Shown one piece after another: positions 1-64,000 of a stretch of DNA of 64,000 bases. The DNA is from Candidatus Falkowbacteria bacterium (GTDB lineage: Bacteria; Patescibacteriota; Patescibacteriia; CAIXNZ01). The position numbers were made by a program, and so were the translations under genes. The notes below the pieces were generated by a model. It was not told the DNA's origin, searched no databases, and saw nothing but the letters and a program-made list of their open reading frames with translations. The DNA is taken from contig CAVZGV010000006.1 of NCBI GenBank assembly GCA_963774955.1, positions 8,354-72,353 on the forward strand, in the 5' to 3' direction. Position 1 is the first letter of the stretch. Every line of letters starts with the position of its first letter.

Positions 1-109
1 TCTTTTTCTCGCCTTCATGTTTAATAATCCGCCGTTTCTTGCCGCATTCGGTACAAATATCCTCGGGCGGCTTATAGCCATTTCTTTTACCTGGCCTTGT
101 TTTTTTCAA
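1..109 (-). CDS. Partial small basic Cys-containing protein (5' end of a gene running off the left edge or ending near nt 3)
   Basis: Reverse-complement translation gives ...KKTRPGKRNGYKPPEDICTECGKKRRIIKHEGEKK... The AGGAGGGG RBS is followed by a TTG/ATG-context start near nt 105. The gene is truncated by the window edge. Confidence 0.25.
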   Translation of the reverse strand, partial: MKKTRPGKRNGYKPPEDICTECGKKRRIIKHEGEKK

Positions 110-206
110 TGTCCCCTCCTGTTACTAATTGTCTAAACTTAGCAAATGATCTTGAAATTGTCAAACATAAAATCACCCCGCGATGCAGGGTGATTTTAAT
201 ATCCAA

Positions 207-692
207 TTATTTAATTTCAATTTTTACTTCATCACCGACTTTAAAATTGTTCTTTTCAGCCGCACCGCCGTTTAGTTCCAGGACATAATTAACTTCGCTG
301 TCAGAACGGTAAAGAGGCAGGTTAGCTTCATCAACCGTCGCTACAGGCACATTAGCCTGAATACCGATAATCTTATTATCATCGATCCAAATCATATCTA
401 AAGGAAATTGCATGTCTTTCATCCAGAAAGATCGGTATCTTTTATCAGGAAAAACAAAAAGCATGCCGGAATTTTGCTTTAAACTCTTACGATTTGAAAG
501 TCCGGCGATTAATTGTTCAGGGGTTTTGGCAAGCTCAACATTTATGGTTTTGCCATTAATAATTACCTTGCCTTTTTCCAAGCCGGAGGTAAAATATCCG
601 GGATTAGTCAAGATTATTACGGCTATTACCACGAAAATAAAAACCAGTAACGCTGTAATTATTAAGATTGTATTTAACTTAGATTTAGCCAT
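207..692 (-). CDS. DUF192 family protein (COG1430-like), N-terminal TM anchor
   Basis: 161 aa. It has an N-terminal hydrophobic helix followed by a DUF192-like core (…LFVFPDKRYRSFWMKDMQFPLDMIWID…VLELNGG…). Confidence 0.6.
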   Translation of the reverse strand: MAKSKLNTILIITALLVFIFVVIAVIILTNPGYFTSGLEKGKVIINGKTINVELAKTPEQLIAGLSNRKSLKQNSGMLFVFPDKRYRSFWMKDMQFPLDMIWIDDNKIIGIQANVPVATVDEANLPLYRSDSEVNYVLELNGGAAEKNNFKVGDEVKIEIK

Positions 693-695
693 ATT

Positions 696-1790
696 TTATA
701 TACTTTTAGACTGTTGATTTTTCTGTTTATATATAATAACAAGGATTGCGGCTAAAATCAACATAAATACTGCCAGGGCTAATAAAGCCAGCAATTTCCC
801 AAAGGTTTGTAAAAAGAGAGCAAATGACCCGAATAAAGCGGTTAAACAATATAAAAACACGACTGCCTGTCGATGTGATAATCCTATATCAAGTAGCCGA
901 AAATGTAAATGCTTACGGTCAGCCAGGCTGATTTTACGATAATAAATCAGACGGCGTAAAATGACCCAGACAACATCCAGAATGGGTACGCCCATGATTA
1001 AAAGCGCTGTTGCCACCTTTGACCCGGAAATAATAGCCAAGATACCCAACATTAACCCGGCCAGCAAACTGCCGCCTTCACCCAGAAAAATCCTGGCTGG
1101 ATGGAAATTAAGCAGTAAAAATCCGGCAAAAGCCCCGGCTAAAATAATGGCTATCAAGGCGGTATTAAACTGCGCCACTTCCTTATTTATAGCCACAGCA
1201 AAAATTATTAATGAGCCAATGACGGTAATTCCGGAGACTAAGCCGTCAAGCCCGTCCAGTAATTTCGTGGTATACATCATACCCATTAACCAAATCAGCG
1301 TAAATAAATCAGCGAATAAAGTCACCTTATAAGGAATTCCTTGAAACCAAAAAAGTATAAATTGCCAGTTATTGAAACTGATAATGCCGCCAAACGGATT
1401 TCTGATATGGCTGATGCCAATGCCACTGGCAACAATAACAATAGCGGCTAAAATCGGAAATATTATTTGGGATTTTGGTTGCCAATGATATTTATCGTCT
1501 AAAAAACCACCGATAATAATAAGCAGGCCGGCCAGGATGATCCCGACTATAAATTTGGGCTGAATAAAATCATAAATTATAAAATCCGTAAAATAGCTGT
1601 AAAAAACCAAAACCGAGGCAAAACTAAAAAAAACCGCCAGACCGCCCAGCAAAGGCATTGGGGTTTTATGGATCTTTCTCTCGCCAATCGGCTGATCAAC
1701 AATTTTAAAATATAAGGCAATTTTCCTGACCAACACAGTCAAAATCGCAGAGAGAATAAAAGTAATGACAAAAGCTAATAAATAATTCAT
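696..1790 (-). CDS. Glycosyltransferase family 4 polyprenyl-phosphate sugar-1-phosphate transferase (MraY/WecA/TagO family)
   Basis: 364 aa polytopic membrane protein. It carries DDxxD-like (FLDDKYH) and LDGLDGL motifs typical of MraY/WecA-family transferases. Confidence 0.7.
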   Translation of the reverse strand: MNYLLAFVITFILSAILTVLVRKIALYFKIVDQPIGERKIHKTPMPLLGGLAVFFSFASVLVFYSYFTDFIIYDFIQPKFIVGIILAGLLIIIGGFLDDKYHWQPKSQIIFPILAAIVIVASGIGISHIRNPFGGIISFNNWQFILFWFQGIPYKVTLFADLFTLIWLMGMMYTTKLLDGLDGLVSGITVIGSLIIFAVAINKEVAQFNTALIAIILAGAFAGFLLLNFHPARIFLGEGGSLLAGLMLGILAIISGSKVATALLIMGVPILDVVWVILRRLIYYRKISLADRKHLHFRLLDIGLSHRQAVVFLYCLTALFGSFALFLQTFGKLLALLALAVFMLILAAILVIIYKQKNQQSKSI

Positions 1791-1793
1791 ATA

Positions 1794-4559
1794 TTATAAT
1801 TCTCTGGCTTTTTCCACTCTAATTACTCCCCCTTTTTCCAAGATGGCCACATCGCGGCGGCCGATTTTACCGGTTATTAAATAATTAGCCAAAGCATTGT
1901 CCACATGATCCTGAATAGCCCGACGCAAGGGTCTGGCTCCGTATTGAGGATCAAACCCGATCTGAGCCAATTCTCTGACGGCCTCTTCAGTAGCCTGAAA
2001 ATTTATACCTTTGGCTTCCATGGCTTGGGCTACTCTGGCCAGCATTAAGCCGGTTATTTTAATGACTTCTTCAAGACCCAACGGTTTGAAAATTATTATA
2101 TTATCAAATCTATTTATAAATTCCGGTTTGAAATACTGTTTTAGCTCAGTTTCTAAAAGCTGACGCTTTATGGCCTCAACCGTTAACCCGGCCGCCAGTT
2201 GCTGCTGGATAAAATTCGTTTGGGCGTTGGAAGTGGCAATCAAAATTACATTGGTAAAATCAATAGTCCTGCCGGATGAATCTGTCAGCCGTCCGTCATC
2301 CATAACCTGTAAAAAAAGATTCAAAATATCAGGATGAGCTTTTTCCAATTCATCTAAAAGTACGATGCAATAAGGCTTTTTCCTGACTGCTTCGGTTAAA
2401 ATACCACCGCCTCCGGAACCGGCATATCCGGGCGGAGCTCCAATCAACCGGTTAACAGCCGAGGCTTCCTGATATTCAGACATATCAACTCTAACCATAT
2501 TCTCCTCATTGCCGAAATAAACTTCGGCAATAGTTTTGGCTAATTCTGTTTTACCGACACCGGTCGGTCCTAAAAATAATAAATTAGCAATCGGTCTGGT
2601 TGTTTCACGTAATTCGGCCCTGGCCCGTCTCAAGCTGTTAGCCACGGCAGAAACAGCCTCTTCCTGGTCAATCATGCGCTCATGAATTATCTCTTCCAGT
2701 TTAAGCAATTTTTCCGATTCACCTTCTGTAATTTGAGTAACTTTCATGCCGATTTTTTCAGACATCAAGGTCGCCACATCATTGCCTGTGACCAAACAAT
2801 TGGCACCTTTGGTTTTCCTGGCCCAAACTGCAACTTCTTCCAATAAAGTAATGGCCTTGTAAGGCAAAAATTGGTCGTGGATAAAACGATCAGTCAATTT
2901 AACAGCTGATTCAAGCGCATCATAGGTTAAAAAAACATTATTCTTATTTTCAATATAACCGGCCTTACCTTCAATAATCTGAATGGCACCGTTTAATTCC
3001 GGTTCCTTAATTTCAATCTTTTTAATTATATTTCCCAAATTACTCCTCTCGATATAACTCGTATAATTGGCTGAAGTGCTGCCGCTGATTAAAATAAATA
3101 AATTTTTTGACAAAGCTTCGGCTAAAACCTCTATTAAACCGCTGCCACCGCTCATGGCTATTAAATCATGAATATTGTCAATATATAAAATGACATTGCC
3201 GGCGCGCGCTATTTCGTTAAAACAGATATAAAGTCTTTCCTGAACCTGGCTGATACTTGCACCTGCCACTAATTTTGGAATGCTCAAGCTTACCAGGCGC
3301 TTATCCTGCAAAAAATCCGGCAAATCATCGGCAATCATTTTTTGCGCCAGCCCCTCAATTATTGCTGTTTTACCTACACCCGGCTCCCCGACCATAATTA
3401 CTGCCTTGATGCTACTGCCTTCCAAAACACGATATATTTCGGAAAATTCCTGATCGCGATCAACTGAAATGTCCAAATACCCCTGTTTGGCTAACATAGT
3501 CAAATCTTCGGAAAACTGATTTAAAAGCGGAGTTTGAACTGCGGTCATGGCCCGATCAAGGCCGGTCTTGGATTTCAGCTTAGAACTTGTTCGATAAAGC
3601 TGCCATTGTTGCTTTAATTTACGCTGAATTCTAAACCAAACAATGACGTTATCAATTTTTTCCGGAGTAATTCCGATATCCATGAATACTTCCATTATAT
3701 ACTCATCATTTCTAACAGACTCATAAAGGATATCCAAGGTTTCAACTACTTCCAGATGATTTATATAAGCCTGACGATAAGCTTTGATCATAATCTTCCT
3801 GGCTTCGGTGGCAAATACTGTTTCAGTCTCGCTTTGAGGATAACGGGCAGCTAGTCGGCTGATTTTTGCCGATAAATCATTAAGGTCAATGCCCAAACGG
3901 ATGAAAACATTCTGAGCTTTGCCTGAAAGCAGTAAGGCTGCAATCAAAAAATGGACTGGGGCTACTTCTAAGGCTTTATGGCTATAAGCCAGATCATAAG
4001 CCTTCTCAACTATTTTCAAAGCCTCTTCGGAAAAAGTCTTGCTAATGTCAATTTTATACTTATGACTAATACCTTTGACAGATTGCCAATCAACCGGGGG
4101 CGGTGCCAGCAGGCTCAAATCACCTTCGGCTTGATATTTTTTGGCGACAACTTTTACTTTCCGGTCGTTTTTCAAGGAATTAAAATATATGATAAACAAA
4201 TCGAAAAATAACGAGAGCCAGAAATAAAAATGATATTGATTTGGACTTTGCCAATAATTTAAAGATAATATCTGGTAATAATCAAAATTAGTCAGGTAAA
4301 AAGAATAAACCAAGCTAGTAATACCGCCTAAGCCAATAACCAATAAAATCACTTTTATTATAAAATCAATAACCCGTTCCACTTTGTATAATTTAAGATG
4401 AGGATAGTCAATGACTCTATCCCAAAATAAAATATATGAGTCCAAACTGCCGATAATTCCCCGGCCGTCACAAACCTGACACTTTTTAGCGGCTAAGTGC
4501 CCAACCCCGTTACAATTGGAACAAATTAGAAACTGCAAATTTTCTTTGTCATTTGCCAT
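1794..4559 (-). CDS. ClpC/ClpA-like double-AAA+ unfoldase with unusual N-terminal Cys4 zinc ribbon and two TM helices
   Basis: 921 aa. D1 Walker A is GEPGVGKTAI and D2 Walker A is GPTGVGKTELAK. Clp_N-like repeats lie upstream of D1. The first ~130 aa contain CSNC…CQVC plus two hydrophobic helices. Confidence 0.8.
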   Translation of the reverse strand: MANDKENLQFLICSNCNGVGHLAAKKCQVCDGRGIIGSLDSYILFWDRVIDYPHLKLYKVERVIDFIIKVILLVIGLGGITSLVYSFYLTNFDYYQILSLNYWQSPNQYHFYFWLSLFFDLFIIYFNSLKNDRKVKVVAKKYQAEGDLSLLAPPPVDWQSVKGISHKYKIDISKTFSEEALKIVEKAYDLAYSHKALEVAPVHFLIAALLLSGKAQNVFIRLGIDLNDLSAKISRLAARYPQSETETVFATEARKIMIKAYRQAYINHLEVVETLDILYESVRNDEYIMEVFMDIGITPEKIDNVIVWFRIQRKLKQQWQLYRTSSKLKSKTGLDRAMTAVQTPLLNQFSEDLTMLAKQGYLDISVDRDQEFSEIYRVLEGSSIKAVIMVGEPGVGKTAIIEGLAQKMIADDLPDFLQDKRLVSLSIPKLVAGASISQVQERLYICFNEIARAGNVILYIDNIHDLIAMSGGSGLIEVLAEALSKNLFILISGSTSANYTSYIERSNLGNIIKKIEIKEPELNGAIQIIEGKAGYIENKNNVFLTYDALESAVKLTDRFIHDQFLPYKAITLLEEVAVWARKTKGANCLVTGNDVATLMSEKIGMKVTQITEGESEKLLKLEEIIHERMIDQEEAVSAVANSLRRARAELRETTRPIANLLFLGPTGVGKTELAKTIAEVYFGNEENMVRVDMSEYQEASAVNRLIGAPPGYAGSGGGGILTEAVRKKPYCIVLLDELEKAHPDILNLFLQVMDDGRLTDSSGRTIDFTNVILIATSNAQTNFIQQQLAAGLTVEAIKRQLLETELKQYFKPEFINRFDNIIIFKPLGLEEVIKITGLMLARVAQAMEAKGINFQATEEAVRELAQIGFDPQYGARPLRRAIQDHVDNALANYLITGKIGRRDVAILEKGGVIRVEKAREL

Positions 4560-4564
4560 TTTTG

Positions 4565-4939
4565 TTAGGTTAAATTACCAAAAGATAATACAAGCATATA
4601 GAGAATAAGTATGGGTAAAACCAGCCAAAATATATAGAAAACCAGAACTAAAATGATTATGCCCAGTAAAGCCAAGCCCTTGAATATAATCTGAAATATT
4701 CTCAGAAAAAAACTGATTGCCCGGCCCGCAAAATCTGTCTGACCAAACATGGGCACAAACAAATTTTTCAGCCAGATAGAAAAACCAAGAGTCAGATCAA
4801 AATCCCGAATCATACCTAGCCCGCCTTTTAAAACTTTCAGTAAGCCTTGCCCGTACCACCACAACGGAAAATATAAAAAATTCCTAATTTCAGCAATTAG
4901 AAGTAAAATTGTTATTTTGCCTAAACTCGCATTGTTCAT
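4565..4939 (-). CDS. Small polytopic membrane protein, unknown function (start taken at internal Met; ORF could extend to 5065)
   Basis: Hydrophobic helices run throughout. The longer ORF overlaps the RBS-supported small gene at 4998..5237, so the internal start MNNASLGK is preferred. Confidence 0.4.
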   Translation of the reverse strand: MNNASLGKITILLLIAEIRNFLYFPLWWYGQGLLKVLKGGLGMIRDFDLTLGFSIWLKNLFVPMFGQTDFAGRAISFFLRIFQIIFKGLALLGIIILVLVFYIFWLVLPILILYMLVLSFGNLT

Positions 4940-4997
4940 AGTATTATTTATTAATATAATTTTACCATATTTTGGCAGAAAATTAAACAGGGCCTGT

Positions 4998-5237
4998 TTA
5001 TACAGGCCCGGAATTTGTCTCTGGGGAATTTGTCGCCTTGACCTCAAGAAAATTGAGTAAAACATTCAATTCCGATTCTGACGTCCCCAAGTCCGCCCAG
5101 GAAAAGTCACCGCCGTTAACCCGCAATTTAATATTGTTTATCATGATTAAAGCGGCCTGATAATTAAAGGCCTTATTGCGTAAACAGTTGATAGCGCCCT
5201 GACAAGCTGTAATTTTCCGCTGTTTATCATCATCCAC
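4998..5237 (-). CDS. Hypothetical 79-aa protein (GTG start)
   Basis: AAGGAGGTGA lies 6-7 nt upstream of a GTG start. The product is MDDDKQRKITACQGAINCL…. Confidence 0.4.
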   Translation of the reverse strand: MDDDKQRKITACQGAINCLRNKAFNYQAALIMINNIKLRVNGGDFSWADLGTSESELNVLLNFLEVKATNSPETNSGPV

Positions 5238-5280
5238 GGCTCACCTCCTTTTCCGCTAAAGTTTTTTTAACGAAATTCCG

Positions 5281-6396
5281 CTACAGTTTCTGCCTTTGAA
5301 TTGCCTCTCTGATTACGCGCATTAGCTCCAGGTAAAACTCCACATTATTCAAAGTTGCCAAACGCAAACCCAACCCCTCCTCGGTTTTCAAGAGATGATA
5401 AAGGTACGCTTTGGAATGAGTATGCAGCAACTTGATTTTTGAACTGGTGTTAATCGGCTTTAAATTATCCTTATACTCACTGTTTTTTATATTGATAGTA
5501 TTGTAATAAATAGTGCCAAACAACTTAAGTGCTCCTTTTTGACGCTGAGTACAAAATTGATACAAGCGGCCATGACGCGCTTCCCTGGTCGGAATCACGC
5601 AATCAAACATATCTATGCCCTGTTTTAACGCAAAGACAATTTCTTCAGGACGGCCTAAGCCCATTAAATATCTGGGCGCATCAGCCGGCATCTTCGGCGC
5701 TATATGCTGTAAAATTTTATACATATCTTGACGATCTTCGCCCACGGCCAAACCGCCTAAAGCATAACCGGAAAAACCCAGGCTGGTAATCTGTTGCAAA
5801 CTTAATTCCCTTAAATCCTTAAAAATACTACCCTGAATAATACCAAAGAGCATTTGCTTAGTCTTTTTCTTTTGCCACTGTTTTCTGCATATTTGGGCCC
5901 AGTTATAGGTCATATCCACAGCTTCCCGAATCTTATCCTTGGGCGCATTACCTTCGGGACAAATATCTAAAGCCATCATAATATCAACACCCAAATCCTG
6001 CTGAATCTGAATCGCTTTGGCCGGCGTTAAAAAGTGTTTGGAACCGTCTAAATGAGACTGAAATTCCACACCCTCTAGCTTGATTTTCCTTATTTTTGAC
6101 AAGGAAAAAACTTGATATCCGCCGGAATCAGTCAAAATCGGCCTGGGCCAATTCATAAACTTATGAAGGCCTCCGGCTTTCTTTATCAGTTTTTCACCAG
6201 GCTGTAAATATAAATGGTAAGTATTGGCCAAAATAATCTCAGCGTCTAATTCATTCAATTCCTCTCCTGATAAATTCTTAACCGCGCCTTTAGTGGCAAT
6301 CGGCATAAAAAATGGCGTATTAATGCTACCATGGCCTGTTTTCAAGATCCCAAGCCTAGCTTTGGATTTTTTCGATTGTTTCAGTAATTTAAACAT
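5281..6396 (-). CDS. tgt: Queuine tRNA-ribosyltransferase (Tgt); the canonical CxCxxC…H zinc site appears replaced (SSKIKLLHTHSKAYLYHL)
   Basis: 371 aa. The N-terminus reads LGILKTGHGSINTPFFMPIATKGAVKNL. Catalytic Asp contexts are LTDSGGYQV and DMFDCVIPTR. The ending is Tgt-like. Confidence 0.85.
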   Translation of the reverse strand: MFKLLKQSKKSKARLGILKTGHGSINTPFFMPIATKGAVKNLSGEELNELDAEIILANTYHLYLQPGEKLIKKAGGLHKFMNWPRPILTDSGGYQVFSLSKIRKIKLEGVEFQSHLDGSKHFLTPAKAIQIQQDLGVDIMMALDICPEGNAPKDKIREAVDMTYNWAQICRKQWQKKKTKQMLFGIIQGSIFKDLRELSLQQITSLGFSGYALGGLAVGEDRQDMYKILQHIAPKMPADAPRYLMGLGRPEEIVFALKQGIDMFDCVIPTREARHGRLYQFCTQRQKGALKLFGTIYYNTINIKNSEYKDNLKPINTSSKIKLLHTHSKAYLYHLLKTEEGLGLRLATLNNVEFYLELMRVIREAIQRQKL

Positions 6397-6481
6397 TAGT
6401 ATATTTACAAAATAATTAACTTCTGCTAATATTTGGTAATCAAGGGATCAAAAACGGTTCTTTATAAGGAGGACTTTAAAG

Positions 6482-7273
6482 ATGGATCGAAAAGGAGCGC
6501 GGCATTACCGGAAGCATCCCAGGATGAAAAAAACAGACTACCTTTATTTGCCGCTGATCAAAATCACCCCCAAGCCCATCACGCCAAACCATTTGTCACT
6601 GATCCGCCTCTTGCTTGCGCTCCCTATCATTGTACTCATTTTTCTGCACTTTTTCAAGGTCGCTGCCGTCTTTTTCTTAATTGCGGCCATATTTGACGGC
6701 CTGGACGGAGCCCTGGCCCGCTATCGCGATCAAGAGACTAAACTGGGCGCGATCATTGACCCCACAGCTGACAAGGCAGTCAATTTTATGGTTTGGATCG
6801 GCTTTCTTTTCTACATTAAAAACGACATCTATTTGGGCTCGATCCTAACCATCATCATCATTGATTCCTGCCTGTTTGCCGTGGCCTTGCTCAAATTCTT
6901 TATCAAGGACATTTTCCCGAAACTGGAAAAAAGCAGTCATTACTTTGAAGAGCTGGGTATCCCCCAGATCATCAACGAAATTGACGTCAGCAGAACCGGC
7001 GCCAATAAGTGGGGCAAAACCAAAATGGTCCTGCAAATCATTGTCATTTCGGCTCTGCTGCTCTTTGACCCGGCCACTTCAGTCAGGCTCCACGAAACTT
7101 TTATGTTTTTGCCCGATCACCTGAGCCTACTGCATCTTTCATTCCCATTGTTAGTGGCCTGCATTGTCTTTGGCTTACTCAGTCTCTATGGACATATTCA
7201 GGTAATCAGCTTCAATAAAGAAAAAGGACCAGAGACTGAATATCCAGTTCAACTAAAGCTCCCAGGCATATAA
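6482..7273 (+). CDS. CDP-alcohol phosphatidyltransferase family protein
   Basis: Carries the D-G-x2-A-R…G…D…D motif (FDGLDGALARYRDQETKLGAIIDPTADKAVN) in a polytopic membrane protein. The true start is probably an internal Met near 6524. Confidence 0.75.
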   Translation: MDRKGARHYRKHPRMKKTDYLYLPLIKITPKPITPNHLSLIRLLLALPIIVLIFLHFFKVAAVFFLIAAIFDGLDGALARYRDQETKLGAIIDPTADKAVNFMVWIGFLFYIKNDIYLGSILTIIIIDSCLFAVALLKFFIKDIFPKLEKSSHYFEELGIPQIINEIDVSRTGANKWGKTKMVLQIIVISALLLFDPATSVRLHETFMFLPDHLSLLHLSFPLLVACIVFGLLSLYGHIQVISFNKEKGPETEYPVQLKLPGI

Positions 7274-7297
7274 ATTCAAATGCCGCCAAGCAAAAGT

Positions 7298-7330
7298 AAA
7301 GGACGTTTCCGTACGGAAACGTCCTTTTAA
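7298..7330. terminator. Bidirectional intrinsic terminator between convergent genes
   Basis: AAAGGACGTTTCCG-TACG-GAAACGTCCTTTTAA is a perfect 13-bp stem flanked by an A-run on one side and a T-run on the other. Confidence 0.7.
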
Positions 7331-7361
7331 ATATATAAAATTTATCAATTACTTATGGCAA

Positions 7362-7727
7362 TTATCTATTCATAGCCACGGTAGAACCATTTGCCTGCAG
7401 GTATTCAATGCGGGAAACTTCAACCATATTCAACTTGGCAACTTTTTCTTCAAGGCGGCTGGTCGAGCGGAGTTGAGTTATTTCAATTTGTAATTTTTGA
7501 TTAGCATCTTTAAGTTCAGCAGCTTTGTCCTCCAACTCCCTGATTTGATAACCTCTGGTTGCCATTCCATTAATCTGCCACAAATAAACCATGCCGACGC
7601 AAAATATCAAAACTCCCATCAATAATAATTTATTTCTGTTTTTGTTTTGATAATTTGGATTCTGGTCAATATCAGCTAGCTTTTCCTTGAGACTCTGCCA
7701 TTTAGTTGATAAAAATGCTTTTCTCAT
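7362..7727 (-). CDS. ftsL: FtsL-like cell division protein (single TM + coiled coil)
   Basis: 121 aa. It sits immediately downstream of rsmH in the mraZ-rsmH-ftsL order. It has one TM helix followed by a coiled coil (…IRELEDKAAELKDANQKLQIEITQL…). Confidence 0.55.
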   Translation of the reverse strand: MRKAFLSTKWQSLKEKLADIDQNPNYQNKNRNKLLLMGVLIFCVGMVYLWQINGMATRGYQIRELEDKAAELKDANQKLQIEITQLRSTSRLEEKVAKLNMVEVSRIEYLQANGSTVAMNR

Positions 7728-7760
7728 AATTTTCCCCCTAATATCTAAATTTACTTATTA

Positions 7761-8693
7761 TTAAAGTTTGACAATTGCTCTTAATTTGGCGCTTCTGCTT
7801 CTGGGATTGGCCTTTACTTCAGCCAGTCCTGCCTCAACTACCTTTTTAGTTAATATTTTTATCCTGGGCTGATGATTACAGATGCAAACCGGTAATTTTG
7901 GCGGGCAAATACAGCCTTTAGCTTCATTTTTAAAAAAATCCTTAACGATTCGATCTTCCAGGGAATGAAAGGAAATAACAACTAATCTTCCTCCCGGTGG
8001 CAATATTTCCATAATTTGAGGCAACACTTCCTGCAAATTTTCCAATTCATGATTCACCTCTATTCTTAAGGACTGAAAGACCTTGGTAGCCACGTGAATT
8101 TTTGGTTTAGGCTTATGCAGATAGACTTTTTCAATAATTTGCACCAGATGATCAGTTGTTCTTATGGGTTTTAATTTACGTTCTTTTATAATTTCTCTGA
8201 CAATCTCTTTGGCGTATCTTTCTTCTCCGTATTCTTTGAAAATTTTAACCAAATTTTCTTCTTTATATTGATTGATGATATAAGCAGCGGTTTTTTCCGT
8301 ACTGCCAAAACGCATATCTAAAAATGCAGAACCGCGAAAAGAAAATCCGCGCGTTTGGTCTTCAAGCTCAGCGCTAGACAGCCCAAGGTCAAGTAAAATG
8401 CCGTTAATTTGATTAAATCCTGGGATATCATAAACTATTTTCTTTAAATTTTTGTAATTTTCTCTGTTTAAAATTATTCTATCTTTGAATTCGTGTAAAT
8501 TTTCATTGGCCGCCGAAATAGCCTGCTGATCTAAATCAAGAGCTAGAACCTTTCCAGCAGGACCATTAAGTTTTAAAATTTCCCTGGTATGTCCGCCGCC
8601 GCCAACAGTACAATCAATAAAATTTTCATTAGCTTTTGGCGCTAAATACTGCAAAACTTCCTGAACTAATACCGGCTGATGTTTATAATCCAT
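7761..8693 (-). CDS. rsmH: 16S rRNA (cytosine1402-N4)-methyltransferase RsmH (MraW)
   Basis: 310 aa. Begins MDYKHQPVLVQEVLQYL…DCTVGGGGHT. Lies in conserved synteny with mraZ. Confidence 0.9.
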   Translation of the reverse strand: MDYKHQPVLVQEVLQYLAPKANENFIDCTVGGGGHTREILKLNGPAGKVLALDLDQQAISAANENLHEFKDRIILNRENYKNLKKIVYDIPGFNQINGILLDLGLSSAELEDQTRGFSFRGSAFLDMRFGSTEKTAAYIINQYKEENLVKIFKEYGEERYAKEIVREIIKERKLKPIRTTDHLVQIIEKVYLHKPKPKIHVATKVFQSLRIEVNHELENLQEVLPQIMEILPPGGRLVVISFHSLEDRIVKDFFKNEAKGCICPPKLPVCICNHQPRIKILTKKVVEAGLAEVKANPRSRSAKLRAIVKL

Positions 8694-8780
8694 CGAATAA
8701 ATTTAATTAGCAACGAATATTTAATTATTTGTTTTTGTTTTAGGGGATATTGAATATCCCCAGTTTTGAGAAAACCTGTT

Positions 8781-8975
8781 TTAAGCCACGGCGATTTTGT
8801 AATCACCTTTACCGATTGGCTGTAAAAACGGGCTGCCTACTCCGTTGACGAAAGCTGAAAGCGCTCTTTTGGCTCTTGTCCTTTTGACAGGATCTGAATG
8901 CTTGGGTTGGCCTTCACTTGCAGGCGGCAACATGATTGTTCCGCCCCCATCTGGCAATTCAATGGCAACTTGCAT
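8781..8975 (-). CDS. Hypothetical 64-aa protein in GC-elevated mini-island
   Basis: AAGGAG RBS followed by ATG. Local GC is visibly higher than the flanking genes. Confidence 0.4.
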   Translation of the reverse strand: MQVAIELPDGGGTIMLPPASEGQPKHSDPVKRTRAKRALSAFVNGVGSPFLQPIGKGDYKIAVA

Positions 8976-9002
8976 GTTTTTTCTCCTTGGTTAGGACTCT
9001 TT

Positions 9003-9137
9003 AGCCGTTACCCAGACGATGCTGACCTTCTTACTGATAATCTGCTGCTGGTTTGTCACCATAGCTTCAAGCTTCGCTTCAAAATCAGGATCGTCCGGAT
9101 GAATCAGAAAGATATTATTCATGATTCCTCCTTGCCT
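9003..9137 (-). CDS. Hypothetical 44-aa protein (not in ORF track; found by eye)
   Basis: AAGGAGGAATC followed by ATG. The product is MNNIFLIHPDDPDFEAKLEAMVTNQQQIISKKVSIVWVTAKES, and the gene is tightly packed between two other small genes. Confidence 0.3.
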
Positions 9138-9138
9138 T

Positions 9139-9414
9139 TTAGGCAGTGGCTGAAACAAAATGCTTGAATGGTGTGAAGGGCTTGTCTACCTGATGTCCGC
9201 GACTGGGTATTTGCCTGATCCCTTGATGATCCGGCTCCAGAAGCGACTTTGAAAATGGCCGCTCTTTGACTGGGCTGGCGCATGGCTGACGACAAGTATC
9301 CAAAGCAGCAATTAACTCTGGGGTCATCTCCCCAATTTCTCCGAATTGCTTCTTGGGACCTTCATCATCCAAACCAAACCAATAAACCTTAGCTCGTTCA
9401 GACAATTCGTTCAT
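9139..9414 (-). CDS. Hypothetical 91-aa protein in GC-elevated mini-island
   Basis: GGGGAGGAAGG RBS followed by ATG. GC is elevated. Confidence 0.4.
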   Translation of the reverse strand: MNELSERAKVYWFGLDDEGPKKQFGEIGEMTPELIAALDTCRQPCASPVKERPFSKSLLEPDHQGIRQIPSRGHQVDKPFTPFKHFVSATA

Positions 9415-9689
9415 GACCTTCCTCCCCTTTTTTGGTTTTTTGTTAAATGTTCAATTCCCCGATTTACAATCTAGGTTTTTACAGGCGGGAAATAGGGATA
9501 AGCATATGCCCATTTCTCACCTGGATAAAACCCTACTTGTTTACATTTTATTCATTTGTAAGGTACTTTTGAATTGACCTAGAAATAAAAATGTTAACAA
9601 GCTTTTTTTAATTTTTCTTTCTTAATTTTCTGGCCCCCAAGCTTTGGGCTTAAGAGGCTCCTTAATTATATGAATAATTGAAGGTTAAA

Positions 9690-10121
9690 TTAGACATCCA
9701 GACCCTGCAAGGCTTCAGCGATATCCACACTTTGCTTTTCTGTTCCCTTTTTATATTTATTCCAATTATCTTCATCCCAAATTTCTAAACGATTATATAA
9801 ACCGGCGATAATGGTTTTTTTCTTAATCCCGCCAAACTGCCTCAAATATTCCGGTAAAACTATTCTACCCTGCTTATCCAACTGGATATCCATAGCACCT
9901 GCCAGCATCAAACGGGCAAAAGCGCGGGTGTTAGCTTTGCTAATGGGCATAGCAGCCAACTTTGGTGCCAGTTTTTCCCATTCTTCCATGGTATATAAAA
10001 ACAAACAATTATCTAATCCTTTAGTCACGACAACACCTTTACTTAATTTCGCCCTAAACTTGACTGGTACTGCCAGCCTGCCCTTTTCATCCAAATTGTG
10101 TTGGTATTCACCGATAAACAT
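9690..10121 (-). CDS. mraZ: Transcriptional regulator MraZ
   Basis: 143 aa. Begins MFIGEYQHNLDEKGRLAVPVKFRAKL… and has the tandem MraZ/UPF0040 repeats. Lies upstream of rsmH. Confidence 0.9.
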   Translation of the reverse strand: MFIGEYQHNLDEKGRLAVPVKFRAKLSKGVVVTKGLDNCLFLYTMEEWEKLAPKLAAMPISKANTRAFARLMLAGAMDIQLDKQGRIVLPEYLRQFGGIKKKTIIAGLYNRLEIWDEDNWNKYKKGTEKQSVDIAEALQGLDV

Positions 10122-10179
10122 AGTTGGATTTTAGATTTTGGATCTTAAATTCTGGATTTTAGTGGAAATGACCGATTTT

Positions 10180-10240
10180 GAGTTATCCACAGATATATCG
10201 ACCTATCCCCACTTTTATCCACATTACTCCCCTATACATC
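10180..10240 (-). promoter_or_regulatory. Phased GTGGR direct repeats (10-bp period) overlapping/just downstream of mraZ promoter; two copies equal the DnaA-box 9-mer TTATCCACA
   Basis: The minus strand reads GGGGAgtaatGTGGAtaaaaGTGGGgatag…ctGTGGAtaac. TTATCCACA occurs on the plus strand at 10183..10191 and 10215..10223. Confidence 0.45.
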
Positions 10241-10241
10241 C

Positions 10242-10270
10242 ATTATACTCCACTAAGCTATCCGCGTCAA
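10242..10270 (-). promoter_or_regulatory. Sigma-70-like promoter for mraZ operon (TTGACG-17-TATAAT)
   Basis: Reverse complement reads TTGACGcggatagcttagtggagTATAAT. Confidence 0.6.
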
Positions 10271-10376
10271 CCACTTTATACACAGGGCAATTTCCCTTTA
10301 AATTAAAGACTTTATAAGCCATGTGTATAAATAAATCACCTAAATATTGCCTATTGTGGATTCAATTATGTGGCTC

Positions 10377-10408
10377 GGAATCCAATTCCCTATTGGGAAT
10401 TGGATTCC
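10377..10408. repeat. Perfect 14-bp inverted repeat with 4-nt loop (GGAATCCAATTCCC-TATT-GGGAATTGGATTCC)
   Basis: Read directly from the sequence. No U-tract follows it. Confidence 0.7.
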
Positions 10409-10448
10409 TAACCTCCCAATATTCTTTACCTACGCCATTCGCATTAAA

Positions 10449-10482
10449 TAAAAAACCGCCACAACTTCGCAGTTGGGCGGTA
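10449..10482 (-). terminator. Intrinsic terminator after 10507..10779 gene
   Basis: The minus strand reads CCGCCCAACTGCGAAGTTGTGGCGG followed by TTTTTTATT. Confidence 0.6.
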
Positions 10483-10506
10483 ATATTAACTTGATTATGA
10501 ATCCAG

Positions 10507-10779
10507 CTATTTTTGGGTCAAATCGGCATTGACTATAATCAACCCGATTTCAGGCGCAAAAGCCACGATTTCAAAATCTTGACCTTCGCAGCCTTTTTCA
10601 CACAATGCAGCTTGGACATAAGCCGACAAAGGCTGGTTAGCGTGAGCAATATGACCGATACGGTCTTTGCCCCAATAATCATCCTCCATACCGGAACAAT
10701 ATCGTTCTTCCGGCTTTTTGAAGATGATCTTGGCTCCGCCTGTAAACCTGGTATTCGGATCAATTGGCTGATCGCTCAT
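10507..10779 (-). CDS. Hypothetical 90-aa protein (GC-elevated)
   Basis: AAGGAGGAACAA RBS followed by ATG. Contains Cys residues (CSG…CEKGCEG). Confidence 0.4.
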   Translation of the reverse strand: MSDQPIDPNTRFTGGAKIIFKKPEERYCSGMEDDYWGKDRIGHIAHANQPLSAYVQAALCEKGCEGQDFEIVAFAPEIGLIIVNADLTQK

Positions 10780-10794
10780 TTGTTCCTCCTTTAC

Positions 10795-11091
10795 TTAAAC
10801 AAAGTATCCTTTGCAAATATCGGCAAATTCCGGGCCGACTGTTTCGGCCATTAGCCGGTCATGTTCAGGCAATAAGTCTTTGATTGCCTGAGTGACTTTG
10901 GAAATCTGCCGGGCATTGCCTAAGGCCAAAATCACGGCCCTGCCTCCGAAATAATGCCAGTCAACTTTTTGACCGGACATTTGGGCCACTTGCTTAACCC
11001 ATTTTTCGATTTTTTCCGCCGGAATACTGTGGGTGGTAAAAAGGTGGGTGCCTTTCCTGTGAATTTTGTCATTACAAGGTTTCAGTCCCAT
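10795..11091 (-). CDS. Hypothetical 98-aa protein (GC-elevated)
   Basis: AAGGAGGAGAGTA RBS followed by ATG. Confidence 0.4.
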   Translation of the reverse strand: MGLKPCNDKIHRKGTHLFTTHSIPAEKIEKWVKQVAQMSGQKVDWHYFGGRAVILALGNARQISKVTQAIKDLLPEHDRLMAETVGPEFADICKGYFV

Positions 11092-11118
11092 TACTCTCCT
11101 CCTTTTGTTTGATTGTGT

Positions 11119-11592
11119 TCAGCTATTTTTTCCTATGGTTATATTAGGATTACGATTATAAAAAGGGCTGATATATTTACCTCCTTTTGCTCTATAAATT
11201 TTACTTAAACCCAACTTAACTAATTCATCATTATCTGTCAAGCCTTTTTTATTCATTATCCCGATTACTGGTATTTTCAAAGTATAAGCTAAAGTATTGG
11301 CCACAGTACAGGTAATTCTTAGCGAAGTAAACGGGCCAGGGCCGGTTACGGCCATGATTCCAGTCAAATCAATGTTTTTAACTTTATTAGCCTTTAAAAT
11401 CTGCTCAATAGATTTTAACAAATATTCAGTCACTTTATAATCCCCGGATTGGCTGAGCTTATCTAAAATCTTATTTCCTGAAATCAAAAAAACATCCAAG
11501 TCCTTATCCTTAGATGTATTTAAAAACAAGATGTATTGTTTATTCTTTTTCTTCGTCATCCAAGACAGTAATTTTATTAAATATTTCATCAA
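11119..11592 (-). CDS. tsaB: tRNA t6A biosynthesis protein TsaB (YeaZ-like, short)
   Basis: Contains a GPGPFTSLRI motif in a Kae1/YeaZ-like fold. The true start may be an internal Met near 11559. Confidence 0.55.
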   Translation of the reverse strand: MMKYLIKLLSWMTKKKNKQYILFLNTSKDKDLDVFLISGNKILDKLSQSGDYKVTEYLLKSIEQILKANKVKNIDLTGIMAVTGPGPFTSLRITCTVANTLAYTLKIPVIGIMNKKGLTDNDELVKLGLSKIYRAKGGKYISPFYNRNPNITIGKNS

Positions 11593-12160
11593 TCATGACA
11601 ATCTTATCGGCGTCCAAGATGGAATACAAAAATTTATCAGCCACACTGCGTCTATAATCAAATTCTTCTTTACTTAAAAAGGTATAATTAATTTCGCGTC
11701 TGAAATCCTTTTCAAAATTCTTGACAATTTTCTCAAATTTTTTCTTATTCAAATTACCGACGATTAACATATCAATCGGTAAATCCTTATCCCCGACAAA
11801 AAAACCGGTTAAAGCCAAGAAAAATACTTTGCCCGTCTTTTTCAAGGAAGTAGCGAAATTCTTTTCCAGAAGAAATTGGGCTTTTTGAAATGTTGATTTT
11901 AGTTCAGGGAAAATAATAAACTTAGTATTAACCTGATAAAATTTACACTTGGAATTCTGAGAGGTCTCTTCGGCTTTAAGCGTGACTATTTCCTTGATTA
12001 CTCCCAATTCTTCCAAGTTCTGTAATTCACGCCTAACCGCATTAATTTGTGAATTCAAAGCCCTGGTCAGTTCTCTGACAAAATACTTACCCTCCGGATT
12101 GCTTAAAAACACATGCAAAAGCTTGCATCTTGTTTGTGAACCAAATAATTGTTCAAGCAT
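11540..12160 (-). CDS. Winged-helix transcriptional regulator-like protein with C-terminal extension
   Basis: The N-terminal wHTH resembles the ArsR/MarR class (…LLHVFLSNPEGKYFVRELTRALNSQINAVRRELQNLEELGVI…). Confidence 0.4.
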   Translation of the reverse strand: MLEQLFGSQTRCKLLHVFLSNPEGKYFVRELTRALNSQINAVRRELQNLEELGVIKEIVTLKAEETSQNSKCKFYQVNTKFIIFPELKSTFQKAQFLLEKNFATSLKKTGKVFFLALTGFFVGDKDLPIDMLIVGNLNKKKFEKIVKNFEKDFRREINYTFLSKEEFDYRRSVADKFLYSILDADKIVMIDEIFNKITVLDDEEKE

Positions 12161-12285
12161 AACTCAAAAATTAGGCTATATAGGCATTGAATAAATTATG
12201 TGTATAACTAGCTTCTAACCCTTGGCAAATTTGCCTATTTTTAGTATAATACAAATATCCAATTTAAGTCAATTAAAGACAAACA

Positions 12286-14532
12286 ATGGCTAATATCCTT
12301 AGTCAATTTTCTCATGTTTTCATTCACTATTATTCAAACAAGACGTCATCGGCTTGTAAGCTTTTTATTAGTGAACCGACGCAAAATCAGGAAAGACTTT
12401 TAGGCCGTCTGTTTGGAATTGTTGAGATTAATACCCCAAGCCGAGAAAACAGCCAGCTAATTAGTCAAATCATCGGTAATTTGGAAGAAGCCTATTACAG
12501 TCAGGCTGAGAATGAAGACCTTGATTTTACCGCCTGCCTGGAAAATTCACTAAAAGAAGTAAACCAACGTTTCAACGAAATGATCCGCAACAGGCAAATT
12601 ACCTTGGTCGGGAATTTGAATGAACAGACCATTAAAGAAAAGATCAATCTGGGTATCGGTGTGCTCAAAGAAAATCAGCTTTTCCTATCCTATCTTAATA
12701 ATATTAACATCTACTTGATTCACAAAACCAAGCAAGATTACAAAATAATTGATATTAAAAAAGTCGCTCAGGAAGGAAACAGTGCCGAAGCAACTCAGGC
12801 TACGAACTTATTTGCGAATATTATTTCAGGGGAATTAAATCCTCCTGATTTTTTAATTTTAGCCAACGGCAGTTTTTTAAATTACATAACCACTGAACGT
12901 GTTCAAAAAATTGTCACCTCTTTACCGATTCATAAAGCAGCTGAATATTTTAAAAATTCTTTACTCCAATATGAGGGTTATAATTTTGCTTCCATAATTA
13001 TAAAAAACAGCCCTAGCCAAGCAGAAGAAGCCAAGGAACCGGCATCTTTAACCTCAATTACAGAATTGAATTTTACCGAATCAACTACTGAAAAACTGCT
13101 GGCTCCGTCGATTTTAAACATAATCAAAAATTTTCTGGCTAAAATATATACTCTGTTAAAACGTTCTTCCACAGTCAAGAAAATTAACAACAAAACTGAA
13201 AAAGCCAGCTCAGAATCAACTGAAACTGTGAGTGTGCCGCAAGATAAAGAACCAAAAGCTTCCGTCACAACAGTGAGCGCTTTCGATAATTATTTCAGAA
13301 GTGTTAAAAGAGGTCTTAAAAGTATAGGCCAAAAATTTTCAAACAGCCAACTAATTGAAAATCTGAAAACTTTCTTGCGCATCAAGTCAGCCTATCTCGG
13401 ACATTTACTCCGAAAAATACCGAACTTCAGTAAATTTTTATTACTGTTTGCAAGCATTTTAATAATTTTATTTGTTTTTAGCGTTACTTATTTCAAACAG
13501 AAACAAGGTCAGACTATCTCCCAAAAAGAATACCAGGAATTGATCACCCAAATTCAGGAAAAGAAAAATCAATCAGAATCTGACCTGATTTATGGCGATG
13601 AGACCAAAGCCAGGACCAGTATAGGTGAAGCTCAGGTTTTATTAGCCTCACTACCGATTGATTCCAAGAGAGAAAAAGAAGTTCACGATAGCCTAAATCA
13701 AGAGCTTATGACCGTGGTGGCCAAACTGCGCAAAATTACTATTATTAATGATCCGCTCTTGGTTGCCGACCTCTCGGCACAACAGGATAATAACATAGAT
13801 ATCCAAAATATTGTATTACAAAATAATAATATTTTTGCTTTTGATTCTATCAATAATAACAGCTACACGATAAACATTGAAAGCCGCAATATCCAAAAAA
13901 ACCTGACAAATCTTAATGATATTGGCAAAATCGTCAAAGCCAGAAAAATAGCTGACAAAATTTTACTTTACCATGATAAGAACGGTTTCGTAGAATATAA
14001 TGATAATAAATATTCCCCTTTCTCGGTTGCTTTAAACCCGAATGCAAGTATTGCGGATTTTGCCGATTATAACAGCAGATTATATGTATTGGATATCGGT
14101 AATAATCAAATTATTCGACAGCCTCAAACTGATAACGGTTATGGCCCCGGAATAAACTGGTTCAAGACTGCGCAGGATATAAAAGATATTATAGCCTTAT
14201 CAATAGATACCAACATTTGGCTGTTAGATAAGAAAGGCGCAGTTTTAAAATTCACCAAGGGTATTCTCCAAGCTTTTGAGCTTAAAAATGTTGAGCCGAT
14301 CCTGGAGGCACCGACTAAATTATTTACTAATGACCAAACTAATTTTATTTATATTTTAGAACCAAAAAATAAAAGAATTGTGGTTATTGATAAATCCGGA
14401 GATCTGATTATCCAGTATTATAGCGATACCTTTAGTAATCCCCAGGATTTTGCAGTCTTGGAAAGCGAAAAGAAAATCTTTATTTCCAGTGATAATAAAA
14501 TATACTCTTTTGAGCTGACACATCTGAAATAA
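12286..14532 (+). CDS. Large hypothetical protein with one internal TM helix
   Basis: 748 aa. The only strong hydrophobic segment is LLLFASILIILFVFSVTYF. I cannot assign a family. Confidence 0.5.
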   Translation: MANILSQFSHVFIHYYSNKTSSACKLFISEPTQNQERLLGRLFGIVEINTPSRENSQLISQIIGNLEEAYYSQAENEDLDFTACLENSLKEVNQRFNEMIRNRQITLVGNLNEQTIKEKINLGIGVLKENQLFLSYLNNINIYLIHKTKQDYKIIDIKKVAQEGNSAEATQATNLFANIISGELNPPDFLILANGSFLNYITTERVQKIVTSLPIHKAAEYFKNSLLQYEGYNFASIIIKNSPSQAEEAKEPASLTSITELNFTESTTEKLLAPSILNIIKNFLAKIYTLLKRSSTVKKINNKTEKASSESTETVSVPQDKEPKASVTTVSAFDNYFRSVKRGLKSIGQKFSNSQLIENLKTFLRIKSAYLGHLLRKIPNFSKFLLLFASILIILFVFSVTYFKQKQGQTISQKEYQELITQIQEKKNQSESDLIYGDETKARTSIGEAQVLLASLPIDSKREKEVHDSLNQELMTVVAKLRKITIINDPLLVADLSAQQDNNIDIQNIVLQNNNIFAFDSINNNSYTINIESRNIQKNLTNLNDIGKIVKARKIADKILLYHDKNGFVEYNDNKYSPFSVALNPNASIADFADYNSRLYVLDIGNNQIIRQPQTDNGYGPGINWFKTAQDIKDIIALSIDTNIWLLDKKGAVLKFTKGILQAFELKNVEPILEAPTKLFTNDQTNFIYILEPKNKRIVVIDKSGDLIIQYYSDTFSNPQDFAVLESEKKIFISSDNKIYSFELTHLK

Positions 14533-14553
14533 ATATAAATTTTAAACGTTAAA

Positions 14554-14588
14554 AGAGCTCCGCGCCGCGGAGCTCTTATTTTTTCCTT
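14554..14588. terminator. Bidirectional intrinsic terminator
   Basis: AAAAGAGCTCCGCG-CCGCGGAGCTCTTATTTTTT. Confidence 0.75.
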
Positions 14589-14596
14589 TTTATGGA

Positions 14597-14833
14597 TTAA
14601 ATTACGGTGCCGGCTATCGGCTTATCCACTGCATACGAGATCCAGACCGTGTGATGGCCACCGCATCCGCACTTGTAGCCACGGCCACCCTGACTGTCCA
14701 GGTCGAAAGATTTCCAGGGAGTGTGACATTCGGCACAGATACCGTTATTCCAGGCCTTTTTTTCCGAGGAACGAGCCCAGAAGCCTCCGGCAACCAGTAA
14801 AGCCACCAAAACCAACACAATTCCTAAATGCAT
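14597..14833 (-). CDS. Small membrane protein with Cys/His cluster (CAECH…CGCGGHH)
   Basis: AAGGAGGCAAAC RBS followed by ATG (MHLGIVLVLVALLVAGG…). The longer ORF to 14935 lacks an RBS. Confidence 0.45.
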   Translation of the reverse strand: MHLGIVLVLVALLVAGGFWARSSEKKAWNNGICAECHTPWKSFDLDSQGGRGYKCGCGGHHTVWISYAVDKPIAGTVI

Positions 14834-14961
14834 GTTTGCCTCCTTTGACCTTGAGAATTGAATCATTAAAGCTTTGATGAAAACAATACCAATATAATAG
14901 CATGTTTTTAAAAATTTGTCAATGTCTTTATCCACCTTAGACGCTACAAAGGGAATAAAAC

Positions 14962-14990
14962 AAAAAACCCCGCAAAGCAGGGTTTTTTGG
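14962..14990. terminator. Intrinsic terminator downstream of rplL
   Basis: AAAAAACCCCGCAAAGCAGGGTTTTTTGG. Confidence 0.7.
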
Positions 14991-15001
14991 TATTACGAAG
15001 T

Positions 15002-15400
15002 TTATTTCAAATTCACACTGGCGCCGACTTCTACTAATTTCTTTCTGATTTCTTCGGCTTCTTCTTTTTTCACGCCTGCTTTAATAACTTTAGGTGCGGC
15101 ATCAACCATATCCTTGGCTTCTTTCAAGCCTAAACCAGTTACATCTTTGACAATTTTGATCACGCCGATCTTATTATCACCTACGGCAGACAATTCAATA
15201 TCGAATTCTGACTTAGCAGGTGCTGCATCAGCAGCAGCAGCTGGACCAGCCATCATGGCCATAGGAGCAGCAGCGCTAACGCCGAATTTGTCTTCCAGGA
15301 CTTTGACTAATTCAGCCAGGTCCAAAACAGACATTTTTTCAATTTCCGCAACCAAATCCTTGAATTTAGCCGGGACTTCAACTTTCTTTTCTTCTGACAT
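15002..15400 (-). CDS. rplL: 50S ribosomal protein L7/L12
   Basis: [33 protein letters not shown]… Ala-rich hinge …KEAKDMVD…[20 protein letters not shown]. Confidence 0.95.
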
Positions 15401-15452
15401 ATTTTTGAAGTTAATTAGTTTATTAATTTATTGGTTAATTAGTTATATTTAA

Positions 15453-15977
15453 TTACACTTTGGAATCTTTAATGCCATTTAAGACATTCATTAAACCACG
15501 AATATTGGCTGCCAGCACATTCACAAAGCCGGAAACCGGTGAATTTATGCTGCGTACCAATTGGGCCAATAATTCCACTTTGGAAGGGATTTTTGATAAA
15601 GCCATCACCTGATCCAGATCAATAAACTTATTTTCCATGATACCACCTATCAAATTAAGGGCTTTATGTTCCTTGGAATAATTAGCAATAATTTTTGCTG
15701 GTGCCACTTCGTCTTCCAAGCCAATGACCAAAGCGATATTACCTTGCAAACCTTTAACATCAATATCTTTTAAACCTGCTTCTTCCAAGGCCCTTTGGAT
15801 TAAGGTCTTTTTGGCAACAATATACTGGACATTTTGCTTTTTACATAAGCTTTTGATTTCAGAGGCTTCTTTGACTTTCAAGCCTTTATAATCAGCAAAA
15901 ACCAAGCTTTTAAAACCTTTAAGCTTAGCAGTTAAATCTTGCAAAGACTGTTCTTTTTGAATTCTTGTTTTAGCCAT
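15453..15977 (-). CDS. rplJ: 50S ribosomal protein L10
   Basis: 174 aa. L10 N-terminus (MAKTRIQKEQSLQDLTAKLKGFKSLVFADYKGLKV). Lies upstream of rplL. Confidence 0.9.
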   Translation of the reverse strand: MAKTRIQKEQSLQDLTAKLKGFKSLVFADYKGLKVKEASEIKSLCKKQNVQYIVAKKTLIQRALEEAGLKDIDVKGLQGNIALVIGLEDEVAPAKIIANYSKEHKALNLIGGIMENKFIDLDQVMALSKIPSKVELLAQLVRSINSPVSGFVNVLAANIRGLMNVLNGIKDSKV

Positions 15978-15995
15978 AGAGTTATATAGGTTAGA

Positions 15996-16040
15996 TGAAC
16001 CACGAAAATATTTGACGAAATAACACGAAATTTCCGTGTA
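15996..16040 (-). promoter_or_regulatory. CACGAAA-type palindromic motif in rplJ leader (shared with 36789..36862)
   Basis: GAACCACGAAAATATTTGACGAAATAACACGAAATTTCCGTG. The imperfect palindrome CACGAAATTTCCGTG sits at 16024..16038. Confidence 0.4.
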
Positions 16041-16206
16041 TTTTCATGATTAAAATTTAGCGGTTCAATATTCATTATAAATAAAAAAATCTGCGCATTA
16101 CCGCAGAAAATCAATAGCCATATGCTATTAGCCATTAGCTATAAACTAATGTGTAACCTCGATAGGATTTATGCTTTGCAGCCACCTATTGTCTGCGGTT
16201 AAATAC

Positions 16207-16234
16207 AGTATACCAGAAGCAAAAAATATGTCAA
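16207..16234 (-). promoter_or_regulatory. Sigma-70-like promoter upstream of rplJ-rplL (TTGACA-16-TATACT)
   Basis: The minus strand reads cTTGACAtattttttgcttctggTATACTg. Confidence 0.6.
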
Positions 16235-16244
16235 GAAAAAAGGG

Positions 16245-16278
16245 CATCTCAGCTGAGAATACCCTTTAACTTGGCTTT
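16245..16278 (-). terminator. Intrinsic terminator after 16279..16545 gene
   Basis: The minus strand reads AGGGTATTCTCAGCTGAGATGCCCTTTTTT. Confidence 0.5.
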
Positions 16279-16545
16279 TTAGGCCACTTTGCCCTTGGCA
16301 ATGGCTGTCAAGGCATCTATGTTGTTTTTTGGTCCCCTGATGCAGATCATGGGCTCACCGTGATTGGTAACCACTTGAGTCACCCTGATGCTAAGCTGAG
16401 CCAATAATTCCGCCAAGTCAGGACGAAGATTGTTCCCTCCGTTAAGCAGACTTTTACCCACAAACCACCTGGTCTCTTCTGCTTCTGTCCTGACAGCTAA
16501 CAGAGGCACTTTCTCCTTCCCTCCATTAGTTCCCTTTTTCGGCAT
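16279..16545 (-). CDS. Hypothetical 88-aa protein (GC-elevated island)
   Basis: Long ORF with atypical composition. No family assigned. Confidence 0.35.
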   Translation of the reverse strand: MPKKGTNGGKEKVPLLAVRTEAEETRWFVGKSLLNGGNNLRPDLAELLAQLSIRVTQVVTNHGEPMICIRGPKNNIDALTAIAKGKVA

Positions 16546-17251
16546 GACAATCCCCTCCTTGCTTCAAGTTAAACCCTCCTGAGGCGACAAAATAAGGATT
16601 TGCACCTTTTTTACCGCCATTTTTACCTTGCAGTTTTTTTAACCTGCGACGTTGTTTCCGATTCATTACGTTATGCCCCTCCTTGTTACAAACTTAAAGA
16701 GCTGACCTATTTGGCCAGCTCTTGGTATTTGAATAATCTCGCGATTTATACACAATTAAACAAGCTGGCTTTGCGTCCGCTAAAAAAGTAATAGGTAAAC
16801 CAAACTTGTTTTATAATATTCATATGTATTAAATTTATCACATGGCTAATTTTTGTCAAGAAATCTGGGGAAAAGTCGAACTTTTTAAAAGAAAAACCCC
16901 GCTGTGTTAAGCGAGGTTTGTTGATTAAGTTGGTTGAGACATAACAGGGCGATACGGATCCTTCCCACCTAAGTCAATTCCGAAGAATTAACCATAGCGG
17001 ACCCTCTCGTACCGGCTTAAGCCTATTGCCAAACGGCCTTCCCCATTTCTCCTTACCATTTCCTAAGAAGTTTGGCGTTCTTATTCAACGGTAAGTTGTT
17101 TTTTACCCTCCCATTTGCTTCAAAATCCAACGTGCAATTTCTAAGCATTTTGGGCTAGGCAGCCTTGTCTCAACCTGGTGGTAACAATACCTTAACAAAG
17201 CCCCAAAAAGTTGTCAAAAAGCCCCTGTGGATAACCACAAAGGCTTTTAGC

Positions 17252-17644
17252 TTAATCCAAGATCAAACCTCCAACATTAGCTGGATCTAGTTTGGTAGTC
17301 CCCATTGGATGGATTATGCCCCACCAGCCAGTGCCGACCATTAAATTAATGGTTCTGCCATTATCAAAAACTAATCTCTCGTCACGTGCATCTGTTTTAC
17401 TTTTACCCATCCATTGTTTCCAACTACCATGAAGACCGGCACTTTGAAGATACTCTAACCCAACCCAGGCTATTGGCTGATGAAGAATTTTTTCAGCCAG
17501 CCATTCAGTGTAAATCCGTAAAAACCCTGTGGGTTTTACCAGAATGTCATAAATTGGTCCACGGATCACTCCGCAAGGCGGGATAAAAAATTCCAGATCA
17601 CCACCGATTACGTCATTTCGACTCATAACTTGCTCCCATCCCAT
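17252..17644 (-). CDS. Hypothetical 130-aa protein (GC-elevated island)
   Basis: ORF. Trp-rich. Confidence 0.35.
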   Translation of the reverse strand: MGWEQVMSRNDVIGGDLEFFIPPCGVIRGPIYDILVKPTGFLRIYTEWLAEKILHQPIAWVGLEYLQSAGLHGSWKQWMGKSKTDARDERLVFDNGRTINLMVGTGWWGIIHPMGTTKLDPANVGGLILD

Positions 17645-17721
17645 TTTCGTTCCTCCCTTCGGTCGTCATAGCTTTAGCGAAGGCGACCTTTAATTTTGAT
17701 TTGAGCAGTTTTAAGACTTGC

Positions 17722-18405
17722 TCAGGTCTGTTTCATCCTGATTCCCTCAGGCTTATAATCCAGAAATTTAAATCTCTTACGAAATAATTCATCTAAAACA
17801 TAAGCTGCGTTGCTTGCATATGAACCGTAATTTTTCACAACTTCAGCCAGCTGTTTTACTTTGTCCGCCCAAACCTTCTTAGTTTCCGGATCTATGCGAA
17901 TAACCAGCAGGACTTCGCACAAATCAACAATTGCCTTTTGCCTATACTCTGCTTCATCTTTAATACAGCCTTTCCAGTGAGGGCTAATCTTCAGCTCCTG
18001 ACAATCTTTAAAAAGCAATTCCAACAACCGTTGGGCAGGATCAAGATCTGGTTCTGGTCCTATGATTATCGGGTTATCAATAGGCCTTATACACATGTAA
18101 TTATCACAGGTGTCTTCAGTTAGGTTTAAAAGCTGCCCGCACCCAGGACACTTTTGAGTCAAGTTTGGGAAGAGCTTTTTACCTTCGGCTGACATGGGTT
18201 CACTGTTAAATTCTTCATCTCCACCATCCCATTGCAGAATAAAATATGGCCGGCCATCCTTAGCATACTCAACGTATTCAGTATAATAATACTTAGTTGA
18301 GTTTGGACCAGGCATAGCTCCCATTTTATAACAGGCTGAACTATACTTATAACTCCTTCCTATCTTTTTCATTTTCTTCCTCCCTTTTTGTTTGGTACTA
18401 AACAA
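17722..18405 (-). CDS. Hypothetical 227-aa protein with CxxC…C cluster (GC-elevated island)
   Basis: ORF. Contains …KCPGCGQLLNLTEDTCDNYMC…. Confidence 0.4.
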   Translation of the reverse strand: MFSTKQKGRKKMKKIGRSYKYSSACYKMGAMPGPNSTKYYYTEYVEYAKDGRPYFILQWDGGDEEFNSEPMSAEGKKLFPNLTQKCPGCGQLLNLTEDTCDNYMCIRPIDNPIIIGPEPDLDPAQRLLELLFKDCQELKISPHWKGCIKDEAEYRQKAIVDLCEVLLVIRIDPETKKVWADKVKQLAEVVKNYGSYASNAAYVLDELFRKRFKFLDYKPEGIRMKQT

Positions 18406-18410
18406 ACTTA

Positions 18411-19466
18411 CTACCTTAACTCAATTACCTGTTCCCAAGGATAATTTGAGTTACTAAAATGACCGTTTTTGGCCGTATCCAAGTAGATTGGCTGGCGCAG
18501 ATCTAATTTCTCAATTATAGCCAAGGGACGAAAATCAAATTTTTGTCTGACTAAATCAGTCAATTTCTGATCATAACCGTTTTCAGTTTCCACGATAACC
18601 ATCAAAGGCTCAGCTTTACCAATAGCATAAGCCACGCTGACCAGGCATTTTTTAGCCAAACCATTAGCCACCAGATTTTTAGCCACGTAGCGGCAGTAAT
18701 AAGCGGCTGAACGGTCAACTTTTGACGGATCTTTGCCTGAGAAAGCGCCACCGCCATGAGGCATCAAACCGCAATAGGTATCAACCATTATTTTGCGCCC
18801 GGTTAAACCTGTATCTGCTTCAAAACCGCCCAATTCAAATTTACCGGTCGGATTAATTAAAAATTCCACATCACTTAAATCCTCAACCAAGGTCGGCAAA
18901 AACTTTTTGATGATTAGAGACTTTAATTCATCTTGTTCAATATCTTTATCGTGCTGAACAGAAATCAAAATTGTTTTTAACTTATTACCCTGCAAAGTTA
19001 TTTGGGCTTTACCATCTGGTTTTAACCATGCGAACTCAGGATTATGTCTCCTGAATTCAGCTAGCGCCTTGGTAATTTTATGCACCAAAACAATTTCCTT
19101 AGGCAAAAATTCAGGAGTTTCGTCAGTGGCAAAACCATACATAATACCCTGATCTCCGGCTCCGCCAGTATCCACGCCTTGGGCAATATCAAGCGATTGT
19201 TTTTCTATTCTAGTTATAATTTCCAAATCCTCATGATAGCCAATATCTTTATAGACCCTTTGGACAATCTCAATCGGATTAACATTTCCTTTGGAAGTAA
19301 CTTCACCGCCAATGACCAAAAGTCCATGGCAGCCGAATGTTTCAATTGCTACTCGTGAATTTGGATCCTGCGCCAAATAAGCGTCTAAAATCGCATCGGA
19401 AATCTGGTCGCAGACTTTGTCAGGATGACCATCTGTCACCGATTCTACAGTAATAAATTTTTCCAT
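18411..19466 (-). CDS. metK: S-adenosylmethionine synthetase (start at MEKFITVES)
   Basis: Contains ESVTDGHPDKVCDQISDAILDA, a GGGAFSGKD P-loop, and a MetK C-terminal domain. Confidence 0.9.
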   Translation of the reverse strand: MEKFITVESVTDGHPDKVCDQISDAILDAYLAQDPNSRVAIETFGCHGLLVIGGEVTSKGNVNPIEIVQRVYKDIGYHEDLEIITRIEKQSLDIAQGVDTGGAGDQGIMYGFATDETPEFLPKEIVLVHKITKALAEFRRHNPEFAWLKPDGKAQITLQGNKLKTILISVQHDKDIEQDELKSLIIKKFLPTLVEDLSDVEFLINPTGKFELGGFEADTGLTGRKIMVDTYCGLMPHGGGAFSGKDPSKVDRSAAYYCRYVAKNLVANGLAKKCLVSVAYAIGKAEPLMVIVETENGYDQKLTDLVRQKFDFRPLAIIEKLDLRQPIYLDTAKNGHFSNSNYPWEQVIELR

Positions 19467-19485
19467 AAAGTATATGTTAATAATT

Positions 19486-19648
19486 AAAAAACTCTTTCCC
19501 AACGAGGAAAGAGCTAAAATATAAAATTATTCATCTTTCCCTTGCGGGCAGGATTTAGCACCTTTTCCTCCTTCGCTAAAACTTAGGAGGATAGGTTGCT
19601 GCATAATTTAACGGGCCTGTTCCCTGCTATGCTCTTGATAATTTATAT
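19486..19648 (-). promoter_or_regulatory. SAM-I (S-box) riboswitch, proximal copy, with intrinsic terminator (19486..19517)
   Basis: The minus strand reads AAUUAUCAAGAGCAUAGCAGGGAACAGGCCCGUU…GCAACC…AAGGUGCUAAAUCCUGC…GAAAGAUGAAUAAU. It is followed by AGCUCUUUCCUCGUUGGGAAAGAGUUUUUU, and the metK ATG lies 20 nt downstream. Confidence 0.8.
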
Positions 19649-19667
19649 TCAATTGTTAAAGGACTGC

Positions 19668-19835
19668 TATTAAAAACAAAAAATCTTACACGCTAGCTGG
19701 GGTAAGATCTAAATATATTACTTATTATCTTCCCCCGCGTTGCGAGGCTGAATTTAGCACCTTATGGCCAAAAACCACAGGTTGCTGGTGAGCTTGTAAC
19801 GGGTCAGTTCCCTTGCCCACTCTCTGGATAATGAT
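19668..19835 (-). promoter_or_regulatory. SAM-I (S-box) riboswitch, distal copy, with its own terminator (19683..19715)
   Basis: The minus strand reads UUAUCCAGAGAGUGGGCAAGGGAACUGACCCGUUACAAGCUCACCAGCAACC…AAGGUGCUAAAUUCAGCC…GGGGGAAGAUAA. It is followed by AUCUUACCCCAGCUAGCGUGUAAGAUUUUUUGUUUUU. Confidence 0.85.
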
Positions 19836-19859
19836 TATTCAATTTTTAACTATGATTAC

Positions 19860-19888
19860 ATCTTAGCATATCTGAAGAAAAAAGTCAA
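19860..19888 (-). promoter_or_regulatory. Promoter for riboswitch-metK transcript (TTGACT-17-TAAGAT)
   Basis: The minus strand reads cTTGACTtttttcttcagatatgcTAAGATg. Confidence 0.55.
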
Positions 19889-19901
19889 GATACAAATGAT
19901 A

Positions 19902-19935
19902 AAAAAATCCCCACCGTGTCACGGCGAGGATTGAA
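19902..19935 (-). terminator. Intrinsic terminator (copy A of a repeated terminator-promoter module)
   Basis: The minus strand reads ATCCTCGCCGTGACACGGTGGGGATTTTTTTATC. Confidence 0.6.
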
Positions 19936-19946
19936 CATTATTTTTG

Positions 19947-20333
19947 TTAAAATCCTTCTTGTTCCAAATAAACTTCCATTGGAATTGCCGCCAGCATTCT
20001 GGCAAATTCCCGGAAATCCGGCTTACCGGTGCACACAAGCAACGCCTTGAGAGTAATGTCGCTTGGCTGGCAATGATTAAGTTCAGCCAGGATCCTTTTC
20101 ACCAGATCCAAGTTAAACTGGCTGACAAAGGCTTCAAATTCCTTGGGCCAATGCTGCCGCTGGATAACGAAATCTTTACTGACAACTCGTAAAGAGCCGT
20201 AATTCATGGCAATCAGGGCCTGATGCATGTCAGGATCAACTGTGATAAGCACAGTAGGCCCGTCAATGCTCTCAAATTCAACTGAAATCTGCTTGCCAGG
20301 CTTGAGAACCTGATCACGATATTCGTAAATCAT
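19947..20333 (-). CDS. Hypothetical 128-aa protein
   Basis: ORF flanked by a promoter and terminator modules. Confidence 0.45.
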   Translation of the reverse strand: MIYEYRDQVLKPGKQISVEFESIDGPTVLITVDPDMHQALIAMNYGSLRVVSKDFVIQRQHWPKEFEAFVSQFNLDLVKRILAELNHCQPSDITLKALLVCTGKPDFREFARMLAAIPMEVYLEQEGF

Positions 20334-20401
20334 TCTGCCCTCCTAAAGGATATTTGATCTTGATATAATAATCTATCATTTTTTATATCTTTTGTCAAGA
20401 T

Positions 20402-20432
20402 AAAAAAATCCCCACCGCGTCGCGGTGAGGAT
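20402..20432 (-). terminator. Intrinsic terminator (copy B; ~85% identical to 19902..19935 element, followed by TTGACA -35)
   Basis: The minus strand reads ATCCTCACCGCGACGCGGTGGGGATTTTTTTATCTTGACAA. Confidence 0.6.
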
Positions 20433-20437
20433 TAACC

Positions 20438-20650
20438 TTAACGGAAAAAATTTCTGATTTCCCAGGCTATAAACTCGGCTATGACTTTAAAAAATAATTC
20501 AACGTCATCCCGATACCAGAATAAAAAAAGGCTACTCAGGATAAAGATGAATTGGAACCACTCAGTGCTCATGCCAAAGACTTCAATGAAAAAAATACCT
20601 AATAGCCAGGAAAAAACTGCAGCTCCGATATAATACCGATAGCCCCACAT
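20438..20650 (-). CDS. Small (70 aa) two-helix membrane protein
   Basis: Hydrophobic segments are present, with AGGAGG-like sequence upstream. Confidence 0.4.
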   Translation of the reverse strand: MWGYRYYIGAAVFSWLLGIFFIEVFGMSTEWFQFIFILSSLFLFWYRDDVELFFKVIAEFIAWEIRNFFR

Positions 20651-20739
20651 TATTTTCCACCTCCTTTGAAAGAATCAAATCCCTCAATACTCTAATTAAA
20701 GATTAATTTTTTAATTATGTCAATACTAAGCTTAAATCA

Positions 20740-20768
20740 TTGACATATTTGTTTTTTTCTGCTACACT
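20740..20768 (+). promoter_or_regulatory. Sigma-70-like promoter (TTGACA-17-TACACT)
   Basis: aTTGACAtatttgtttttttctgcTACACTacc lies upstream of the 20839 ORF. Confidence 0.55.
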
Positions 20769-20838
20769 ACCTTATTCACTACTACCCCAATCTAATAATT
20801 TTTCTTGCCAGAACATAAATCAAAGGAGGTGATGACAT

Positions 20839-21132
20839 GTGTCAAACAAAATGTTCGGCGGCAAGATAGGCGGTAAGCACACGACCCTGATTGACGCGGC
20901 TTTGCCTTTAGTCATTCAGGCGTGTAAGTTACCGACAGTTCGCAAGGTTACTCTTAACACCATAAGGTATGTTAATAGTAAACAAGGCGGACCAAACCGG
21001 GTAAAGTTCCGAATTATAAACGGAGGCTTGCAGGCCAAAGTGCGCGGCAATGCCTCCATCCAGTTTATCTGTATTTATTGTTCGGAACCGGAACAAACCC
21101 AGGAAAGGCTGGAACAAGTTTTCAGCCACTAG
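20839..21132 (+). CDS. Hypothetical 97-aa protein (GTG or internal ATG start)
   Basis: AGGAGGTGATGAC upstream. No family assigned. Confidence 0.4.
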   Translation: MSNKMFGGKIGGKHTTLIDAALPLVIQACKLPTVRKVTLNTIRYVNSKQGGPNRVKFRIINGGLQAKVRGNASIQFICIYCSEPEQTQERLEQVFSH

Positions 21133-21216
21133 ACTAGAAAGGAGTTTATAATGAATAATGAAAAGAAACTAACTCCATTCTAAAAGACCCTGCTCGTAAT
21201 TGAGACAGGGTCTTTT

Positions 21217-21657
21217 CTATGTACCTGAGTTTAATTTATATCTGATTCTTAAAATACCGTCGCTATAATCGTGAGAAATAATTTTAAACTCTCCGATTTC
21301 CCTTGTAGAATTTACATGTGGTCCTATGCAAGGACAGGCATCGTAATCTCCTATTGTAATAATGCGAATTTGATCTGTATCGCCGTCCGGTAAACGAGAA
21401 AGGTCGAATTCCTTAGCAGCAAATTCACGGCTTACAAACCCCTCAATAATCCGCAAATCTTGAGCAATTACTTCGTTAATCTTATTTTCTAAAGTCACAA
21501 CTTCAGTTTCAGTCAAATCACGATCAATCTTGTAATCGCATTTAGATTTTTTGGCTTCAATATGGGCACTAAAACAACGACCAGTGCCGAATAAACGGAT
21601 CATGGTCTGATTGAGCAGATGTTCGGCGGTATGCATAGGCGGATTAGTATCTTTCAT
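21217..21657 (-). CDS. alaX: AlaX-S-like tRNA editing domain protein (Ala-tRNA synthetase second additional domain)
   Basis: Zinc motifs HTAEHLL and CPCIGPHV (HxxxH…CxxxH). 146 aa. Confidence 0.7.
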   Translation of the reverse strand: MKDTNPPMHTAEHLLNQTMIRLFGTGRCFSAHIEAKKSKCDYKIDRDLTETEVVTLENKINEVIAQDLRIIEGFVSREFAAKEFDLSRLPDGDTDQIRIITIGDYDACPCIGPHVNSTREIGEFKIISHDYSDGILRIRYKLNSGT

Positions 21658-21663
21658 ATTTTA

Positions 21664-22371
21664 CTAGATTTTAGTTTTAATTATTGTACCGATAAAACTC
21701 CCGCCATTGATATAGCTTAATAAATTCCAGATGTTATTGCCGTTCATAATAAAGACTTCCAGCTTTAATTTTGCGGCCAGCTGACTGGCAATAGGATCAA
21801 AAGGCAAATTCGCGCCCGGATCCCATTCAGTACCCACAATTTTAATAAATTCCGGCCAAGTAGTTTGCTCAATTTTTTTGGCGTCTGGGAATTTCTTGGG
21901 ATCTTTGTCATAGACATAATCAATATTAGACAAATTAATGACTTTTTTAGCTTTAAATTTTTTAGCCAAATTAACAGCCATGTTATCCGAAGAAGCTCCC
22001 GGTTTCCAGCCGCCGGCTACAATGACGGGCGCATTTTTATTCCTATCCATCCGGGCATTCGGTTTATCCAGAACTTTATAATAAGCAAAACTATTAAACA
22101 TAATTCTGACCAGTTCGGCGTTAACTTTGGTGGCCTTTATTCCCATCCAGTCCAATTCCCTGGCCGTAACCTGGGGATTTAATTCCCTAGCTACTTGATT
22201 ATATTTACGGCAAATCCTGCCCCCGCCGGTAATCAAAACGATACGATTACCCTGACCAACAAATTTTAAAACCGTCTCTTTTAGTCTAAGAAGAAAATTT
22301 AAATCTAATTCCTCGGGATAAATTAACGAGCCGCCGACTGAAATAATGATTGTTGCTTTAAATTTTTTCAT
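21664..22371 (-). CDS. Amino-acid kinase family protein, probable uridylate kinase (archaeal-type PyrH-like)
   Basis: IIISVGGSLI…ITGGGRICRKY…VIVAGGW. This is carbamate-kinase fold architecture. Confidence 0.5.
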   Translation of the reverse strand: MKKFKATIIISVGGSLIYPEELDLNFLLRLKETVLKFVGQGNRIVLITGGGRICRKYNQVARELNPQVTARELDWMGIKATKVNAELVRIMFNSFAYYKVLDKPNARMDRNKNAPVIVAGGWKPGASSDNMAVNLAKKFKAKKVINLSNIDYVYDKDPKKFPDAKKIEQTTWPEFIKIVGTEWDPGANLPFDPIASQLAAKLKLEVFIMNGNNIWNLLSYINGGSFIGTIIKTKI

Positions 22372-22423
22372 ATTGACAATATTATATAATTGAATTAAGT
22401 TATAAGTCAAAGGAGGGCTTAAA

Positions 22424-23185
22424 ATGAAAATGGCAATAGCTTGTGATCATGGTGGCTATGATTTCAAAAGCAATATTCTGATGGGTTTTTTGGAGAAATT
22501 GGGACACGAGTCAATTGACTGCGGCACCTATTCTTCAGAACCAGTTGATTATCCTGATTTTGCAGCCAAGGCTGTCTACAAAATTTTGCTGGCTGAAGCC
22601 GAAAGGGCAATTTTAATCTGTGGCACAGGCATCGGTATGTCTATGGCAGCCAACAGATTCCCCCAAATCAGAGCAGCTTTAGCTTATGATAACGCGAGCG
22701 CCTGTCTGAGCCGCGAACATAATGATGCCAATGTTTTGTGCCTAGGAGCCAGAATAACCCCATACGGCAAGCTACTGCAAATAGTCCAACTTTGGCTGGA
22801 AACAGAATTTTCCTCCGAACAACGGCACATTAATCGTTTAGCCAAAATTGAACTTATAAAGCCGGAAATTCATTCCCTACCGGAAATTGACGGCAATCTG
22901 CTCGAAAAAACTGTCAGTGATTTCCAGTCCCAGATTGCCCGCCTAAAAGCAAAATGCGAATATTTGCATCATGAGAAAATTTATTGGGTCGGACTGGCCT
23001 CCAGAGCTGCTAAAGACAAACGCGATTTTGTCCAAGCAGCCTGCATGCAAGCCATGCGAAAATACAATTTACAGATAACCGAAGAACTGAACATTGAATC
23101 AGCGTTCGACGACAAGGTCGCAGAGCTGGAATCAAGAATCAATATCCTGCAACACATGCTGGATATTGCCTGCAATCAAAAATAA
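22424..23185 (+). CDS. rpiB: Ribose-5-phosphate isomerase B (RpiB/LacAB) fused to a ~100-aa C-terminal coiled-coil extension
   Basis: Residues 1-145 are MKMAIACDHGGYDFK…ICGTGIGMSMAANRFP… The remainder is helical and unrelated. Confidence 0.75.
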   Translation: MKMAIACDHGGYDFKSNILMGFLEKLGHESIDCGTYSSEPVDYPDFAAKAVYKILLAEAERAILICGTGIGMSMAANRFPQIRAALAYDNASACLSREHNDANVLCLGARITPYGKLLQIVQLWLETEFSSEQRHINRLAKIELIKPEIHSLPEIDGNLLEKTVSDFQSQIARLKAKCEYLHHEKIYWVGLASRAAKDKRDFVQAACMQAMRKYNLQITEELNIESAFDDKVAELESRINILQHMLDIACNQK

Positions 23186-23207
23186 AGAACGACGCAAGTC
23201 GTTCTTT

Positions 23208-23672
23208 TTATTTATGATAATCACTGCCCTTAATAATTTCAAAACTGCGATAAATTTGTTCTAAAAGTAATAACCTAATCAACTGATGAGTAAAAGTCAT
23301 TCTGGAAAACGATAAAGCTAAGTCGACTTTAGCCAGAACTTGCTGAGACAAACCCAAGGGCCCGCCGATGATAAAACAAATTTTCGCGCCTTTAAAATCT
23401 TTATTCTCTTTAATCAAATTACTCAATTCCTCACTATTAATTTCTTTACCCATGACATGTAAAGCAATATTGTAATAATCCTGATCCAAACTTTTCAAAA
23501 TCCGTTCCCCTTCCTTGGCCAATATATCATCAGCCGGCTGAGATTTAATCGGTTCTTCTTTTAAATTTATAATCTCAATCTGGGCGTATCGGGTTAAACG
23601 CTTTAAAAACTCAGTCTCAGCCTCAGTGTAATCTGACTTGGTTTTAGATATGGTTATGATCTTTATTTTCAT
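23208..23672 (-). CDS. rlmH: 23S rRNA (pseudouridine1915-N3)-methyltransferase RlmH (SPOUT)
   Basis: 154 aa. Begins MKIKIITISKTKSDY… and has a GGPLGLS knot region. Confidence 0.8.
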   Translation of the reverse strand: MKIKIITISKTKSDYTEAETEFLKRLTRYAQIEIINLKEEPIKSQPADDILAKEGERILKSLDQDYYNIALHVMGKEINSEELSNLIKENKDFKGAKICFIIGGPLGLSQQVLAKVDLALSFSRMTFTHQLIRLLLLEQIYRSFEIIKGSDYHK

Positions 23673-23735
23673 ACTGTATTAATTTTATCGCTTATATTTA
23701 AAAAGGACAAGGCAGTTGCCTCGTCCTTGGGAATT

Positions 23736-24071
23736 TTAATTTTCCTTCATTCTGGCGCGGTTACACTTGGGACAAATTCTGACAGTTGTGTATTTCTCAA
23801 CCGGACAGTCTGTTTTCGTCGCCGATATTAACTTCCCTTTATTTTTACCGTCAGCAGCGACCAGCATAACCGGCCATTTGTCTGATGCTTTAGGTTTGAT
23901 GACCATTTTCCCTGTTTTGAGGTCTTTAGTCGCAAACAGAGGTCCGACTTGGCCGCAAAGCACGCAGATTACATGATATTTACCACTGGCATCCATCTGA
24001 GCTCTTTGTTCGGCAATTAGCTTCGAAACAGCTGACTTCTTTCCCCTGCCAATTACAGTGTTTTGTGACAT
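23736..24071 (-). CDS. Zinc-ribbon protein, unknown function
   Basis: CVLCGQ…CPVEK…CPKCNRA. Confidence 0.45.
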   Translation of the reverse strand: MSQNTVIGRGKKSAVSKLIAEQRAQMDASGKYHVICVLCGQVGPLFATKDLKTGKMVIKPKASDKWPVMLVAADGKNKGKLISATKTDCPVEKYTTVRICPKCNRARMKEN

Positions 24072-24106
24072 GAGTTCCTCCTTAAGCTAAAATTATCAAC
24101 TAATTT

Positions 24107-24670
24107 TTAATTAGTCAAATGTGTTATTTCCAGACCTGTGCCGATATCCTTTAATTCACTTTGATATTTTTTTTCGTTGTTAACATAGTATAAATAATCT
24201 TCCAATACATGCTTATGCGAAATGACATTGTCAGCTACGATCAAAGCACCCTCATTCAAATGGGGTTCCAAAAGTTTTAACTGGGGCAAGTATTCATTTT
24301 TGCGTCCGTCCAGAAAAACAAAATCAACTTTTTCATTCCAATGTTTTAGCCGTTTATTAGCATCATCAGGAATTATATTCACATACTGGATTAATTTGGC
24401 AATTTGCAGATTATGAACCAAATCACGGACTTTGTCCGGTACAAATTCAAAAGTATAAAATTTAGCGCCTACATGTCTGGCGCCCATAGCCAGCCAAATC
24501 GTGGAATAACCATTGGATGCCCCTATCTCCATCATCACCTGAGGTTTTTTCTCAAGAATTAACTCGTACAAAAACTGCCCGGTTTCCCGGGAAATATTCC
24601 ACTGGCCGCCTTCATTGTTAATTACCTCAAGTTTCTTGAGTAAATTATCGATTTTGTCATCAATAGTCAT
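24107..24670 (-). CDS. Class I SAM-dependent O-methyltransferase (family 3-like)
   Basis: MMEIGASNGYSTIWLA… is a Rossmann motif I, followed by …FLDGRKNEY…. Confidence 0.65.
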   Translation of the reverse strand: MTIDDKIDNLLKKLEVINNEGGQWNISRETGQFLYELILEKKPQVMMEIGASNGYSTIWLAMGARHVGAKFYTFEFVPDKVRDLVHNLQIAKLIQYVNIIPDDANKRLKHWNEKVDFVFLDGRKNEYLPQLKLLEPHLNEGALIVADNVISHKHVLEDYLYYVNNEKKYQSELKDIGTGLEITHLTN

Positions 24671-24794
24671 ACTCTTAATTTAGCTTATTTCAGCCTTTTT
24701 TACAAGTAACTGATTGACATTTTGACTTAAAAATGCTAAATTTATCAATCAAAAGAAGTCTAAAGATTGTTATTTTAAAATAAGGAGGCAGATC

Positions 24795-25937
24795 ATGCTG
24801 TCAGATAAAGCCAGATACAGAATCTTCGGCCTGGCGCTGGAGACTGTTTTTGAAACCGGTGATTTCCTGAAAATCATTCAAGACTTACAACGTGACGATC
24901 CGGAAATGGCAATTTTTTTCTTCAAAATAAAATGGGCTAAGGTCAAACGAATCCTGATTGACAGCGGCTCCTGGGCCACACGGTTTGAAGCCATTGAACT
25001 TTTAGACACCTTCATGAATACTTATCGGATTAAAAACCGGGAAATTTGGGAAGAAGTTCTGCATACTGATCAGGATCTATTCCTCTTCGGGAAAAAAATC
25101 TCCCTGAATACGATCTGGGAAGAACGGCTCAAGGCCGATCCGAAACAAAGGATGGAAATTGACCGTCTGACCATTATCAAGGCGCTCCTTAATACTTACA
25201 TGCTCGAAACTAAAATCATGCAGGATTCTGAATCCCTAAGGCGTCTTGATGTCATTTTCCCCCAGGAACTGCAAATCGTGGTGGATAAGCTTAAACACTA
25301 CCAGATTCGTTGCAGTGTTGAAGACCTGCAACGGCTGCTGGAAGAAGAATTTCCCAGATTACCGCAAAGCTATTTCAACTATGTTGGAAAATACTTGCAG
25401 CAAATTCTGGATGGGTATCAGGCTGTTGACTTTGAACTGCCTTCAAGGGTAAGCGCAGAAACAGACACGTTGGAAGATGAATTTGACAATGTTTTCGCCA
25501 ATGCCCTGGTGGATGAAGAAATCAATCACCTTAAAACCAGAGAACCAGAAGTTTCTCTGGATGAAGGCAATCAGTCACTGGTCATAAATCTAAAGGGCAA
25601 AGATTATGAAATCACGGTTGACAGCATCACGGATCTGTTACTCAAGATGCTTAATTTCCCAGTCGAGGAAATTTATAACCGGGTGGCCGATCAGATACGA
25701 ACTTTCCGCCGCCATGCCAGGGATGAAGACAGGCTGGAAACATTCTGGCTAATCATTGATAATGTGGAAAAACAGCTGCAGGCACAATGGACAAAAGATG
25801 ATCAGTCCGAACTGATGGAAAAAATCGGCAAAATTATAACCTGTATCAGTATCCTCAAAACTGAGATGGGTAATGATATTGCCTTACTGTGCAGCCTACG
25901 CTTGGCCAAAGAAGCGCAAAATAAGGCCGGGACTTAA
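24795..25937 (+). CDS. Hypothetical 380-aa helical protein
   Basis: Long ORF with an RBS (AAGGAGGCAGATC). No family assigned. Confidence 0.5.
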   Translation: MLSDKARYRIFGLALETVFETGDFLKIIQDLQRDDPEMAIFFFKIKWAKVKRILIDSGSWATRFEAIELLDTFMNTYRIKNREIWEEVLHTDQDLFLFGKKISLNTIWEERLKADPKQRMEIDRLTIIKALLNTYMLETKIMQDSESLRRLDVIFPQELQIVVDKLKHYQIRCSVEDLQRLLEEEFPRLPQSYFNYVGKYLQQILDGYQAVDFELPSRVSAETDTLEDEFDNVFANALVDEEINHLKTREPEVSLDEGNQSLVINLKGKDYEITVDSITDLLLKMLNFPVEEIYNRVADQIRTFRRHARDEDRLETFWLIIDNVEKQLQAQWTKDDQSELMEKIGKIITCISILKTEMGNDIALLCSLRLAKEAQNKAGT

Positions 25938-25957
25938 AACCCGGCCTTTTTATTTTT
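25925..25957 (+). terminator. Intrinsic terminator
   Basis: GGCCGGGACTTAAAACCCGGCCTTTTTATTTTT. Confidence 0.7.
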
Positions 25958-25988
25958 CCTATATATCTGATTTTAAAATCCTAATTAT

Positions 25989-26567
25989 CTAATTCCTTTT
26001 CTTGATTTCCAAATCATACATTATTTCCTCAATTTTCCTGAGATTATTCTTGGCCTGATCGAATTTCGGACGTAAAGGACCGAGCATATTAAACTTTATT
26101 AATTCCTTAACCACATCTTCAATTGTCTGCTCACAGGCTGCCACTTCCTCATATCTGTGTCTGGTCGCTAAAAAAATGGCCTTTCTAACCAGTTCACCGG
26201 TAAAATCACATAATCCCCCCAAATAGCTGTCACAATCGATTTTAAGCCCTGCTATAGCCGTAATTTTGCCTGTTTTTAGGTATTGATAGAATAACTTAGC
26301 TTCCACATACTCTTCCATGGCCGCCAAATAAGAACCTTCGTATTCCAAACCGTCTTCGACTTTAATTTTTGTCGCCAAGTACTTAAATAACTTATCGCAC
26401 TCTTCAAGACACTTTTCCGCTTCAGCGATATTATCGCGATGCAAGGCAAAAATAGCCATTTTAGCAAATTTCAAAATGTCATTGCTGTGTTTAATAATGA
26501 TCCTGCGGTTGATATCGTAAGAATCATACTCTTTCTTCAGCTTGGTAAAAAATTTTTGATCTAACAT
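25989..26567 (-). CDS. Hypothetical all-alpha protein (possibly translin-like)
   Basis: 192 aa helical. The family call is tentative. Confidence 0.35.
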   Translation of the reverse strand: MLDQKFFTKLKKEYDSYDINRRIIIKHSNDILKFAKMAIFALHRDNIAEAEKCLEECDKLFKYLATKIKVEDGLEYEGSYLAAMEEYVEAKLFYQYLKTGKITAIAGLKIDCDSYLGGLCDFTGELVRKAIFLATRHRYEEVAACEQTIEDVVKELIKFNMLGPLRPKFDQAKNNLRKIEEIMYDLEIKKRN

Positions 26568-26618
26568 ACTTTTAGCATATAGCTAATGGCAAATAGCGTA
26601 TTGCTATTAGCATAATAA

Positions 26619-27659
26619 TTAATTATTAATAAAATATTTGGCCCGGTTAGCGGCATGTTCTTCCAATGTTCTGGCAAAAACCATATCACCCTCAGGCGTA
26701 TTAATGAAATAAAAGTAGTTATTCTTATCAGGATAAACTGCAGCTAAAATTGAATCCAATCCTGGATTACAAATTGGACCAGGAGGTAAACCTGGATATT
26801 TATAGGTGTTATATAAGCTATCAACGTCTAAATCGTCATAGCTCGGACGGTCAGTCTGTTTACCCGTAATGTAATTGACTGTCGGATCAGCCTGTAATGG
26901 CATCCCGATTTTGAGACGATTATAATAAACTCCCGCTACCATTTTTTTGTCTTCCGAAGTTTGCGCTTCCTTTTCAACTATGGAAGCCAGGGTCAGAATA
27001 TCATAAAGCTTTTTATCCTGGCCGACAATATCACCCAAGACTTTACTGTCAATTTTTTTATCAAAATTATTAAGCATTTTAACGATCACATCTTTAAGGT
27101 CAGAATCCTTAAAAATCCGATAGGTGTCCGGAAACAAATAACCTTCCAAACTAACTCCCTCGGGTTTTTCCTGCAAAAATTCATAATCTTTAACCCAAGC
27201 CGGCATTTGAATATTATAATGCTTACCAGGTTGTCCGCTTTGGGCAAAAAAGTCTTCTTTTTTCGCCAAGCCTATTTTTTCAAAATAATCCGCCAAATCA
27301 TACAGGTCCCAGCCTTCAATAATTTTTATATTCAATTCATTATCCAAGGCATTGCCTGAAGTTAAAGCATTGGTCAGCTGACGGAGGCTCCAGGTATCTT
27401 TTATCTCATGCTCTCCGGCCAGAATTTTACCTTCAGCTTTTTTCAACCAAACATAGGTTTCAAAAACAAAAGAATTGTCAATCAAACCATCTTTTTTCAA
27501 ATCGCGGCTGATTTGGTTAACACCAGAACCTGCCTTGATCACAAAAGTCTTGCTGACACCCGACCCCTCCTGGGAAATAAAAACTATCTTAAAAAGCCAA
27601 CCGGCAATTAAAACCGCAATAATAAATATAACAATAATAATGGCGAAAAATTTTTTCAT
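26619..27659 (-). CDS. mltG: Endolytic murein transglycosylase MltG (YceG-like)
   Basis: N-terminal TM helix, a YceG domain (…LASIVEKEA…) and GLPPGPICNPG. Confidence 0.8.
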   Translation of the reverse strand: MKKFFAIIIVIFIIAVLIAGWLFKIVFISQEGSGVSKTFVIKAGSGVNQISRDLKKDGLIDNSFVFETYVWLKKAEGKILAGEHEIKDTWSLRQLTNALTSGNALDNELNIKIIEGWDLYDLADYFEKIGLAKKEDFFAQSGQPGKHYNIQMPAWVKDYEFLQEKPEGVSLEGYLFPDTYRIFKDSDLKDVIVKMLNNFDKKIDSKVLGDIVGQDKKLYDILTLASIVEKEAQTSEDKKMVAGVYYNRLKIGMPLQADPTVNYITGKQTDRPSYDDLDVDSLYNTYKYPGLPPGPICNPGLDSILAAVYPDKNNYFYFINTPEGDMVFARTLEEHAANRAKYFINN

Positions 27660-28474
27660 TATTTTAGTAACAAATAAATTATTATAGCAATACCTAATAT
27701 TATACGGTAATAGCCAAAAACATTCAATGAATGATTTTTCAGATACGCCAACAAATATTTAATGGCCAATAAACCGATAAGCATAGCCGCAAAAAGGCCG
27801 GCTAAATAGATAATCATGTCAAGACTGTTTAAGCTGATTGCCCTTAAATCCCAGGCTTTTTTAATGCCTGCGGCAAAGACTATCGGGATAGACATCAAAA
27901 AAGAAAATCGAGCCGCAGTTTCCCTTTTCAGGTTCAGGCCCATTCCCGCAGAAATAGTTGCGCCTGAACGGGATACTCCTGGAATCAGGGCCAGAGCCTG
28001 CGCCAATCCCAAATAAATAGCCTTGGACCAGTTTAAGCTCTGTAAGTCTAATGTTTGCCGACTGATTTTTTCAATAATCAGGAAAATAACACCAACAATG
28101 ATCAGAAATAAGGCGACGCTAAATAAATTACGGAAAATACTGTCAATAAAATCATTTAAAAATAAGCCGGCAATAACCGCGGGAATCATGGTTATAAGAA
28201 TTAACCAGGAAATTCTTTGATCAAGGTTGGACTTTAATTCCCATTTGATTAAACTCTTTATAAAAGCCCTTAAATAACGTATAATATCCTTATAGAAATA
28301 AATGACTAAAGCCGCTAAGGTACCCCAATGCAAAAAAACATCATAAGCCAGATCATCGGCTGTTTGCCAATTGAAAATATCGTGAAAAATTAACAAATGG
28401 CCTGAGCTGGATATGGGCAGAAATTCAGTTAACCCCTGAATGATGCCTAAAATAATTGATGAAACTAAACTCAT
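27659..28474 (-). CDS. uppP: Undecaprenyl-diphosphatase UppP (BacA)
   Basis: GIIQGLTEFLPISSSGHLLI…PGVSRSGATI. Confidence 0.9.
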   Translation of the reverse strand: MSLVSSIILGIIQGLTEFLPISSSGHLLIFHDIFNWQTADDLAYDVFLHWGTLAALVIYFYKDIIRYLRAFIKSLIKWELKSNLDQRISWLILITMIPAVIAGLFLNDFIDSIFRNLFSVALFLIIVGVIFLIIEKISRQTLDLQSLNWSKAIYLGLAQALALIPGVSRSGATISAGMGLNLKRETAARFSFLMSIPIVFAAGIKKAWDLRAISLNSLDMIIYLAGLFAAMLIGLLAIKYLLAYLKNHSLNVFGYYRIILGIAIIIYLLLK

Positions 28475-28555
28475 ATTTTGCCATGATTTATGATATAAGA
28501 TTTACGATATAAGTAACAACTTATATCTTAGATCCTAAATCTTAAATCCAAACTT

Positions 28556-28972
28556 ATGTCTTATAAACTCATTCTCGTCCCCTTTATTGCCCTTTTTCTC
28601 GCCCAATTAATCAAGGTAACCATTGACTCATTTAAAGGCCAATTTTCCTGGCGTAATTTCAATAATTACGGCGGTATGCCCTCATCTCATTCGGCCATGG
28701 TCGCGGCTTTAGCAACTGTGATGGCTAAAGAATTTGGTTTAACATCCGGATATTTTGCCCTGGCCTTTGCCTATGCCTTTTTAACGATTCGTGATGCTGT
28801 AGGTCTACGTTATCAACTCGGCTTTCACAGTAAAATAATTAATCGACTGATCAAAGATTTGCCCGATGATAAAGAAAATAAATATCCGTATTTGCAGGAA
28901 AGGCTCGGCCATACTTATTGGCAAGCTCTGGCCGGCATAATCATGGGTATAATTATTGCCCTAATTATTTAA
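28556..28972 (+). CDS. Divergent PAP2 (DUF212) membrane protein
   Basis: GGMPSSHSAMVAALATV. Confidence 0.7.
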   Translation: MSYKLILVPFIALFLAQLIKVTIDSFKGQFSWRNFNNYGGMPSSHSAMVAALATVMAKEFGLTSGYFALAFAYAFLTIRDAVGLRYQLGFHSKIINRLIKDLPDDKENKYPYLQERLGHTYWQALAGIIMGIIIALII

Positions 28973-29088
28973 TAAATTATCCACATCTCTTTACAAACCC
29001 GAACATCTTTGCTAAATTTACATAACTCTTAAAGTATAGTTCTTTTCATTGTAATTATCAACATTAAACTGAACAAAGGAGGCAGAGA

Positions 29089-29916
29089 ATGCATAAATTG
29101 CTGAGTAAGGGCTTACTGTCGGCATTCCCCTTTGGGCAGCCAAACCAGAGCCAAAACCAGAATCAGGGCAAACCCCAGAAAGGGCCGGGCTGCTATCTTG
29201 TTGTGGCTGTCGTCAGCTTTATCATGATTATAATCTTTAAGGCCATTGATAATAAATGGCAGACCAACCTTATACCCTACTCCCTGTTCGAATTCTGGCA
29301 CTGCCAGTATCCTTTAATTGAAGGTGTCAAAGCAGCTATGCCCCTTTTTTACTGGGGTGTTTTGCTAAAAACTCTTGACATCACTTTCAGGTCTGATTCC
29401 TCAAACAGAGAAATTGCGGAAAATATCACCCCGGCCCAACTACTGGGCGGCGGCATCCTCATGAGCGTTTTTGCCGGAGTGTTTGAAGAAATCAGTTTCC
29501 GCTGGATCATGTTTTTCGATAGCATTGTCGCCAACAAACTGATAAATTACCTGCTTTTGGGCTTCATGGATCATGGCATTGTGAAATGGCTATTTTTGCA
29601 CTGGGGAGCGCCCATAACCAACTGGGTCACCTTTGATCTGTTTTACTCCTATATTCATAATCCGTTGGGTTGGTCTGTAGGAGCGGCCATGATCGCCATC
29701 AATGCCACTTTTCGTGACGGTCACAAATATCAGGGGCCTATTGGCTGGCTGAACAGCTGGTATGTCGGCTTTTTCCTTTTCTGGATCATGTTTAATTACG
29801 GCTTGCTAAATGCCATCATCGCCCATGCCATCTACGATTTGCTGGTTACTGGCGAGGAATTTCTTTACTTTAGCTACTATTGCCGTAAACACGGAATTAC
29901 GCCCCAAACAGAATGA
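29089..29916 (+). CDS. CPBP family intramembrane metalloprotease (CAAX protease/Abi-like)
   Basis: EEISFRWIMF…FLHWG…AHAIYD. Confidence 0.75.
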   Translation: MHKLLSKGLLSAFPFGQPNQSQNQNQGKPQKGPGCYLVVAVVSFIMIIIFKAIDNKWQTNLIPYSLFEFWHCQYPLIEGVKAAMPLFYWGVLLKTLDITFRSDSSNREIAENITPAQLLGGGILMSVFAGVFEEISFRWIMFFDSIVANKLINYLLLGFMDHGIVKWLFLHWGAPITNWVTFDLFYSYIHNPLGWSVGAAMIAINATFRDGHKYQGPIGWLNSWYVGFFLFWIMFNYGLLNAIIAHAIYDLLVTGEEFLYFSYYCRKHGITPQTE

Positions 29917-29969
29917 CTACAAATTCTGTTGAATCTAAATATACCCGCGGAAAACTTTCTGCGGGTATT

Positions 29970-30488
29970 TTATTCTCCGACAATCTGGACCGTGATTAAA
30001 CGGTCCCTTTTTTTAATATCAAAATCTAAAAGCACAATCTGTTGCCAGGTGCCTAAAACTAATTCCTGGTTTATCAAGGGTACTGTCAATGAGGTGCCGA
30101 TCAAAGTCGAACGGATATGGGAAAAGCCATTGCCATCCTGCCACTTTTTATCATGGTAATATTCCTTGCCCTGCGGCGCAATTATTTCCAGTGCGTCTTT
30201 CAGATCCTTGTCCAATTCAGCACCCACTTCCATGGTAGAAATCGCGGCCGTAGATCCGGTGACAAAAACCAAAACCTGACCGCTTAATATTTTAGAGTCA
30301 CTGACGATTTTTTCCACCTCATCAGTAATATTTATAACAGCGCAACAACCTTCGGAATTAATTGTAAAATTTTCAGAGTATACCATAAAATTATTTCTGA
30401 CACTTAGGACAATATGATGAAGTCCTGCCACCGATTTTAACCCGTTCAATCTTCCCTCCACACGAACATATTTCACCGTATTTACCAT
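29970..30488 (-). CDS. yjbQ: YjbQ/UPF0047 family (secondary thiamine-phosphate synthase-like)
   Basis: …GQVLVFVTGSTAAIS…GFSHIRSTLIGTSLTVPL… The start may be an internal Met. Confidence 0.7.
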   Translation of the reverse strand: MVNTVKYVRVEGRLNGLKSVAGLHHIVLSVRNNFMVYSENFTINSEGCCAVINITDEVEKIVSDSKILSGQVLVFVTGSTAAISTMEVGAELDKDLKDALEIIAPQGKEYYHDKKWQDGNGFSHIRSTLIGTSLTVPLINQELVLGTWQQIVLLDFDIKKRDRLITVQIVGE

Positions 30489-30494
30489 AAACTT

Positions 30495-31253
30495 TTAATT
30501 TTTCAGAATAACCGCCGCTTCTCCGTCAGCATTACGAAAATCGCGAAAAGTCGTACCCTGGGCTTTTATCGATGCCTGCAAAATACTTTTTATACCTTTA
30601 TAAATTAAACTTATTTCTTTTTCCTTCAAGTCTTTAACTTTACGAGTTGGACTTACTCGCGCGTAAAAACAAACTTCGTCGCTGTAAATATTCCCCACGC
30701 CGACAACAACCATTGGATCCATCAGAAACTTCTTTAATGGATTATTGGGACGTTTTTCCATCCAGGCTTTCAAGTATTTCAAAGTAAATTCCGGATTCAA
30801 AGGCTCAGCGCCTAATTTCATGTCTGCCAATTGTTTATTCAAGTTTTTTGCATCAAACAATCTAATCCAGCCAAATTTACGAATATCATTAAAATACAAA
30901 TGACTACTATCAGTAAAAATAATCGACGCATGAGTAAATTTATTGGGTAAGCAGTCATATCCCTGTTCAATCGGATGTCCGCCGACTACGCATTTTATCT
31001 TCTCGGCATAAACCAATTGTCCCGTCATTTTTAAATGAATTAAAAAATGCCAATCCTTAGTCAAATCAAGAATCAGCATTTTAGCCCGGCGCCTGACAGC
31101 TGTAATTTTAAGTCCTGGCAATAAACGCTGATAATCTTTTAACGGCTTATTTAGCATTTTCTGCCAATCACAACCAAAATCGGAAATTGTTTTTCCGATT
31201 ATACTTTTTTCCAACCCGCGCTTAATTGTTTCTACTTCAGGTAATTCCGGCAT
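30495..31253 (-). CDS. mutM: Formamidopyrimidine-DNA glycosylase (Fpg/Nei family)
   Basis: Begins MPELPEVETIKRGL (catalytic P2/E3). 252 aa. Confidence 0.8.
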   Translation of the reverse strand: MPELPEVETIKRGLEKSIIGKTISDFGCDWQKMLNKPLKDYQRLLPGLKITAVRRRAKMLILDLTKDWHFLIHLKMTGQLVYAEKIKCVVGGHPIEQGYDCLPNKFTHASIIFTDSSHLYFNDIRKFGWIRLFDAKNLNKQLADMKLGAEPLNPEFTLKYLKAWMEKRPNNPLKKFLMDPMVVVGVGNIYSDEVCFYARVSPTRKVKDLKEKEISLIYKGIKSILQASIKAQGTTFRDFRNADGEAAVILKN

Positions 31254-31300
31254 AATAATTTAAATACTAATATTTAAATTAGTAACCTGAGTTCAAAGAC

Positions 31301-32885
31301 CTAAATCAAGGATGTTCCAGTCATTTCCTCTGGTTTTTTAACATCCATTATTTTTAAAATAGTCGGTGCCACATCCGCTAAAATTCCTGACGGCTGAACC
31401 AAACTCAAATCTCCACCCACAGTATCTGGCAAACCTATATTTTTGCCTTCCCATTCATTACCAATAATCAAAAATGGCACCGAATTTGTACTATGTTCCT
31501 TATCAATTTCACTGGTTTTAATATTTTGCAATTCTTCGGCGTTGCCATGATCAGCGGTGACTAAAACCACGCCGTTTTTACTTAAGGCCAGGGTAACAAT
31601 TTTCCCCAAACATTTATCAACCGTTTCCGCAGCCTTAATCGTTGCCTTCAAATCAGCAGTGTGGCCGACAATATCGGCATTGGCAAAATTTATCACGATA
31701 AAATCATATTTATTTTCTGTAATAGCCTTAATAACTTCATCGGTTACTTTCAGTGCGGACATTTCTGGTTTTTCAGCAAAAGACGCAACTCGAGGCGAAG
31801 GAATGACTATTCTGTCCTCACCCGGGAAAGGCTGTTCCATGCCCGCCATTAAAAAAATAAGTTACATGCGCGTATTTTTCTGTTTCCGCAATATGCAGCT
31901 GTTTTAATTTTGCATCGCTAATAACTTTGGCTAAAGGCATTATTAATTTCAAAAGGATAAAAGGCCACGGCATCCAAAGGCAAATCCTTATCATACAGAT
32001 ACATAGCGCAAAAAAATAAATTTTTAAAATCAGTTTTACGGTCAAACTTATTAAATTCAGGCAGAATAAAAGCTTCAGTTATCTGTCTGGCGCGATCTGA
32101 ACGAAAATTAAAAAATATGACCGCGTCCTTATCTTCAATTTTGGCAATCGGACTTGTCTTTTTCCATAATTACCGTGGGCACGAATTCCTCATCATAAAT
32201 TTTGCTTTTTCATATGAAATTTCAATCGCCTTTATCGGATCACTGAATTTGTTATCACTTTCACCCAGGACCATGGCCTTAAAAGCTTTTTCTGTTCTTT
32301 CCCAGTGATTATCACGATCCATGGCATAAAAACGGCCAGACAAAGTGGCAATTTTCGCATTAATTCCGATTTCCTTAATTTTAGCCAGCAATTCTTCAAC
32401 AAACCTTTTACCACTATTATAAATGGTATCTCGACCGTCCAAAAACGCATGGATATAAACTTCTTTTACTTTTTCCTTTTTGGCTAATTCCAATAAAGCG
32501 TATAAATGTTCTATATGCGAATGTACACCGCCGGAAGAAACCAAACCCATTAAATGCAATTTAGATTTATTTTTCTTAGCATGTTCAATCGCCTTTAAAA
32601 AAGCTTCATTTTTATAAAAATGAACCGTCAGTAATCGTTTTAGAAATTCGGGGACAAGTCTGATAAAAAATAAAACCGGCGCCCAAATTAGTATGGCCGA
32701 CTTCTGAATTACCGATTTCTCCCCAGGATAAACCGACTGAATCGCCTGAAGCCATCAAAGTCATGGCAGGATAGGTGGAGATATATTTTTTAATAATTCG
32801 GTAATTTTGCTCGCGTAAGGGCATTGCCCGGAGAATCAGGCGCCACGCCCCAGCCGTCCAAAATTATTAAAATTACCGGTTTATA
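31301..32885 (-). pseudogene. gpmI: iPGM (2,3-bisphosphoglycerate-independent phosphoglycerate mutase) copy 1, broken into at least 4 reading-frame fragments
   Basis: The fragments are 32612..32824 (…SGDSVGLSWGEIGNSEVGHTNLGAG…), 32170..32559 (MHLMGLVSSGGVHSH…FLDGRDT), 31818..32045 (…[13 protein letters not shown]) and 31301..31849 (…TADHGNAEE…). The N-terminus [12 protein letters not shown] is in yet another frame. Confidence 0.7.
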
Positions 32886-33029
32886 TTTTATTTAGGCATG
32901 AATTTAAAGTTCAATATGAATTTAAAGCTAAATACTAATTAAGTTTAAATTTTTTAAACTTAAATTTGATTTTAACATTAATTATTTAAATTTAAATTTT
33001 GATTAATAAGACCTGTCATTTCTTTGGGC

Positions 33030-34560
33030 TTTTTAATTTTCAGCAGATCTAAAATAGTTGGCGCCACATCGCCAAAATCCCCTTTTTACTTTAATTTTAT
33101 TTTTTTCAAATCTTTATTTACCAAAATAAACGGCACCGGATTAGTACTATGTTCAGTATCAATTTCGCCTGTTTGCAAATTAATCATTTCCTCAACATTA
33201 CCGTGATCAGCGGTTATAATCATTGTGCCGCCCTTTTTACTTATAACCTTATAAATTTTCCCCAGAGATTTATCAATAAATTCAACCGCCTTAATTGCCG
33301 CTTTAAAATTGCCAGTATGCCCGATCATATCCGCATTAGGAAAATTAACCATAATAAAATCAAATTTATTTTTATTTAAATCATTGATAATGATCTTGGT
33401 TAACGGTAAAATTGACATCTGCGGATATTCTTCATAATTTTTCTTACCAGCAGAAGGAATCACCTGCCATTTTTCACCATTGACCGGCTTATTATGGCCG
33501 CCATTAAAAAAGTAAGTCACATGGGCGTATTTTTCCCTTTCTGATATATATAATTGCCTCAAATCCTTCAAACAATAAGGCAACGGATTTTCCACTGTTA
33601 TACTGGGAAAAGCAGTCAACACACTATCCAAATCCGGCCCAAAATCAGTTAAAGCCACAAATTTTAAATTCTTTAATACTTTTTTTCTTTTAAACTCCCC
33701 GATATTTTTACCTTCAAAATCTTTCTGGACAAAAGGCTTGGCCATTTGTCTGGCCCGGTCAGATCTTAAATTAAAAAATATTACCGAGTCATTATCTGCA
33801 ATAAATTTTGGCTTTTTTACCGGGTTTAAAATCACTGTCGGCGTAATAAATTCATCGGTTTCGCCGCGATTATATGCTTCGCTAATTGCTTTATAAGGAT
33901 TATCAGAAACAATACCCTCGCCTAAAACCATGGCATTGTAGGCCATTTCTGTGCGTTGCCAGCGTTTTATTCGATCCATGGCATAAAATCTGCCGATTAC
34001 CGTGGAAATAATTTCGTTATTCTGAAAATTATTTATCAATTTGCTAATTAAACGGGAAGCCGCGTGCGGAGAAGAATCACGGCCATCAGTAAATAAATGG
34101 AGATAAACACGTTCAAATTTCTGTTGCTTGAAAAATTTCAACAAGGCATAAAGATGTTCGGGATTAGAATGGGCACTTTGGCCGTTTGATAATAAACCCA
34201 TTAGATGCAGATTGGATTTATTTTCCTTGACATGGCGTATGGCTTCAAGCAAAGCCGTATTTTTATAGAAAGTTCCATCTTTGATAGTTTTCTGATACTG
34301 GACTGCATTCTTGCTGAACTATTCGTGCCAGCGCCTAAATTCATATGACCGGCTTCAGAATTACCATCCTGTCCCCTGGGCAGACCGACTTCCCTACCTG
34401 ACGCAATTAACTGAGTCTGGGGATAATGGCTGATTAAAAAAATCCCAATTCGGCAATTTAGCCACAGATATTGGGTTTGAAGCGCTGGCTGGCGCAATGC
34501 CCCAGCCATCCAGAATAACTAAAATAATCGGCAAAAAATTTATCTTTTTGGCCTGTTTCA
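33030..34560 (-). pseudogene. gpmI: iPGM copy 2 (tandem paralog), at least 3 frame changes near N-terminus and a deleted/out-of-frame C-terminus; the 388-aa core is intact
   Basis: [21 protein letters not shown] (34560-) then …[26 protein letters not shown] in another frame. The core is at 33086..34252. The C-terminal …GDFGDVAPTILDLLKIKKPKEMTG is out of frame past 33086. Confidence 0.6.
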
Positions 34561-34699
34561 TATACTCTTATTTTAGCGCATTTTAAGATATTTTTCAAAT
34601 AAAAAAGACAAACCGTCCAATGGTCATTCAGAGCAACGCGTGGAATCCATGAAGTCCTGGATTCTTCGTTACACTCTTAATACGGTTTGTCTTTTTTTA

Positions 34700-35959
<1,260 letters not shown>

Positions 35960-35997
35960 AATTTTTTATTTGTCATTAATTATTTGTCTTTACCAGG

Positions 35998-36771
35998 CTA
36001 GTCCAATTCATAGACAACAGTGGCTGTAATTACAATATCCTGGCTGCCTGCCTCCACTGCCGGTGCAGCGGCGATACCACCGCCCATTTCTGCACCCTTG
36101 AAACTGGAATAATACGGTTGGGGCATATAACTGTCGCCTTCGCTGAAAGAAACAACCTTCCCAAGTTTTACGCCCATAACTTTAGCCAGATCATCAGCTT
36201 TTTGCTTGGCATTTTCCATGGCTTTAACCCTCGCTTCCTGTCGGTATTGTTCCGGCTCATCAATATTAAAAGATAACCCACCGATCTGATTCAGATTTAA
36301 ATCACCTGCCAACTTTAAGACATCGTCAACTTTATCAGTCTTACGTAATTTTACCTGCACTTCCTGATAAACCGTATAACTGCGCAATGTCTGTTTACCA
36401 TAATTATAATCGTAGTTAGGATAGATATTATAACTGCTGGTCTGAATATCCTTTTTCTCAATATCAAGACCTTTAAGTTTTTCTATTAAAGAATTCATAG
36501 TCTTGGTATTTTCTGTTTGAGCATCTGCGACTTTAGCCTTTTCCACGGATAAACCCAAGGTAACAAAAGCAATATCAGGAATAACCGTTACTTTGCCTTC
36601 GCCGCTGATGCTGATAGTTCTTTGGATATCAGTACTTTTACCGATGTAGTAATTTTGTTTATACAAATTGCGTGTCCAAAAAATAAAACCGAAAATGAGC
36701 ACGACCAGTAAAATTGCCAGGATAACGGCAAAGACTGGATTTTCCTTGAGTTTTGGCCAGAAAGAGTTCAT
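35998..36771 (-). CDS. SIMPL/DUF541 family protein (N-terminal TM anchor)
   Basis: …TISISGEGKVTVIPDIAFVTLGLS…TATVVYELD. Confidence 0.7.
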   Translation of the reverse strand: MNSFWPKLKENPVFAVILAILLVVLIFGFIFWTRNLYKQNYYIGKSTDIQRTISISGEGKVTVIPDIAFVTLGLSVEKAKVADAQTENTKTMNSLIEKLKGLDIEKKDIQTSSYNIYPNYDYNYGKQTLRSYTVYQEVQVKLRKTDKVDDVLKLAGDLNLNQIGGLSFNIDEPEQYRQEARVKAMENAKQKADDLAKVMGVKLGKVVSFSEGDSYMPQPYYSSFKGAEMGGGIAAAPAVEAGSQDIVITATVVYELD

Positions 36772-36788
36772 ATGTTTTAAAGGTTAAT

Positions 36789-36862
36789 TGAACCACGAAA
36801 TTTTAATCACGAAATTACACGAAATATTTTCGTGCTTTTTGTGTAAATTTTTTGTGGTTCAG
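36789..36862 (-). promoter_or_regulatory. CACGAAA palindromic motif cluster upstream of SIMPL gene (perfect palindrome CACGAAATATTTTCGTG at 36818..36834; flanking TGAACCAC/GTGGTTCA IR)
   Basis: TGAACCACGAAATTTTAATCACGAAATTACACGAAATATTTTCGTG…TGTGGTTCAGG. Confidence 0.45.
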
Positions 36863-36939
36863 GCTTCTTTATTAATTAGTTTATATAATACATTACGCAA
36901 ATTTTATATAAAGGTAACGTTTTCGTGTCTAATAAATAA

Positions 36940-37161
36940 TTATTTCTGAATCTCACTGACAATTTTCAAAATCTTTCCAACCATTTTTTTCTGATACCCC
37001 ATCCTGGCCAACATTTCCTTAACTAAACTATCAAGTTCTTCATCAGCGATACTGATCACGATGGTATCGCATACATAAGGAGAATCCTCCGGGTTCAAAA
37101 GCTCCCTTATCTCTGATAATTTGTTTTCAATTTTATCCAAATGATCAAGGTTCATATCCAA
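36940..37161 (-). CDS. Hypothetical 73-aa protein immediately downstream of pgk
   Basis: ORF abutting the pgk stop. Confidence 0.35.
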   Translation of the reverse strand: MDMNLDHLDKIENKLSEIRELLNPEDSPYVCDTIVISIADEELDSLVKEMLARMGYQKKMVGKILKIVSEIQK

Positions 37162-38349
37162 TTACTTTCTCAATGGTTTTAGGCCAGGCAATACTTTACC
37201 TTCCAGAAATTCCAGCATAGCACCGCCGGCAGTAGACACATAATCAGGCCAGCTGTTTAAATGCAGTTTATTCAAGACAGCTAGAGTCTCACCACCGCCC
37301 ACTACTCCGAAAGCAGCCCCCTTGGCATGAGCAGCGACTTTATGGCAAATATAATTCGAGCCGTGATTAAAAGGCTCGGTTTCAAAAACGCCCATCGGAC
37401 CGTTCCAGATCAATGTTTTGGAGCTATGGATAAGACCTTCATAATAATTCTCGGTCTTTGGCCCAATATCCGCAATCTGAAAATTCTTCTGAGTTTTCAA
37501 CTGCTCCAATTTTACACTTTTTGTCTTGGCGCCGGCCTTAATCTTTTTGGTAATAATAACATCAAGCGGCAGGACAAGCTTATCCTTAGCCTTAGCGAGT
37601 AAATTTTTCGCCATGGTCACATAATCTTTTTCAAAAACTGAATTGCCGATATTCAAACCTTTGGCTTTGAAAAAATTATTAGCCAAAGCACCGCCGATCA
37701 GTATATGGTCATAACGTTTTAACAAGTTTTCAATAACTTTAATTTTTGTAGAAATCTTAACACCGCCGATAATAGCAATGGCCGGTCTTTTAAAACCGCT
37801 CAATAATTTACTCAAATTCTCCACCTCATTGGCGAGGTTCAGGCCGGCATAAGCTGGTAAATACCTGGTAATACCGGCAACTGAGGCATGGGCGCGATGG
37901 CAGACTGAAAAAGCTTCATTGACATATATATCAGCCAAATTAGCCAGTTCCCTAGCGAATTTGAGGTCATTTTTTTCCTCACCCGGATTAAAACGCAAAT
38001 TTTCCAAAAGCAAAATTTGCCCTGATTTTAATTTTTTAACCTGGGTCTGAACCTGTTCACCAATACAGTCAGATGCAAAAGTTACTTTTTTCTTGCCTCG
38101 GCTGTCCAGAAAATATGCAATTGGTTTTAAGCTTAATTCTTTAACATACTTGCCGTCCGGACTGCCCAGATGGGACATTAGAATAACTTTAGCCTTTTTT
38201 TTGACCAAATAATTAATGGTAGCAAAACTGCGTTCAATTCTTTCAGCTTCCAAAATTTTGCCGTGTTTAAGCGCGACATTATAATCAACGCGCACCAAAA
38301 CTGTTTTGTTTTTTAGATTCTTAAGTTGTAAAATTGATTTTAGTTTCAT
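37162..38349 (-). CDS. pgk: Phosphoglycerate kinase
   Basis: VLVRVDYNVAL…GGGASLEF-like C-terminus. 395 aa. Confidence 0.9.
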   Translation of the reverse strand: MKLKSILQLKNLKNKTVLVRVDYNVALKHGKILEAERIERSFATINYLVKKKAKVILMSHLGSPDGKYVKELSLKPIAYFLDSRGKKKVTFASDCIGEQVQTQVKKLKSGQILLLENLRFNPGEEKNDLKFARELANLADIYVNEAFSVCHRAHASVAGITRYLPAYAGLNLANEVENLSKLLSGFKRPAIAIIGGVKISTKIKVIENLLKRYDHILIGGALANNFFKAKGLNIGNSVFEKDYVTMAKNLLAKAKDKLVLPLDVIITKKIKAGAKTKSVKLEQLKTQKNFQIADIGPKTENYYEGLIHSSKTLIWNGPMGVFETEPFNHGSNYICHKVAAHAKGAAFGVVGGGETLAVLNKLHLNSWPDYVSTAGGAMLEFLEGKVLPGLKPLRK

Positions 38350-38392
38350 ACTTATATATTATAACAAATTATTAGCAAATAAAAAAATCCCC

Positions 38393-39106
38393 CTAATTCT
38401 CATCATTATCTACTTTTTCCCATTTACCGTTTTTATATTCGGCTATCCAAATATCTTTTCCAGGTTTATATTTACTGATTATGGTATGCAACGGCCCCGA
38501 AACCTTACCTGAACCTCCCAGCCTATAGTCGTAATGATAATCAAGACCAACAACCCCCAATTCTAGACTGATCAAATCTCCTCGTTCATTAATAACTTTT
38601 TGTATTACAAAAAAGTCTTCAGGTTCTACTTCTGGGCAAAATTGATAAAACTTATCCATTATTATTTGTTCACTCTGAATAGGCCCGTCAGATTCTCGAG
38701 CCTGAAAATCTTCATTAGCAATGACCTGCGATTTTTTATTTTCCGGCAGGGCAATGATTATTTTCTGTTCTTCTAACATTTTCAAAATATTATTTCTAAC
38801 CAAACTATTATCAACATAATCTTTGTCTGTCTCTTCTGCCAGCTCTTTGATTTTTTCTGACTGTTTATCTTTCAATCTTTTATCCTTTTTCCAAACTGAC
38901 ACTAAATCTTTTAACTCCTGATAAATTTTAACAGCTTTAAGCGTATCACCCACCTTTTCAGCTTTGACCGCCTCATCAATCGAGTCATTGAGTATTTTAT
39001 GCTGTTCCGGCGTCAAATCCATTTCCTTAACCCGACCCAAAACCTGCCTGGCCATGGCTAAGACCGGTGGTTCTTGTTTTTCTGGTTGTTCTAAAAATTT
39101 AGTCAT
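38393..39106 (-). CDS. Paralog family member P1 (divergent N-module + short C-terminal beta-module)
   Basis: N-module …VLAMARQVLGRVKEMDLTPEQHKILNDSIDEA… The C-terminus is …GDLISLELGVVGLDYHYDY…. Confidence 0.6.
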   Translation of the reverse strand: MTKFLEQPEKQEPPVLAMARQVLGRVKEMDLTPEQHKILNDSIDEAVKAEKVGDTLKAVKIYQELKDLVSVWKKDKRLKDKQSEKIKELAEETDKDYVDNSLVRNNILKMLEEQKIIIALPENKKSQVIANEDFQARESDGPIQSEQIIMDKFYQFCPEVEPEDFFVIQKVINERGDLISLELGVVGLDYHYDYRLGGSGKVSGPLHTIISKYKPGKDIWIAEYKNGKWEKVDNDEN

Positions 39107-39117
39107 AACAATAATTC

Positions 39118-39882
39118 TTATACTATTTGTATAGATTTACCGGTCTTTGTCAGCCAACACCTCTGAGCATCATTCCAACCAACTATTATTTTGGAAAAAC
39201 CAATTGTAGCCGGCCTAACTTCAATATTTAAATCTTGCAGGTCAATAAAAGTCTCATCCGAGAAATGATTGCCTTTGTGATTTTCACCGGCTGCATGATA
39301 ACCATAACTGATTTCTGGATCACCGACTTTGCCAATCTCTAAGTTAATAATTCTCCCCTTTTTATCTTTCGTGCCGTCATAAACAAAAAGATCTTCGGCA
39401 TTAACTTCTTCGTCTGCCGCGAGAATTACCCTAAGAATTTGTTCGGCAGTAAATTGACGTTCTAATGACAGATTATAAACTCCTTCATAAGGGATAATTA
39501 TTTCATCTGCTGTCTTTTCCAGATCAATTATTTGCTGCCTCATGGCTAAAACTAAATCCTGCCGCTTTTCTTCATTCAAGGAATCATCAACAATTGCTTC
39601 TGCTATCGCCTTATTGACCTTTTCAATTTGCCTTTCTTTTAATCCCTCATAATTCGGCCTTGCCGTTATGACCTCTAAATATTTTTTTAATTGATTGTAA
39701 ATATTAATGGCTTTAGACAAGTTCTTTGATTGTTCATAATCTCGAGCTTCCTCAATCATGGCCATAACTTTTTTATTCTGTTCCGGCGTCAGATCCATTT
39801 CCCTGACCAGACCTAAAGCAGTCCTGGCCATGGCCAGGGATTGAACTTCAGGACTATTTGATTGGGGTTTTTCTTTGGGCAT
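39118..39882 (-). CDS. Paralog P2 (N-module + short beta-module)
   Basis: MPKEKPQSNSPEVQSLAMARTALGLVREMDLTPEQNKKVMAMIEEA… and a C-terminal …GRIINLEIGKVGDPEISYGYH…. Confidence 0.65.
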   Translation of the reverse strand: MPKEKPQSNSPEVQSLAMARTALGLVREMDLTPEQNKKVMAMIEEARDYEQSKNLSKAINIYNQLKKYLEVITARPNYEGLKERQIEKVNKAIAEAIVDDSLNEEKRQDLVLAMRQQIIDLEKTADEIIIPYEGVYNLSLERQFTAEQILRVILAADEEVNAEDLFVYDGTKDKKGRIINLEIGKVGDPEISYGYHAAGENHKGNHFSDETFIDLQDLNIEVRPATIGFSKIIVGWNDAQRCWLTKTGKSIQIV

Positions 39883-39910
39883 AAATTAAGATAAAACTTA
39901 TATCCATTAT

Positions 39911-40690
39911 TTACTGTAACGGAAACTCCCAACTATTTGAGTTTTCGTCATATTTAGCTATAACTTGGCCGGATTTTTGTCCACGATTATTGGAATACAC
40001 AATTCTTATAATGTTTGTATCCCCGCGGTCAATTGCCACATTTGTCTTCAAACCAGCCAAACTGAAAAAATATTCAACATCAGGAATACCGGCTAATCCC
40101 AATTTGAGCGTCAACAACTTCCCGTCTTTATCTTCTGTTCTTTCTTGTAAGAATAAAGTTTCTGCTGTACTTTCTTTTAAAGATGTAGTCTCTTCTATTG
40201 AATCCTCATTTTTTGAAATAACAGCGGCTATTTCTTTCTCAGAAAAAAATATTGCAGTATCCAGGTGGATATCTTCTTCAGCTATAACTTTTGTCTTCCC
40301 CTGACTCGGTGTCATTATAATATTTTTCTGTTCTTCCAGCGCCTCCCACAGTACAAGTTTATTAATAGACCATCGGGCTCTGGGCATAGACTCTATTTCA
40401 TTCATTTCAGCATCAATTATTTCCAGCTGTTTTTTTATTTTTTCGGGATTCGCCTCAATTCTATCAGTAGGTACCTCGTTTATCTTCTGCAGATATTTTT
40501 TCAGCTCCAAATAAAAGTTTAAAGCTTTACTTTGATTGCCCCCATTTTCTGCAGCCGTAGCTTCCTCAATCATAGCCATGACTTTTTCTTTTTGTTCCGG
40601 CGTCAGCTCCATTTCTTTCACCCGACCCAAAGCCTGCCTAGCCATTTCCAGCTCTTGTTTTTTATCAATTTTTGGCTGTTCTCGTTTCAT
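39911..40690 (-). CDS. Paralog P3 (N-module + short beta-module)
   Basis: …ELEMARQALGRVKEMELTPEQKEKVMAMIEEA… and a C-terminal …GKLLTLKLGLAGIPDVEYFFSL…. Confidence 0.65.
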   Translation of the reverse strand: MKREQPKIDKKQELEMARQALGRVKEMELTPEQKEKVMAMIEEATAAENGGNQSKALNFYLELKKYLQKINEVPTDRIEANPEKIKKQLEIIDAEMNEIESMPRARWSINKLVLWEALEEQKNIIMTPSQGKTKVIAEEDIHLDTAIFFSEKEIAAVISKNEDSIEETTSLKESTAETLFLQERTEDKDGKLLTLKLGLAGIPDVEYFFSLAGLKTNVAIDRGDTNIIRIVYSNNRGQKSGQVIAKYDENSNSWEFPLQ

Positions 40691-40710
40691 AATTTATAAC
40701 TTTATACTTA

Positions 40711-42174
40711 TTATATTACCTCCTCATCTTCTTCCTCATCAGTAGCTTCTGTATCAAATACCTTACATCCGATAGGCACCTGCTGATGAATTTTTTCAAG
40801 TTCACTGTCTGATAACTTATTATTATAGCAGGTCACTCTTTCCAAATTGATTAAATTGCTTAAATCCGGCAGAAATTCCAATTCATTGTTTGGACAATTT
40901 AATTCTTTAAGCTTAGTCAACTCTGATAAATCCGGCAATTTTTTAAGCTTATTTTTTCCGCAATGTAATTGCACCAAATTTTTCAAAGCTGAAAGTTTTG
41001 GCAAACTTTCCAGGTGATTACCAATGCAGTTCAAATTCTTAAGATTCTTAAAACCGCTTAAATCCGGCAGACTTGCTAATTCATTGTCTGCGCAAACTAA
41101 AAGCTCTAACTCCGCTAAATGGCTGATATCCGGCATTACAGTCAAATTATTATGAGTGCACCATAAAATTCTAAGCTTAGTTAAAGCGCTAATATCCGGT
41201 ATTAGAGGACAATAATCACAAGTCAAATCTTCAAGATTTTTCAGCTGGCCAAGATCAGGAGCAACCTTAAAAGGATTTTTTGAAATTTCTATTGCTTTTA
41301 ACTGGGTTAAGGCGCTTAAATCGGGCAATTCAGCGAGATTATTACTCCCAATGTCTAAGCTTTCCAGGCCGGTAAAGACTCTTAGATCAGGCAAGCTTGC
41401 CAGTAAGTTACCGTGCAGGTCTAAGCTTTTAAGCTTAGTCAAGGCGCTTAAATCCGGAATGGTAATGAGGCCTTTTTTCACAACAGTATTAATATCTTCA
41501 TCTTTAGTTAACGCAAACAAATTAATCTTCAACCAGGTGATATTACCTTCGGAATCAGTATTAATTCCTGCTTCAATTATTTCCCAAATTTCATCACTGT
41601 CAGTACGTAATTCAGTTTTCAATTTAATATCAACAAGTTTTTCTTGTATCTCATATAAAACACAAAATTGCCGATATAAAACCCTGTATTCGCCTAATTC
41701 CATCTGCAATTTTGGTAACTTTGTCAGAAAATCACCCGATTCAATATTTTTATCGTATAATTTTATTAGTATAATATTGCCATCTTCATCGACTTCCAGC
41801 CCATTATCCAATATTATATTTACTGCCTCCTTTTCTGTCATACCTATCGAAGTTTTCACCATATTTGCTGCCAACTCCTGTAAAACCTGGACTTGCGGAT
41901 ATAAAATCTGATAGCCGCCGTAATCTACTAAAGTTGCCTCCATTTTACTCGCCATTTCATTTTCTTTTAGGGATCTGAGAAGCTCATTATATACTCTTAA
42001 AGCGCCGGCTAAATTTTTATTTTTCTCTAGTGCCTTGGCCTCGTCTATCATGGCCATTACTTTTTCCTTTTCGTCAGGAGTCAGCTCCATTTCCTTAACC
42101 CGACCCAAAGTACGCCTGGCCATGGCCAGGGACTGAGCTTCTTGATTGTTTAATTGCGGTTTTTCCTTAGGCAT
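40711..42174 (-). CDS. Paralog P4: N-module + leucine-rich repeats (~22-aa LPDLSxLxxLxxLxCxxNxLxx) + acidic tail
   Basis: MPKEKPQLNNQEAQSLAMARRTLGRVKEMELTPDEKEKVMAMIDEA… followed by at least 12 LRRs and ending …TDEEEDEEVI. Confidence 0.7.
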   Translation of the reverse strand: MPKEKPQLNNQEAQSLAMARRTLGRVKEMELTPDEKEKVMAMIDEAKALEKNKNLAGALRVYNELLRSLKENEMASKMEATLVDYGGYQILYPQVQVLQELAANMVKTSIGMTEKEAVNIILDNGLEVDEDGNIILIKLYDKNIESGDFLTKLPKLQMELGEYRVLYRQFCVLYEIQEKLVDIKLKTELRTDSDEIWEIIEAGINTDSEGNITWLKINLFALTKDEDINTVVKKGLITIPDLSALTKLKSLDLHGNLLASLPDLRVFTGLESLDIGSNNLAELPDLSALTQLKAIEISKNPFKVAPDLGQLKNLEDLTCDYCPLIPDISALTKLRILWCTHNNLTVMPDISHLAELELLVCADNELASLPDLSGFKNLKNLNCIGNHLESLPKLSALKNLVQLHCGKNKLKKLPDLSELTKLKELNCPNNELEFLPDLSNLINLERVTCYNNKLSDSELEKIHQQVPIGCKVFDTEATDEEEDEEVI

Positions 42175-42200
42175 ATATAATTTTAGACAATTTTAACCCA

Positions 42201-43325
42201 CTAAACTTTACCGTCAGCTTTTAATTTATTCCAGACTCCAATCATGCTTGGCGGACCGACCAGACAATGGATCAGTTCAGCCACCTCGCCTACAGACAAT
42301 TGGTCGGGATCTTTTTTTGCCTGCAAACGCCATTGCCAAGCTTTGTCGCTATTGACGTAAGCCAGACTATGCAATATCTCAACAGGATATCGTGTAATCT
42401 CCTTATTACGCTTATTTATCGGATATTCTTGCAAATATGTTGACCTGAATTTCCAGGCATCTTCGCTATCCAAGCCAACCAAACTGGTAAGTATTTCCTG
42501 CGGATTTTTCCTTTCTGCCAACATCTGACGCCGTATTTGCCAGGCTCTCTCGCTGTCCAAACCGGCTAAACTAGCTATTACCGCTTTGGGTAAAGACCCT
42601 ACATATTCGTTTCTTATTTTCCAGGCTTGCGGCGTGTCCAAACCGGCCAATCCCTCAATAATTTTACTTTTAATATTCTCACTGCAGGCGTCACTTTCTA
42701 AATAATCATTCCTATGGTTCCAAGCCTGGGGTGAATCGATTCCCGCCAAACTCATGGCAAATTTTATATCATATGAATCGGGAGAAGAAAATAATTCTTT
42801 TCGTTTTAACCAAGCTTTTTCACTATCCAAACCAGCCAGACTATTTGCATAATCAAGAGAGCCTTCCAATTTGTTTCGCAATTCCCAGGATTCCTCATCA
42901 TCCAGACCAACCAGACTTTTTATAACAGATCTTCTATCAATCTCCTCGTCACTTTTGGCATATTTCCTTCTGATTTCCCAAGCTTGTTCACTCTCAAATC
43001 CCATAATTTTTGATAATACACTATATTGGGACAATTTATATTTAAGCTGTAAATCAGCCAAAAAAGAAATCACCCGCTGTTCATATTCATAGGGCATTTC
43101 CGGGCTTTTTATTTTTTCCAAATATATTTTTAATTTATTGTAGGCATTAAGCGCTTTAGACAGCTGTTTAACCTTTTCATATCCCTTAGCTTCATCAATC
43201 ATAGCCATGACTTTTCCCTTTTCCTCCGGTGTCAAATCCATTTCCTTGACCCGACCCAAAGTCTGCCTGGCCATGTCCAGGGCTTGAGATTCAGGACTAT
43301 TTGATTGAAGTTTTTCTTTGGGCAT
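42201..43325 (-). CDS. Paralog P5: N-module + ~32-aa ARM/HEAT-like repeats (SLAGLDSExAWxxRxxxL)
   Basis: MPKEKLQSNSPESQALDMARQTLGRVKEMDLTPEEKGKVMAMIDEA… followed by about 8 repeats. Confidence 0.7.
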   Translation of the reverse strand: MPKEKLQSNSPESQALDMARQTLGRVKEMDLTPEEKGKVMAMIDEAKGYEKVKQLSKALNAYNKLKIYLEKIKSPEMPYEYEQRVISFLADLQLKYKLSQYSVLSKIMGFESEQAWEIRRKYAKSDEEIDRRSVIKSLVGLDDEESWELRNKLEGSLDYANSLAGLDSEKAWLKRKELFSSPDSYDIKFAMSLAGIDSPQAWNHRNDYLESDACSENIKSKIIEGLAGLDTPQAWKIRNEYVGSLPKAVIASLAGLDSERAWQIRRQMLAERKNPQEILTSLVGLDSEDAWKFRSTYLQEYPINKRNKEITRYPVEILHSLAYVNSDKAWQWRLQAKKDPDQLSVGEVAELIHCLVGPPSMIGVWNKLKADGKV

Positions 43326-43330
43326 ATTTA

Positions 43331-44452
43331 TTAGTAACTACTTTCTTCTTCATCCTTTCTTGCTTTGCGCACACCGGCCATAAGATAATCGCCATTGACT
43401 CCCCTAGCAACAGCATCTTTATCTGCGCCTTGTTTTAAAAATTTTTTTCTCATTTGCCAGGCCCGCTCTGAATCCAGTCCGGCTAAACCTCTAGCAATAT
43501 AATCTATACTTGTAAATTCCCATAATAATTTTTGCCTCATTTGCCAGGCTTGCTCGGAATCCAATCCGGCTAAGCCTAGAGCAACATAATAACTTATATC
43601 TGGGACGTCTTGCTCTAATAATTCTTTCCTCATTTGCCAGGCTTGCTCGGAATCCAATCCGGCTAAGCCTGAAGCAATACCTTCACCTGCATCTTTCTCT
43701 AAAAATTCGTTTCTCATTTGCCAGGCTTGTTCTGAATCCAATCCGGCTAAACCCTCAGCAACAGCATCTTTATCTGCGCCTTGTTCTAATAACTCTTTTC
43801 TCATTTGCCAGGCTTGCTCTGAATCCAATCCGGCTAAGCCTCTAGCAACATATTCTTTTCTTGCGCCTTGTTTTAATAACTCTTTTCTCATTTGCCAGGC
43901 TCGCTCGGAATCCAGTCCGGCTAAACCTTGAGCAACATAACCTTTTGTTGTGCCTTGTTCTAATAATTCATTTCTCATTTGCCAGGCCTGTTCTGAATCC
44001 AGTCCGGCTAAGCCTAGAGCAACAGCATCTTTATCTGCATCTGCGCCTTGTTCTAATAACTCTTTTCTCATTTTCCAGGCTTGCTCGGAATCCAGTCCGG
44101 CTAAGCCTTGAGCAACATATTCTTTTCTTGCGCCTTGTTTTAATAACTCTTTAAAATAATCAAGGGGCTTAGCCTCTAATTTTTCTTTTTCAATTCTTAA
44201 TTTAATATCTTCTTTTTCTTTTTCAATTCTTAATTTAATATCTTCCAAATATTTTAATAATTGGTTATAAACATTCAGGGCTTTAGACAATTGCTTTGAA
44301 TTTTCGTAACTTGTGGCCTGATCAATCATGGCCATCATTTTTTCATGCTGTTCCGGCGTCAGATTCATCTCTTTCACCCGACGCAAAGACTGCCTGGCCA
44401 TGTTCAGGGATTGCGATTCAGAATCTCCGCTAGGTAAATTTTTATTCTTCAT
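43331..44452 (-). CDS. Paralog P6: N-module + about 9 near-identical 29-30-aa tandem repeats (GLAGLDSEQAWQMRKELLEQGADKDAVA)
   Basis: …SQSLNMARQSLRRVKEMNLTPEQHEKMMAMIDQA… The DNA repeat unit is about 87-90 bp and highly identical. Confidence 0.7.
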   Translation of the reverse strand: MKNKNLPSGDSESQSLNMARQSLRRVKEMNLTPEQHEKMMAMIDQATSYENSKQLSKALNVYNQLLKYLEDIKLRIEKEKEDIKLRIEKEKLEAKPLDYFKELLKQGARKEYVAQGLAGLDSEQAWKMRKELLEQGADADKDAVALGLAGLDSEQAWQMRNELLEQGTTKGYVAQGLAGLDSERAWQMRKELLKQGARKEYVARGLAGLDSEQAWQMRKELLEQGADKDAVAEGLAGLDSEQAWQMRNEFLEKDAGEGIASGLAGLDSEQAWQMRKELLEQDVPDISYYVALGLAGLDSEQAWQMRQKLLWEFTSIDYIARGLAGLDSERAWQMRKKFLKQGADKDAVARGVNGDYLMAGVRKARKDEEESSY

Positions 44453-44461
44453 ATAAAATCA

Positions 44462-45196
44462 TTATTTAATAGTCCACATATCTGAATCCTCATTGTAATC
44501 AGCAAAGCCATTCATGGTCGTATCCATTGGATTCTTAAAATCAATATGAAATTCCGTTATTTCTGTTTTAATTATTCGTTCAGGAAATTTTTTACTTGCC
44601 TGTTTCACGCTGAAAGCGTAATTAAATTCCGGGCTTCCCACCACGGAAAAATTCAGGTTCATTATTCTGCCGTTTTCATCAACCTGTATCTTTTCAAGCA
44701 TAAAATTATACAGGGGCAAATCTACAACCTCTGCTATAAATTCATGAATTTCATCAATGGAAAATTTATGTTTGGAAATTATTTCATTATTTTCATTTAT
44801 TACCTTTTCCACCGCGCGTTTTCCTTCAATAAGTTCTTTCTGTTTTTCAAGTTCGGCGCGCATTTTTTCTCTGACTTTGGGGATTACACCGGTATTTGTC
44901 TCGTTTTTTTCTATAGCTTCCTCAATTTTTTGCAGCTGCCGCCTGATTATTTCCGGCGATACCGGAGATCCCTCACTCTTAATAATTTTTAAAAACCTTA
45001 AAAGCTTGTTATAAGCATTCAGTGCCTTGGAAAGTTCTTTGTTTTTTTCATATTCTTTAGCTTCGTCAATAATCGCCATGATCTGTTCTTTCTGTTCAGG
45101 CGTCAAATCTAAGTCCTTCACCCGGCCCAAAGACTGCCTGGCCATGTTCAGGGACTGAGTATCGTTCCCTTTTAGTTGTTCACTTAATTTTGACAT
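44462..45196 (-). CDS. Paralog P7 (N-module + short beta-module)
   Basis: …TQSLNMARQSLGRVKDLDLTPEQKEQIMAIIDEA… and a C-terminal …GRIMNLNFSVVGSPEFNYAF…. Confidence 0.65.
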   Translation of the reverse strand: MSKLSEQLKGNDTQSLNMARQSLGRVKDLDLTPEQKEQIMAIIDEAKEYEKNKELSKALNAYNKLLRFLKIIKSEGSPVSPEIIRRQLQKIEEAIEKNETNTGVIPKVREKMRAELEKQKELIEGKRAVEKVINENNEIISKHKFSIDEIHEFIAEVVDLPLYNFMLEKIQVDENGRIMNLNFSVVGSPEFNYAFSVKQASKKFPERIIKTEITEFHIDFKNPMDTTMNGFADYNEDSDMWTIK

Positions 45197-45201
45197 ATAT
45201 T

Positions 45202-46365
45202 TTAACTTTTTTCTTTATTGATTACTTTACATCCTTTGGGCAATTTAAGGGCTGCCCTTTTTATCTGTAACCAGCTTAAATTATTGCCAAAACAGACCAA
45301 GCGCTGCAATTTTTTATTTGCGCTTAAATCAGGCAGTTCATCTAATAAATTTTTTGACAAATCAAGTTCCTGCAAATTTACCAGCTGGCTTAAATCGGGT
45401 TTTTCTGTCATAGTATTTTTACTCCATAATAATATCTCGAGTTTTTTCAGATGACTAAAATCCGGAAGCTTAACTAAATGGCAGCCCCGGCAGGAAAGGA
45501 ACTTCAAATTATCCAAACCGGTAAAATCCGGAGAGAAAAGCTTAAGCTCATCGCAGGTCAATTCCTCTAGCTTTGACAAGGTCCTTAAATCAGGGAATTT
45601 GTTGGCTACGCATTCGCTAATATCCAATTTTCTAAGACTTGTTAATTTGGTCAGATCAGGAACTTCAGTATCTCTGCAGGAAAATTGTTCCAGATCCCGC
45701 AAGGCACTGATATCAGGGGTGTCCTTAAATCTGGTGCCATCTAAATTCAAATTTTTTAATTTTTTTAAATTACTAAAATTAATGGGTTCATAGTCCCAAA
45801 AATTATGTGACAGATCCAACTCCTGCAGCTCCTTCAACTCGCTTAAATCGGGAAACTTTAAAAAAAGGTTACGGGTCGAACCGTCTGTAAAAAAATTCAC
45901 CCATTTTATATTTTCCCCGTCATTTTCCGGATTATACAAAGATAATTTAAACTTCACAATATTGCCATTTTGAACTTTAATGTTGTTCTTGATCAAGCCC
46001 CTTATTTCCTCTACATCTTTTTTGTCACCGACAGCTTCAAACAAATCCTCCAAATATCTTTCATACGCTAATAATACTTCCGCCTGTTTGCTTTTTATTT
46101 CAAAACCTTCATAGTTTATAATATCTTTACCTTCCTTAAGCTCTCCTTCTTTTTGCTTTAAAAATTTCATGAGTTTATGATAGACATTCAAAGCCTTGGC
46201 TAAATCCTTATTATCCTCATGCGCTTTAGCCTCCTCAATGAAATTCATTACTTCCGTTTTCTGCTCCGGCGTCAGATCCATTTCCTTAACCCGACCCAAA
46301 GTCTGCCTGGCCATGGCCAGGGCTTGTATTTCCGTGCCTTTAATAGTTTCAGAGTTATTTTTCAT
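45202..46365 (-). CDS. Paralog P8: N-module + leucine-rich repeats
   Basis: …IQALAMARQTLGRVKEMDLTPEQKTEVMNFIEEA… followed by …LSELKELQELDLSHN… LRRs. Confidence 0.7.
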   Translation of the reverse strand: MKNNSETIKGTEIQALAMARQTLGRVKEMDLTPEQKTEVMNFIEEAKAHEDNKDLAKALNVYHKLMKFLKQKEGELKEGKDIINYEGFEIKSKQAEVLLAYERYLEDLFEAVGDKKDVEEIRGLIKNNIKVQNGNIVKFKLSLYNPENDGENIKWVNFFTDGSTRNLFLKFPDLSELKELQELDLSHNFWDYEPINFSNLKKLKNLNLDGTRFKDTPDISALRDLEQFSCRDTEVPDLTKLTSLRKLDISECVANKFPDLRTLSKLEELTCDELKLFSPDFTGLDNLKFLSCRGCHLVKLPDFSHLKKLEILLWSKNTMTEKPDLSQLVNLQELDLSKNLLDELPDLSANKKLQRLVCFGNNLSWLQIKRAALKLPKGCKVINKEKS

Positions 46366-46380
46366 TAAATAAAATATAAT

Positions 46381-47136
46381 TTATTTAAAATCCAGTTCTA
46401 AAGGGACAGCTTGACCAAAATCTATCTTAGAACCAAACCATTGTTTATTGCTCGCATTCCATTTCGCGACTGACCGTTTAATATTTGATTCTCTAAATTT
46501 ATCATCTAACTGTGATCTAAATATATTGTATGCAGATTCACCGAATCTGAAGGGATGATAATAAACGACAAAAACTACGGAGGGATCAGCCGCAATACCG
46601 ATATACAGCTGTACAATCTCATTTTTTTGATTAACCATGCCGTTATAGACAAAAAGATTTTCCGGACGAATATTTTCAGCAGCGCAAACTATTTTCATAA
46701 ATTGATCGGCTGTAAAAAACTTACTACCGATTAAATAGTCTTCATTCTTATCCACTGCATACTTTTCATCTTCTGTCCGTTCCAAAGCGACTAGCTGTTT
46801 TTCCAGGGCTTCTATATATGCTTTTTTATTTCCTATTCTAGATGTAGATATTTCATTAATTTTATTTTTTACCATTTCTGTTTGCCTTTCCTTCAATTTA
46901 TCCTTATCCGCAAAAACATTAACACTCTTAAGATACTCAGAAAGATTAAGGTAAATGTTCAAAGCTTTTGACTTATTCCCTACAGTTTCTGCGTCCTTTG
47001 CCTCGTCAATCATAGCCATAACTTTTTTGTGCTGTTCCGGCGTCAGATCCATTTCCTTAACCCGACCCAAAGCCTGCCTGGCCATTTTTAGTGACTGGGC
47101 TTCTGAAATTTCAGATTTTTCAATTCCTTTGTTCAT
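46381..47136 (-). CDS. Paralog P9 (N-module + short beta-module)
   Basis: …AQSLKMARQALGRVKEMDLTPEQHKKVMAMIDEA…. Confidence 0.65.
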   Translation of the reverse strand: MNKGIEKSEISEAQSLKMARQALGRVKEMDLTPEQHKKVMAMIDEAKDAETVGNKSKALNIYLNLSEYLKSVNVFADKDKLKERQTEMVKNKINEISTSRIGNKKAYIEALEKQLVALERTEDEKYAVDKNEDYLIGSKFFTADQFMKIVCAAENIRPENLFVYNGMVNQKNEIVQLYIGIAADPSVVFVVYYHPFRFGESAYNIFRSQLDDKFRESNIKRSVAKWNASNKQWFGSKIDFGQAVPLELDFK

Positions 47137-47160
47137 AAAAATAATTTCGATACAAACGTG

Positions 47161-48765
47161 CTATTTTTCAACTTGGATCACTTCTCTTACATAGCTATTA
47201 TCCCGCTTGGCAATGAGATAGACGCGCTTATCATCACCGGCTACGGCGTTGAAATGATAGATTGTTTCATATTTCTGGCTGATTCTTTGGCCTTGGACAT
47301 TAACCATAAAAAACTGGCCGTCATTTTCAACCTTAAAAAACATTCGTCCGTTTATCTTTTCGGGGATATATACCTTATCATATTGAGCCCCAATTCTTTG
47401 GCCTTGATCATTAATTAACATTGATTTGCCCTCTGACCTGGCAATAAAAAAAAGTTTATTGCCAATATCTGTCAGTGAACTAACATCATCATATAGCGCA
47501 CCGACTCTTTGGCCTTGGTCATTGACTACAAACCACTTACCATTTATCTTGGCCTTGAAAACTATTTTACCGCTAATATCCTGAGGGTAGCCTGTATCAT
47601 CATACTCCTCACCGACTTTTTGCCCCTGATCATTGATAATAAAACACCTACCCTTATCCTGAACCTTAAAAGCCATTTTACCGCCAATATCCACAGGAGG
47701 GTTTACGTACTCATATTCACCGCCGACTCTTTGGCCTTGATCATTGACTACAAAATTTTTATTACCTGTTTTGGCTGTAAAAGCTATTTTACCGCCAATA
47801 CCCACCAAATAATCTACCTTATCATAAATACCTCCGACTTTTTGTCCTTGGTCATTGACGATAAACCACTTGCCGTCTTTCTTGGCTCTAAACGCAAGTT
47901 TGCCACCGATATCTTGGGGGTCGTCTATGTCTTCATATTCATCGCCCACCCGTTGCTCCTGGTCATTGATAACAAACCACTTATCATTTTTTTTAGCTTT
48001 AAAGGCCAGCTTGCCGCTGATATTTTTAGGCTCACCTACTTTATCATATCTGGCGCCAAATGTTTGACCTTGTTCATTGATTATAACCTGAGTTTCCTTC
48101 TTTCTAACCTGTTTGCTCGCCCTAAAAAATATTTTTCCCTCAATATATTCCAAACTGTCCACATAATCATATTTATGACCGATCCTTTGTCCTTGGTCAT
48201 TGACTATAAACCATTCACCATCACTTTCAGCGCTGAAAGCAAATTTATCACCATCCTGACAGATATCCTCTATGTCGTCATATTTATCTCCAACCTGTTC
48301 GCCCATATCATTAACGATTAGCCACTTGCCGTCTTTTTTGGCTTTAAAAACTATCTTACCGTTAATATTTTGAATTTTGTTATCGTCTACATCTTCATAA
48401 TCTCCTCCGATTTTTTCTCCTTTTTCATTGACTACAAAAATTTTATCTTCTTCCTTGGCCTTAAAAAATATTTTAGCGTTGATATCCTGAGGATTCCAAA
48501 CAGAATCAAAGGAACTTAAATCCACCCCAAATTCCTTAATCTTTTCATTAATTTTCTGCAAAAATCTTACCAGACGCTGATAGACTTTAAAGGCTTGCAA
48601 CTTTTTCTCTAAAATTTCATATTCACTAGCCTCATTAAGCATAGTCATCATTTTTTCTTTTTCTTCAGACGTTAAAGCCATCTCCCTGGTGCGCCCCAAA
48701 GCAGCCCTGGCCATTTCTAGGGACTGATTTTCAGAATTATTCAATTGTGATATTTCTTTTGACAT
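47161..48765 (-). CDS. Paralog P10: N-module + at least 10 tandem ~46-aa WG-like beta repeats (GKxxFKAKxDGKWFIVNDQGQRVGxxYDDV)
   Basis: The start is placed at MSKEISQLNNSENQSLEMARAALGRTREMALTSEEKEKMM… The ORF-track upstream extension overlaps repeat element 1. Confidence 0.65.
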   Translation of the reverse strand: MSKEISQLNNSENQSLEMARAALGRTREMALTSEEKEKMMTMLNEASEYEILEKKLQAFKVYQRLVRFLQKINEKIKEFGVDLSSFDSVWNPQDINAKIFFKAKEEDKIFVVNEKGEKIGGDYEDVDDNKIQNINGKIVFKAKKDGKWLIVNDMGEQVGDKYDDIEDICQDGDKFAFSAESDGEWFIVNDQGQRIGHKYDYVDSLEYIEGKIFFRASKQVRKKETQVIINEQGQTFGARYDKVGEPKNISGKLAFKAKKNDKWFVINDQEQRVGDEYEDIDDPQDIGGKLAFRAKKDGKWFIVNDQGQKVGGIYDKVDYLVGIGGKIAFTAKTGNKNFVVNDQGQRVGGEYEYVNPPVDIGGKMAFKVQDKGRCFIINDQGQKVGEEYDDTGYPQDISGKIVFKAKINGKWFVVNDQGQRVGALYDDVSSLTDIGNKLFFIARSEGKSMLINDQGQRIGAQYDKVYIPEKINGRMFFKVENDGQFFMVNVQGQRISQKYETIYHFNAVAGDDKRVYLIAKRDNSYVREVIQVEK

Positions 48766-48775
48766 ATTTAATTTT

Positions 48776-48865
48776 GGGCGAAAACGGCTGACGGCAAGGA
48801 CCTCTATATGTAGAGACGCGCTGCAGCACGTCTCTACCGTCCGCAAACAACAGCCGTTTTCGCCC
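48776..48865. repeat. GC-rich nested-palindrome intergenic element, copy 1 (GGGCGAAAACGGCTG…GTAGAGAC-N-GTCTCTAC…CAGCCGTTTTCGCCC)
   Basis: Outer 15-bp IR and inner 8-bp IR. GC content contrasts sharply with the AT-rich flanks. Closely related to copy 4. Confidence 0.8.
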
Positions 48866-48884
48866 TAGCAATTACTCTTCATTT

Positions 48885-50174
48885 TTATTCATTTATTAAC
48901 CTTTCGACATTTTCCACCACCCGGTAATATTTCCCGTTTTCAAAACAAATATACATAATTTTCTTGCCGTCAGGACTCCAGGCAACCGTATCAATCTGGA
49001 CATTTTTACCGACTGCCTCTCGGTCATTTATAAAAATCGTCCAGCTCCAAACCTGGTCCTGCACCACTGCGGCAATATTATTGCCGTCAGGACTGTATAA
49101 TATCCTTTCAATGTCAGTAAATTCATTTTCCCAAATCCGACGCCCATTTTCCACGAGAGTATAAGCTTCATCTCCTTTTTTGATCATCGCCGCAATGGCA
49201 ATTCTTTTACTGTCAGGACTATAAACCGGACCGCACTTGCAATCTTCGTAATAATCTACCCAAATCAGCTTATCATTTTCAGCCACGCTATAGCCTTTTG
49301 CATCGTCCAAATAAACAATAGCCACCTTTTTACTATCGGGACTGAATACCGGATAATTACACTCAAAAAAATGATGATCCCATTTTTTACCGTTCACGAT
49401 AATCCCAAAATCATCCGCATCAATCACGCCGCAGGCAAATTGCTGATTATCAGGGCTTAGGGTCGGCCTTTGATAATAATCCGTATCTGACTCTAAAATT
49501 ATTTCCTGATCTTTAATTATTACATCCTTAACAGTCTTATAAACAGGGGATTCATTTCCGTCTTCGTCTTTTTCCATATGATCAATGGCTTTATTTTCTC
49601 CTTTGGCAATGACAGATTTGGCATTGGGTGAAAAAAAGGCCTCCATTTCATCATAATTTTGCGGCCAAATTTCACTATTAACAGCTAGTCCCGCTTTACC
49701 CTGCACAGTCTGAAATCCCACCAAGATAGACTGGCCGTCAGGGCTTATTCTTCGGCTATCGTAATTAATATGAGGAAAATTTCTATTCCACAATGTCTTT
49801 TCATCCTTAACCAAAATTTCACCCGCAGGTCCCTTTACTTTAAAAAGATAATTTTCACCGTCAAGAGAAAATTCAGGAGATTCAATATTTTCCTGGCCGT
49901 GCATTTCTTTCAATTCATGCCAATCAATAATCAAACGCTTGCCTACTTCCCAGTCCCACCGTTCTTTCCAGCGTTCGGCTAAGGGTATTTTTAAATTAGC
50001 CTTGATGGATTCTAAGAATTCCAAAAGTTCCCTGTAAACTTTCAGGGCTTTGACTTTATTTTTTGCAGTTTCAAATTCTCTGGCTTCATCAATCAGATGC
50101 ATCATCAGTTCTTTTTCCTCAGCAGTCATTTCCAACTGATTTATCTGATGCAGACGCTGCCGCGCCATGGCCAT
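48885..50174 (-). CDS. Paralog P11: (5'-eroded) N-module + TolB-like beta-propeller (YSPDGxxIA repeats)
   Basis: MAMARQRLHQINQLEMTAEEKELMMHLIDEA… An upstream in-frame remnant VKEKPQPQSPDEQF has no start codon (1-nt frameshift relative to an ATG). Confidence 0.65.
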   Translation of the reverse strand: MAMARQRLHQINQLEMTAEEKELMMHLIDEAREFETAKNKVKALKVYRELLEFLESIKANLKIPLAERWKERWDWEVGKRLIIDWHELKEMHGQENIESPEFSLDGENYLFKVKGPAGEILVKDEKTLWNRNFPHINYDSRRISPDGQSILVGFQTVQGKAGLAVNSEIWPQNYDEMEAFFSPNAKSVIAKGENKAIDHMEKDEDGNESPVYKTVKDVIIKDQEIILESDTDYYQRPTLSPDNQQFACGVIDADDFGIIVNGKKWDHHFFECNYPVFSPDSKKVAIVYLDDAKGYSVAENDKLIWVDYYEDCKCGPVYSPDSKRIAIAAMIKKGDEAYTLVENGRRIWENEFTDIERILYSPDGNNIAAVVQDQVWSWTIFINDREAVGKNVQIDTVAWSPDGKKIMYICFENGKYYRVVENVERLINE

Positions 50175-50229
50175 AAACTGCTCGTCAGGACTTTGGGGTT
50201 GTGGTTTTTCTTTAACATATTAATTCTTC

Positions 50230-50316
50230 GGGCGAAAACGCCCTGAAATATATTTCACGTAGGGGCGGGTCGCGACCCGCCCCTACGACTGCCGTAGGCA
50301 ACAGGCGTTTTCGCCC
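50230..50316. repeat. GC-rich nested-palindrome element, copy 2 (GGGCGAAAACGCC…GTAGGGGCGGGTCGCGACCCGCCCCTAC…GGCGTTTTCGCCC)
   Basis: Same terminal 11-mers as copies 1, 3 and 4. The inner palindrome is 12 bp. Confidence 0.8.
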
Positions 50317-50341
50317 TACCACTACTTTAGACTTTATGGAC

Positions 50342-50791
50342 TTACAATCTTTCCACCGGTCCCACCAGGCTGAAGAAATTATTATAATTCAGCTTTTCCA
50401 ATTCCTTATCCGTAGAAACTATGATAATATTGCTTTCCTCCGGAATATCTAAAGTCACCCAGTCTTCCAATTTAGAAAATTGCATTCTTTTATCATGAGA
50501 AATCAGATACAATTGGTTATAAATCTTGGGATCAAGATATTCATGGAGCCTGATTATTGCCCATCTTTTATTTTTCATGGCTTCATACAGCCAGTCAATC
50601 TGAGTCTCCGCATCTTTATTCGGAGTTAATTCAAATGAGGTGACCATATTTAAATCAGGGGCCAGATTAGAAATGTCTGCTAAAGTCTCTTTTTTAACGA
50701 CTAAAAGGCCAATTTCCTTGGTCGCAGCCGGCTGTAACCTGCTGACTACTTCATAAAATTTTTTAATTTTTTCAATGTTTTTTGGAGTCAT
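50342..50791 (-). CDS. Hypothetical 149-aa protein upstream-adjacent to VWA/MoxR pair
   Basis: ORF in the same orientation. No family assigned. Confidence 0.45.
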   Translation of the reverse strand: MTPKNIEKIKKFYEVVSRLQPAATKEIGLLVVKKETLADISNLAPDLNMVTSFELTPNKDAETQIDWLYEAMKNKRWAIIRLHEYLDPKIYNQLYLISHDKRMQFSKLEDWVTLDIPEESNIIIVSTDKELEKLNYNNFFSLVGPVERL

Positions 50792-50895
50792 AATGTTTCA
50801 TGATGTTATATTAGGTTTTATAAGGTTATATAAAGTTTATAAGTTGCTTTGTTGGAATTTGTAATAATCTGTATTTGATTTGTAGATTTGTATCA

Positions 50896-52914
50896 TCATT
50901 TTTTCTGAATTAAACCTTTAACCGTATCGCCAATTTGCTGAGCATAATCATCAATATTAATCGAAGGCAGGTTTTTTACCCGCGGCAAAGAATCATCATA
51001 AAACTCTTGGACATGGTCAGTACCCGGACCGATGCCTGTACCCAGCACATACTGTTCACCTTGTCTGGAAATATCTTTAATCACTTCTTTTAACTGTTCG
51101 TTCTTATCTAAATCCGCATATCTTTGAACATCAGTATCAGGTGCCGGAGCCGGCTGTCCGTCAGAAGTCACAATTAAAAACTGACTATCACCGCCTGCAG
51201 CCGCTAAAATCTGACTGGCTTCATCCACGCAATAAGCATCGCTGTTATGACCATTTTCATTATTGGCGCCGGGCCTGCTATTTTTGCCCGCAGCCTCATC
51301 TTTCATGCCGCTCATTCTTTCTCTGACAGCGTCATCCATTTTATCATCAAAATCTTTAAACTTTATCAGCTTATCCTGAAAACCGTAAATGGCCACTTTT
51401 AAATTAGGCAAAGTATTCCCGACCCGTTCCAGAGCCTCGGACAGTAAAACCGCGCTTTTGAAAGCCTCGGCGATTTTTTCACCATCCATGGACCCTGAAA
51501 GATCGATTAACAGTAAAAAAGTAAAAGACTCTCTTTCCAAGGTTTTTCTGGTTTCAAATAATTCCCTATATTCCTTGGTCGCGGCCCATTTCATAGCGCC
51601 TTTGAGGCGCAGACGCTGGCCCGGAAATCTGGTTTTAAATTTGGGAAATCGCTCCAAAATAAAAGCATTAATCAGATCATCAGCCACATCATCAATATAT
51701 TTGGCGACTGATTCATAAGCTTTGTCATATTCACTTTTTTGGGCTTCTAGTTTTTTCTCCAGATCTCTTAAAGTTTTTCTATTTTCCCTTTCTTTGGCCT
51801 TGTCTTCCTTTTTCTTTTCTTCATCCTCTTTCTCTTCCTTGGCTGATTTTTTTTGTTTCACAAAATGACCTTTCAGTTCCTTATTTAAATCATCTTCCAA
51901 CCCGTCCAGACTATCTTCAGCTGCTTTGGCAGCTTTTTCCTCCCATTTTTTCCTGTCTTCTTCTGACAGGCCATCCAGCCATTCCTTTAATTTCTTTTTC
52001 AACTGTTCGCGTAAATCTTCCGGTATTTGATCCAGTGGTAAAGGCTCACCGTTGGCACCTTGACCTTCTTCAGGTAAGTCAAAATTACTGTTTTCAATCA
52101 TGTCCTTGATCTTCTGCCGCATTTCCTCATCTTCAAAAGACTTGTCAATCAGCTGTTCATAAACCGGCCAGATAGTATTGTAAACAAGATTGTAAACTCT
52201 TTTGGCTTGTTCAACTATATCATCCTCCTTGGGATCTTTAATATCCGGCAAAGTCTCATAAGCCAGTTCCGCATACTGATTGGTTTCATCCAGGGCTTCC
52301 TGGACATCTTCAGGTAAATTTTCAGAAAATTTTTGATAAAACCAGTAACGGATAATTTCCAAACCATATTTAATATGTTTAGGCGTATAACCCAGCTTGT
52401 CTTTGGCTTTCATATCCAGATGGTCAACCGGCAAATCCTCCAGATAAACCTGATTCAACCATTCGCGGGCACCCTTGTATTTTTGCATGGCGAAATTATT
52501 AACCCGAGGATCTTCAACCGCATTCATCAGGAAAGAAAAGCCTGTAGTTTGCCAGACATTTTTGGGAATAAAATCCACCCGCGAAATATTACGGTGAGCA
52601 CCTTCATGGGCCAGTACACCCCAGCAATATTCCTTACTTTTTTCTACGATATCAACGGGATCAACCTCAATTTTATTATAAGGTTTGAAAATATAACGCC
52701 AGCCGCGTTCTTTGCCGACTTCAACTTTAACCCCAAAATCCTCGCCAATGACTTTACCCAAGGTAATTAACTCTTCCATTCTTTGTTTGACTTCGGCTGT
52801 CATTTCCGGCTTAGCTTCTGGCGGGACCGTCTGGCTAGATTGATTGGGATTTTCACTCTCTAAATGAAAAGATTGTTCCTTCATATATTTATCTTTATTT
52901 TTTCTTGGGTTCAC
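50896..52914 (-). CDS. DUF2201-like protein: N-terminal putative metallopeptidase-like region (HEGAH = HExxH) + C-terminal VWA domain with MIDAS (DLSGSMDG)
   Basis: 672 aa. Contains …CWGVLAHEGAHRN… and …FLLLIDLSGSMDGEKI…TSDGQP. Overlaps the start of the MoxR gene by 20 nt. Confidence 0.7.
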   Translation of the reverse strand: MNPRKNKDKYMKEQSFHLESENPNQSSQTVPPEAKPEMTAEVKQRMEELITLGKVIGEDFGVKVEVGKERGWRYIFKPYNKIEVDPVDIVEKSKEYCWGVLAHEGAHRNISRVDFIPKNVWQTTGFSFLMNAVEDPRVNNFAMQKYKGAREWLNQVYLEDLPVDHLDMKAKDKLGYTPKHIKYGLEIIRYWFYQKFSENLPEDVQEALDETNQYAELAYETLPDIKDPKEDDIVEQAKRVYNLVYNTIWPVYEQLIDKSFEDEEMRQKIKDMIENSNFDLPEEGQGANGEPLPLDQIPEDLREQLKKKLKEWLDGLSEEDRKKWEEKAAKAAEDSLDGLEDDLNKELKGHFVKQKKSAKEEKEDEEKKKEDKAKERENRKTLRDLEKKLEAQKSEYDKAYESVAKYIDDVADDLINAFILERFPKFKTRFPGQRLRLKGAMKWAATKEYRELFETRKTLERESFTFLLLIDLSGSMDGEKIAEAFKSAVLLSEALERVGNTLPNLKVAIYGFQDKLIKFKDFDDKMDDAVRERMSGMKDEAAGKNSRPGANNENGHNSDAYCVDEASQILAAAGGDSQFLIVTSDGQPAPAPDTDVQRYADLDKNEQLKEVIKDISRQGEQYVLGTGIGPGTDHVQEFYDDSLPRVKNLPSINIDDYAQQIGDTVKGLIQKK

Positions 52915-54349
52915 CCTTACCCATTATTTTACTTTTGGCTTCTGGCGGCAGACCCATGCCCAGCAGATCACCTTTTATGGCGCGAAGCTGTTTTTCCATT
53001 TCCAATAATTCCTGAGCTTCAGCCTTGATCTCAGGTTCCTGAACTTTTATCAGTTCCTCGGCCACTAATTTTAAATCGTCCCGATCTTTCTTATCCTTGC
53101 ATTTATTCATAAATAAATGTTCAATGGCCTCGGTAATCACCTCTTTCATCCGGCCGACCTCATGAAATTTTCTGAGATAATCTTCAAACCTGACCGCGTC
53201 TCTTTGATCAAAAACGAATTTCTGTTCCTGTTTTTGACAAATTGATTTTTTTTCTAGCATTTCAATCCCCTTATAAACAAATTCACTAAATTTATCAGCC
53301 AGGTCAGCCAGCCATTCCTCTTGATAATATGCAGTCATCTTTTTATCTTCAAGTATCGGAGAAAGTGAAAGATAGCGCAAATTTTTCAGTTCCGGTTCTT
53401 GGGGCGTACAGCCGAAACTTAAAGCCACGCGCGATTTAAAAACATTTTTGGGCAATTTGCCAAGATTCTGATAATTCCAACGGGAAATCCATTCAGCTGA
53501 CAAGGGCACACGGCCTTTGAAATCGCCTCCGGGCGGATTAACCGTGGCAAAGAGCCGAAAATCTTTATGGCGAGGAATTACTTTTGAACCGTCTTCATGC
53601 AAAACCAGCTGGCCGCCTTTTTCCAAAACAGCATTTAAACGCACCAGAATCTGAGGTTCGCAGGTATTGACTTCATCCAATACAGACCAGGCTCCCTCCA
53701 GCATCTGTTTAGGTATATCGCCGTTTTGCCAGGCCCATTCGCTTTCCGAGACTTCAATGCCTTCCAACTCGGCAATCTGCTGCATTTCCTTCTTGGTTAA
53801 CCCGATTTTCTGTTTGGCAATGACTTTGGAGTCACTAGGATCGCTTTCTTTTAATTTACTGACATCAATATTCTCTATTTTTGTTTTAGCTTCGATCAAC
53901 TTTCTGGCTTCCTCACTGGTGCACTTTTCCGGATGTTTTAATAAAACGTTAATTTTGTCTTTCAAACCTTCTACCCTGGGAACCCATTTGCCGATCAGGT
54001 CGGTCACATCAGTCTGGCCATTTAAGGACATTCTGTAAACGGGTTTATTTAAAAGCATAGCCAGATATTCCACGGTAATGGTTTTACCAATAGCCTGTTC
54101 ACCCTCAATCATCAGCGGTGAATCCATTTCCACTGCTTTGGCAATATCCTGCAGTAATTTAAGAGAATAATCGTCCAAAGAAAAATCCTCAAAGCGTTCA
54201 GGCTTTGGCACTTTATCGGACGTTTCTCTGTTTTTGAACATCTCAATGCCCAGGATTTTGACCCGATTTTCAAACTCCTGGACCGGTTCTTTTGATTCCT
54301 CCTCAGGCGCTGCCCCCATGCCCGGGATATTCATGTCTGGTGATCTCAT
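52895..54349 (-). CDS. MoxR-like AAA+ ATPase (AAA_5/dynein-related clade) with N-terminal extension and insertion after Walker A
   Basis: Walker A is GEQAIGKT. Walker B is VLDEVN. Sensor region is ATVNPPGG. 484 aa. Confidence 0.75.
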   Translation of the reverse strand: MRSPDMNIPGMGAAPEEESKEPVQEFENRVKILGIEMFKNRETSDKVPKPERFEDFSLDDYSLKLLQDIAKAVEMDSPLMIEGEQAIGKTITVEYLAMLLNKPVYRMSLNGQTDVTDLIGKWVPRVEGLKDKINVLLKHPEKCTSEEARKLIEAKTKIENIDVSKLKESDPSDSKVIAKQKIGLTKKEMQQIAELEGIEVSESEWAWQNGDIPKQMLEGAWSVLDEVNTCEPQILVRLNAVLEKGGQLVLHEDGSKVIPRHKDFRLFATVNPPGGDFKGRVPLSAEWISRWNYQNLGKLPKNVFKSRVALSFGCTPQEPELKNLRYLSLSPILEDKKMTAYYQEEWLADLADKFSEFVYKGIEMLEKKSICQKQEQKFVFDQRDAVRFEDYLRKFHEVGRMKEVITEAIEHLFMNKCKDKKDRDDLKLVAEELIKVQEPEIKAEAQELLEMEKQLRAIKGDLLGMGLPPEAKSKIMGKGEPKKK

Positions 54350-54418
54350 AATTTTAAAGTTAATTTTAATTTTTAATATTGTGTATACCGCTACGCGGCA
54401 TTAGTATTTATCAATTTG

Positions 54419-55192
54419 TTACTCGATTGATTCAAGCGGATTAATATATCTTGTCCATCTGCCGGTACCGTCACCATGATCAGCAAATTCTGCAATAACG
54501 GAAATAGTCCTCGGCTTTTTTTCGGTAAATTTCGACCTGTGGATTACTGTATTACTTGACGAACCTACACTGCCATAACGACCTTTCAAAAAATATTCAT
54601 ACTCAACTTCGGGCAAACCAACCTGTATCAGCTGTAAATGCAGTAAATTCCCTTTGGAATCAATAATTTTCTTGGTGGCAAAAAAGTGGGTATCTGTCAG
54701 GCCTTCAATATCTCCGATAATATCCCTGATTTCTTTTTCCGTAAATACTTTTGATGATTCTATTTCCGCTTTATTAGAATCAATAACTTCGGGTTTAAAA
54801 TCTTGCCATTTAGTAATTAATGATTTTTGGTTCAACAACATTTTTGCCCGGGTTTGACGATATGCAGGCCTAAGCCCATAATTTTTTTCATTATCGGCTA
54901 TGTTCATATCTATTAAATCCAATTGATTTTTGATAATCTCAGGGGTAATTTTATAACCGCTGTTATTTTCAAATTGAATAGTTTGCAATAGATTTAATAG
55001 TTGCTGGTAAATTTTAAAGGCATTTACTCCCCTGCCGGCTTGCTCCTCCGCCTTGGCCTCATCAATCATAGTCATGACTTTTTCCTTTTCTTCCGGCGTT
55101 AAATCCATTTCCTTAACCCGACCCAAAGTCTGGCGAGCCATTTCCAGGGCCTTAGATTCTGAACTTTTAGGTTGTAGTATTTCTTTGGGCAT
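54419..55192 (-). CDS. Paralog P12 (N-module + short beta-module)
   Basis: MPKEILQPKSSESKALEMARQTLGRVKEMDLTPEEKEKVMTMIDEA… and a C-terminal …GNLLHLQLIQVGLPEVEYEYFL…. Confidence 0.65.
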   Translation of the reverse strand: MPKEILQPKSSESKALEMARQTLGRVKEMDLTPEEKEKVMTMIDEAKAEEQAGRGVNAFKIYQQLLNLLQTIQFENNSGYKITPEIIKNQLDLIDMNIADNEKNYGLRPAYRQTRAKMLLNQKSLITKWQDFKPEVIDSNKAEIESSKVFTEKEIRDIIGDIEGLTDTHFFATKKIIDSKGNLLHLQLIQVGLPEVEYEYFLKGRYGSVGSSSNTVIHRSKFTEKKPRTISVIAEFADHGDGTGRWTRYINPLESIE

Positions 55193-55213
55193 AAATTAAT
55201 TAACTTGGGAAAA

Positions 55214-55975
55214 TCAGTCTAAAATTTCCCACATATGCAATTTCATATTATATTTAGCCATTTCTCTGATCTGTCTCTTTCGTTTATCTTGAAGATTAAC
55301 TTCATATTTAATAATCACAGTATCAGTAACATCCTTCTTACCCTTAGTATCTTCAAATATTTCTGACAAATGGATCCGAAAACCGATCTCCGGTTTGCCC
55401 GCTACATGTAAATCCAAATATACCAAATGACCATCCTCATCCAAACCTTTATCATCTAAAAAAAGGGCGCCCTCGGGAAATTTTTCTTGATTTTTGATCA
55501 GATCCCAAATATCTTTTTCTTTTAACACCTCCGGAACATAATTATGTTGTTCTGCGGGAATGTATCTTGTTTTCATTTCAGTTGATTTTAAAACCTGCTT
55601 TCTCTGTGCCTGCAATGCATCAACTCTCTGTAAATTTTCCTCTTTAACCCCTGTAGAGGAAATAAGCATATTTGTTAATTTTATTGTTTGAGCGTCTATC
55701 AAACGTAATTGCCTTTTTGTAATTTCCGGGTCATCTATTATTTCACCTTTGTCTTTCGCCTTTAAATGTTCCAGATGTTTTCTTAATTCCAAATATAGAT
55801 TCAAGGCCTTACTTTTATTACCTGCCTTTTCCTCTGCTATAGCCTTATCAATCATAGCCATGACTTTTTCCTTTTCCTCAGGACTTAAATCCATTTCCTT
55901 GACCCGACCCAAAGTCTGGCGTGCCATTTCCATGGTCTTAGTTTTATTTTTCGGTTGTTCTAAACTTTTTTTCAT
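55214..55975 (-). CDS. Paralog P13 (N-module + short beta-module)
   Basis: …TMEMARQTLGRVKEMDLSPEEKEKVMAMIDKA… and a C-terminal …GHLVYLDLHVAGKPEIGFRIHL…. Confidence 0.65.
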   Translation of the reverse strand: MKKSLEQPKNKTKTMEMARQTLGRVKEMDLSPEEKEKVMAMIDKAIAEEKAGNKSKALNLYLELRKHLEHLKAKDKGEIIDDPEITKRQLRLIDAQTIKLTNMLISSTGVKEENLQRVDALQAQRKQVLKSTEMKTRYIPAEQHNYVPEVLKEKDIWDLIKNQEKFPEGALFLDDKGLDEDGHLVYLDLHVAGKPEIGFRIHLSEIFEDTKGKKDVTDTVIIKYEVNLQDKRKRQIREMAKYNMKLHMWEILD

Positions 55976-55993
55976 AGACTTTAGACTTTTTAA

Positions 55994-56773
55994 CTATATT
56001 TCCGGTTCCCAAATATGTTTGTCTTCGTTATAACTTGCACTAACACCGACGGTTCTCCCGCCCCTTAATATATCCTTAAAATTTACGGTTTTACCCAGGA
56101 TTGTCCTTGGTTCTACAGAATTTCTTTTTGTATCGATTCGATATTTTGCTGCCAGAAAATACTCAAGCTCAATTTCTGGTTTGCCAACAACCCCTAAATT
56201 AAGATAAAGCAAATCACCTTCTTCATCCACGATTTTTTTATCCAAATAAAGATCCGCATCAGACAATTTTTCCCTTTTCTTAATTTCTTCCCAGACCTGT
56301 TTTTCAGTAAGTATTTCCAGCGCAGTTATTTCCACCTCGTTATTGGGCCGTATTTCCGTTTTTAATTTTCTCGCTTGAATTATCACATTTTTCTGGAGCT
56401 TCAAAGCGGCAAACATTTTATTCAAATATTCTAAATCCTTCATGCTTATTTTAGCGCTTGATATTTTATCACTAATCTCATTAATCCTCATATCAACCAG
56501 CAATAATTGCGTTCTGATCATCTCAAGATCATCCAACATTTCACCGGATAAAGCTAATTTAATATCGTCCAAATATTTTTTCAATACCTGATAAATATTT
56601 ATGGCCTGGCTCGGGTTCACCTTTTCAGCCGCCTTAGCCTGATCAATCATAGCCAGCACTTTTTCTTTTTGTTCAGCTGTCAAATCTATTTCCTTGACCC
56701 GACCCAAAGTCTGGCGGGCCATTTCCAGGGCCTGCGATTCGGAGTTCTTCGGTTGTGGCTTTTCTTTGGGCAT
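55994..56773 (-). CDS. Paralog P14 (N-module + short beta-module)
   Basis: MPKEKPQPKNSESQALEMARQTLGRVKEIDLTAEQKEKVLAMIDQA… and a C-terminal …GDLLYLNLGVVGKPEIELEYFL…. Confidence 0.65.
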   Translation of the reverse strand: MPKEKPQPKNSESQALEMARQTLGRVKEIDLTAEQKEKVLAMIDQAKAAEKVNPSQAINIYQVLKKYLDDIKLALSGEMLDDLEMIRTQLLLVDMRINEISDKISSAKISMKDLEYLNKMFAALKLQKNVIIQARKLKTEIRPNNEVEITALEILTEKQVWEEIKKREKLSDADLYLDKKIVDEEGDLLYLNLGVVGKPEIELEYFLAAKYRIDTKRNSVEPRTILGKTVNFKDILRGGRTVGVSASYNEDKHIWEPEI

Positions 56774-56784
56774 AATATTCAGTT

Positions 56785-56923
56785 GGGCGAAAACGCCCTT
56801 TGTCTTTTGTCATTTCGAGCCCTTCGGTTTCACTCAGGGCAAGCTCCGCCGAGAAAGTATTCTTCCGCGGAGTTTACACTAAACGAAGTGAAGTGGTCGG
56901 TATGACAAAGAACGTTTTCGCCC
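56785..56923. repeat. GC-rich nested-palindrome element, copy 3 (longest, ~139 bp, several internal hairpins)
   Basis: GGGCGAAAACGCCCTTTGTCTTTTGTCAT…CTCCGCCGAGAAAGTATTCTTCCGCGGAG…ATGACAAAGAACGTTTTCGCCC. Confidence 0.8.
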
Positions 56924-56934
56924 TACAAACTTAA

Positions 56935-57684
56935 TTAAATGTCAATTATATCCCAATCCTTTTTAGACTCATCATATCTGGCAACTTGAACGCCATGCAC
57001 GGTACTCCCGGTTTCAGGATCCAATTCCAATCTGGCTAACCCTGTTTCCATTGAGGAACCAATATCCTTAAAACTGCCTGCCAAGATATAATTGTATTCC
57101 GTATCAGGTCGGCCGGCTATGCCAACGTTCAATGATAATAGCATGCCGTGTTCATCAACAGCTTTATGAATAATATATATTTTATCCCACTCCGGTCCCG
57201 GCAAACTTGCTAAAACACATATAAGCTCCAGAACATTAGCTTCTGTGGGTATGGTCTTAGCTTCAATTTTTACGTCTTTCTTCGGGACTATCTCTGTTTT
57301 ATCTTCAAGAGGCTGACGAATAATTTTTTTTTGGGACACCAAAACAGTAAATCGTGACTTTTTTGAATTTTCATCAATTTCCTCATTTGTCATTAAGTCA
57401 GCTATCGCCTGATCAACATATTCCAATTGTTTTTTTATTTTATTATGGTCAACATTTTTATCCTGTTCAATCCCCTGCAAAAATTTCTGCAATTGGATAT
57501 AAATTTTTAAGGCTCTGGCTTTATTGCCTGAATTTTCTTCAGCTTTAGCCTGGTCAATCAGGGCCATCATCTTTTCATGTTGCTCCGATGTCAAATCCAT
57601 TTCTTTCACCCGACCCAAAGTCTGCCTGGCCATTTCCAGGGTCTGTGTTTCTGAACTATTTGATTGTGGTTTTTCTTTGGGCAT
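56935..57684 (-). CDS. Paralog P15 (N-module + short beta-module)
   Basis: MPKEKPQSNSSETQTLEMARQTLGRVKEMDLTSEQHEKMMALIDQA… and a C-terminal …GMLLSLNVGIAGRPDTEYNYIL…. Confidence 0.65.
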   Translation of the reverse strand: MPKEKPQSNSSETQTLEMARQTLGRVKEMDLTSEQHEKMMALIDQAKAEENSGNKARALKIYIQLQKFLQGIEQDKNVDHNKIKKQLEYVDQAIADLMTNEEIDENSKKSRFTVLVSQKKIIRQPLEDKTEIVPKKDVKIEAKTIPTEANVLELICVLASLPGPEWDKIYIIHKAVDEHGMLLSLNVGIAGRPDTEYNYILAGSFKDIGSSMETGLARLELDPETGSTVHGVQVARYDESKKDWDIIDI

Positions 57685-57705
57685 AAATTGATTGCTAGGC
57701 GAAAA

Positions 57706-57786
57706 CGGCTGGCGTCAGAGACGTTGGTCGGTAGAGACACGGTTAACCGTGTCTCTACCGTCCGTAAACAACAGCCGTTTTCGCCC
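57706..57786. repeat. GC-rich nested-palindrome element, copy 4
   Basis: AGGCGAAAACGGCTGGCG…GTAGAGACACGGTTAACCGTGTCTCTACCGTCCGTAAACAACAGCCGTTTTCGCCC. About 80% identical to copy 1. Confidence 0.8.
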
Positions 57787-57902
57787 TGTTATAATATTAA
57801 AAAATTACCAACTTCCCCCTGAAATTAGTTATTTTAATAATGTGGATAACACTGATCAATCTATATTAATTTTATCATTTATTAGCCAAAAAAAGAAGGG
57901 GA

Positions 57903-58157
57903 TTACTCCCCCTCAATCTCTTTTAGTGCCCAACCGTCAATTTTGGCTGACCTTACATCAATTTTTAAATTATCTGCTAAGGTTCCTCGAGCCAGCATTT
58001 GCATATTAAAAGCCAGATTTTCTGAATTTATTTCTTCGCCATGTTCAATAACGCTTCCCAGCTCAACCGTAGCTCTGGTCACTTTAGAAAGCTTATTCTG
58101 CCTGGCATATTCCAGGACCAAATTTAAAATTTTATTGGCTTCGTGCAAATCGTGCAT
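57903..58157 (-). CDS. hypA: HypA-like protein, N-terminal (Ni-binding MHE) domain only; C-terminal Cys4 zinc finger absent
   Basis: MHDLHEANKILNLVLEYARQNKLSKVTRATVELGSV…ARGTLA… has HypA architecture. There are no Cys residues and it ends at 84 aa. Followed by a GGGGAGTAATCCCC-T-run hairpin. Confidence 0.5.
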   Translation of the reverse strand: MHDLHEANKILNLVLEYARQNKLSKVTRATVELGSVIEHGEEINSENLAFNMQMLARGTLADNLKIDVRSAKIDGWALKEIEGE

Positions 58158-58158
58158 A

Positions 58159-59226
58159 TTAACGCTTGATTTTAAATCTTAAAATCTTAATTACGGTATA
58201 GTCATAAAGTAGCTGCGCGCACTTGGCCAGAAAATAGCTGGCAATTACACTCAACAAAAAAATTAAGCCGAAATTCAAATAATAATTTATATTTAACATA
58301 CTGCAGTAATAATAAACTGCCGAGACCAAAGCAAAATGAATCAGATAAACCCAAAGACTATTTTTCCCGAAAGAAATAAAAATCTTCTGCCAAACCGATT
58401 CTCTGAAAAATTTATCTTTAAAATAAAACAACAAATTAAAAACTGCCAAACCGTAAAATAAACGAACATTATAATACCATTCAGGCCGGAAGATCATAAA
58501 AATAATATAGAAGATTAAAATCGACAGCCACAAAGCCATTTCTTCCCTGTTTTTAGTATAATTAAAATATTTTTCACGGTTGCGCAGGCCATAACTGAAA
58601 AAGAAAATATACGGCAAAAAAGTCGGGATACCATTGAAAAATTGCAGCTCCATGAAATAATTGCTGACAAAACTTATCAAAAAGGTTACTAGCAGGAAAT
58701 ATTTTGATTTTTTATAAATATCCAGAATCGGATAGAAAAGATACAACTCAATTAAAACTATGATGAAATAATAAGGCGGGGCAATATGTCCGGTTATTAA
58801 ATTTAAATAAAAGTCCGTAAAATTCAGGCGTAAAATTAAAATATAAACAAGCGTGCATAAAACATAGGGCCAAAAAATTCTCCAGAGTTTACGCCGGTAA
58901 AAATCGATAAATTCTTTTTCTCCGTTTATCGGATTTAATAATATGCCCGAACAAACAAGAAAGGCCGGGATAGCAAACCTGGCCAAATTATTCACTATAA
59001 TAATAAAAGGTAAATTATTTACCGTGTAAGGATAAGTATAAAAAAAATAAGCCACATGTATCAAAATCACAGCAACAATTGCCAAGCCCTTGATAAAATC
59101 AAAAAAAACCAGCCGTTGGGTGATATTTTTTTCATTGACCGGACAATCAGCCGCAAAGTAAAGCTTGCGTAGCCAGGGCAAGGGTAAAATAAACAAAGCC
59201 AAGAATAACAGATTAATATATTCCAT
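58159..59226 (-). CDS. Acyltransferase family 3 (OafA-like) membrane protein
   Basis: 355 aa with about 10 TM helices. Contains …FDFIKGLAIVAVILIHV…. Confidence 0.65.
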   Translation of the reverse strand: MEYINLLFLALFILPLPWLRKLYFAADCPVNEKNITQRLVFFDFIKGLAIVAVILIHVAYFFYTYPYTVNNLPFIIIVNNLARFAIPAFLVCSGILLNPINGEKEFIDFYRRKLWRIFWPYVLCTLVYILILRLNFTDFYLNLITGHIAPPYYFIIVLIELYLFYPILDIYKKSKYFLLVTFLISFVSNYFMELQFFNGIPTFLPYIFFFSYGLRNREKYFNYTKNREEMALWLSILIFYIIFMIFRPEWYYNVRLFYGLAVFNLLFYFKDKFFRESVWQKIFISFGKNSLWVYLIHFALVSAVYYYCSMLNINYYLNFGLIFLLSVIASYFLAKCAQLLYDYTVIKILRFKIKR

Positions 59227-59231
59227 AGACT

Positions 59232-59948
59232 TTAAAGGTTAGCGCACAAACCGCAGGCAATAATCGCGGCAGTTTCAGCTCGCAGGATGCGTTGGCCCAA
59301 GCTGACCAAGATTAAAGAATTTTGCCGGGCTAAATCAATTTCAAACTGAGAAAACCCGCCCTCCGGACCAATAAATAAATTAATTGTTTTTTCAGAATTT
59401 TGAGCCAGGACCTTGGCCAATGACAAGTCCTGCTCGTCTTCATGACAGATCAAATTCAGGCTACGCGGGTGCAAATTTTTAATTGCACCTTCGAAGTGAA
59501 CAGCCGGCTCAAATTTGGGCGGAATTTTACCGCCGCTTTGGATGGTCGCCTCTTCAATAATTTTTTTATAACGGCTGTCTTTATGGGGATTTAATTCCTT
59601 GATCACGCAATTTTCCGAAATAACCGGAATAATCCGCTTAACCCCGATTTCAGTAACTTTCTGACACAACCATTCCAATTTATCTTTTTTTAATAAAGAC
59701 TGATATAAATTAATTTCAGTTGCTAATTCACGGCCAATATTTAAACGGCTGACCAGGCTACATAAAACCTCCTTGCCTTTAATTTCCTTAATTCTAACTT
59801 CGTATTCCTCACCGTTAATGTCAAAAACCACAAAAACATCACCTATTCCGAAACGCAGAACTTTGGTGATTTTATTGACTGCTTCCTTGTCACTAATGAT
59901 AATATGTTGAGGATCTTCAATTGTAGTTTTAAGAAAAAAACGAAACAT
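59232..59948 (-). CDS. rsmE: 16S rRNA (uracil1498-N3)-methyltransferase RsmE
   Basis: MFRFFL… N-terminal PUA-like domain plus a SPOUT domain (…IGPEGGFSQFE…). Confidence 0.8.
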   Translation of the reverse strand: MFRFFLKTTIEDPQHIIISDKEAVNKITKVLRFGIGDVFVVFDINGEEYEVRIKEIKGKEVLCSLVSRLNIGRELATEINLYQSLLKKDKLEWLCQKVTEIGVKRIIPVISENCVIKELNPHKDSRYKKIIEEATIQSGGKIPPKFEPAVHFEGAIKNLHPRSLNLICHEDEQDLSLAKVLAQNSEKTINLFIGPEGGFSQFEIDLARQNSLILVSLGQRILRAETAAIIACGLCANL

Positions 59949-59997
59949 AGGGACTTAGAGTAAGAAGGTTAAGGAGAGTAAGAGGAGTAAGAAGGGG

Positions 59998-60381
59998 TTA
60001 CCTTTCAAATTGAGACTTTATCATTAAAGATTTAATTAACCTATCAAAAAGATAGTCAGTTCTTTTACAAAGATCATCTAATTCCACAAATTCTTCGTTA
60101 TTAATAAGGTTGTCCTCATAACAATCTTCAATATCTCCATGAAGTTCAGACAGACTAGGCCTGCTTATATTTCTCACATAATTAATATACTTTAGCAAAG
60201 AGGACTTATAACCTTCTTGTATATTTTGTTTAGTTGATCGAGCCGCATCATTCATTTGGCTGACACGTTTATACTCTGATTTAGGAAATTTTTTTGTAAT
60301 TTCATAAATTCTTTTTCTTAAAAGTTTGCAATTCTGCCAAACTATTAACTTTTTATAACCTTCATTATCCCTATATGTCAT
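59998..60381 (-). CDS. Four-helix-bundle protein (TIGR02436 / 23S rRNA intervening-sequence protein family)
   Basis: …LIVWQNCKLLRKRIYEITKKFPKSEYKRVSQMNDAARSTKQNIQEGY…. Confidence 0.75.
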   Translation of the reverse strand: MTYRDNEGYKKLIVWQNCKLLRKRIYEITKKFPKSEYKRVSQMNDAARSTKQNIQEGYKSSLLKYINYVRNISRPSLSELHGDIEDCYEDNLINNEEFVELDDLCKRTDYLFDRLIKSLMIKSQFER

Positions 60382-60501
60382 AAATTAAATTAATTAAAAT
60401 AAAACCATATTACACATCTTCCCGTCGCTACCCATCTTTCCCAAATTTCATAAAAACCCAACTTCCTCTTCTTCCTCATCTCTACCCATCTCTCCCTTCT
60501 C

Positions 60502-61776
60502 CTAGTGAGTCGCACAGGATATACAAGGGTCGTATGACCTAATTAACGCCCTAATCTTTTGTCGCCTGGTGTGGATTGGCAATTTATAGACATTAGGCAA
60601 ATAAGCCATAAGATCGGCTTCTAAATTGGCCAAAAACTGAGCGGTAGGTGTCATAATATTGGCATCCAAAATCTTCCCGTTTTTATCAAATTTATAATAA
60701 TCAAGCAAAATACCGCGCGGTGCTTCAACCGCTCCAAAGCCCTCACCTGCTCTAGGAATCACCTTTACTTTCAAATTTTTCTGGTCAATTCTACCCATTT
60801 GAGAAACTATTTTTTTAATCTCTTCCAGACAATGAATTAGTTCCACTGCCTGGGCATAAATATTATAAAAAGTATTTTCACAGGGCATGGCCAAGCCTTT
60901 AGCTTGCCACATTTTTTTCGCCAGCGGGTTTAATTTCCCAAAATTCAAATTTACCCTGGCCAAAGCACCTGTATAATACGGCTTATCATCCAGATTTACC
61001 CGCTTAACCTTTTCAAAAGGCTGGTGAAATTCCTTGATTTTATGATAAAAGTCCGAAACGCTATAGCGTTTACCCTGGCTGGAGACAATATCTCCCTGCA
61101 AGACTTCATATTCATCCTTATCATACAGAGCCACATACTCCTGGGACCGTTCAAACTTCGGCAATTTAATTTTGGCTATAAATTCAGCTAAACCAATCGC
61201 ATCTTCAATAACCGGAGAAATATTTTTCATTAAATTATTGACAGCCGCCAGAGACGGCAATTTTTTAAATCCACCGACTTCTATAGTCAAAGGATGCACA
61301 ATTCTACCGCCGATCAGACTGACCAAATCAATGGCAAACTGACGCACCCTGAGCGCGGCCTGAGTTTCCTTAGGAAATTTCTTCATAAAATTCAGATCAT
61401 TTTCTATTCCAAAAAAATCAGGCGCTGACAGAAAAAACATATGCAAACTATGAGAATGTATAATCTGTAAAAGTTCCATGACTTTTCTTAAAACAACAGT
61501 CTGTTCCGATACTTTAATTTGAAAAGCAGCCTCAATCGCCTGAGTTGAAGATAATAAATGAACAATCGGACAAATTCCGCAGATTCTGGCAGTGATTATC
61601 GGAATCTCAAAATAATCTCGGCCTAAAAGTATACCCTCAATTAAACGAGCGCCTTCCAGTGTCTCCAATTTAGCCTTTTTAACATCGCCGTCCAGAATCG
61701 AGGCCACAAACCCGGTATGCCCTTCCATTTTGGCAATGTGATTGATTTTAATTGTTTTTAACCCCATAATATTCAA
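60502..61776 (-). CDS. [NiFe]-hydrogenase large subunit (group-3-like, short); ends exactly at DPCISCATH with no C-terminal extension
   Basis: L1 motif RICGICPIVH. L2 motif DPCISCATH is followed by the stop codon. Confidence 0.85.
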   Translation of the reverse strand: MNIMGLKTIKINHIAKMEGHTGFVASILDGDVKKAKLETLEGARLIEGILLGRDYFEIPIITARICGICPIVHLLSSTQAIEAAFQIKVSEQTVVLRKVMELLQIIHSHSLHMFFLSAPDFFGIENDLNFMKKFPKETQAALRVRQFAIDLVSLIGGRIVHPLTIEVGGFKKLPSLAAVNNLMKNISPVIEDAIGLAEFIAKIKLPKFERSQEYVALYDKDEYEVLQGDIVSSQGKRYSVSDFYHKIKEFHQPFEKVKRVNLDDKPYYTGALARVNLNFGKLNPLAKKMWQAKGLAMPCENTFYNIYAQAVELIHCLEEIKKIVSQMGRIDQKNLKVKVIPRAGEGFGAVEAPRGILLDYYKFDKNGKILDANIMTPTAQFLANLEADLMAYLPNVYKLPIHTRRQKIRALIRSYDPCISCATH

Positions 61777-61811
61777 AATAAAAGCTGCTATTTAAATTAT
61801 TTTAAATACCT

Positions 61812-62039
61812 TTAGTGAATGTGCAGATTTTTTTCATATTCCGGCCAGGTCGCTTTCAGCTGTGATTCCATACTTTCAGTATCCTGGTCAACAGCTAATT
61901 CTCCCTCACTAAGTTTGTCATTCAGATAATTTTCCACAATGCTGTCAAAAGCCTCTTTAGAAGTTACGCCTTCTGCCTCGGCTATTTCCTTTATTTCCGC
62001 ATAAGCTTGCTGTAAATTAAAGGTTAAAAATTCAGTCAT
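61812..62039 (-). CDS. Hypothetical acidic 75-aa protein upstream of hydrogenase large subunit
   Basis: ORF co-oriented with the hydrogenase genes. Confidence 0.4.
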   Translation of the reverse strand: MTEFLTFNLQQAYAEIKEIAEAEGVTSKEAFDSIVENYLNDKLSEGELAVDQDTESMESQLKATWPEYEKNLHIH

Positions 62040-62247
62040 AAATTTGATAGATTTTAGTGTATTAGATTCTAGATTCTGGATTATTAACTAAAACTTAAAA
62101 TCTAAAATCCAAAATCTGTTTATATTATACCAAAAATTCTATTGATTGCCCAATCTTGACAACAGACTATTTTACTGTTATTCTTAGACAAAGAAGTTTG
62201 CCTGATTTCTGGATGGAAACGCCATTTTTTCACAAGGAGGATAATAC

Positions 62248-62439
62248 GTGAAAGATAGAAGAACCAAAAATGATCACCTTCTGCTGGTCAAGCCAGCAAC
62301 GGTAAAAACCGAAGCTAAGGTGATACCCATCAAGCGCGGCAAATCGCCCGGCCGTCACGGCAGTCAATGCAATGAATGTGGCGGCAACATTGACGAAGGC
62401 GGCTATTGCACTGGTTGCCATACCTATCACAAACAATAG
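62248..62439 (+). CDS. Small zinc-ribbon protein (CNECGG…CTGCH), GTG start
   Basis: AAGGAGGATAATAC followed by GTG, and a strong terminator downstream. Confidence 0.45.
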   Translation: MKDRRTKNDHLLLVKPATVKTEAKVIPIKRGKSPGRHGSQCNECGGNIDEGGYCTGCHTYHKQ

Positions 62440-62465
62440 GTCCAACGCGTTGCCCCCCGCGTCAA

Positions 62466-62502
62466 CCCCCGCACCCTCAGGTGCGGGGGTTTCTATTTTT
62501 TA
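62466..62502 (+). terminator. Intrinsic terminator
   Basis: CCCCCGCACCCTCAGGTGCGGGGGTTTCTATTTTTT. Confidence 0.75.
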
Positions 62503-63091
62503 AACAACCAATATAAATAAGCTACCGTCGGCAAAATAATCGACGGTATTTATCTTGCCGCCTATCGTGTGGCTAAACCTTTTGATTAATATTATCGCAC
62601 TGACCGTTTTTCAACCCTCCCTGGGGGTTTGGGGGGCCGAATAAGCCCTTCGACTCGCTCCGCTCGCTCAGGGCAGGCTCGTTTACCCGCCGTAGCTTAT
62701 GCGAAGGCGGGCTTACTTTTTTAGTTATAAAAAAGTAAGTCGCCGAAGGCGGTTTTTCCTTAATTTTGGTTCAAAAGCTGTTTTTTTCTTAAACCAATCT
62801 TATATATTCAGCGTATTATAAAAGGGAGAGCGCCGAAACGCTCTCCCTTGCCTCGTGGACCCTTGCCAGGATACTTAGGTAAACAAGCTGTGATTCCACG
62901 AGGGTTGAAGGAGGGTGCGGACAGATCAGCCTGTCTGCTTCGGTCGAAACAAACAAGCCTTTCCATTCGCAGGTAAAGTTTCACATAAAAAACTTATTTT
63001 GTCAAGGATTTAACATCCAAAAAACTTGAACACAAAAATGTCCAAGTATACTTGTTTAATCCTCTTTCGTGCCTGTAGACAGGCTAAATTC

Positions 63092-63874
63092 TTATTTCTT
63101 CACTTCCGGCTTTTGCAAAGCCGCCTCAATTCTGTCCCTGGCTCCAAAAAATTCCATTTTTTCCAAAATGTCAGCCAGGCTCCAGCCGTGATTCTGAATT
63201 ATTTTTATAAGATTCCTAATTTTTTCGTCTGACTGGTCCAAGATACCCCGACAAGCCCAGCATTCCTGGCGTGAATTCAAACAAACAGCATTACAACCGC
63301 CTAAAGCAATCGGGCCGAAACAAATTTTACCCTGCTGTAATAAGCAAGGATTTTTATTGATCTGACATTCATAACAGACCGGATTCATTTTTAAAGCCCA
63401 GGCTTTGCCGTTCAACAGATTGAAAACCAGATCCAGAAAATTCTGGGCGTTTATCGGACAACCCGGAATGACATAATCAACCTTAATGGCTTTGGGAACT
63501 TCAATAATCTCACGATTTTCTATAGTTTCGCATTTTTTGTATACTTTACAGCCGAGTTTTTTATAATCATGATAATTTTTAATCTCCCAGACACCGCCGA
63601 TATCTGCGCATCCGCCTAGAACAACAACAACTTTGGAAATTGCCCTGATACGTTTTAAAATATGAAGATTTTCAGTGGTCACGGGATTACCCTCGATAAA
63701 AGCAATGTCATAATGCGAACGTTCCTTTTCATCCTCAATCAGACGAAATTCGTCAAGATCAACATATTTAGTCAGCTCAAAAAACTTCTCGTGTAAATCT
63801 AAAAGCGCGAACTGACACCCCTCGCAGGAAGTCAGGCCGAAAATGGCGACTGATGGTTTTTTGTTTTTTTTCAT
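63092..63874 (-). CDS. [NiFe]-hydrogenase small subunit (group-3-type, MvhG/HoxY-like with extra FeS-Cys clusters)
   Basis: VAIFGLTSCEGCQ… GGCADIGG … PGCP … and C-terminal CxxC clusters. Confidence 0.8.
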   Translation of the reverse strand: MKKNKKPSVAIFGLTSCEGCQFALLDLHEKFFELTKYVDLDEFRLIEDEKERSHYDIAFIEGNPVTTENLHILKRIRAISKVVVVLGGCADIGGVWEIKNYHDYKKLGCKVYKKCETIENREIIEVPKAIKVDYVIPGCPINAQNFLDLVFNLLNGKAWALKMNPVCYECQINKNPCLLQQGKICFGPIALGGCNAVCLNSRQECWACRGILDQSDEKIRNLIKIIQNHGWSLADILEKMEFFGARDRIEAALQKPEVKK

Positions 63875-63878
63875 AATT

Positions 63879-64000
63879 ATGGTTTTGGATTTAATAACTC
63901 ATAAATTTTCGGCGAATATTGTTTTATCGCCTGACTCCATTTTTTTATAACTTTGATTTCCTCTTGCCAGTGGTCTTTGGAAAGTTTAAAATCAAGAGTT
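63879..64000 (-). CDS. 3' end of an upstream co-oriented gene (partial, unknown)
   Basis: Frame …TLDFKLSKDHWQEEIKVIKKWSQAIKQYSPKIYELLNPKP*. The stop overlaps the small-subunit start (TAATTATGA). Confidence 0.3.

Follow-up and report, generated by a model that had tools for sequence, protein, structure and literature searches.

Among the described systems closest to the elements reported here are the REP, BIME and REPIN repeats of Proteobacteria, which are mobilised by RAYT Y1 transposases. These are GC-rich intergenic palindromes of operon spacers, which form long hairpins as inverted doublets, produce no target-site duplication, have a mosaic, modular build in BIMEs, and vary in presence between strains. 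The Correia (CREE/NEMIS) and ERIC/IRU repeats, which are transcribed and MITE-like, measure about 100–150 bp and carry terminal inverted repeats; they, too, lie in intergenic spacers, are co-transcribed, fold into stem-loops and fall into size classes with different interiors. Roles at the RNA level, as terminators, stabilisers or processing sites, have been established for REP, ERIC and Correia repeats. In the following, we describe a family of small, dispersed repeats in bacteria of the candidate phyla radiation (CPR), which resembles both groups in these respects and is apparently undescribed so far.

In the window, by which we mean the whole 64-kb stretch of DNA analysed, the exact 10-mer GGCGAAAACG occurs eight times and exclusively as four inverted pairs (48777/48855, 50231/50306, 56786/56913 and 57698/57776), compared to a mean of 0.11 matches in dinucleotide shuffles, none of which reaches eight. 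Each pair is the closing stem of a very stable nested hairpin within a short gap between minus-strand genes (Table 1), with folding energies of -54 to -68 kcal/mol and z-scores of -6 to -10.6 on either strand. An earlier note had described these four GC-rich nested palindromes with identical inverted termini, and our analysis bears this out, along with the inner palindromes (e.g. GTAGAGAC..GTCTCTAC at 48810-48837 in copy 1 and TTTGTCAT..ATGACAAA in copy 3) and the similarity of copies 1 and 4, estimated at about 80% and measured at 79%. Other details are to be amended. The boundaries given for copies 1–3 are correct, but copy 4 starts at 57697 with an A (AGGCGAAAACG), not at 57706; the GC contents of copies 1–4 are 59, 62, 50 and 57%, so that the proposed 60–65% does not apply to copy 3; and the shared terminus, given as an 11-13-mer, comprises 11 bases in all four copies and a 14-base consensus across the family. 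All four copies do lie in intergenic gaps, but since the surrounding genes are all on the minus strand, copy 4 is located upstream of the array gene P15 and not after it. The copies are part of a variable island, which is missing from a syntenic contig (L203); there, pgk comes directly after the hypA-like gene.

Table 1. Positions of the four elements, their inner palindromes and neighbouring features in the window
Feature	Positions	Strand	Description
Copy 1	48776..48865	.	90 bp; clamp arms GGGCGAAAACGGCTG / CAGCCGTTTTCGCCC; type-A core; PD40 beta-propeller paralog stop (48885) on one side, ATG 48765 on the other
Copy 1, type-A palindrome	48810..48837	.	28 nt, GTAGAGACGCGCTGCAGCACGTCTCTAC; one G-T position
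Copy 2	50230..50316	.	87 bp; clamp GGGCGAAAACGCCC / GGCGTTTTCGCCC; type-A core; 149-aa ORF (stop 50342) on one side, PD40 paralog on the other
Copy 2, type-A palindrome	50259..50286	.	28 nt, perfect, GTAGGGGCGGGTCGCGACCCGCCCCTAC
Copy 3	56785..56923	.	139 bp; clamp around long type-C-like hairpin core; P15 (stop 56935) on one side, P14 (ATG 56773) on the other
Copy 3, type-C-like core	56809..56906	.	GTCATTTCGAG ... GGTATGAC
Copy 4	57697..57786	.	90 bp; first feature of paralog array; presumed 5' leader, 12 nt upstream of P15 ATG (57684)
Copy 4, type-A palindrome	57731..57758	.	28 nt, perfect, GTAGAGACACGGTTAACCGTGTCTCTAC
Sigma-70-like promoter match	57831..57859	-	TTGATC-17-TAAAAT, between terminator and copy 4; consensus match only
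Intrinsic terminator	57885..57914	-	Canonical, GC hairpin then T7; ends hypA-like gene upstream of copy 4
Variable island	38393..57786	-	Holds paralog array, MoxR/VWA block and all four elements
Fifth, related nested element	34594..34704	.	Different outer stem; just after enolase stop

Further copies, which the earlier note had proposed to look for, are plentiful: public scans with the paired termini retrieved at least 118 genome loci and 92 metagenome loci. The low-GC scan loci and the four window copies together represent 89 distinct members, on contigs of 32–45% GC. Almost all originate from low-GC Patescibacteria/CPR contigs, with record names including Uhrbacteria, Parcubacteria, Falkowbacteria, Buchananbacteria and 'Patescibacteria group'. 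Common to all is an outer stem, the clamp, formed by inverted copies of GGGCGAAAACG[C/G]C[C/T]; the consensus of its arms is a 14-mer, of which the search pattern fixed 11 bases, so that the invariance of these bases across lineages is partly an ascertainment effect. The elements have sharp boundaries, as complementarity ends exactly at GGGCG/CGCCC in 73 of 85, and only 5 of 85 have matching 2-mers in their flanks, which means that insertion leaves no target-site duplication. Within the clamp, the elements hold an exchangeable core of one to three hairpins, for which at least four module types can be recognized. Type A is a GTAG...CTAC palindrome, always 28 nt long, with many different centres; type B consists of two hairpins whose loops are complementary (CTTTAG/CTAAAG), with TTAC...GTAA as its borders. 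This combination of a clamp and an exchangeable core is unusual.

Copies are gained, lost and left to decay. Their presence varies between strains that are 93–99% identical: the element at L059:3033, for instance, is missing from two such contigs (L141/L153) as well as from four more distant syntenic loci. Likewise, contig L168 carries an element at a site that is vacant in the syntenic window, one orthologous site in an unbiased sample is occupied in one of three genomes, and the clamp at L157:7371-7470 has decayed. Whole composites have also been copied to unrelated sites, where interiors of 95–99% identity are found between unrelated flanks, both in within-contig pairs (L088, L193, L150/L160) and between contigs (L168 versus L173 and L189). 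Conversely, cores have been swapped within a conserved clamp: L156 and L194 share identical clamp arms and flanks that are, by eye, about 95% identical, but have cores of type B and type C, respectively, and L148/L128 and L174/L190 follow the same pattern. We therefore find it likely that the four window elements belong to a CPR/Patescibacteria family of non-coding intergenic palindromic repeats of about 80–140 bp, which is mobile DNA of the REP/BIME/MITE kind and probably selfish. The suggestion of a MITE- or REP-like element in the earlier note is thus well founded, given the dispersal of the family, its variable presence in near-identical strains and its identical copies at unrelated sites; the elements are, however, not classical MITEs, because no target-site duplications accompany them.

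The cores themselves point to several parents. GIY-YIG genes (PF01541, E about 2e-16) are found in the L169 contig, inside the loop of a type-C hairpin, and in L141, between type-D hairpins, as an insertion that is missing from L059. The left arm of copy 3 (56806-56855) matches the hairpin arm at L169:13116-13172 in 44 of 49 aligned bases, with one 8-nt gap. In L092, the two type-B hairpins, and not clamps, enclose a Y1_Tnp gene (PF01797, 33 bits, cut-off 23), which is 242 nt away from a clamp element. Judging by these sequence matches, some interiors are derived from tiny mobile elements carrying a nuclease or transposase: types C and D would be gene-less remnants of the end-hairpins of GIY-YIG nuclease genes, and type B that of the end-hairpin pair of a Y1/IS200-like (RAYT-like) transposase gene. 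Among the ORFs examined in the window, we found neither Y1 nor GIY-YIG genes, and no clamp-flanked ORF is present in about 0.7 Mb of family loci. Relative to transcription, type-C cores are mildly biased in their orientation (12 versus 4 by our own count, with counts that are not independent).

Modules are also found alone within other GC stems, canonical terminators among them. Types C and D are seen in the loops of such stems, which gives rise to a nested-hairpin architecture, and in the window, the fifth element consists of a canonical bidirectional terminator (AAAAAAGACAAACCGT / ACGGTTTGTCTTTTTT) whose loop holds a truncated type-C-like module. Such cases invite a different reading, in which the clamp, a repeated GC hairpin already in residence, serves as a preferred landing or homing/recombination site, and only the modules are mobile; unrelated hairpin-targeting modules of the GIY-YIG, Y1 and GTAG type would enter at its apex, leave it again or take one another's place. 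The core swaps described above fit this picture, as does a site adjacent to rsmI, where at least eight genomes have a clamp element with four different cores (A, B, C and D); the persistence of this site could reflect either the long-term retention of a useful hairpin or a strong insertion hot spot. Further points in its favour are the same core with opposite orientations relative to rsmI in L137 and L157 and a near-empty clamp with a 14-nt loop at L092:7597. Yet this is the only near-empty clamp found, and the composites repeated at unrelated sites are 95–99% identical including the clamp, which therefore travels with its core. Moreover, a clamp that is only a target leaves its own repetition without explanation, and its 14-bp arms are short for RecA-dependent exchange. 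On balance, we consider this reading unlikely, albeit the foremost of the alternatives.

For the favoured family of mobile repeats, spread would act on DNA hairpins or cruciforms and would not involve a DDE transposase. Candidate routes are a Y1 (HUH) transposase acting in trans, or nuclease-triggered repair and gene conversion through the clamp arms.

Another reading is that of a selected cis-acting structure in operon transcripts, such as a factor-independent or partial terminator, a 3'-end stabilizer that protects against exonucleases, an RNase III processing site or a translational-coupling hairpin, the latter because only 10–12 nt separate the hairpin from the next start codon. The stems are highly stable, the window copies are found 10–25 nt past stop codons and 10–12 nt before start codons without a Shine-Dalgarno sequence, the imperfect stem positions of copies 1, 3 and 4 form G-U pairs on the sense strand, and effects of this sort are established for the REP, ERIC and Correia repeats. 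Against this, the sense strand lacks a U-tract downstream of the stem. Canonical terminators are present at other places in the genome, and the one upstream of copy 4 indicates that ordinary terminators are in use and that copy 4 is not one of them; in L158, the element even comes after an intact terminator. Across the family, the elements show no preference for the vicinity of stops over that of starts (median distances of 33.5 and 29 nt), are also found between convergent and between divergent genes, and are free of sense-strand bias in wobble pairs (13 versus 10 wobble-compatible positions) and in stability (sense strand more stable in 23 versus 26 cases). Their variable presence in near-identical strains and the decay of some copies likewise argue against such a role. 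The terminators or mRNA-stabilizing hairpins envisaged by the earlier note are thus an improbable reason for the existence of these elements. As mobile repeats, they may still affect mRNA, and we consider some putative effect likely. Those in the window are probably co-transcribed with the array genes, and copy 4, which lies between the terminator and promoter-like site and the P15 start codon, would be transcribed as a leader. The resulting RNA would form very stable stem-loops 10–12 nt ahead of the next start codon, with possible consequences for the decay and processing of mRNA or for translational coupling; such hairpin effects are probably by-products.

Site-specific recombination sites of the attC or Xer type, delimiting cassettes such as copy4-P15-copy3 and copy2-P11-copy1, are a more doubtful proposition still. 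These two are the single genes bracketed by elements in the window. Integron attC sites (about 57–141 bp) are similar in that they are imperfect palindromes of comparable length, whose base is conserved while the terminal structure varies, and that they lie between genes pointing the same way. Genes are indeed gained, lost or reordered next to elements: rdgB is precisely present or absent beside one in contigs of 97% identity, and in L135 and L137, the order of ORF160 and a lipase gene is swapped, and the junction holds a partial element. However, the elements have no attC signature. They do not match the R''/R' consensus (RYYYAAC/GTTRRRY) beyond AAC/GTT or have an R/L box consensus, and their stems are perfect, with neither extrahelical bases nor an unpaired central spacer. 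No integrase, IntI included, was found among the ORFs at 46–60.5 kb or among the 25 most frequent of the 122 Pfam families matched by genes next to the 89 elements; the neighbouring genes are ordinary housekeeping genes, and most elements lie between such genes and are not part of cassette arrays. Besides, most variable genes have an element on just one side. The idea of exchange sites for the paralog array is not supported in the form given by the earlier note, although interiors are exchanged within clamps and genes are rearranged nearby; rearrangements within the array are probably promoted by the elements, given that they are dispersed repeats.

Lastly, the earlier note had considered a small structured RNA. 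A tRNA-like RNA or ribozyme gene defined by the conserved closing stem might be suspected from copy 2, which folds into a cloverleaf-like four-way junction, and from the first 7 bp of the clamp, which in our own observation resemble an acceptor stem. Yet the cores are unrelated from copy to copy, the design is strand-symmetric, the elements lack both a promoter and a terminator of their own, Rfam yields nothing up to an E-value of 10, and ARAGORN detects no tRNA-like gene in the window. This reading is poorly supported and hardly credible.

As with REP and RAYT, Y1_Tnp genes occur in genomes that have clamp elements. In contrast to REP, the conserved unit of the clamp family is just 11–14 nt long, and its self-hairpin would have a stem of only 5 bp; the spacer measures 55–117 nt and contains unrelated, exchangeable hairpin modules; a conserved flanking GTAG is absent and GTAG is found inside the type-A core instead; no clamp-flanked RAYT was found; the hosts are CPR bacteria; and the density looks low, with one clamp pair per 62 kb in an unbiased sample. 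MITEs in general produce target-site duplications, as do Correia elements with their TA target, unlike the clamp family, whose cores are unrelated module types instead of deletion variants of one sequence; about 0.7 Mb of family loci yielded no parent IS that shares the clamp inverted repeats. The miniature elements derived from IS200/IS605 (PATEs), with their subterminal hairpins, also lack target-site duplications and resemble the type-B core in its hairpin pair, complementary loops, TTAC...GTAA borders and position beside the Y1_Tnp gene of L092, but this likeness is limited to that core and does not extend to the clamp, and the window copies have type-A and type-C cores. Finally, the type-C and type-D modules in the loops of GC-rich stems suggest that modules target stem apices, in the manner of IS1397/ISKpn1 in REP loops and of class C group II introns after terminators; the units, however, are not IS3-family elements or introns, but tiny hairpin modules or hairpin-bracketed GIY-YIG/Y1 genes.

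In the reading that the evidence supports best, the four nested-hairpin elements of the window (copies 1-4) belong to a family of REP/BIME/MITE-like selfish repeats of candidate-phyla-radiation (CPR) bacteria, in which a conserved clamp, i.e. a pair of inverted outer arms, encloses an exchangeable core. The earlier note had located all four correctly except for the start of copy 4, which lies at 57697, with an A and not a G. The inner palindromes are present as it described them, and copies 1 and 4, for which it gave about 80% identity, are 79% identical. The elements are indeed GC islands between flanks of 36-41% GC, but the claimed 60-65% does not hold for copy 3. Across the 64 kb of the window, there are eight exact matches to the 10-mer GGCGAAAACG, solely as four inverted pairs, against a mean of 0.11 matches under dinucleotide shuffles, which never reached eight. 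Because the 10-mer is never found singly there, we rejected the idea that it is a DNA-uptake sequence. On either strand, the folding energy per element ranges from -54 to -68 kcal/mol (z-scores -6 to -10.6).

The clamp consists of two inverted copies of a 14-mer with the arm consensus GGGCGAAAACG[C/G]C[C/T], and the self-complementary GGGCGAAAACGCCC accounts for 68% of the arms. Outer stems are perfect over 11-21 bp, free of bulges; in 73 of 85 elements, the outer GGGCG/CGCCC is precisely where complementarity ends. The interiors fall into at least four recognizable types. Type A is a 28-nt palindrome (GTAGRGR...YCYCTAC), usually placed between two small hairpins; type B, absent from the four window copies, is a pair of hairpins whose loops read CTTTAG and CTAAAG, with TTAC...GTAA at the borders; type C is a long hairpin (GTCATYCTGA...TCRGRATGAC); and type D, likewise absent from these copies, comprises two hairpins, GTCACCCTGAG..GGGTGAC and GTCATGGTTCGA..CACCATGAC. 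Type-A cores measure exactly 28 nt in 17 of 20 cases (two have 29 nt and one 30), 12 of the 20 are perfect palindromes, and their centres are highly diverse, which together argues that palindromy is maintained through compensatory change.

Positions of the elements, as read from the sequence, and of further features of the window
Feature	Position	Strand	GC (%)	Description
Copy 1	48776-48865		59	type-A core
Copy 2	50230-50316		62	type-A core
Copy 3	56785-56923		50	type-C core
Copy 4	57697-57786		57	type-A core
Fifth nested palindrome	34594-34704			different outer stem; just past enolase stop
Canonical terminator	57914-57885	minus		ends hypA-like gene
Promoter-like site	57859-57831	minus		consensus match; between terminator and copy 4
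Segment missing from contig L203	38393-57786			paralog array, MoxR/VWA block, all four elements
Conserved N-terminal codons of PD40 paralog	50174-50225			..KEKPQPQSPDEQF..; in frame with ORF, no in-frame start upstream
ATG of PD40 paralog	50218-50216			one base out of frame relative to its paralogs
Counterpart of 972-bp P15 contig	56787-57758			Logan contig, run ERR12035938
Stretch without long ORF	61777-63091			1.3 kb; several GC-rich hairpins
Canonical terminator within this stretch	~62462-62500
Module-like sequence within this stretch	62609-62722			GCCCTTCGACTCGCTCCGCTCGCTCAGGGCAGGCTC
Structured region within this stretch	62820-62960
23S rRNA intervening-sequence protein gene	59998-60381			PF05635
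Purine-rich and pyrimidine-rich tracts	59950-59997, 60465-60505			flank PF05635 gene; partial complementarity over 17 nt (82%)
L10 leader; tandem pair of SAM riboswitch aptamers	16073-16216 and 19528-19834	minus		Rfam gathering matches

Further copies, sought beyond the window, were found in many public genome and metagenome loci. When one genome per species was scanned for the pattern GGCGAAAACG-N50-80-CGTTTTCGCC, at least 118 loci matched; a metagenome scan with the 11-mers matched 92, and a viral-contig scan for the paired termini gave no matches. About a quarter of the matches are non-members that arise by chance in high-GC coding DNA or belong to a separate high-GC palindrome family. The low-GC remainder and the four window copies amount to at least 89 distinct elements on contigs of 32-45% GC, with record names including Candidatus Uhrbacteria, Parcubacteria, Falkowbacteria, Buchananbacteria and 'Patescibacteria group'. 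Two contigs labelled as Gammaproteobacteria are probably mislabelled, judging by their sequence (35% GC, 72-80% identical to Uhrbacteria loci). Neither Rfam nor the full-text literature searched holds a description of the clamp family, although accounts outside that literature are possible. The separate palindromic family (AAAGGGCGAAAACGCGAAA...TTTCGCGTTTTCGCCCTTT) contains the same 11-mer and resides on Planctomycetes-like contigs of 60-72% GC (L039, L075, L129, L138, L142, L155, L159 and L166); a related form of it with CGAAAAC repeats is seen in Thermoguttaceae loci.

Ninety of the 98 unique low-GC matches lie between genes. The gene neighbours of the 89 elements are housekeeping genes (among them DnaK, SecA, SHMT, TGT, enolase, TsaD, UvrD and transketolase), and the commonest Pfam families among neighbours elsewhere likewise have housekeeping functions, so that the association with the paralog array is a peculiarity of this window.

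The cores are exchanged within otherwise matching sites. Loci L156 and L194 have identical clamp arms and are, by eye, about 95% identical over 70 nt on both sides, yet the former carries a type-B and the latter a type-C core; the pairs L148/L128 and L174/L190 follow the same pattern. Depending on the genome, the core at the site next to rsmI is of type A, B, C or D, and the core that L137 and L157 share is reversed with respect to rsmI in one of the two, as an inversion between the clamp arms would explain. Some other GC stems likewise have type-C modules in their loops, among them a canonical terminator (AAAAAACAGCCCGC...GCGGGCTGTTTTTT) in L044. The window itself contains a fifth nested palindrome of this broad class (-38 kcal/mol, z-score -6.0), a canonical bidirectional terminator whose loop encloses a truncated type-C-like module; L158, at the orthologous position, has the intact terminator and then a clamp element.

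Some hairpins of these types enclose genes. In L141, a GIY-YIG gene (PF01541) lies between two type-D hairpins as a 480-bp insertion absent from L059, and a second one occupies the apical loop of an L169 type-C hairpin, of which one arm matches the left arm of copy 3 at 44 of 49 aligned bases, with one 8-nt gap. Y1_Tnp genes (PF01797) were seen in three family loci and not among the window ORFs examined. The one in L092 is bracketed by two type-B hairpins, not by clamps, 242 nt from a clamp element; a second gene type occurs in L102 and, split, in L190, with Pfam confirmation for L102 only. All of these genes were first detected with approximate IS200 and RAYT queries, and those of L092 and L102 were then confirmed independently with Pfam. 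It is part of the best-supported reading that some cores derive from hairpin-bracketed GIY-YIG and Y1 mini-elements. No long-range clamp pair encloses an ORF or transposase in about 0.7 Mb of family loci, where the search gave nothing but lone clamp termini, in L137 and L146.

Several further hairpin-rich sites were noted in passing. Between rsmE and the hypA-like gene, L203 carries a type-B two-hairpin module without clamp (4190-4250; GGGCACTTTAGTGCCC and GCGGACTGAAGTCCAC), and the window has an acyltransferase gene at the equivalent position. Within the window, a stretch without long ORF (61777-63091) matches no Rfam family at gathering score. The PF05635 gene could, given the tracts on its two sides, be another ORF in a hairpin loop; in L148 and L128, clamp elements have similar polypyrimidine tracts next to them.

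A MITE/REP-like mobile role, one of those suggested in the earlier note, is supported by presence and absence between near-identical strains, by decay and by dispersal to unrelated flanks. The element at L059:3033 is absent from contigs with 93-99% identical flanks and from four more distant syntenic loci; that of L168, 7 nt after tgt, is missing from the syntenic site of the window, and that of L201 from L157. Where the clamp is intact in L059, L157:7371-7470 reads GAATGAAAACGCC...GGCGTTTTCGCTT, and composites with 95-99% identical interiors have unrelated flanks, even in pairs on one contig. In an unbiased sample, for which the site downstream of rsmI was fetched by protein search and not by the clamp pattern, one of three genomes carries the element, and there is one clamp pair per 62 kb; the window has four per 64 kb, all within one island. 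Target-site duplications are lacking: the two flanks agree in their 2-mers in 5 of 85 elements and over longer stretches in 2 of 85. Because of this and the strand-symmetric, fully palindromic design, we infer that clamps would be copied by a mechanism directed at DNA hairpins or cruciforms, for which a trans-acting Y1 transposase and nuclease-triggered conversion are candidate routes.

Between about 38 kb and 61 kb, every gene lies on the minus strand, and here the elements occupy otherwise short AT-rich spacers, 10-25 nt past the preceding stop codon and 10-12 nt ahead of the next ATG, which has no Shine-Dalgarno sequence; element-free junctions of the array span just 15-25 nt. Since they sit inside a same-strand array, the elements are likely co-transcribed with the flanking genes and, if so, must form very stable stem-loops beside start codons. 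On this model, mRNA stability, processing or translational coupling could plausibly be affected, probably as a side effect. Copy 4 was said to lie 'after P15'; it does adjoin this paralog gene, but in terms of transcription it lies upstream of the P15 ATG. It is preceded in that direction by the terminator of the hypA-like gene and then by the promoter-like site, so that it is most likely a leader sequence, insofar as the consensus match marks a promoter.

Two of the earlier proposals for the transcript fared less well. An intrinsic terminator is a GC hairpin followed by a U-tract, and no window element has such a tract on the sense strand, where the 3' flanks read AAAATTAAAT, GAAGAATTAAT, AACTGAATATT and TAGCAATCAATTT; within them, a terminator scan flags only a mini-hairpin of 5 bp on the antisense strand of copy 3. 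As for a small structured RNA, nothing at the elements reaches the gathering score in Rfam 15 (the best permissive match scores 18.6 bits against a threshold of 163 bits), and ARAGORN finds no tRNA-like gene. Across the family, wobble pairs and fold energies give no sense-strand RNA signal: in co-directional contexts, wobble-compatible stem positions number 13 on the sense and 10 on the antisense strand, and the more stable fold is that of the sense strand in 23 cases and of the antisense strand in 26. Furthermore, the elements are no nearer to stop codons than to start codons and are also found between convergent (7) and divergent (6) genes.

Three observations would suit a possible further role in recombination, which the earlier note envisaged for the paralog array. 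First, two contigs of 97% identity (L044:1435-1543 versus L145:4861-5596) differ precisely by the presence of the rdgB/Ham1 gene (603 bp), the difference extending from 14 nt past a clamp element to just ahead of the ruvA start. Second, ORF160 (160 aa) and a GDSL lipase gene have swapped order between L137:627-1296 and L135:4885-6160; in L137, ORF160 is bracketed by a full element and, at the junction, a partial one (half a type-D hairpin and the right clamp arm), and an ORF160 homologue lies 15 nt from an element in L126. Third, P15 has an element on either side in the window, and so does the PD40 paralog. The island that contains them is missing from the syntenic metagenome contig L203, where pgk directly follows the hypA-like gene, and the P15 family has only four matches among 5.8 billion proteins, all on one 294-kb contig.

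The array genes fuse an N-terminal module of about 60 aa (..LEMARQTLGRVKEMDLTPEQKEKVMAMIDEAKA..) to very different C-termini, including LRR, PD40 propeller and repeat domains. The reading frame at the beginning of the PD40 paralog, without an in-frame start and with its ATG out of frame, suggests a frameshifted start or a shortened protein. The sole other assembly with P15 is a 972-bp contig that, by coordinate arithmetic, ends inside copies 4 and 3, suggesting that the palindromes break short-read assemblies.

CPR genomes, of about 1 Mb, are usually described as poor in mobile DNA. Repeats common to several CPR lineages, with cores turning over between near-identical strains, point to active mobile-element dynamics on a small scale. 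The link of the cores to GIY-YIG and Y1 genes also bears on unexplained GC-rich hairpins (GTCACCCTGAG..., GTCATTCTGAG..., GTAGAGAC...) of the kind that probably litter many uncultivated genomes and yield spurious ORFs. In practical terms, the elements mark rearrangement-prone points and may break assemblies, and stable structures ahead of starts without Shine-Dalgarno sequence matter for annotation and for the expression of the paralog array. A bolder idea, which we consider rather improbable, is that the clamp serves specifically for exchange, as a short GC hairpin or cruciform which several unrelated modules of GIY-YIG, Y1 and GTAG type recognize, enter and replace each other in. If it were true, CPR genomes would hold a few 'docking hairpins' with contents turning over between strains, which could also give rise to insertion, loss and shuffling of the genes next to them, for example in the paralog island, and would represent a new ecosystem of nested, structure-targeted mobile elements, possibly even a new recombination system.

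Among known systems, integron attC sites would fit a role in cassette exchange; they come with an adjacent intI integrase or an array of promoterless gene cassettes. Their R''/R' boxes (RYYYAAC/GTTRRRY) agree with the clamp arms (CGAAAAC/GTTTTCG) only in AAC/GTT, and they feature extrahelical bases and an unpaired central spacer, unlike the perfect outer stems of the clamp. With no integrase among the ORFs at 46-60.5 kb and neither the R-box consensus nor extrahelical bases present, we rejected this identity. Correia/ERIC-type repeats are co-transcribed with flanking genes, and their stem-loop is processed by RNase III or RNase E. MITEs share terminal inverted repeats with the clamp elements and have an autonomous parent element with the same repeats, but each of their copies is flanked by target-site duplications; a classical MITE is excluded, since these are lacking here. 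REP/BIME/REPIN sequences differ in the conserved tetranucleotide 5' of the palindrome (GTAG in E. coli), of which the clamp flanks show none; they number tens to hundreds per genome, and their cognate RAYT gene, which encodes a Y1 transposase, resides in the same genome and is itself flanked by repeats. What the clamp elements have in common with them is the basic design: short, GC-rich intergenic palindromes, arranged as inverted doublets that form a hairpin.

What the first reader, a model, noticed from the sequence alone, without database searches (positions are those of the whole stretch)
50342..54349. MoxR-like AAA+ ATPase plus DUF2201-like (HExxH + VWA/MIDAS) partner embedded in the paralog array
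The 484-aa ATPase (GEQAIGKT … VLDEVN … ATVNPP) is of the MoxR/AAA_5 kind.

The upstream 672-aa gene overlaps it by 20 nt. It has an HEGAH (HExxH) motif in its N-terminal half and a C-terminal VWA domain with a DxSGS MIDAS. This is the architecture known from the CbbQ/CbbO, NorQ/NorD and DUF2201 families, which act as ATP-driven remodelling or insertion machines.

A MoxR-VWA pair embedded in an expanding family is reminiscent of the ternary MoxR-VWA conflict systems described by comparative genomics. Here the third component would be the 15-member N-module family, possibly together with the adjacent 149-aa unknown at 50342..50791.
Basis: partly seen in the sequence, partly recalled or inferred. 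Interest (0 to 1): 0.7.

Follow-up and report, generated by a model that had tools for sequence, protein, structure and literature searches.

The report
DGR-less midasin-like ATPase machine with binder array
This is a three-gene ATPase machine of tiny uncultured (CPR) bacteria that in most relatives is hypermutated by a retroelement to create new binding specificities, whereas here the retroelement is absent and 15 hard-wired binder genes sharing a common N-terminal 'handle' surround it instead.

Summary
It comprises a 484-aa AAA_5/MoxR ATPase, a 672-aa partner with invariant HExxH…E and a complete MIDAS VWA domain, a 149-aa gene, and 15 paralogs sharing a ~75-aa N-module.

The family assignment is wrong. 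The partner is not DUF2201, CobT, NorD or CbbO. Both ATPase and VWA are closest to midasin.

p149 is a Walker-less pseudo-AAA+ protein. The VWA/p149/ATPase trio is conserved in 67 Patescibacteria loci.

In 13 of 21 well-flanked loci the trio sits beside a diversity-generating retroelement (DGR), whose variable repeat is typically the 3' end of the ATPase gene. This is the known CPR 'AAA-CLec' target class.

The N-module family is tiny (58 representatives in 1.84 billion). In fetched loci it occurs only beside close relatives of this trio.

In two relatives N-module proteins are themselves DGR targets. In one, the N-module carries the same variable domain that is fused to the ATPase.

The window has no RT, DGR-type Avd or TR/VR. 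Its N-module genes carry LRR, beta-propeller and other domains.

Best reading: a cytoplasmic midasin-like remodelling (possibly proteolytic) machine whose specificity subunits are germline paralogs rather than DGR-diversified. It is a new variant of a known kind, and the mechanism is inferred.

The parts
52895..54349 (-). Midasin-like MoxR/AAA_5 ATPase (484 aa). This is the short form, lacking the C-terminal variable (VR) domain found in most relatives.
   Evidence: Pfam AAA_5 3e-14. Best PDB match is midasin AAA modules at 1.6e-72; CobS 8.5e-9, CbbQ 1.5e-5, NorQ 1.5e-4. Walker A G88/K89, Walker B D225/E226, sensor-1 N271 and R280/R290 are invariant in 20 homologs from both clades. Orthologs carry DGR VRs at their 3' ends.
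50896..52914 (-). Partner protein (672 aa; alternative ATG start at 52884). It has an N-terminal putative zincin domain, a long charged coiled-coil linker and a C-terminal MIDAS VWA domain.
   Evidence: 91 homologs, all in Patescibacteria and all annotated hypothetical. Invariant residues are listed. AlphaFold model has pLDDT 81.
52045..52737 (-). Putative gluzincin-like domain (about aa 60-290). HEGAH lies at nt 52594-52608 and candidate third ligand E134 lies in 'NAVEDPR'.
   Evidence: H103, E104, H107, A132 and E134 are invariant and D135/P136/R137 are at least 90% conserved. The model shows three strands (63-84), then helix 94-110 carrying HExxH, then helix 126-145 carrying E134. There is no Pfam family. 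The only PDB hint is a sub-threshold match to the ERAP2 active site, E about 0.75-1.
50899..51537 (-). MIDAS-type VWA domain (about aa 460-672). DLSGS lies at nt 51490-51504.
50342..50791 (-). p149, a degenerate (Walker-less) AAA+ alpha/beta core protein and third core subunit.
54419..57684 (-). Four N-module paralogs upstream of the trio (54419-55192, 55214-55975, 55994-56773, 56935-57684). All have the class-A C-terminal domain.
   Evidence: phmmer, alignment A3, C-terminal clustering.
38393..50174 (-). Eleven N-module paralogs downstream of the trio. Class A: 38393-39106, 39118-39882, 39911-40690, 44462-45196, 46381-47136. LRR: 40711-42174, 45202-46365. Helical-repeat class: 42201-43325, 43331-44452. 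Repeat protein: 47161-48765 (ORF extends to 48846). PD40 beta-propeller: 48885-50174.
   Evidence: phmmer. LRR_4 3.7e-26 and 2.5e-16. PD40 4.9e-12. Intergenic gaps are mostly 5-28 nt, all on the same strand. The 42201 and 43331 C-termini are homologous to L067 N-module paralogs, up to 8e-57.

Best explanation
The three genes encode the core of a Patescibacteria-wide cytoplasmic machine:
- a midasin-like MoxR AAA+ ATPase, expected to form a ring;
- a catalytically dead AAA+-fold subunit (p149);
- a partner whose C-terminal MIDAS/VWA domain is tethered by a long coiled coil to an N-terminal HExxH…E (zincin-like) domain.

In most relatives a DGR rewrites the last ~120 nt of the ATPase gene. It often also rewrites a second small gene. 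This gives the machine a hypervariable ligand-binding C-terminal domain.

In the window's lineage that binding function has been moved onto separate proteins. Each has a conserved ~75-aa helical N-module that acts as the handle connecting it to the machine (inferred). A plausible contact is capture of the module's invariant Glu (E50) by the MIDAS ion, as midasin does with its UBL ligands.

Here the DGR is absent. Diversity is supplied instead by 15 germline paralogs carrying LRR, beta-propeller, helical-repeat and unknown C-terminal domains.

Working model: a binder subunit recognises a target protein, most plausibly of a phage or another invader, though this is not shown. ATP hydrolysis is transmitted through the VWA partner to remodel the bound complex. 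The zincin domain acts as the effector, cleaving either the target or the binder.

Shown: composition, conservation, DGR linkage, and the sharing of variable domains between the ATPase and the N-module proteins.

Inferred: physical docking, the MIDAS-Glu contact, peptidase activity, and a defence role.

The confidence of 0.55 is for the adaptor/specificity-subunit model as a whole. The narrower claim, that this is the DGR-less member of the CPR DGR-target ATPase/VWA/pseudo-AAA trio and that the N-module family is functionally tied to it, I put at about 0.85.
For: 1. The trio is conserved. VWA homologs were found in 67 loci and ATPase homologs beside them in about 48. A p149 or its counterpart is present in both clades.

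2. DGR linkage. RT and Avd occur in 29 of 67 loci, and in 13 of 21 loci with at least 4 kb of flank on both sides. TR/VR pairs with mismatches almost exclusively at TR adenines were found in 24 loci. The VR is the 3' end of the ATPase gene in at least 16 of them. [quoted passage not shown]

3. Rosetta-stone link. L003 ORF 9740-10912 has an N-module (E 2.4e-10). Its residues 76-390 are 47% identical (E 1e-105) to the C-terminal extension of the L003 ATPase. Both end in VRs matched to one TR.

4. In L067 two N-module paralogs carry VRs, with 21 of 22 mismatches at TR adenines. There the N-module genes are interleaved between ATPase, p149 and VWA.

5. The N-module family is very rare: 58 representatives among 1.84e9 proteins, mostly N-terminal. 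Yet it lies beside the trio in the window and in L001, L002, L003, L067 and L068.

6. The window has no RT, no DGR-type Avd and no adenine-biased repeat. Its ATPase is the short form.

7. The C-terminal domains are classic binder scaffolds, LRR and PD40. N-modules average 53% identity while the C-termini are 21-40% identical or unrelated.

8. Both ATPase and VWA are closest to midasin. Catalytic ATPase residues, the MIDAS residues and HExxH…E are invariant.

9. No signal peptide or TM segment was found in any component.
Against: - No direct evidence shows that the N-module binds the ATPase, p149 or VWA. No co-folding could be run.
- Many trios exist with neither a DGR nor N-module genes (L006, L019, L037, L064). 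The machine therefore does not strictly need separate binders.
- The paralog N-terminal module in L059 and the second DGR targets of the distant clade are not detectably homologous to the N-module.
- The commonest window C-terminal class (9 genes) has no recognised fold and no similarity to VR domains.
- Nothing shows a defence role. There is no PADLOC hit and no known effector apart from the putative peptidase.
Confidence: 0.55

Rival explanations
1. Clients, not adaptors. The N-module proteins are substrates of a MoxR-VWA chaperone or maturase. The N-module would be a recognition tag or pro-peptide that the MIDAS domain grips and the HExxH domain cleaves off. This would release or assemble the C-terminal LRR, propeller or other domains, for example into a larger structure.
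For: Known MoxR-VWA pairs act on client proteins, as reviewed in PMC7159879. The N-module is mostly at the extreme N-terminus, like a leader. It has an invariant 'MAR' and an invariant Glu. The genes are co-operonic with the machine.
Against: In relatives the same variable domain is covalently fused to the ATPase itself. That fits a built-in specificity domain better than a client. DGR diversification of a mere client is hard to rationalise. No cleavage-site evidence exists.
Confidence: 0.2
2. A metal-cofactor insertion chaperone of the CobST, NorQD, CbbQO or CoxDE type, serving the neighbouring [NiFe]-hydrogenase. The paralog array would be an unrelated insertion.
For: There is a CobT_C hit and weak CobS and phrog_249 'porphyrin biosynthesis' hits. 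HypA (57903-58157) and group-3 hydrogenase subunits (60502-61776, 63092-63874) lie just upstream of the array.
Against: The CobS model scores 40 bits against a cut-off of 558. No CobT N-terminal family hit appeared at the thresholds used. Hydrogenase genes are not next to the trio in L001, L006, L059, L064 or L068, or in any DGR-linked locus inspected. DGR targeting of the ATPase in relatives is incompatible with a fixed housekeeping client.
Confidence: 0.04
3. A bona fide member of the described ternary MoxR-vWA conflict systems (VMAP, iSTAND, FtsH or beta-propeller types of Kaur et al. 2020).
For: The logic is the same: a MoxR-vWA couple plus hypervariable components diversified by a DGR or by module acquisition (PMC7159879, PMC10907252). 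An inactive NTPase-fold third subunit (p149) recalls iSTAND, and a zinc-peptidase motif recalls the FtsH type.
Against: No VMAP, STAND or FtsH domains were found. The ATPase N-terminus lacks the Trp-containing motifs (WxhapG, PsWRxa) that the paper describes for the VMAP-type MoxR. Those systems derive from CoxD-CoxE and occur in multicellular bacteria (PMC7159879), whereas this pair is midasin/CobT_C-like and restricted to CPR. CPR DGR RTs form a separate clade (PMC8144416, PMC10907252).
Confidence: 0.05
4. Decaying remnant. The window's trio is a relic of a DGR system that lost its retroelement and variable domain and no longer functions. The paralog array would be an unrelated expanding family that merely tolerates insertion there.
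For: The DGR is absent. The ATPase lacks the VR domain. Degenerate or split RTs occur in relatives L066 and L067.
Against: All catalytic and metal-binding residues are intact. The three genes are full-length and tightly packed with the array. The same DGR-less short-ATPase-plus-array layout recurs in L001 at only 56% VWA identity, which implies long-term purifying selection. N-modules are old duplicates, with DNA identity of at most 74%.
Confidence: 0.05

Closest known systems
[quoted passage not shown] 2017 as cited in PMC10907252; 'UVR4/Midasin' targets in Wu et al. 2018, PMC5758913)
   Same: The window ATPase is an ortholog, with phmmer E-values from 2e-148 (L003) to about 1e-20-1e-47 (distant clade). 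Those orthologs carry VRs at their 3' ends with adenine-specific TR/VR mismatches, next to Avd and RT.
   Different: The window gene lacks the C-terminal variable domain and the locus has no DGR. The conserved zincin-VWA partner, the pseudo-AAA p149 and the N-module binder family were not mentioned in the papers I could read. Paul et al. 2017 itself was not available, so priority cannot be fully checked.
Midasin (Rea1/MDN1), a eukaryotic ribosome-assembly AAA+ with a MIDAS domain
   Different: Midasin is one giant polypeptide with six AAA modules. Here there is a single-module ATPase, a separate dead AAA module and a separate MIDAS protein that additionally carries an HExxH domain. It is bacterial, DGR-linked, and has no ribosome-biogenesis context.
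Ternary MoxR-vWA conflict systems (Kaur, Burroughs, Iyer & Aravind 2020, PMC7159879) and DGR-diversified 'antigen sensors' (Doré et al. 2024, PMC10907252)
   Same: A MoxR-vWA couple is combined with hypervariable sensor components diversified by DGRs or by domain shuffling. The proposed logic is the same: sensor, then ATPase transducer, then effector (often a peptidase).
   Different: The third components differ: p149 and N-module proteins instead of VMAP, iSTAND or FtsH. The vWA/MoxR lineage differs (midasin/CobT_C-like rather than CoxDE-like). The hosts are reduced CPR genomes rather than multicellular bacteria. The DGR RT clade differs. The putative effector is built into the vWA protein.
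Aerobic cobaltochelatase CobS/CobT and phage CobS/CobT-like pairs (phrog_249, phrog_1576)
   Same: The VWA domain is assigned to Pfam CobT_C. CobT is the best sequence match in PDB (E 4e-20). The ATPase matches CobS and phrog_249 over the Walker B-sensor 1 segment.
   Different: It fails the CobS equivalog cut-off by more than 500 bits. No CobT N-terminal family hit appeared at the thresholds used. An HExxH domain is present here. No CobN or cobalamin context was seen in the ORFs examined. Relatives are DGR-targeted.
FtsH-type AAA+ zinc metalloproteases
   Same: An AAA+ ATPase is coupled to an HExxH zinc-peptidase motif. This gives a precedent for ATP-driven substrate delivery to a zincin site.
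   Different: Here the HExxH is on a separate VWA protein, not fused to the ATPase. There is no sequence similarity to M41 and no membrane anchor.

Membership tests
MoxR / AAA_5 (PF07728) AAA+ ATPases | Profile match above the curated cut-off | tested here: met
   PF07728 E 3e-14, 53.7 bits against a cut-off of 22.
MoxR / AAA_5 (PF07728) AAA+ ATPases | Intact Walker A, Walker B, sensor-1 Asn and conserved arginines | tested here: met
   G88, K89, D225, E226, N271, R280 and R290 are invariant in 20 homologs.
DUF2201 (PF13203 metallopeptidase domain + PF09967 VWA-like domain) | Match to PF13203 and/or PF09967 | tested here: not met
   No hit at E<=0.1 for the window protein. No hit at E<=1 in any of 19 family members, while 19 of 19 hit CobT_C instead.
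Cobaltochelatase CobS/CobT | CobS equivalog model (TIGR01650) above its cut-off | tested here: not met
   40.2 bits against a cut-off of 558.55, with only aa 208-274 aligned.
Cobaltochelatase CobS/CobT | CobT architecture: CobT N-terminal domain plus CobT_C VWA | tested here: inconclusive
   CobT_C is met (38 bits against a cut-off of 21), and CobT is the best PDB match (4e-20). No CobT N-terminal family hit appeared at the thresholds used (E<=0.1 for the window protein; top 25 families at E<=1 for 19 members). The PDB CobT N-terminus aligns at only 0.1 bits.
Cobaltochelatase CobS/CobT | CobN partner or cobalamin pathway context | not tested
   No cobalamin gene was seen among the ORFs scanned, but not every ORF in the window was scanned.
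NorQ/NorD and CbbQ/CbbO | Close similarity of the ATPase to NorQ or CbbQ | tested here: not met
   CbbQ 1.5e-5 and NorQ 1.5e-4, both over the P-loop segment only (aa 72-128).
NorQ/NorD and CbbQ/CbbO | Client enzyme (NorB or Rubisco) encoded nearby | tested here: not met
   The neighbours are N-module genes, PGK, HypA, RsmE and hydrogenase. Related loci have unrelated neighbours.
Ternary MoxR-vWA conflict systems (Kaur et al. 2020) | Third component VMAP, iSTAND or FtsH, or a beta-propeller fused to the vWA protein | tested here: not met
   No such domains were found in the trio and PADLOC gave nothing. The propeller here is on an N-module protein, not on the vWA protein.
Ternary MoxR-vWA conflict systems (Kaur et al. 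2020) | MoxR N-terminal motifs WxhapG and PsWRxa, which the paper describes for the VMAP-type MoxR (PMC7159879) | tested here: not met
DGR target proteins (CPR AAA-CLec class) | Homology of the ATPase to VR-bearing ATPases | tested here: met
   phmmer E 2e-148 to the L003 ATPase and 1e-20 to 1e-47 to distant-clade VR-bearing ATPases.
DGR target proteins (CPR AAA-CLec class) | VR in the gene, with a cognate TR, RT and Avd nearby | tested here: not met
   The window has no RT or DGR-type Avd homolog and no adenine-biased repeat. The ATPase ends where the extension begins in L003.
Zincin (gluzincin-like) metallopeptidases | HExxH on a helix plus a downstream third ligand, conserved across the family | tested here: met
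   H103, E104, H107 and E134 are invariant in 19 sequences. HExxH lies on helix 94-110 and E134 on helix 126-145, after a three-stranded sheet.
Zincin (gluzincin-like) metallopeptidases | Fold or profile match to a known peptidase family | tested here: inconclusive
   No Pfam hit. The PDB profile search gave only a sub-threshold ERAP2 active-site alignment, E about 0.75-1. The fold searches were dominated by the VWA domain, and AFDB was unavailable.
MIDAS-type VWA domains | DxSxS plus a downstream Asp, and a VWA fold | tested here: met
AAA+ fold (p149) | AAA+ alpha/beta core fold | tested here: met
AAA+ fold (p149) | Walker A and Walker B nucleotide-binding motifs | tested here: not met
   There is no GxxxxGK[ST]. 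The P-loop position reads 'VVKKETLAD' and the Walker B position reads 'LHEYLD', conserved as such in 20 homologs.

The most novel reading that the evidence does not exclude
The trio is a programmable, ATP-driven recognition-and-cleavage machine. A midasin-like AAA ring carries a dead-AAA subunit and a MIDAS-tethered zinc peptidase, and its target specificity is set by exchangeable binder subunits. In most CPR bacteria those binders are rewritten 'somatically' by a DGR. In this lineage they have been replaced by a 'germline' repertoire of 15 N-module receptors (LRR, beta-propeller and others). This would be a bacterial parallel to the adaptive-versus-innate receptor dichotomy, operating at the protein level inside ultra-small symbionts, most likely against phage or host proteins.
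Probability: 0.25. Interest if true: 0.85.

Novelty: new variant of a known kind. Interest (0 to 1): 0.62.

Why it matters
DGR-diversified AAA-ATPase proteins have been noted in the literature I could read since at least 2017 as a major class of hypermutation targets in CPR bacteria. Those papers offer at most speculation about what these proteins do or work with.

This locus and its relatives add four things:
1. **Obligate partners.** They are a MIDAS/VWA protein with a conserved zinc-peptidase motif and a dead AAA+ subunit. This turns an orphan target into a defined three-subunit machine that can be reconstituted.
2. **A fusion/fission link.** The variable binding domain can sit on the ATPase or on a separate protein carrying the N-module.
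3. **A natural experiment.** Retroelement-driven diversity has been replaced here by a fixed array of 15 paralogous binders.
4. **Concrete experiments.** Complex formation, MIDAS-Glu capture, zinc-dependent proteolysis and ligand identification with non-variable LRR/propeller binders are all testable. Fixed binders are much easier to work with than hypervariable ones.

Tried and rejected
1. **DUF2201 assignment.** No PF13203 or PF09967 hit in 19 members at E<=1.
2. **CobS/CobT identity.** It fails the equivalog cut-off and no CobT N-terminal family hit appeared.
3. **Defence-system libraries.** PADLOC gave nothing. PHROGs gave only CobS-like phrog_249 and the unknown phrog_1576.
4. **Hidden DGR in the window.** There is no RT or DGR-type Avd homolog and no adenine-biased repeat. 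The PF05635 gene at 59998-60381 is Avd-family but not similar to the DGR Avds.
5. **Wider homology of the N-module.** Comparison with the L059 paralog N-termini and with the distant-clade second DGR targets was not significant by HHalign (E 0.16 and 0.01, probabilities below 5%).
6. **Class-A C-terminal domain versus VR-bearing domains.** Not significant.
7. **L003 ATPase extension versus window ORFs.** No hits.
8. **N-module versus the ATPase C-terminal tail.** They resemble each other by eye, but the match is not significant (E 0.35, 3 bits) and not consistent across homologs. Rejected.
10. **Context of non-window N-module proteins from the global search.** The two tried (P0240, P0246) are not on record.
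12. **Paul et al. 2017 (Nat Microbiol).** It could not be read.

Full report
**1. Observation**

All three ORFs exist as described, on the minus strand.

- The ATPase (52895-54349, 484 aa) hits Pfam AAA_5 at E 3e-14, above the curated cut-off.
- The 672-aa partner (50896-52914) contains HEGAH at nt 52594-52608 and DLSGS at nt 51490-51504. Its VWA domain is assigned to Pfam CobT_C (E 1.8e-9).
- The 149-aa ORF (50342-50791) has no family hit.

Exactly fifteen ORFs share a ~75-aa N-terminal module, four upstream and eleven downstream of the pair (alignment A3).

The 20-nt overlap holds only for a GTG start. The database version of the protein starts at the ATG at 52884, which leaves a 10-nt gap instead.

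The flanks are chromosomal housekeeping genes: PGK, iPGM, enolase, HypA, RsmE and a group-3 [NiFe]-hydrogenase. GC content is about 39%.

**2. The partner protein**

It has 91 homologs. Those that carry an organism label are labelled Patescibacteria/CPR, and all are annotated 'hypothetical'.

In 19 sequences down to 26% identity, the following residues are invariant:
- H103, E104 and H107;
- A132 and E134 (motif 'NAVEDPR');
- D471, S473 and S475;
- D585 and G586.

The AlphaFold model has mean pLDDT 81. Its layout is:
- a small sheet (strands 63-84);
- a helix carrying HExxH (94-110);
- a helix carrying E134 (126-145);
- a helical bundle;
- two very long charged helices (about aa 230-420);
- a VWA domain.

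The strand-helix-helix arrangement is the minimal zincin layout with a Glu third ligand. I could not confirm this fold by search:
- AFDB was unavailable.
- An N-domain profile against PDB gave only a sub-threshold alignment to the ERAP2 active site.

No family member hits DUF2201 (PF13203 or PF09967) even at E<=1, whereas all 19 hit CobT_C.

**3. The ATPase**

The best solved relative is midasin. Its AAA modules give a summed E of 1.6e-72, far ahead of CobS (8.5e-9), CbbQ (1.5e-5) and NorQ (1.5e-4). The CobS equivalog model scores 40 bits against a cut-off of 558.

Walker A (G88, K89), Walker B (D225, E226), sensor-1 N271 and R280/R290 are invariant in 20 homologs from both clades. This looks like an active enzyme.

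**4. p149**

It has 23 homologs of about 150 aa with 74% mean column identity. The model is confident, with pLDDT 90.7.

It has no P-loop ('VVKKETLAD' at that position) and no Walker B acidic pair ('LHEYLD'). It is therefore a dead AAA+ subunit.

In the distant clade a ~136-aa ORF fills the very regular ~430-nt gap between the VWA and ATPase genes in 39 loci. It matches the p149 profile end to end (HHalign 90.8%, E 1.2e-6). The p149-like gene of L059 matches at E 1e-10.

The trio of VWA, pseudo-AAA and ATPase is therefore the conserved core.

**5. Related loci and the DGR link**

A scan of one genome per species returned 65 loci. Most record titles name Patescibacteria/CPR groups; a minority name other taxa, which I take to be mislabelled bins. 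Three more loci came from exact-protein look-ups.

There are two clades:
- A close clade with at least 38% identity and gene order ATPase-VWA-p149, as in the window.
- A CPR-wide clade with about 30% identity, gene order VWA-p149-like-ATPase and a 650-700-aa ATPase.

DGR components are linked to the trio:
- RT and Avd homologs lie beside the trio in 29 of 67 loci.
- They are present in 13 of 21 loci that have at least 4 kb on both sides.
- TR/VR pairs whose mismatches fall almost exclusively on template adenines were found in 24 loci.
- In at least 16 of those the VR is the last ~120 nt of the ATPase gene.

This agrees with the literature:
[quoted passage not shown] 2017).
- The UVR4 targets match 'Midasin' AAA (PMC5758913).
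- CPR DGRs form their own RT clade (PMC8144416).

The window ATPase is thus an ortholog of a known DGR-target class. However, it is the short form, and the window has no RT, no DGR-type Avd and no adenine-biased repeat.

**6. The N-module family**

Within the window:
- N-modules average 53% pairwise identity.
- DNA identity is at most 74%, so these are old duplicates and not products of recent gene conversion.
- The C-termini fall into at least five classes:
  - nine genes share a ~180-aa domain of unknown fold at 21-36% identity;
  - two are LRR proteins (LRR_4 3.7e-26 and 2.5e-16);
  - two are helical-repeat proteins;
  - one is a PD40 beta-propeller;
  - one is another repeat protein.
- The genes are co-directional with the trio, with gaps of mostly 5-28 nt.
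- None has a signal peptide or a TM segment.

Globally the module is very rare. There are 58 cluster representatives among 1.84 billion proteins. The module is at the N-terminus in most of them, and many are the window's own genes.

Among the fetched loci it occurs only beside close-clade trios:
- L001 has seven copies on both sides of the trio, as in the window.
- L002 and L068 each have one copy at the contig edge, right after p149.
- L003 has one copy right after p149.
- L067 has eight or nine copies interleaved between ATPase, p149 and VWA.

Window and L001-L003 modules are clearly homologous (HHalign 98.4%, E 4.6e-15).

Two observations tie the family to the machine's variable function:
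- L003 ORF 9740-10912 has an N-module (E 2.4e-10). This is followed by a ~315-aa domain 47% identical (E 1e-105) to the C-terminal extension of the L003 ATPase. Both end in VRs matched to the same TR.
- In L067 the TR (13085-13204) matches VRs at the 3' ends of two N-module paralogs, with 21 of 22 mismatches at TR adenines. Other L067 N-module paralogs are homologous to the window's 42201/43331 class, up to 8e-57.

L059 (VWA 38% identical) shows the same architecture. A short ATPase, VWA and p149-like gene are embedded in nine paralogs with their own conserved N-terminal module. That module is not detectably homologous to the window's.

Some trios have neither a DGR nor an array: L006, L019, L037 and L064.

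**7. Interpretation**

Shown:
- A conserved three-subunit system.
- Frequent DGR targeting of the ATPase C-terminus.
- The same variable domain fused either to the ATPase or to an N-module.
- N-module genes co-operonic with, and sometimes interleaved in, the trio.
- In the window, a DGR-less version with 15 fixed binder-type paralogs.

Inferred:
- The N-module docks binder subunits onto the machine. The MIDAS domain gripping the module's invariant Glu (E50) is a plausible contact, by analogy with midasin.
- The ATPase, with p149, transmits ATP-driven movement through the coiled-coil partner.
- The HExxH domain is the effector.

A defence or conflict role is plausible by analogy with DGR-linked MoxR-vWA systems (PMC7159879, PMC10907252), but no evidence here shows it.

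**8. Rivals**

- N-module proteins as clients or pro-proteins. This remains possible.
- A metal-insertion chaperone for the adjacent hydrogenase. Rejected, because the neighbourhood is not conserved and the relatives are DGR targets.
- Membership in the published ternary families. The defining components are absent.
- A decaying relic. Contradicted by intact catalytic residues and by recurrence of the same layout in L001 at 56% identity.

**9. Novelty**

The ATPase class and the general theme of a MoxR-vWA couple with DGR-diversified sensors are known.

The following appear undescribed in the papers I could access:
- the conserved zincin-MIDAS partner;
- the pseudo-AAA subunit;
- the N-module adaptor family with its fusion/fission link to the ATPase;
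- the replacement of a DGR by a germline paralog array.

Paul et al. 2017 could not be read.

Verdict: a new variant of a known kind, of moderate to high interest.

Noticed in passing
window 59998-60381 (-): An orphan 127-aa gene of the PF05635 / 23S_rRNA_IVP family (E 9e-18), the four-helix-bundle family that includes DGR Avd. There is no RT or TR nearby. It is not similar to the DGR Avds in related loci, but it is similar (E 1e-10) to L001 17365-17754, which also lies about 1 kb from the L001 N-module array.
   Followed up: partly
window 43331-44452 (-): This N-module paralog contains internal tandem repeats of about 87 nt (about 29 aa). They appear as a ladder of self-matches at roughly 87-nt offsets.
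   Followed up: no
window 34700-35959 (-): Enolase appears split. ORF 35189-35959 covers Enolase_N plus only the first ~106 of 296 positions of Enolase_C. The adjacent ORF 34700-35152 may be the remainder. This could be a frameshift, a pseudogene or an assembly error.
   Followed up: no
window 57903-58157 (-): The HypA-like ORF is only 84 aa and matches profile positions 1-70 of about 115. It may be truncated and lack the C-terminal zinc site. It sits between the array and an acyltransferase, RsmE and [NiFe]-hydrogenase genes.
   Followed up: no
window 52884-52914 (-): The start codon of the VWA partner is ambiguous. GTG at 52914 gives a 20-nt overlap with the ATPase. ATG at 52884, used by the database protein P0001 (662 aa), gives a 10-nt gap. 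The N-terminal ~35 residues are unconserved and have low pLDDT.
   Followed up: partly
L003 5409-7224; L002 1-1931; L066 5643-7439: In three close-clade loci the whole DGR cassette (TR, Avd on the opposite strand, RT) is inserted between the ATPase and VWA genes, which in the window abut or overlap. In L066 the RT is split into two ORFs.
   Followed up: partly
L020 12504-17645: There are two tandem ATPase paralogs (684 and 728 aa). Each has a 3' VR matched to a single TR at 17529-17645.
   Followed up: no
L067 13000-21648; L066 1205-3267 and 9614-10606: The L067 trio and array lie next to conjugation/T4SS genes (TrbC/T4SS pilin, DUF87/TraG-like ATPase) and an rve integrase. The L066 trio is flanked by rve transposases. 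The system may sometimes travel on mobile DNA.
   Followed up: no
L055 1025-4494 and 11077-14141: One contig carries two separate TRs (4378-4494 and about 14018-14141), each with two VRs. This suggests two DGR systems around one trio. One further target is a 946-aa protein.
   Followed up: no
L059 3113-15653: Nine paralogs with a different conserved N-terminal module ('MSEKILEFT…EKGSAEELIALQAYQ') flank a short-ATPase trio. The architecture is analogous to the window's, but homology of the two modules is not detectable (HHalign E 0.16).
   Followed up: partly
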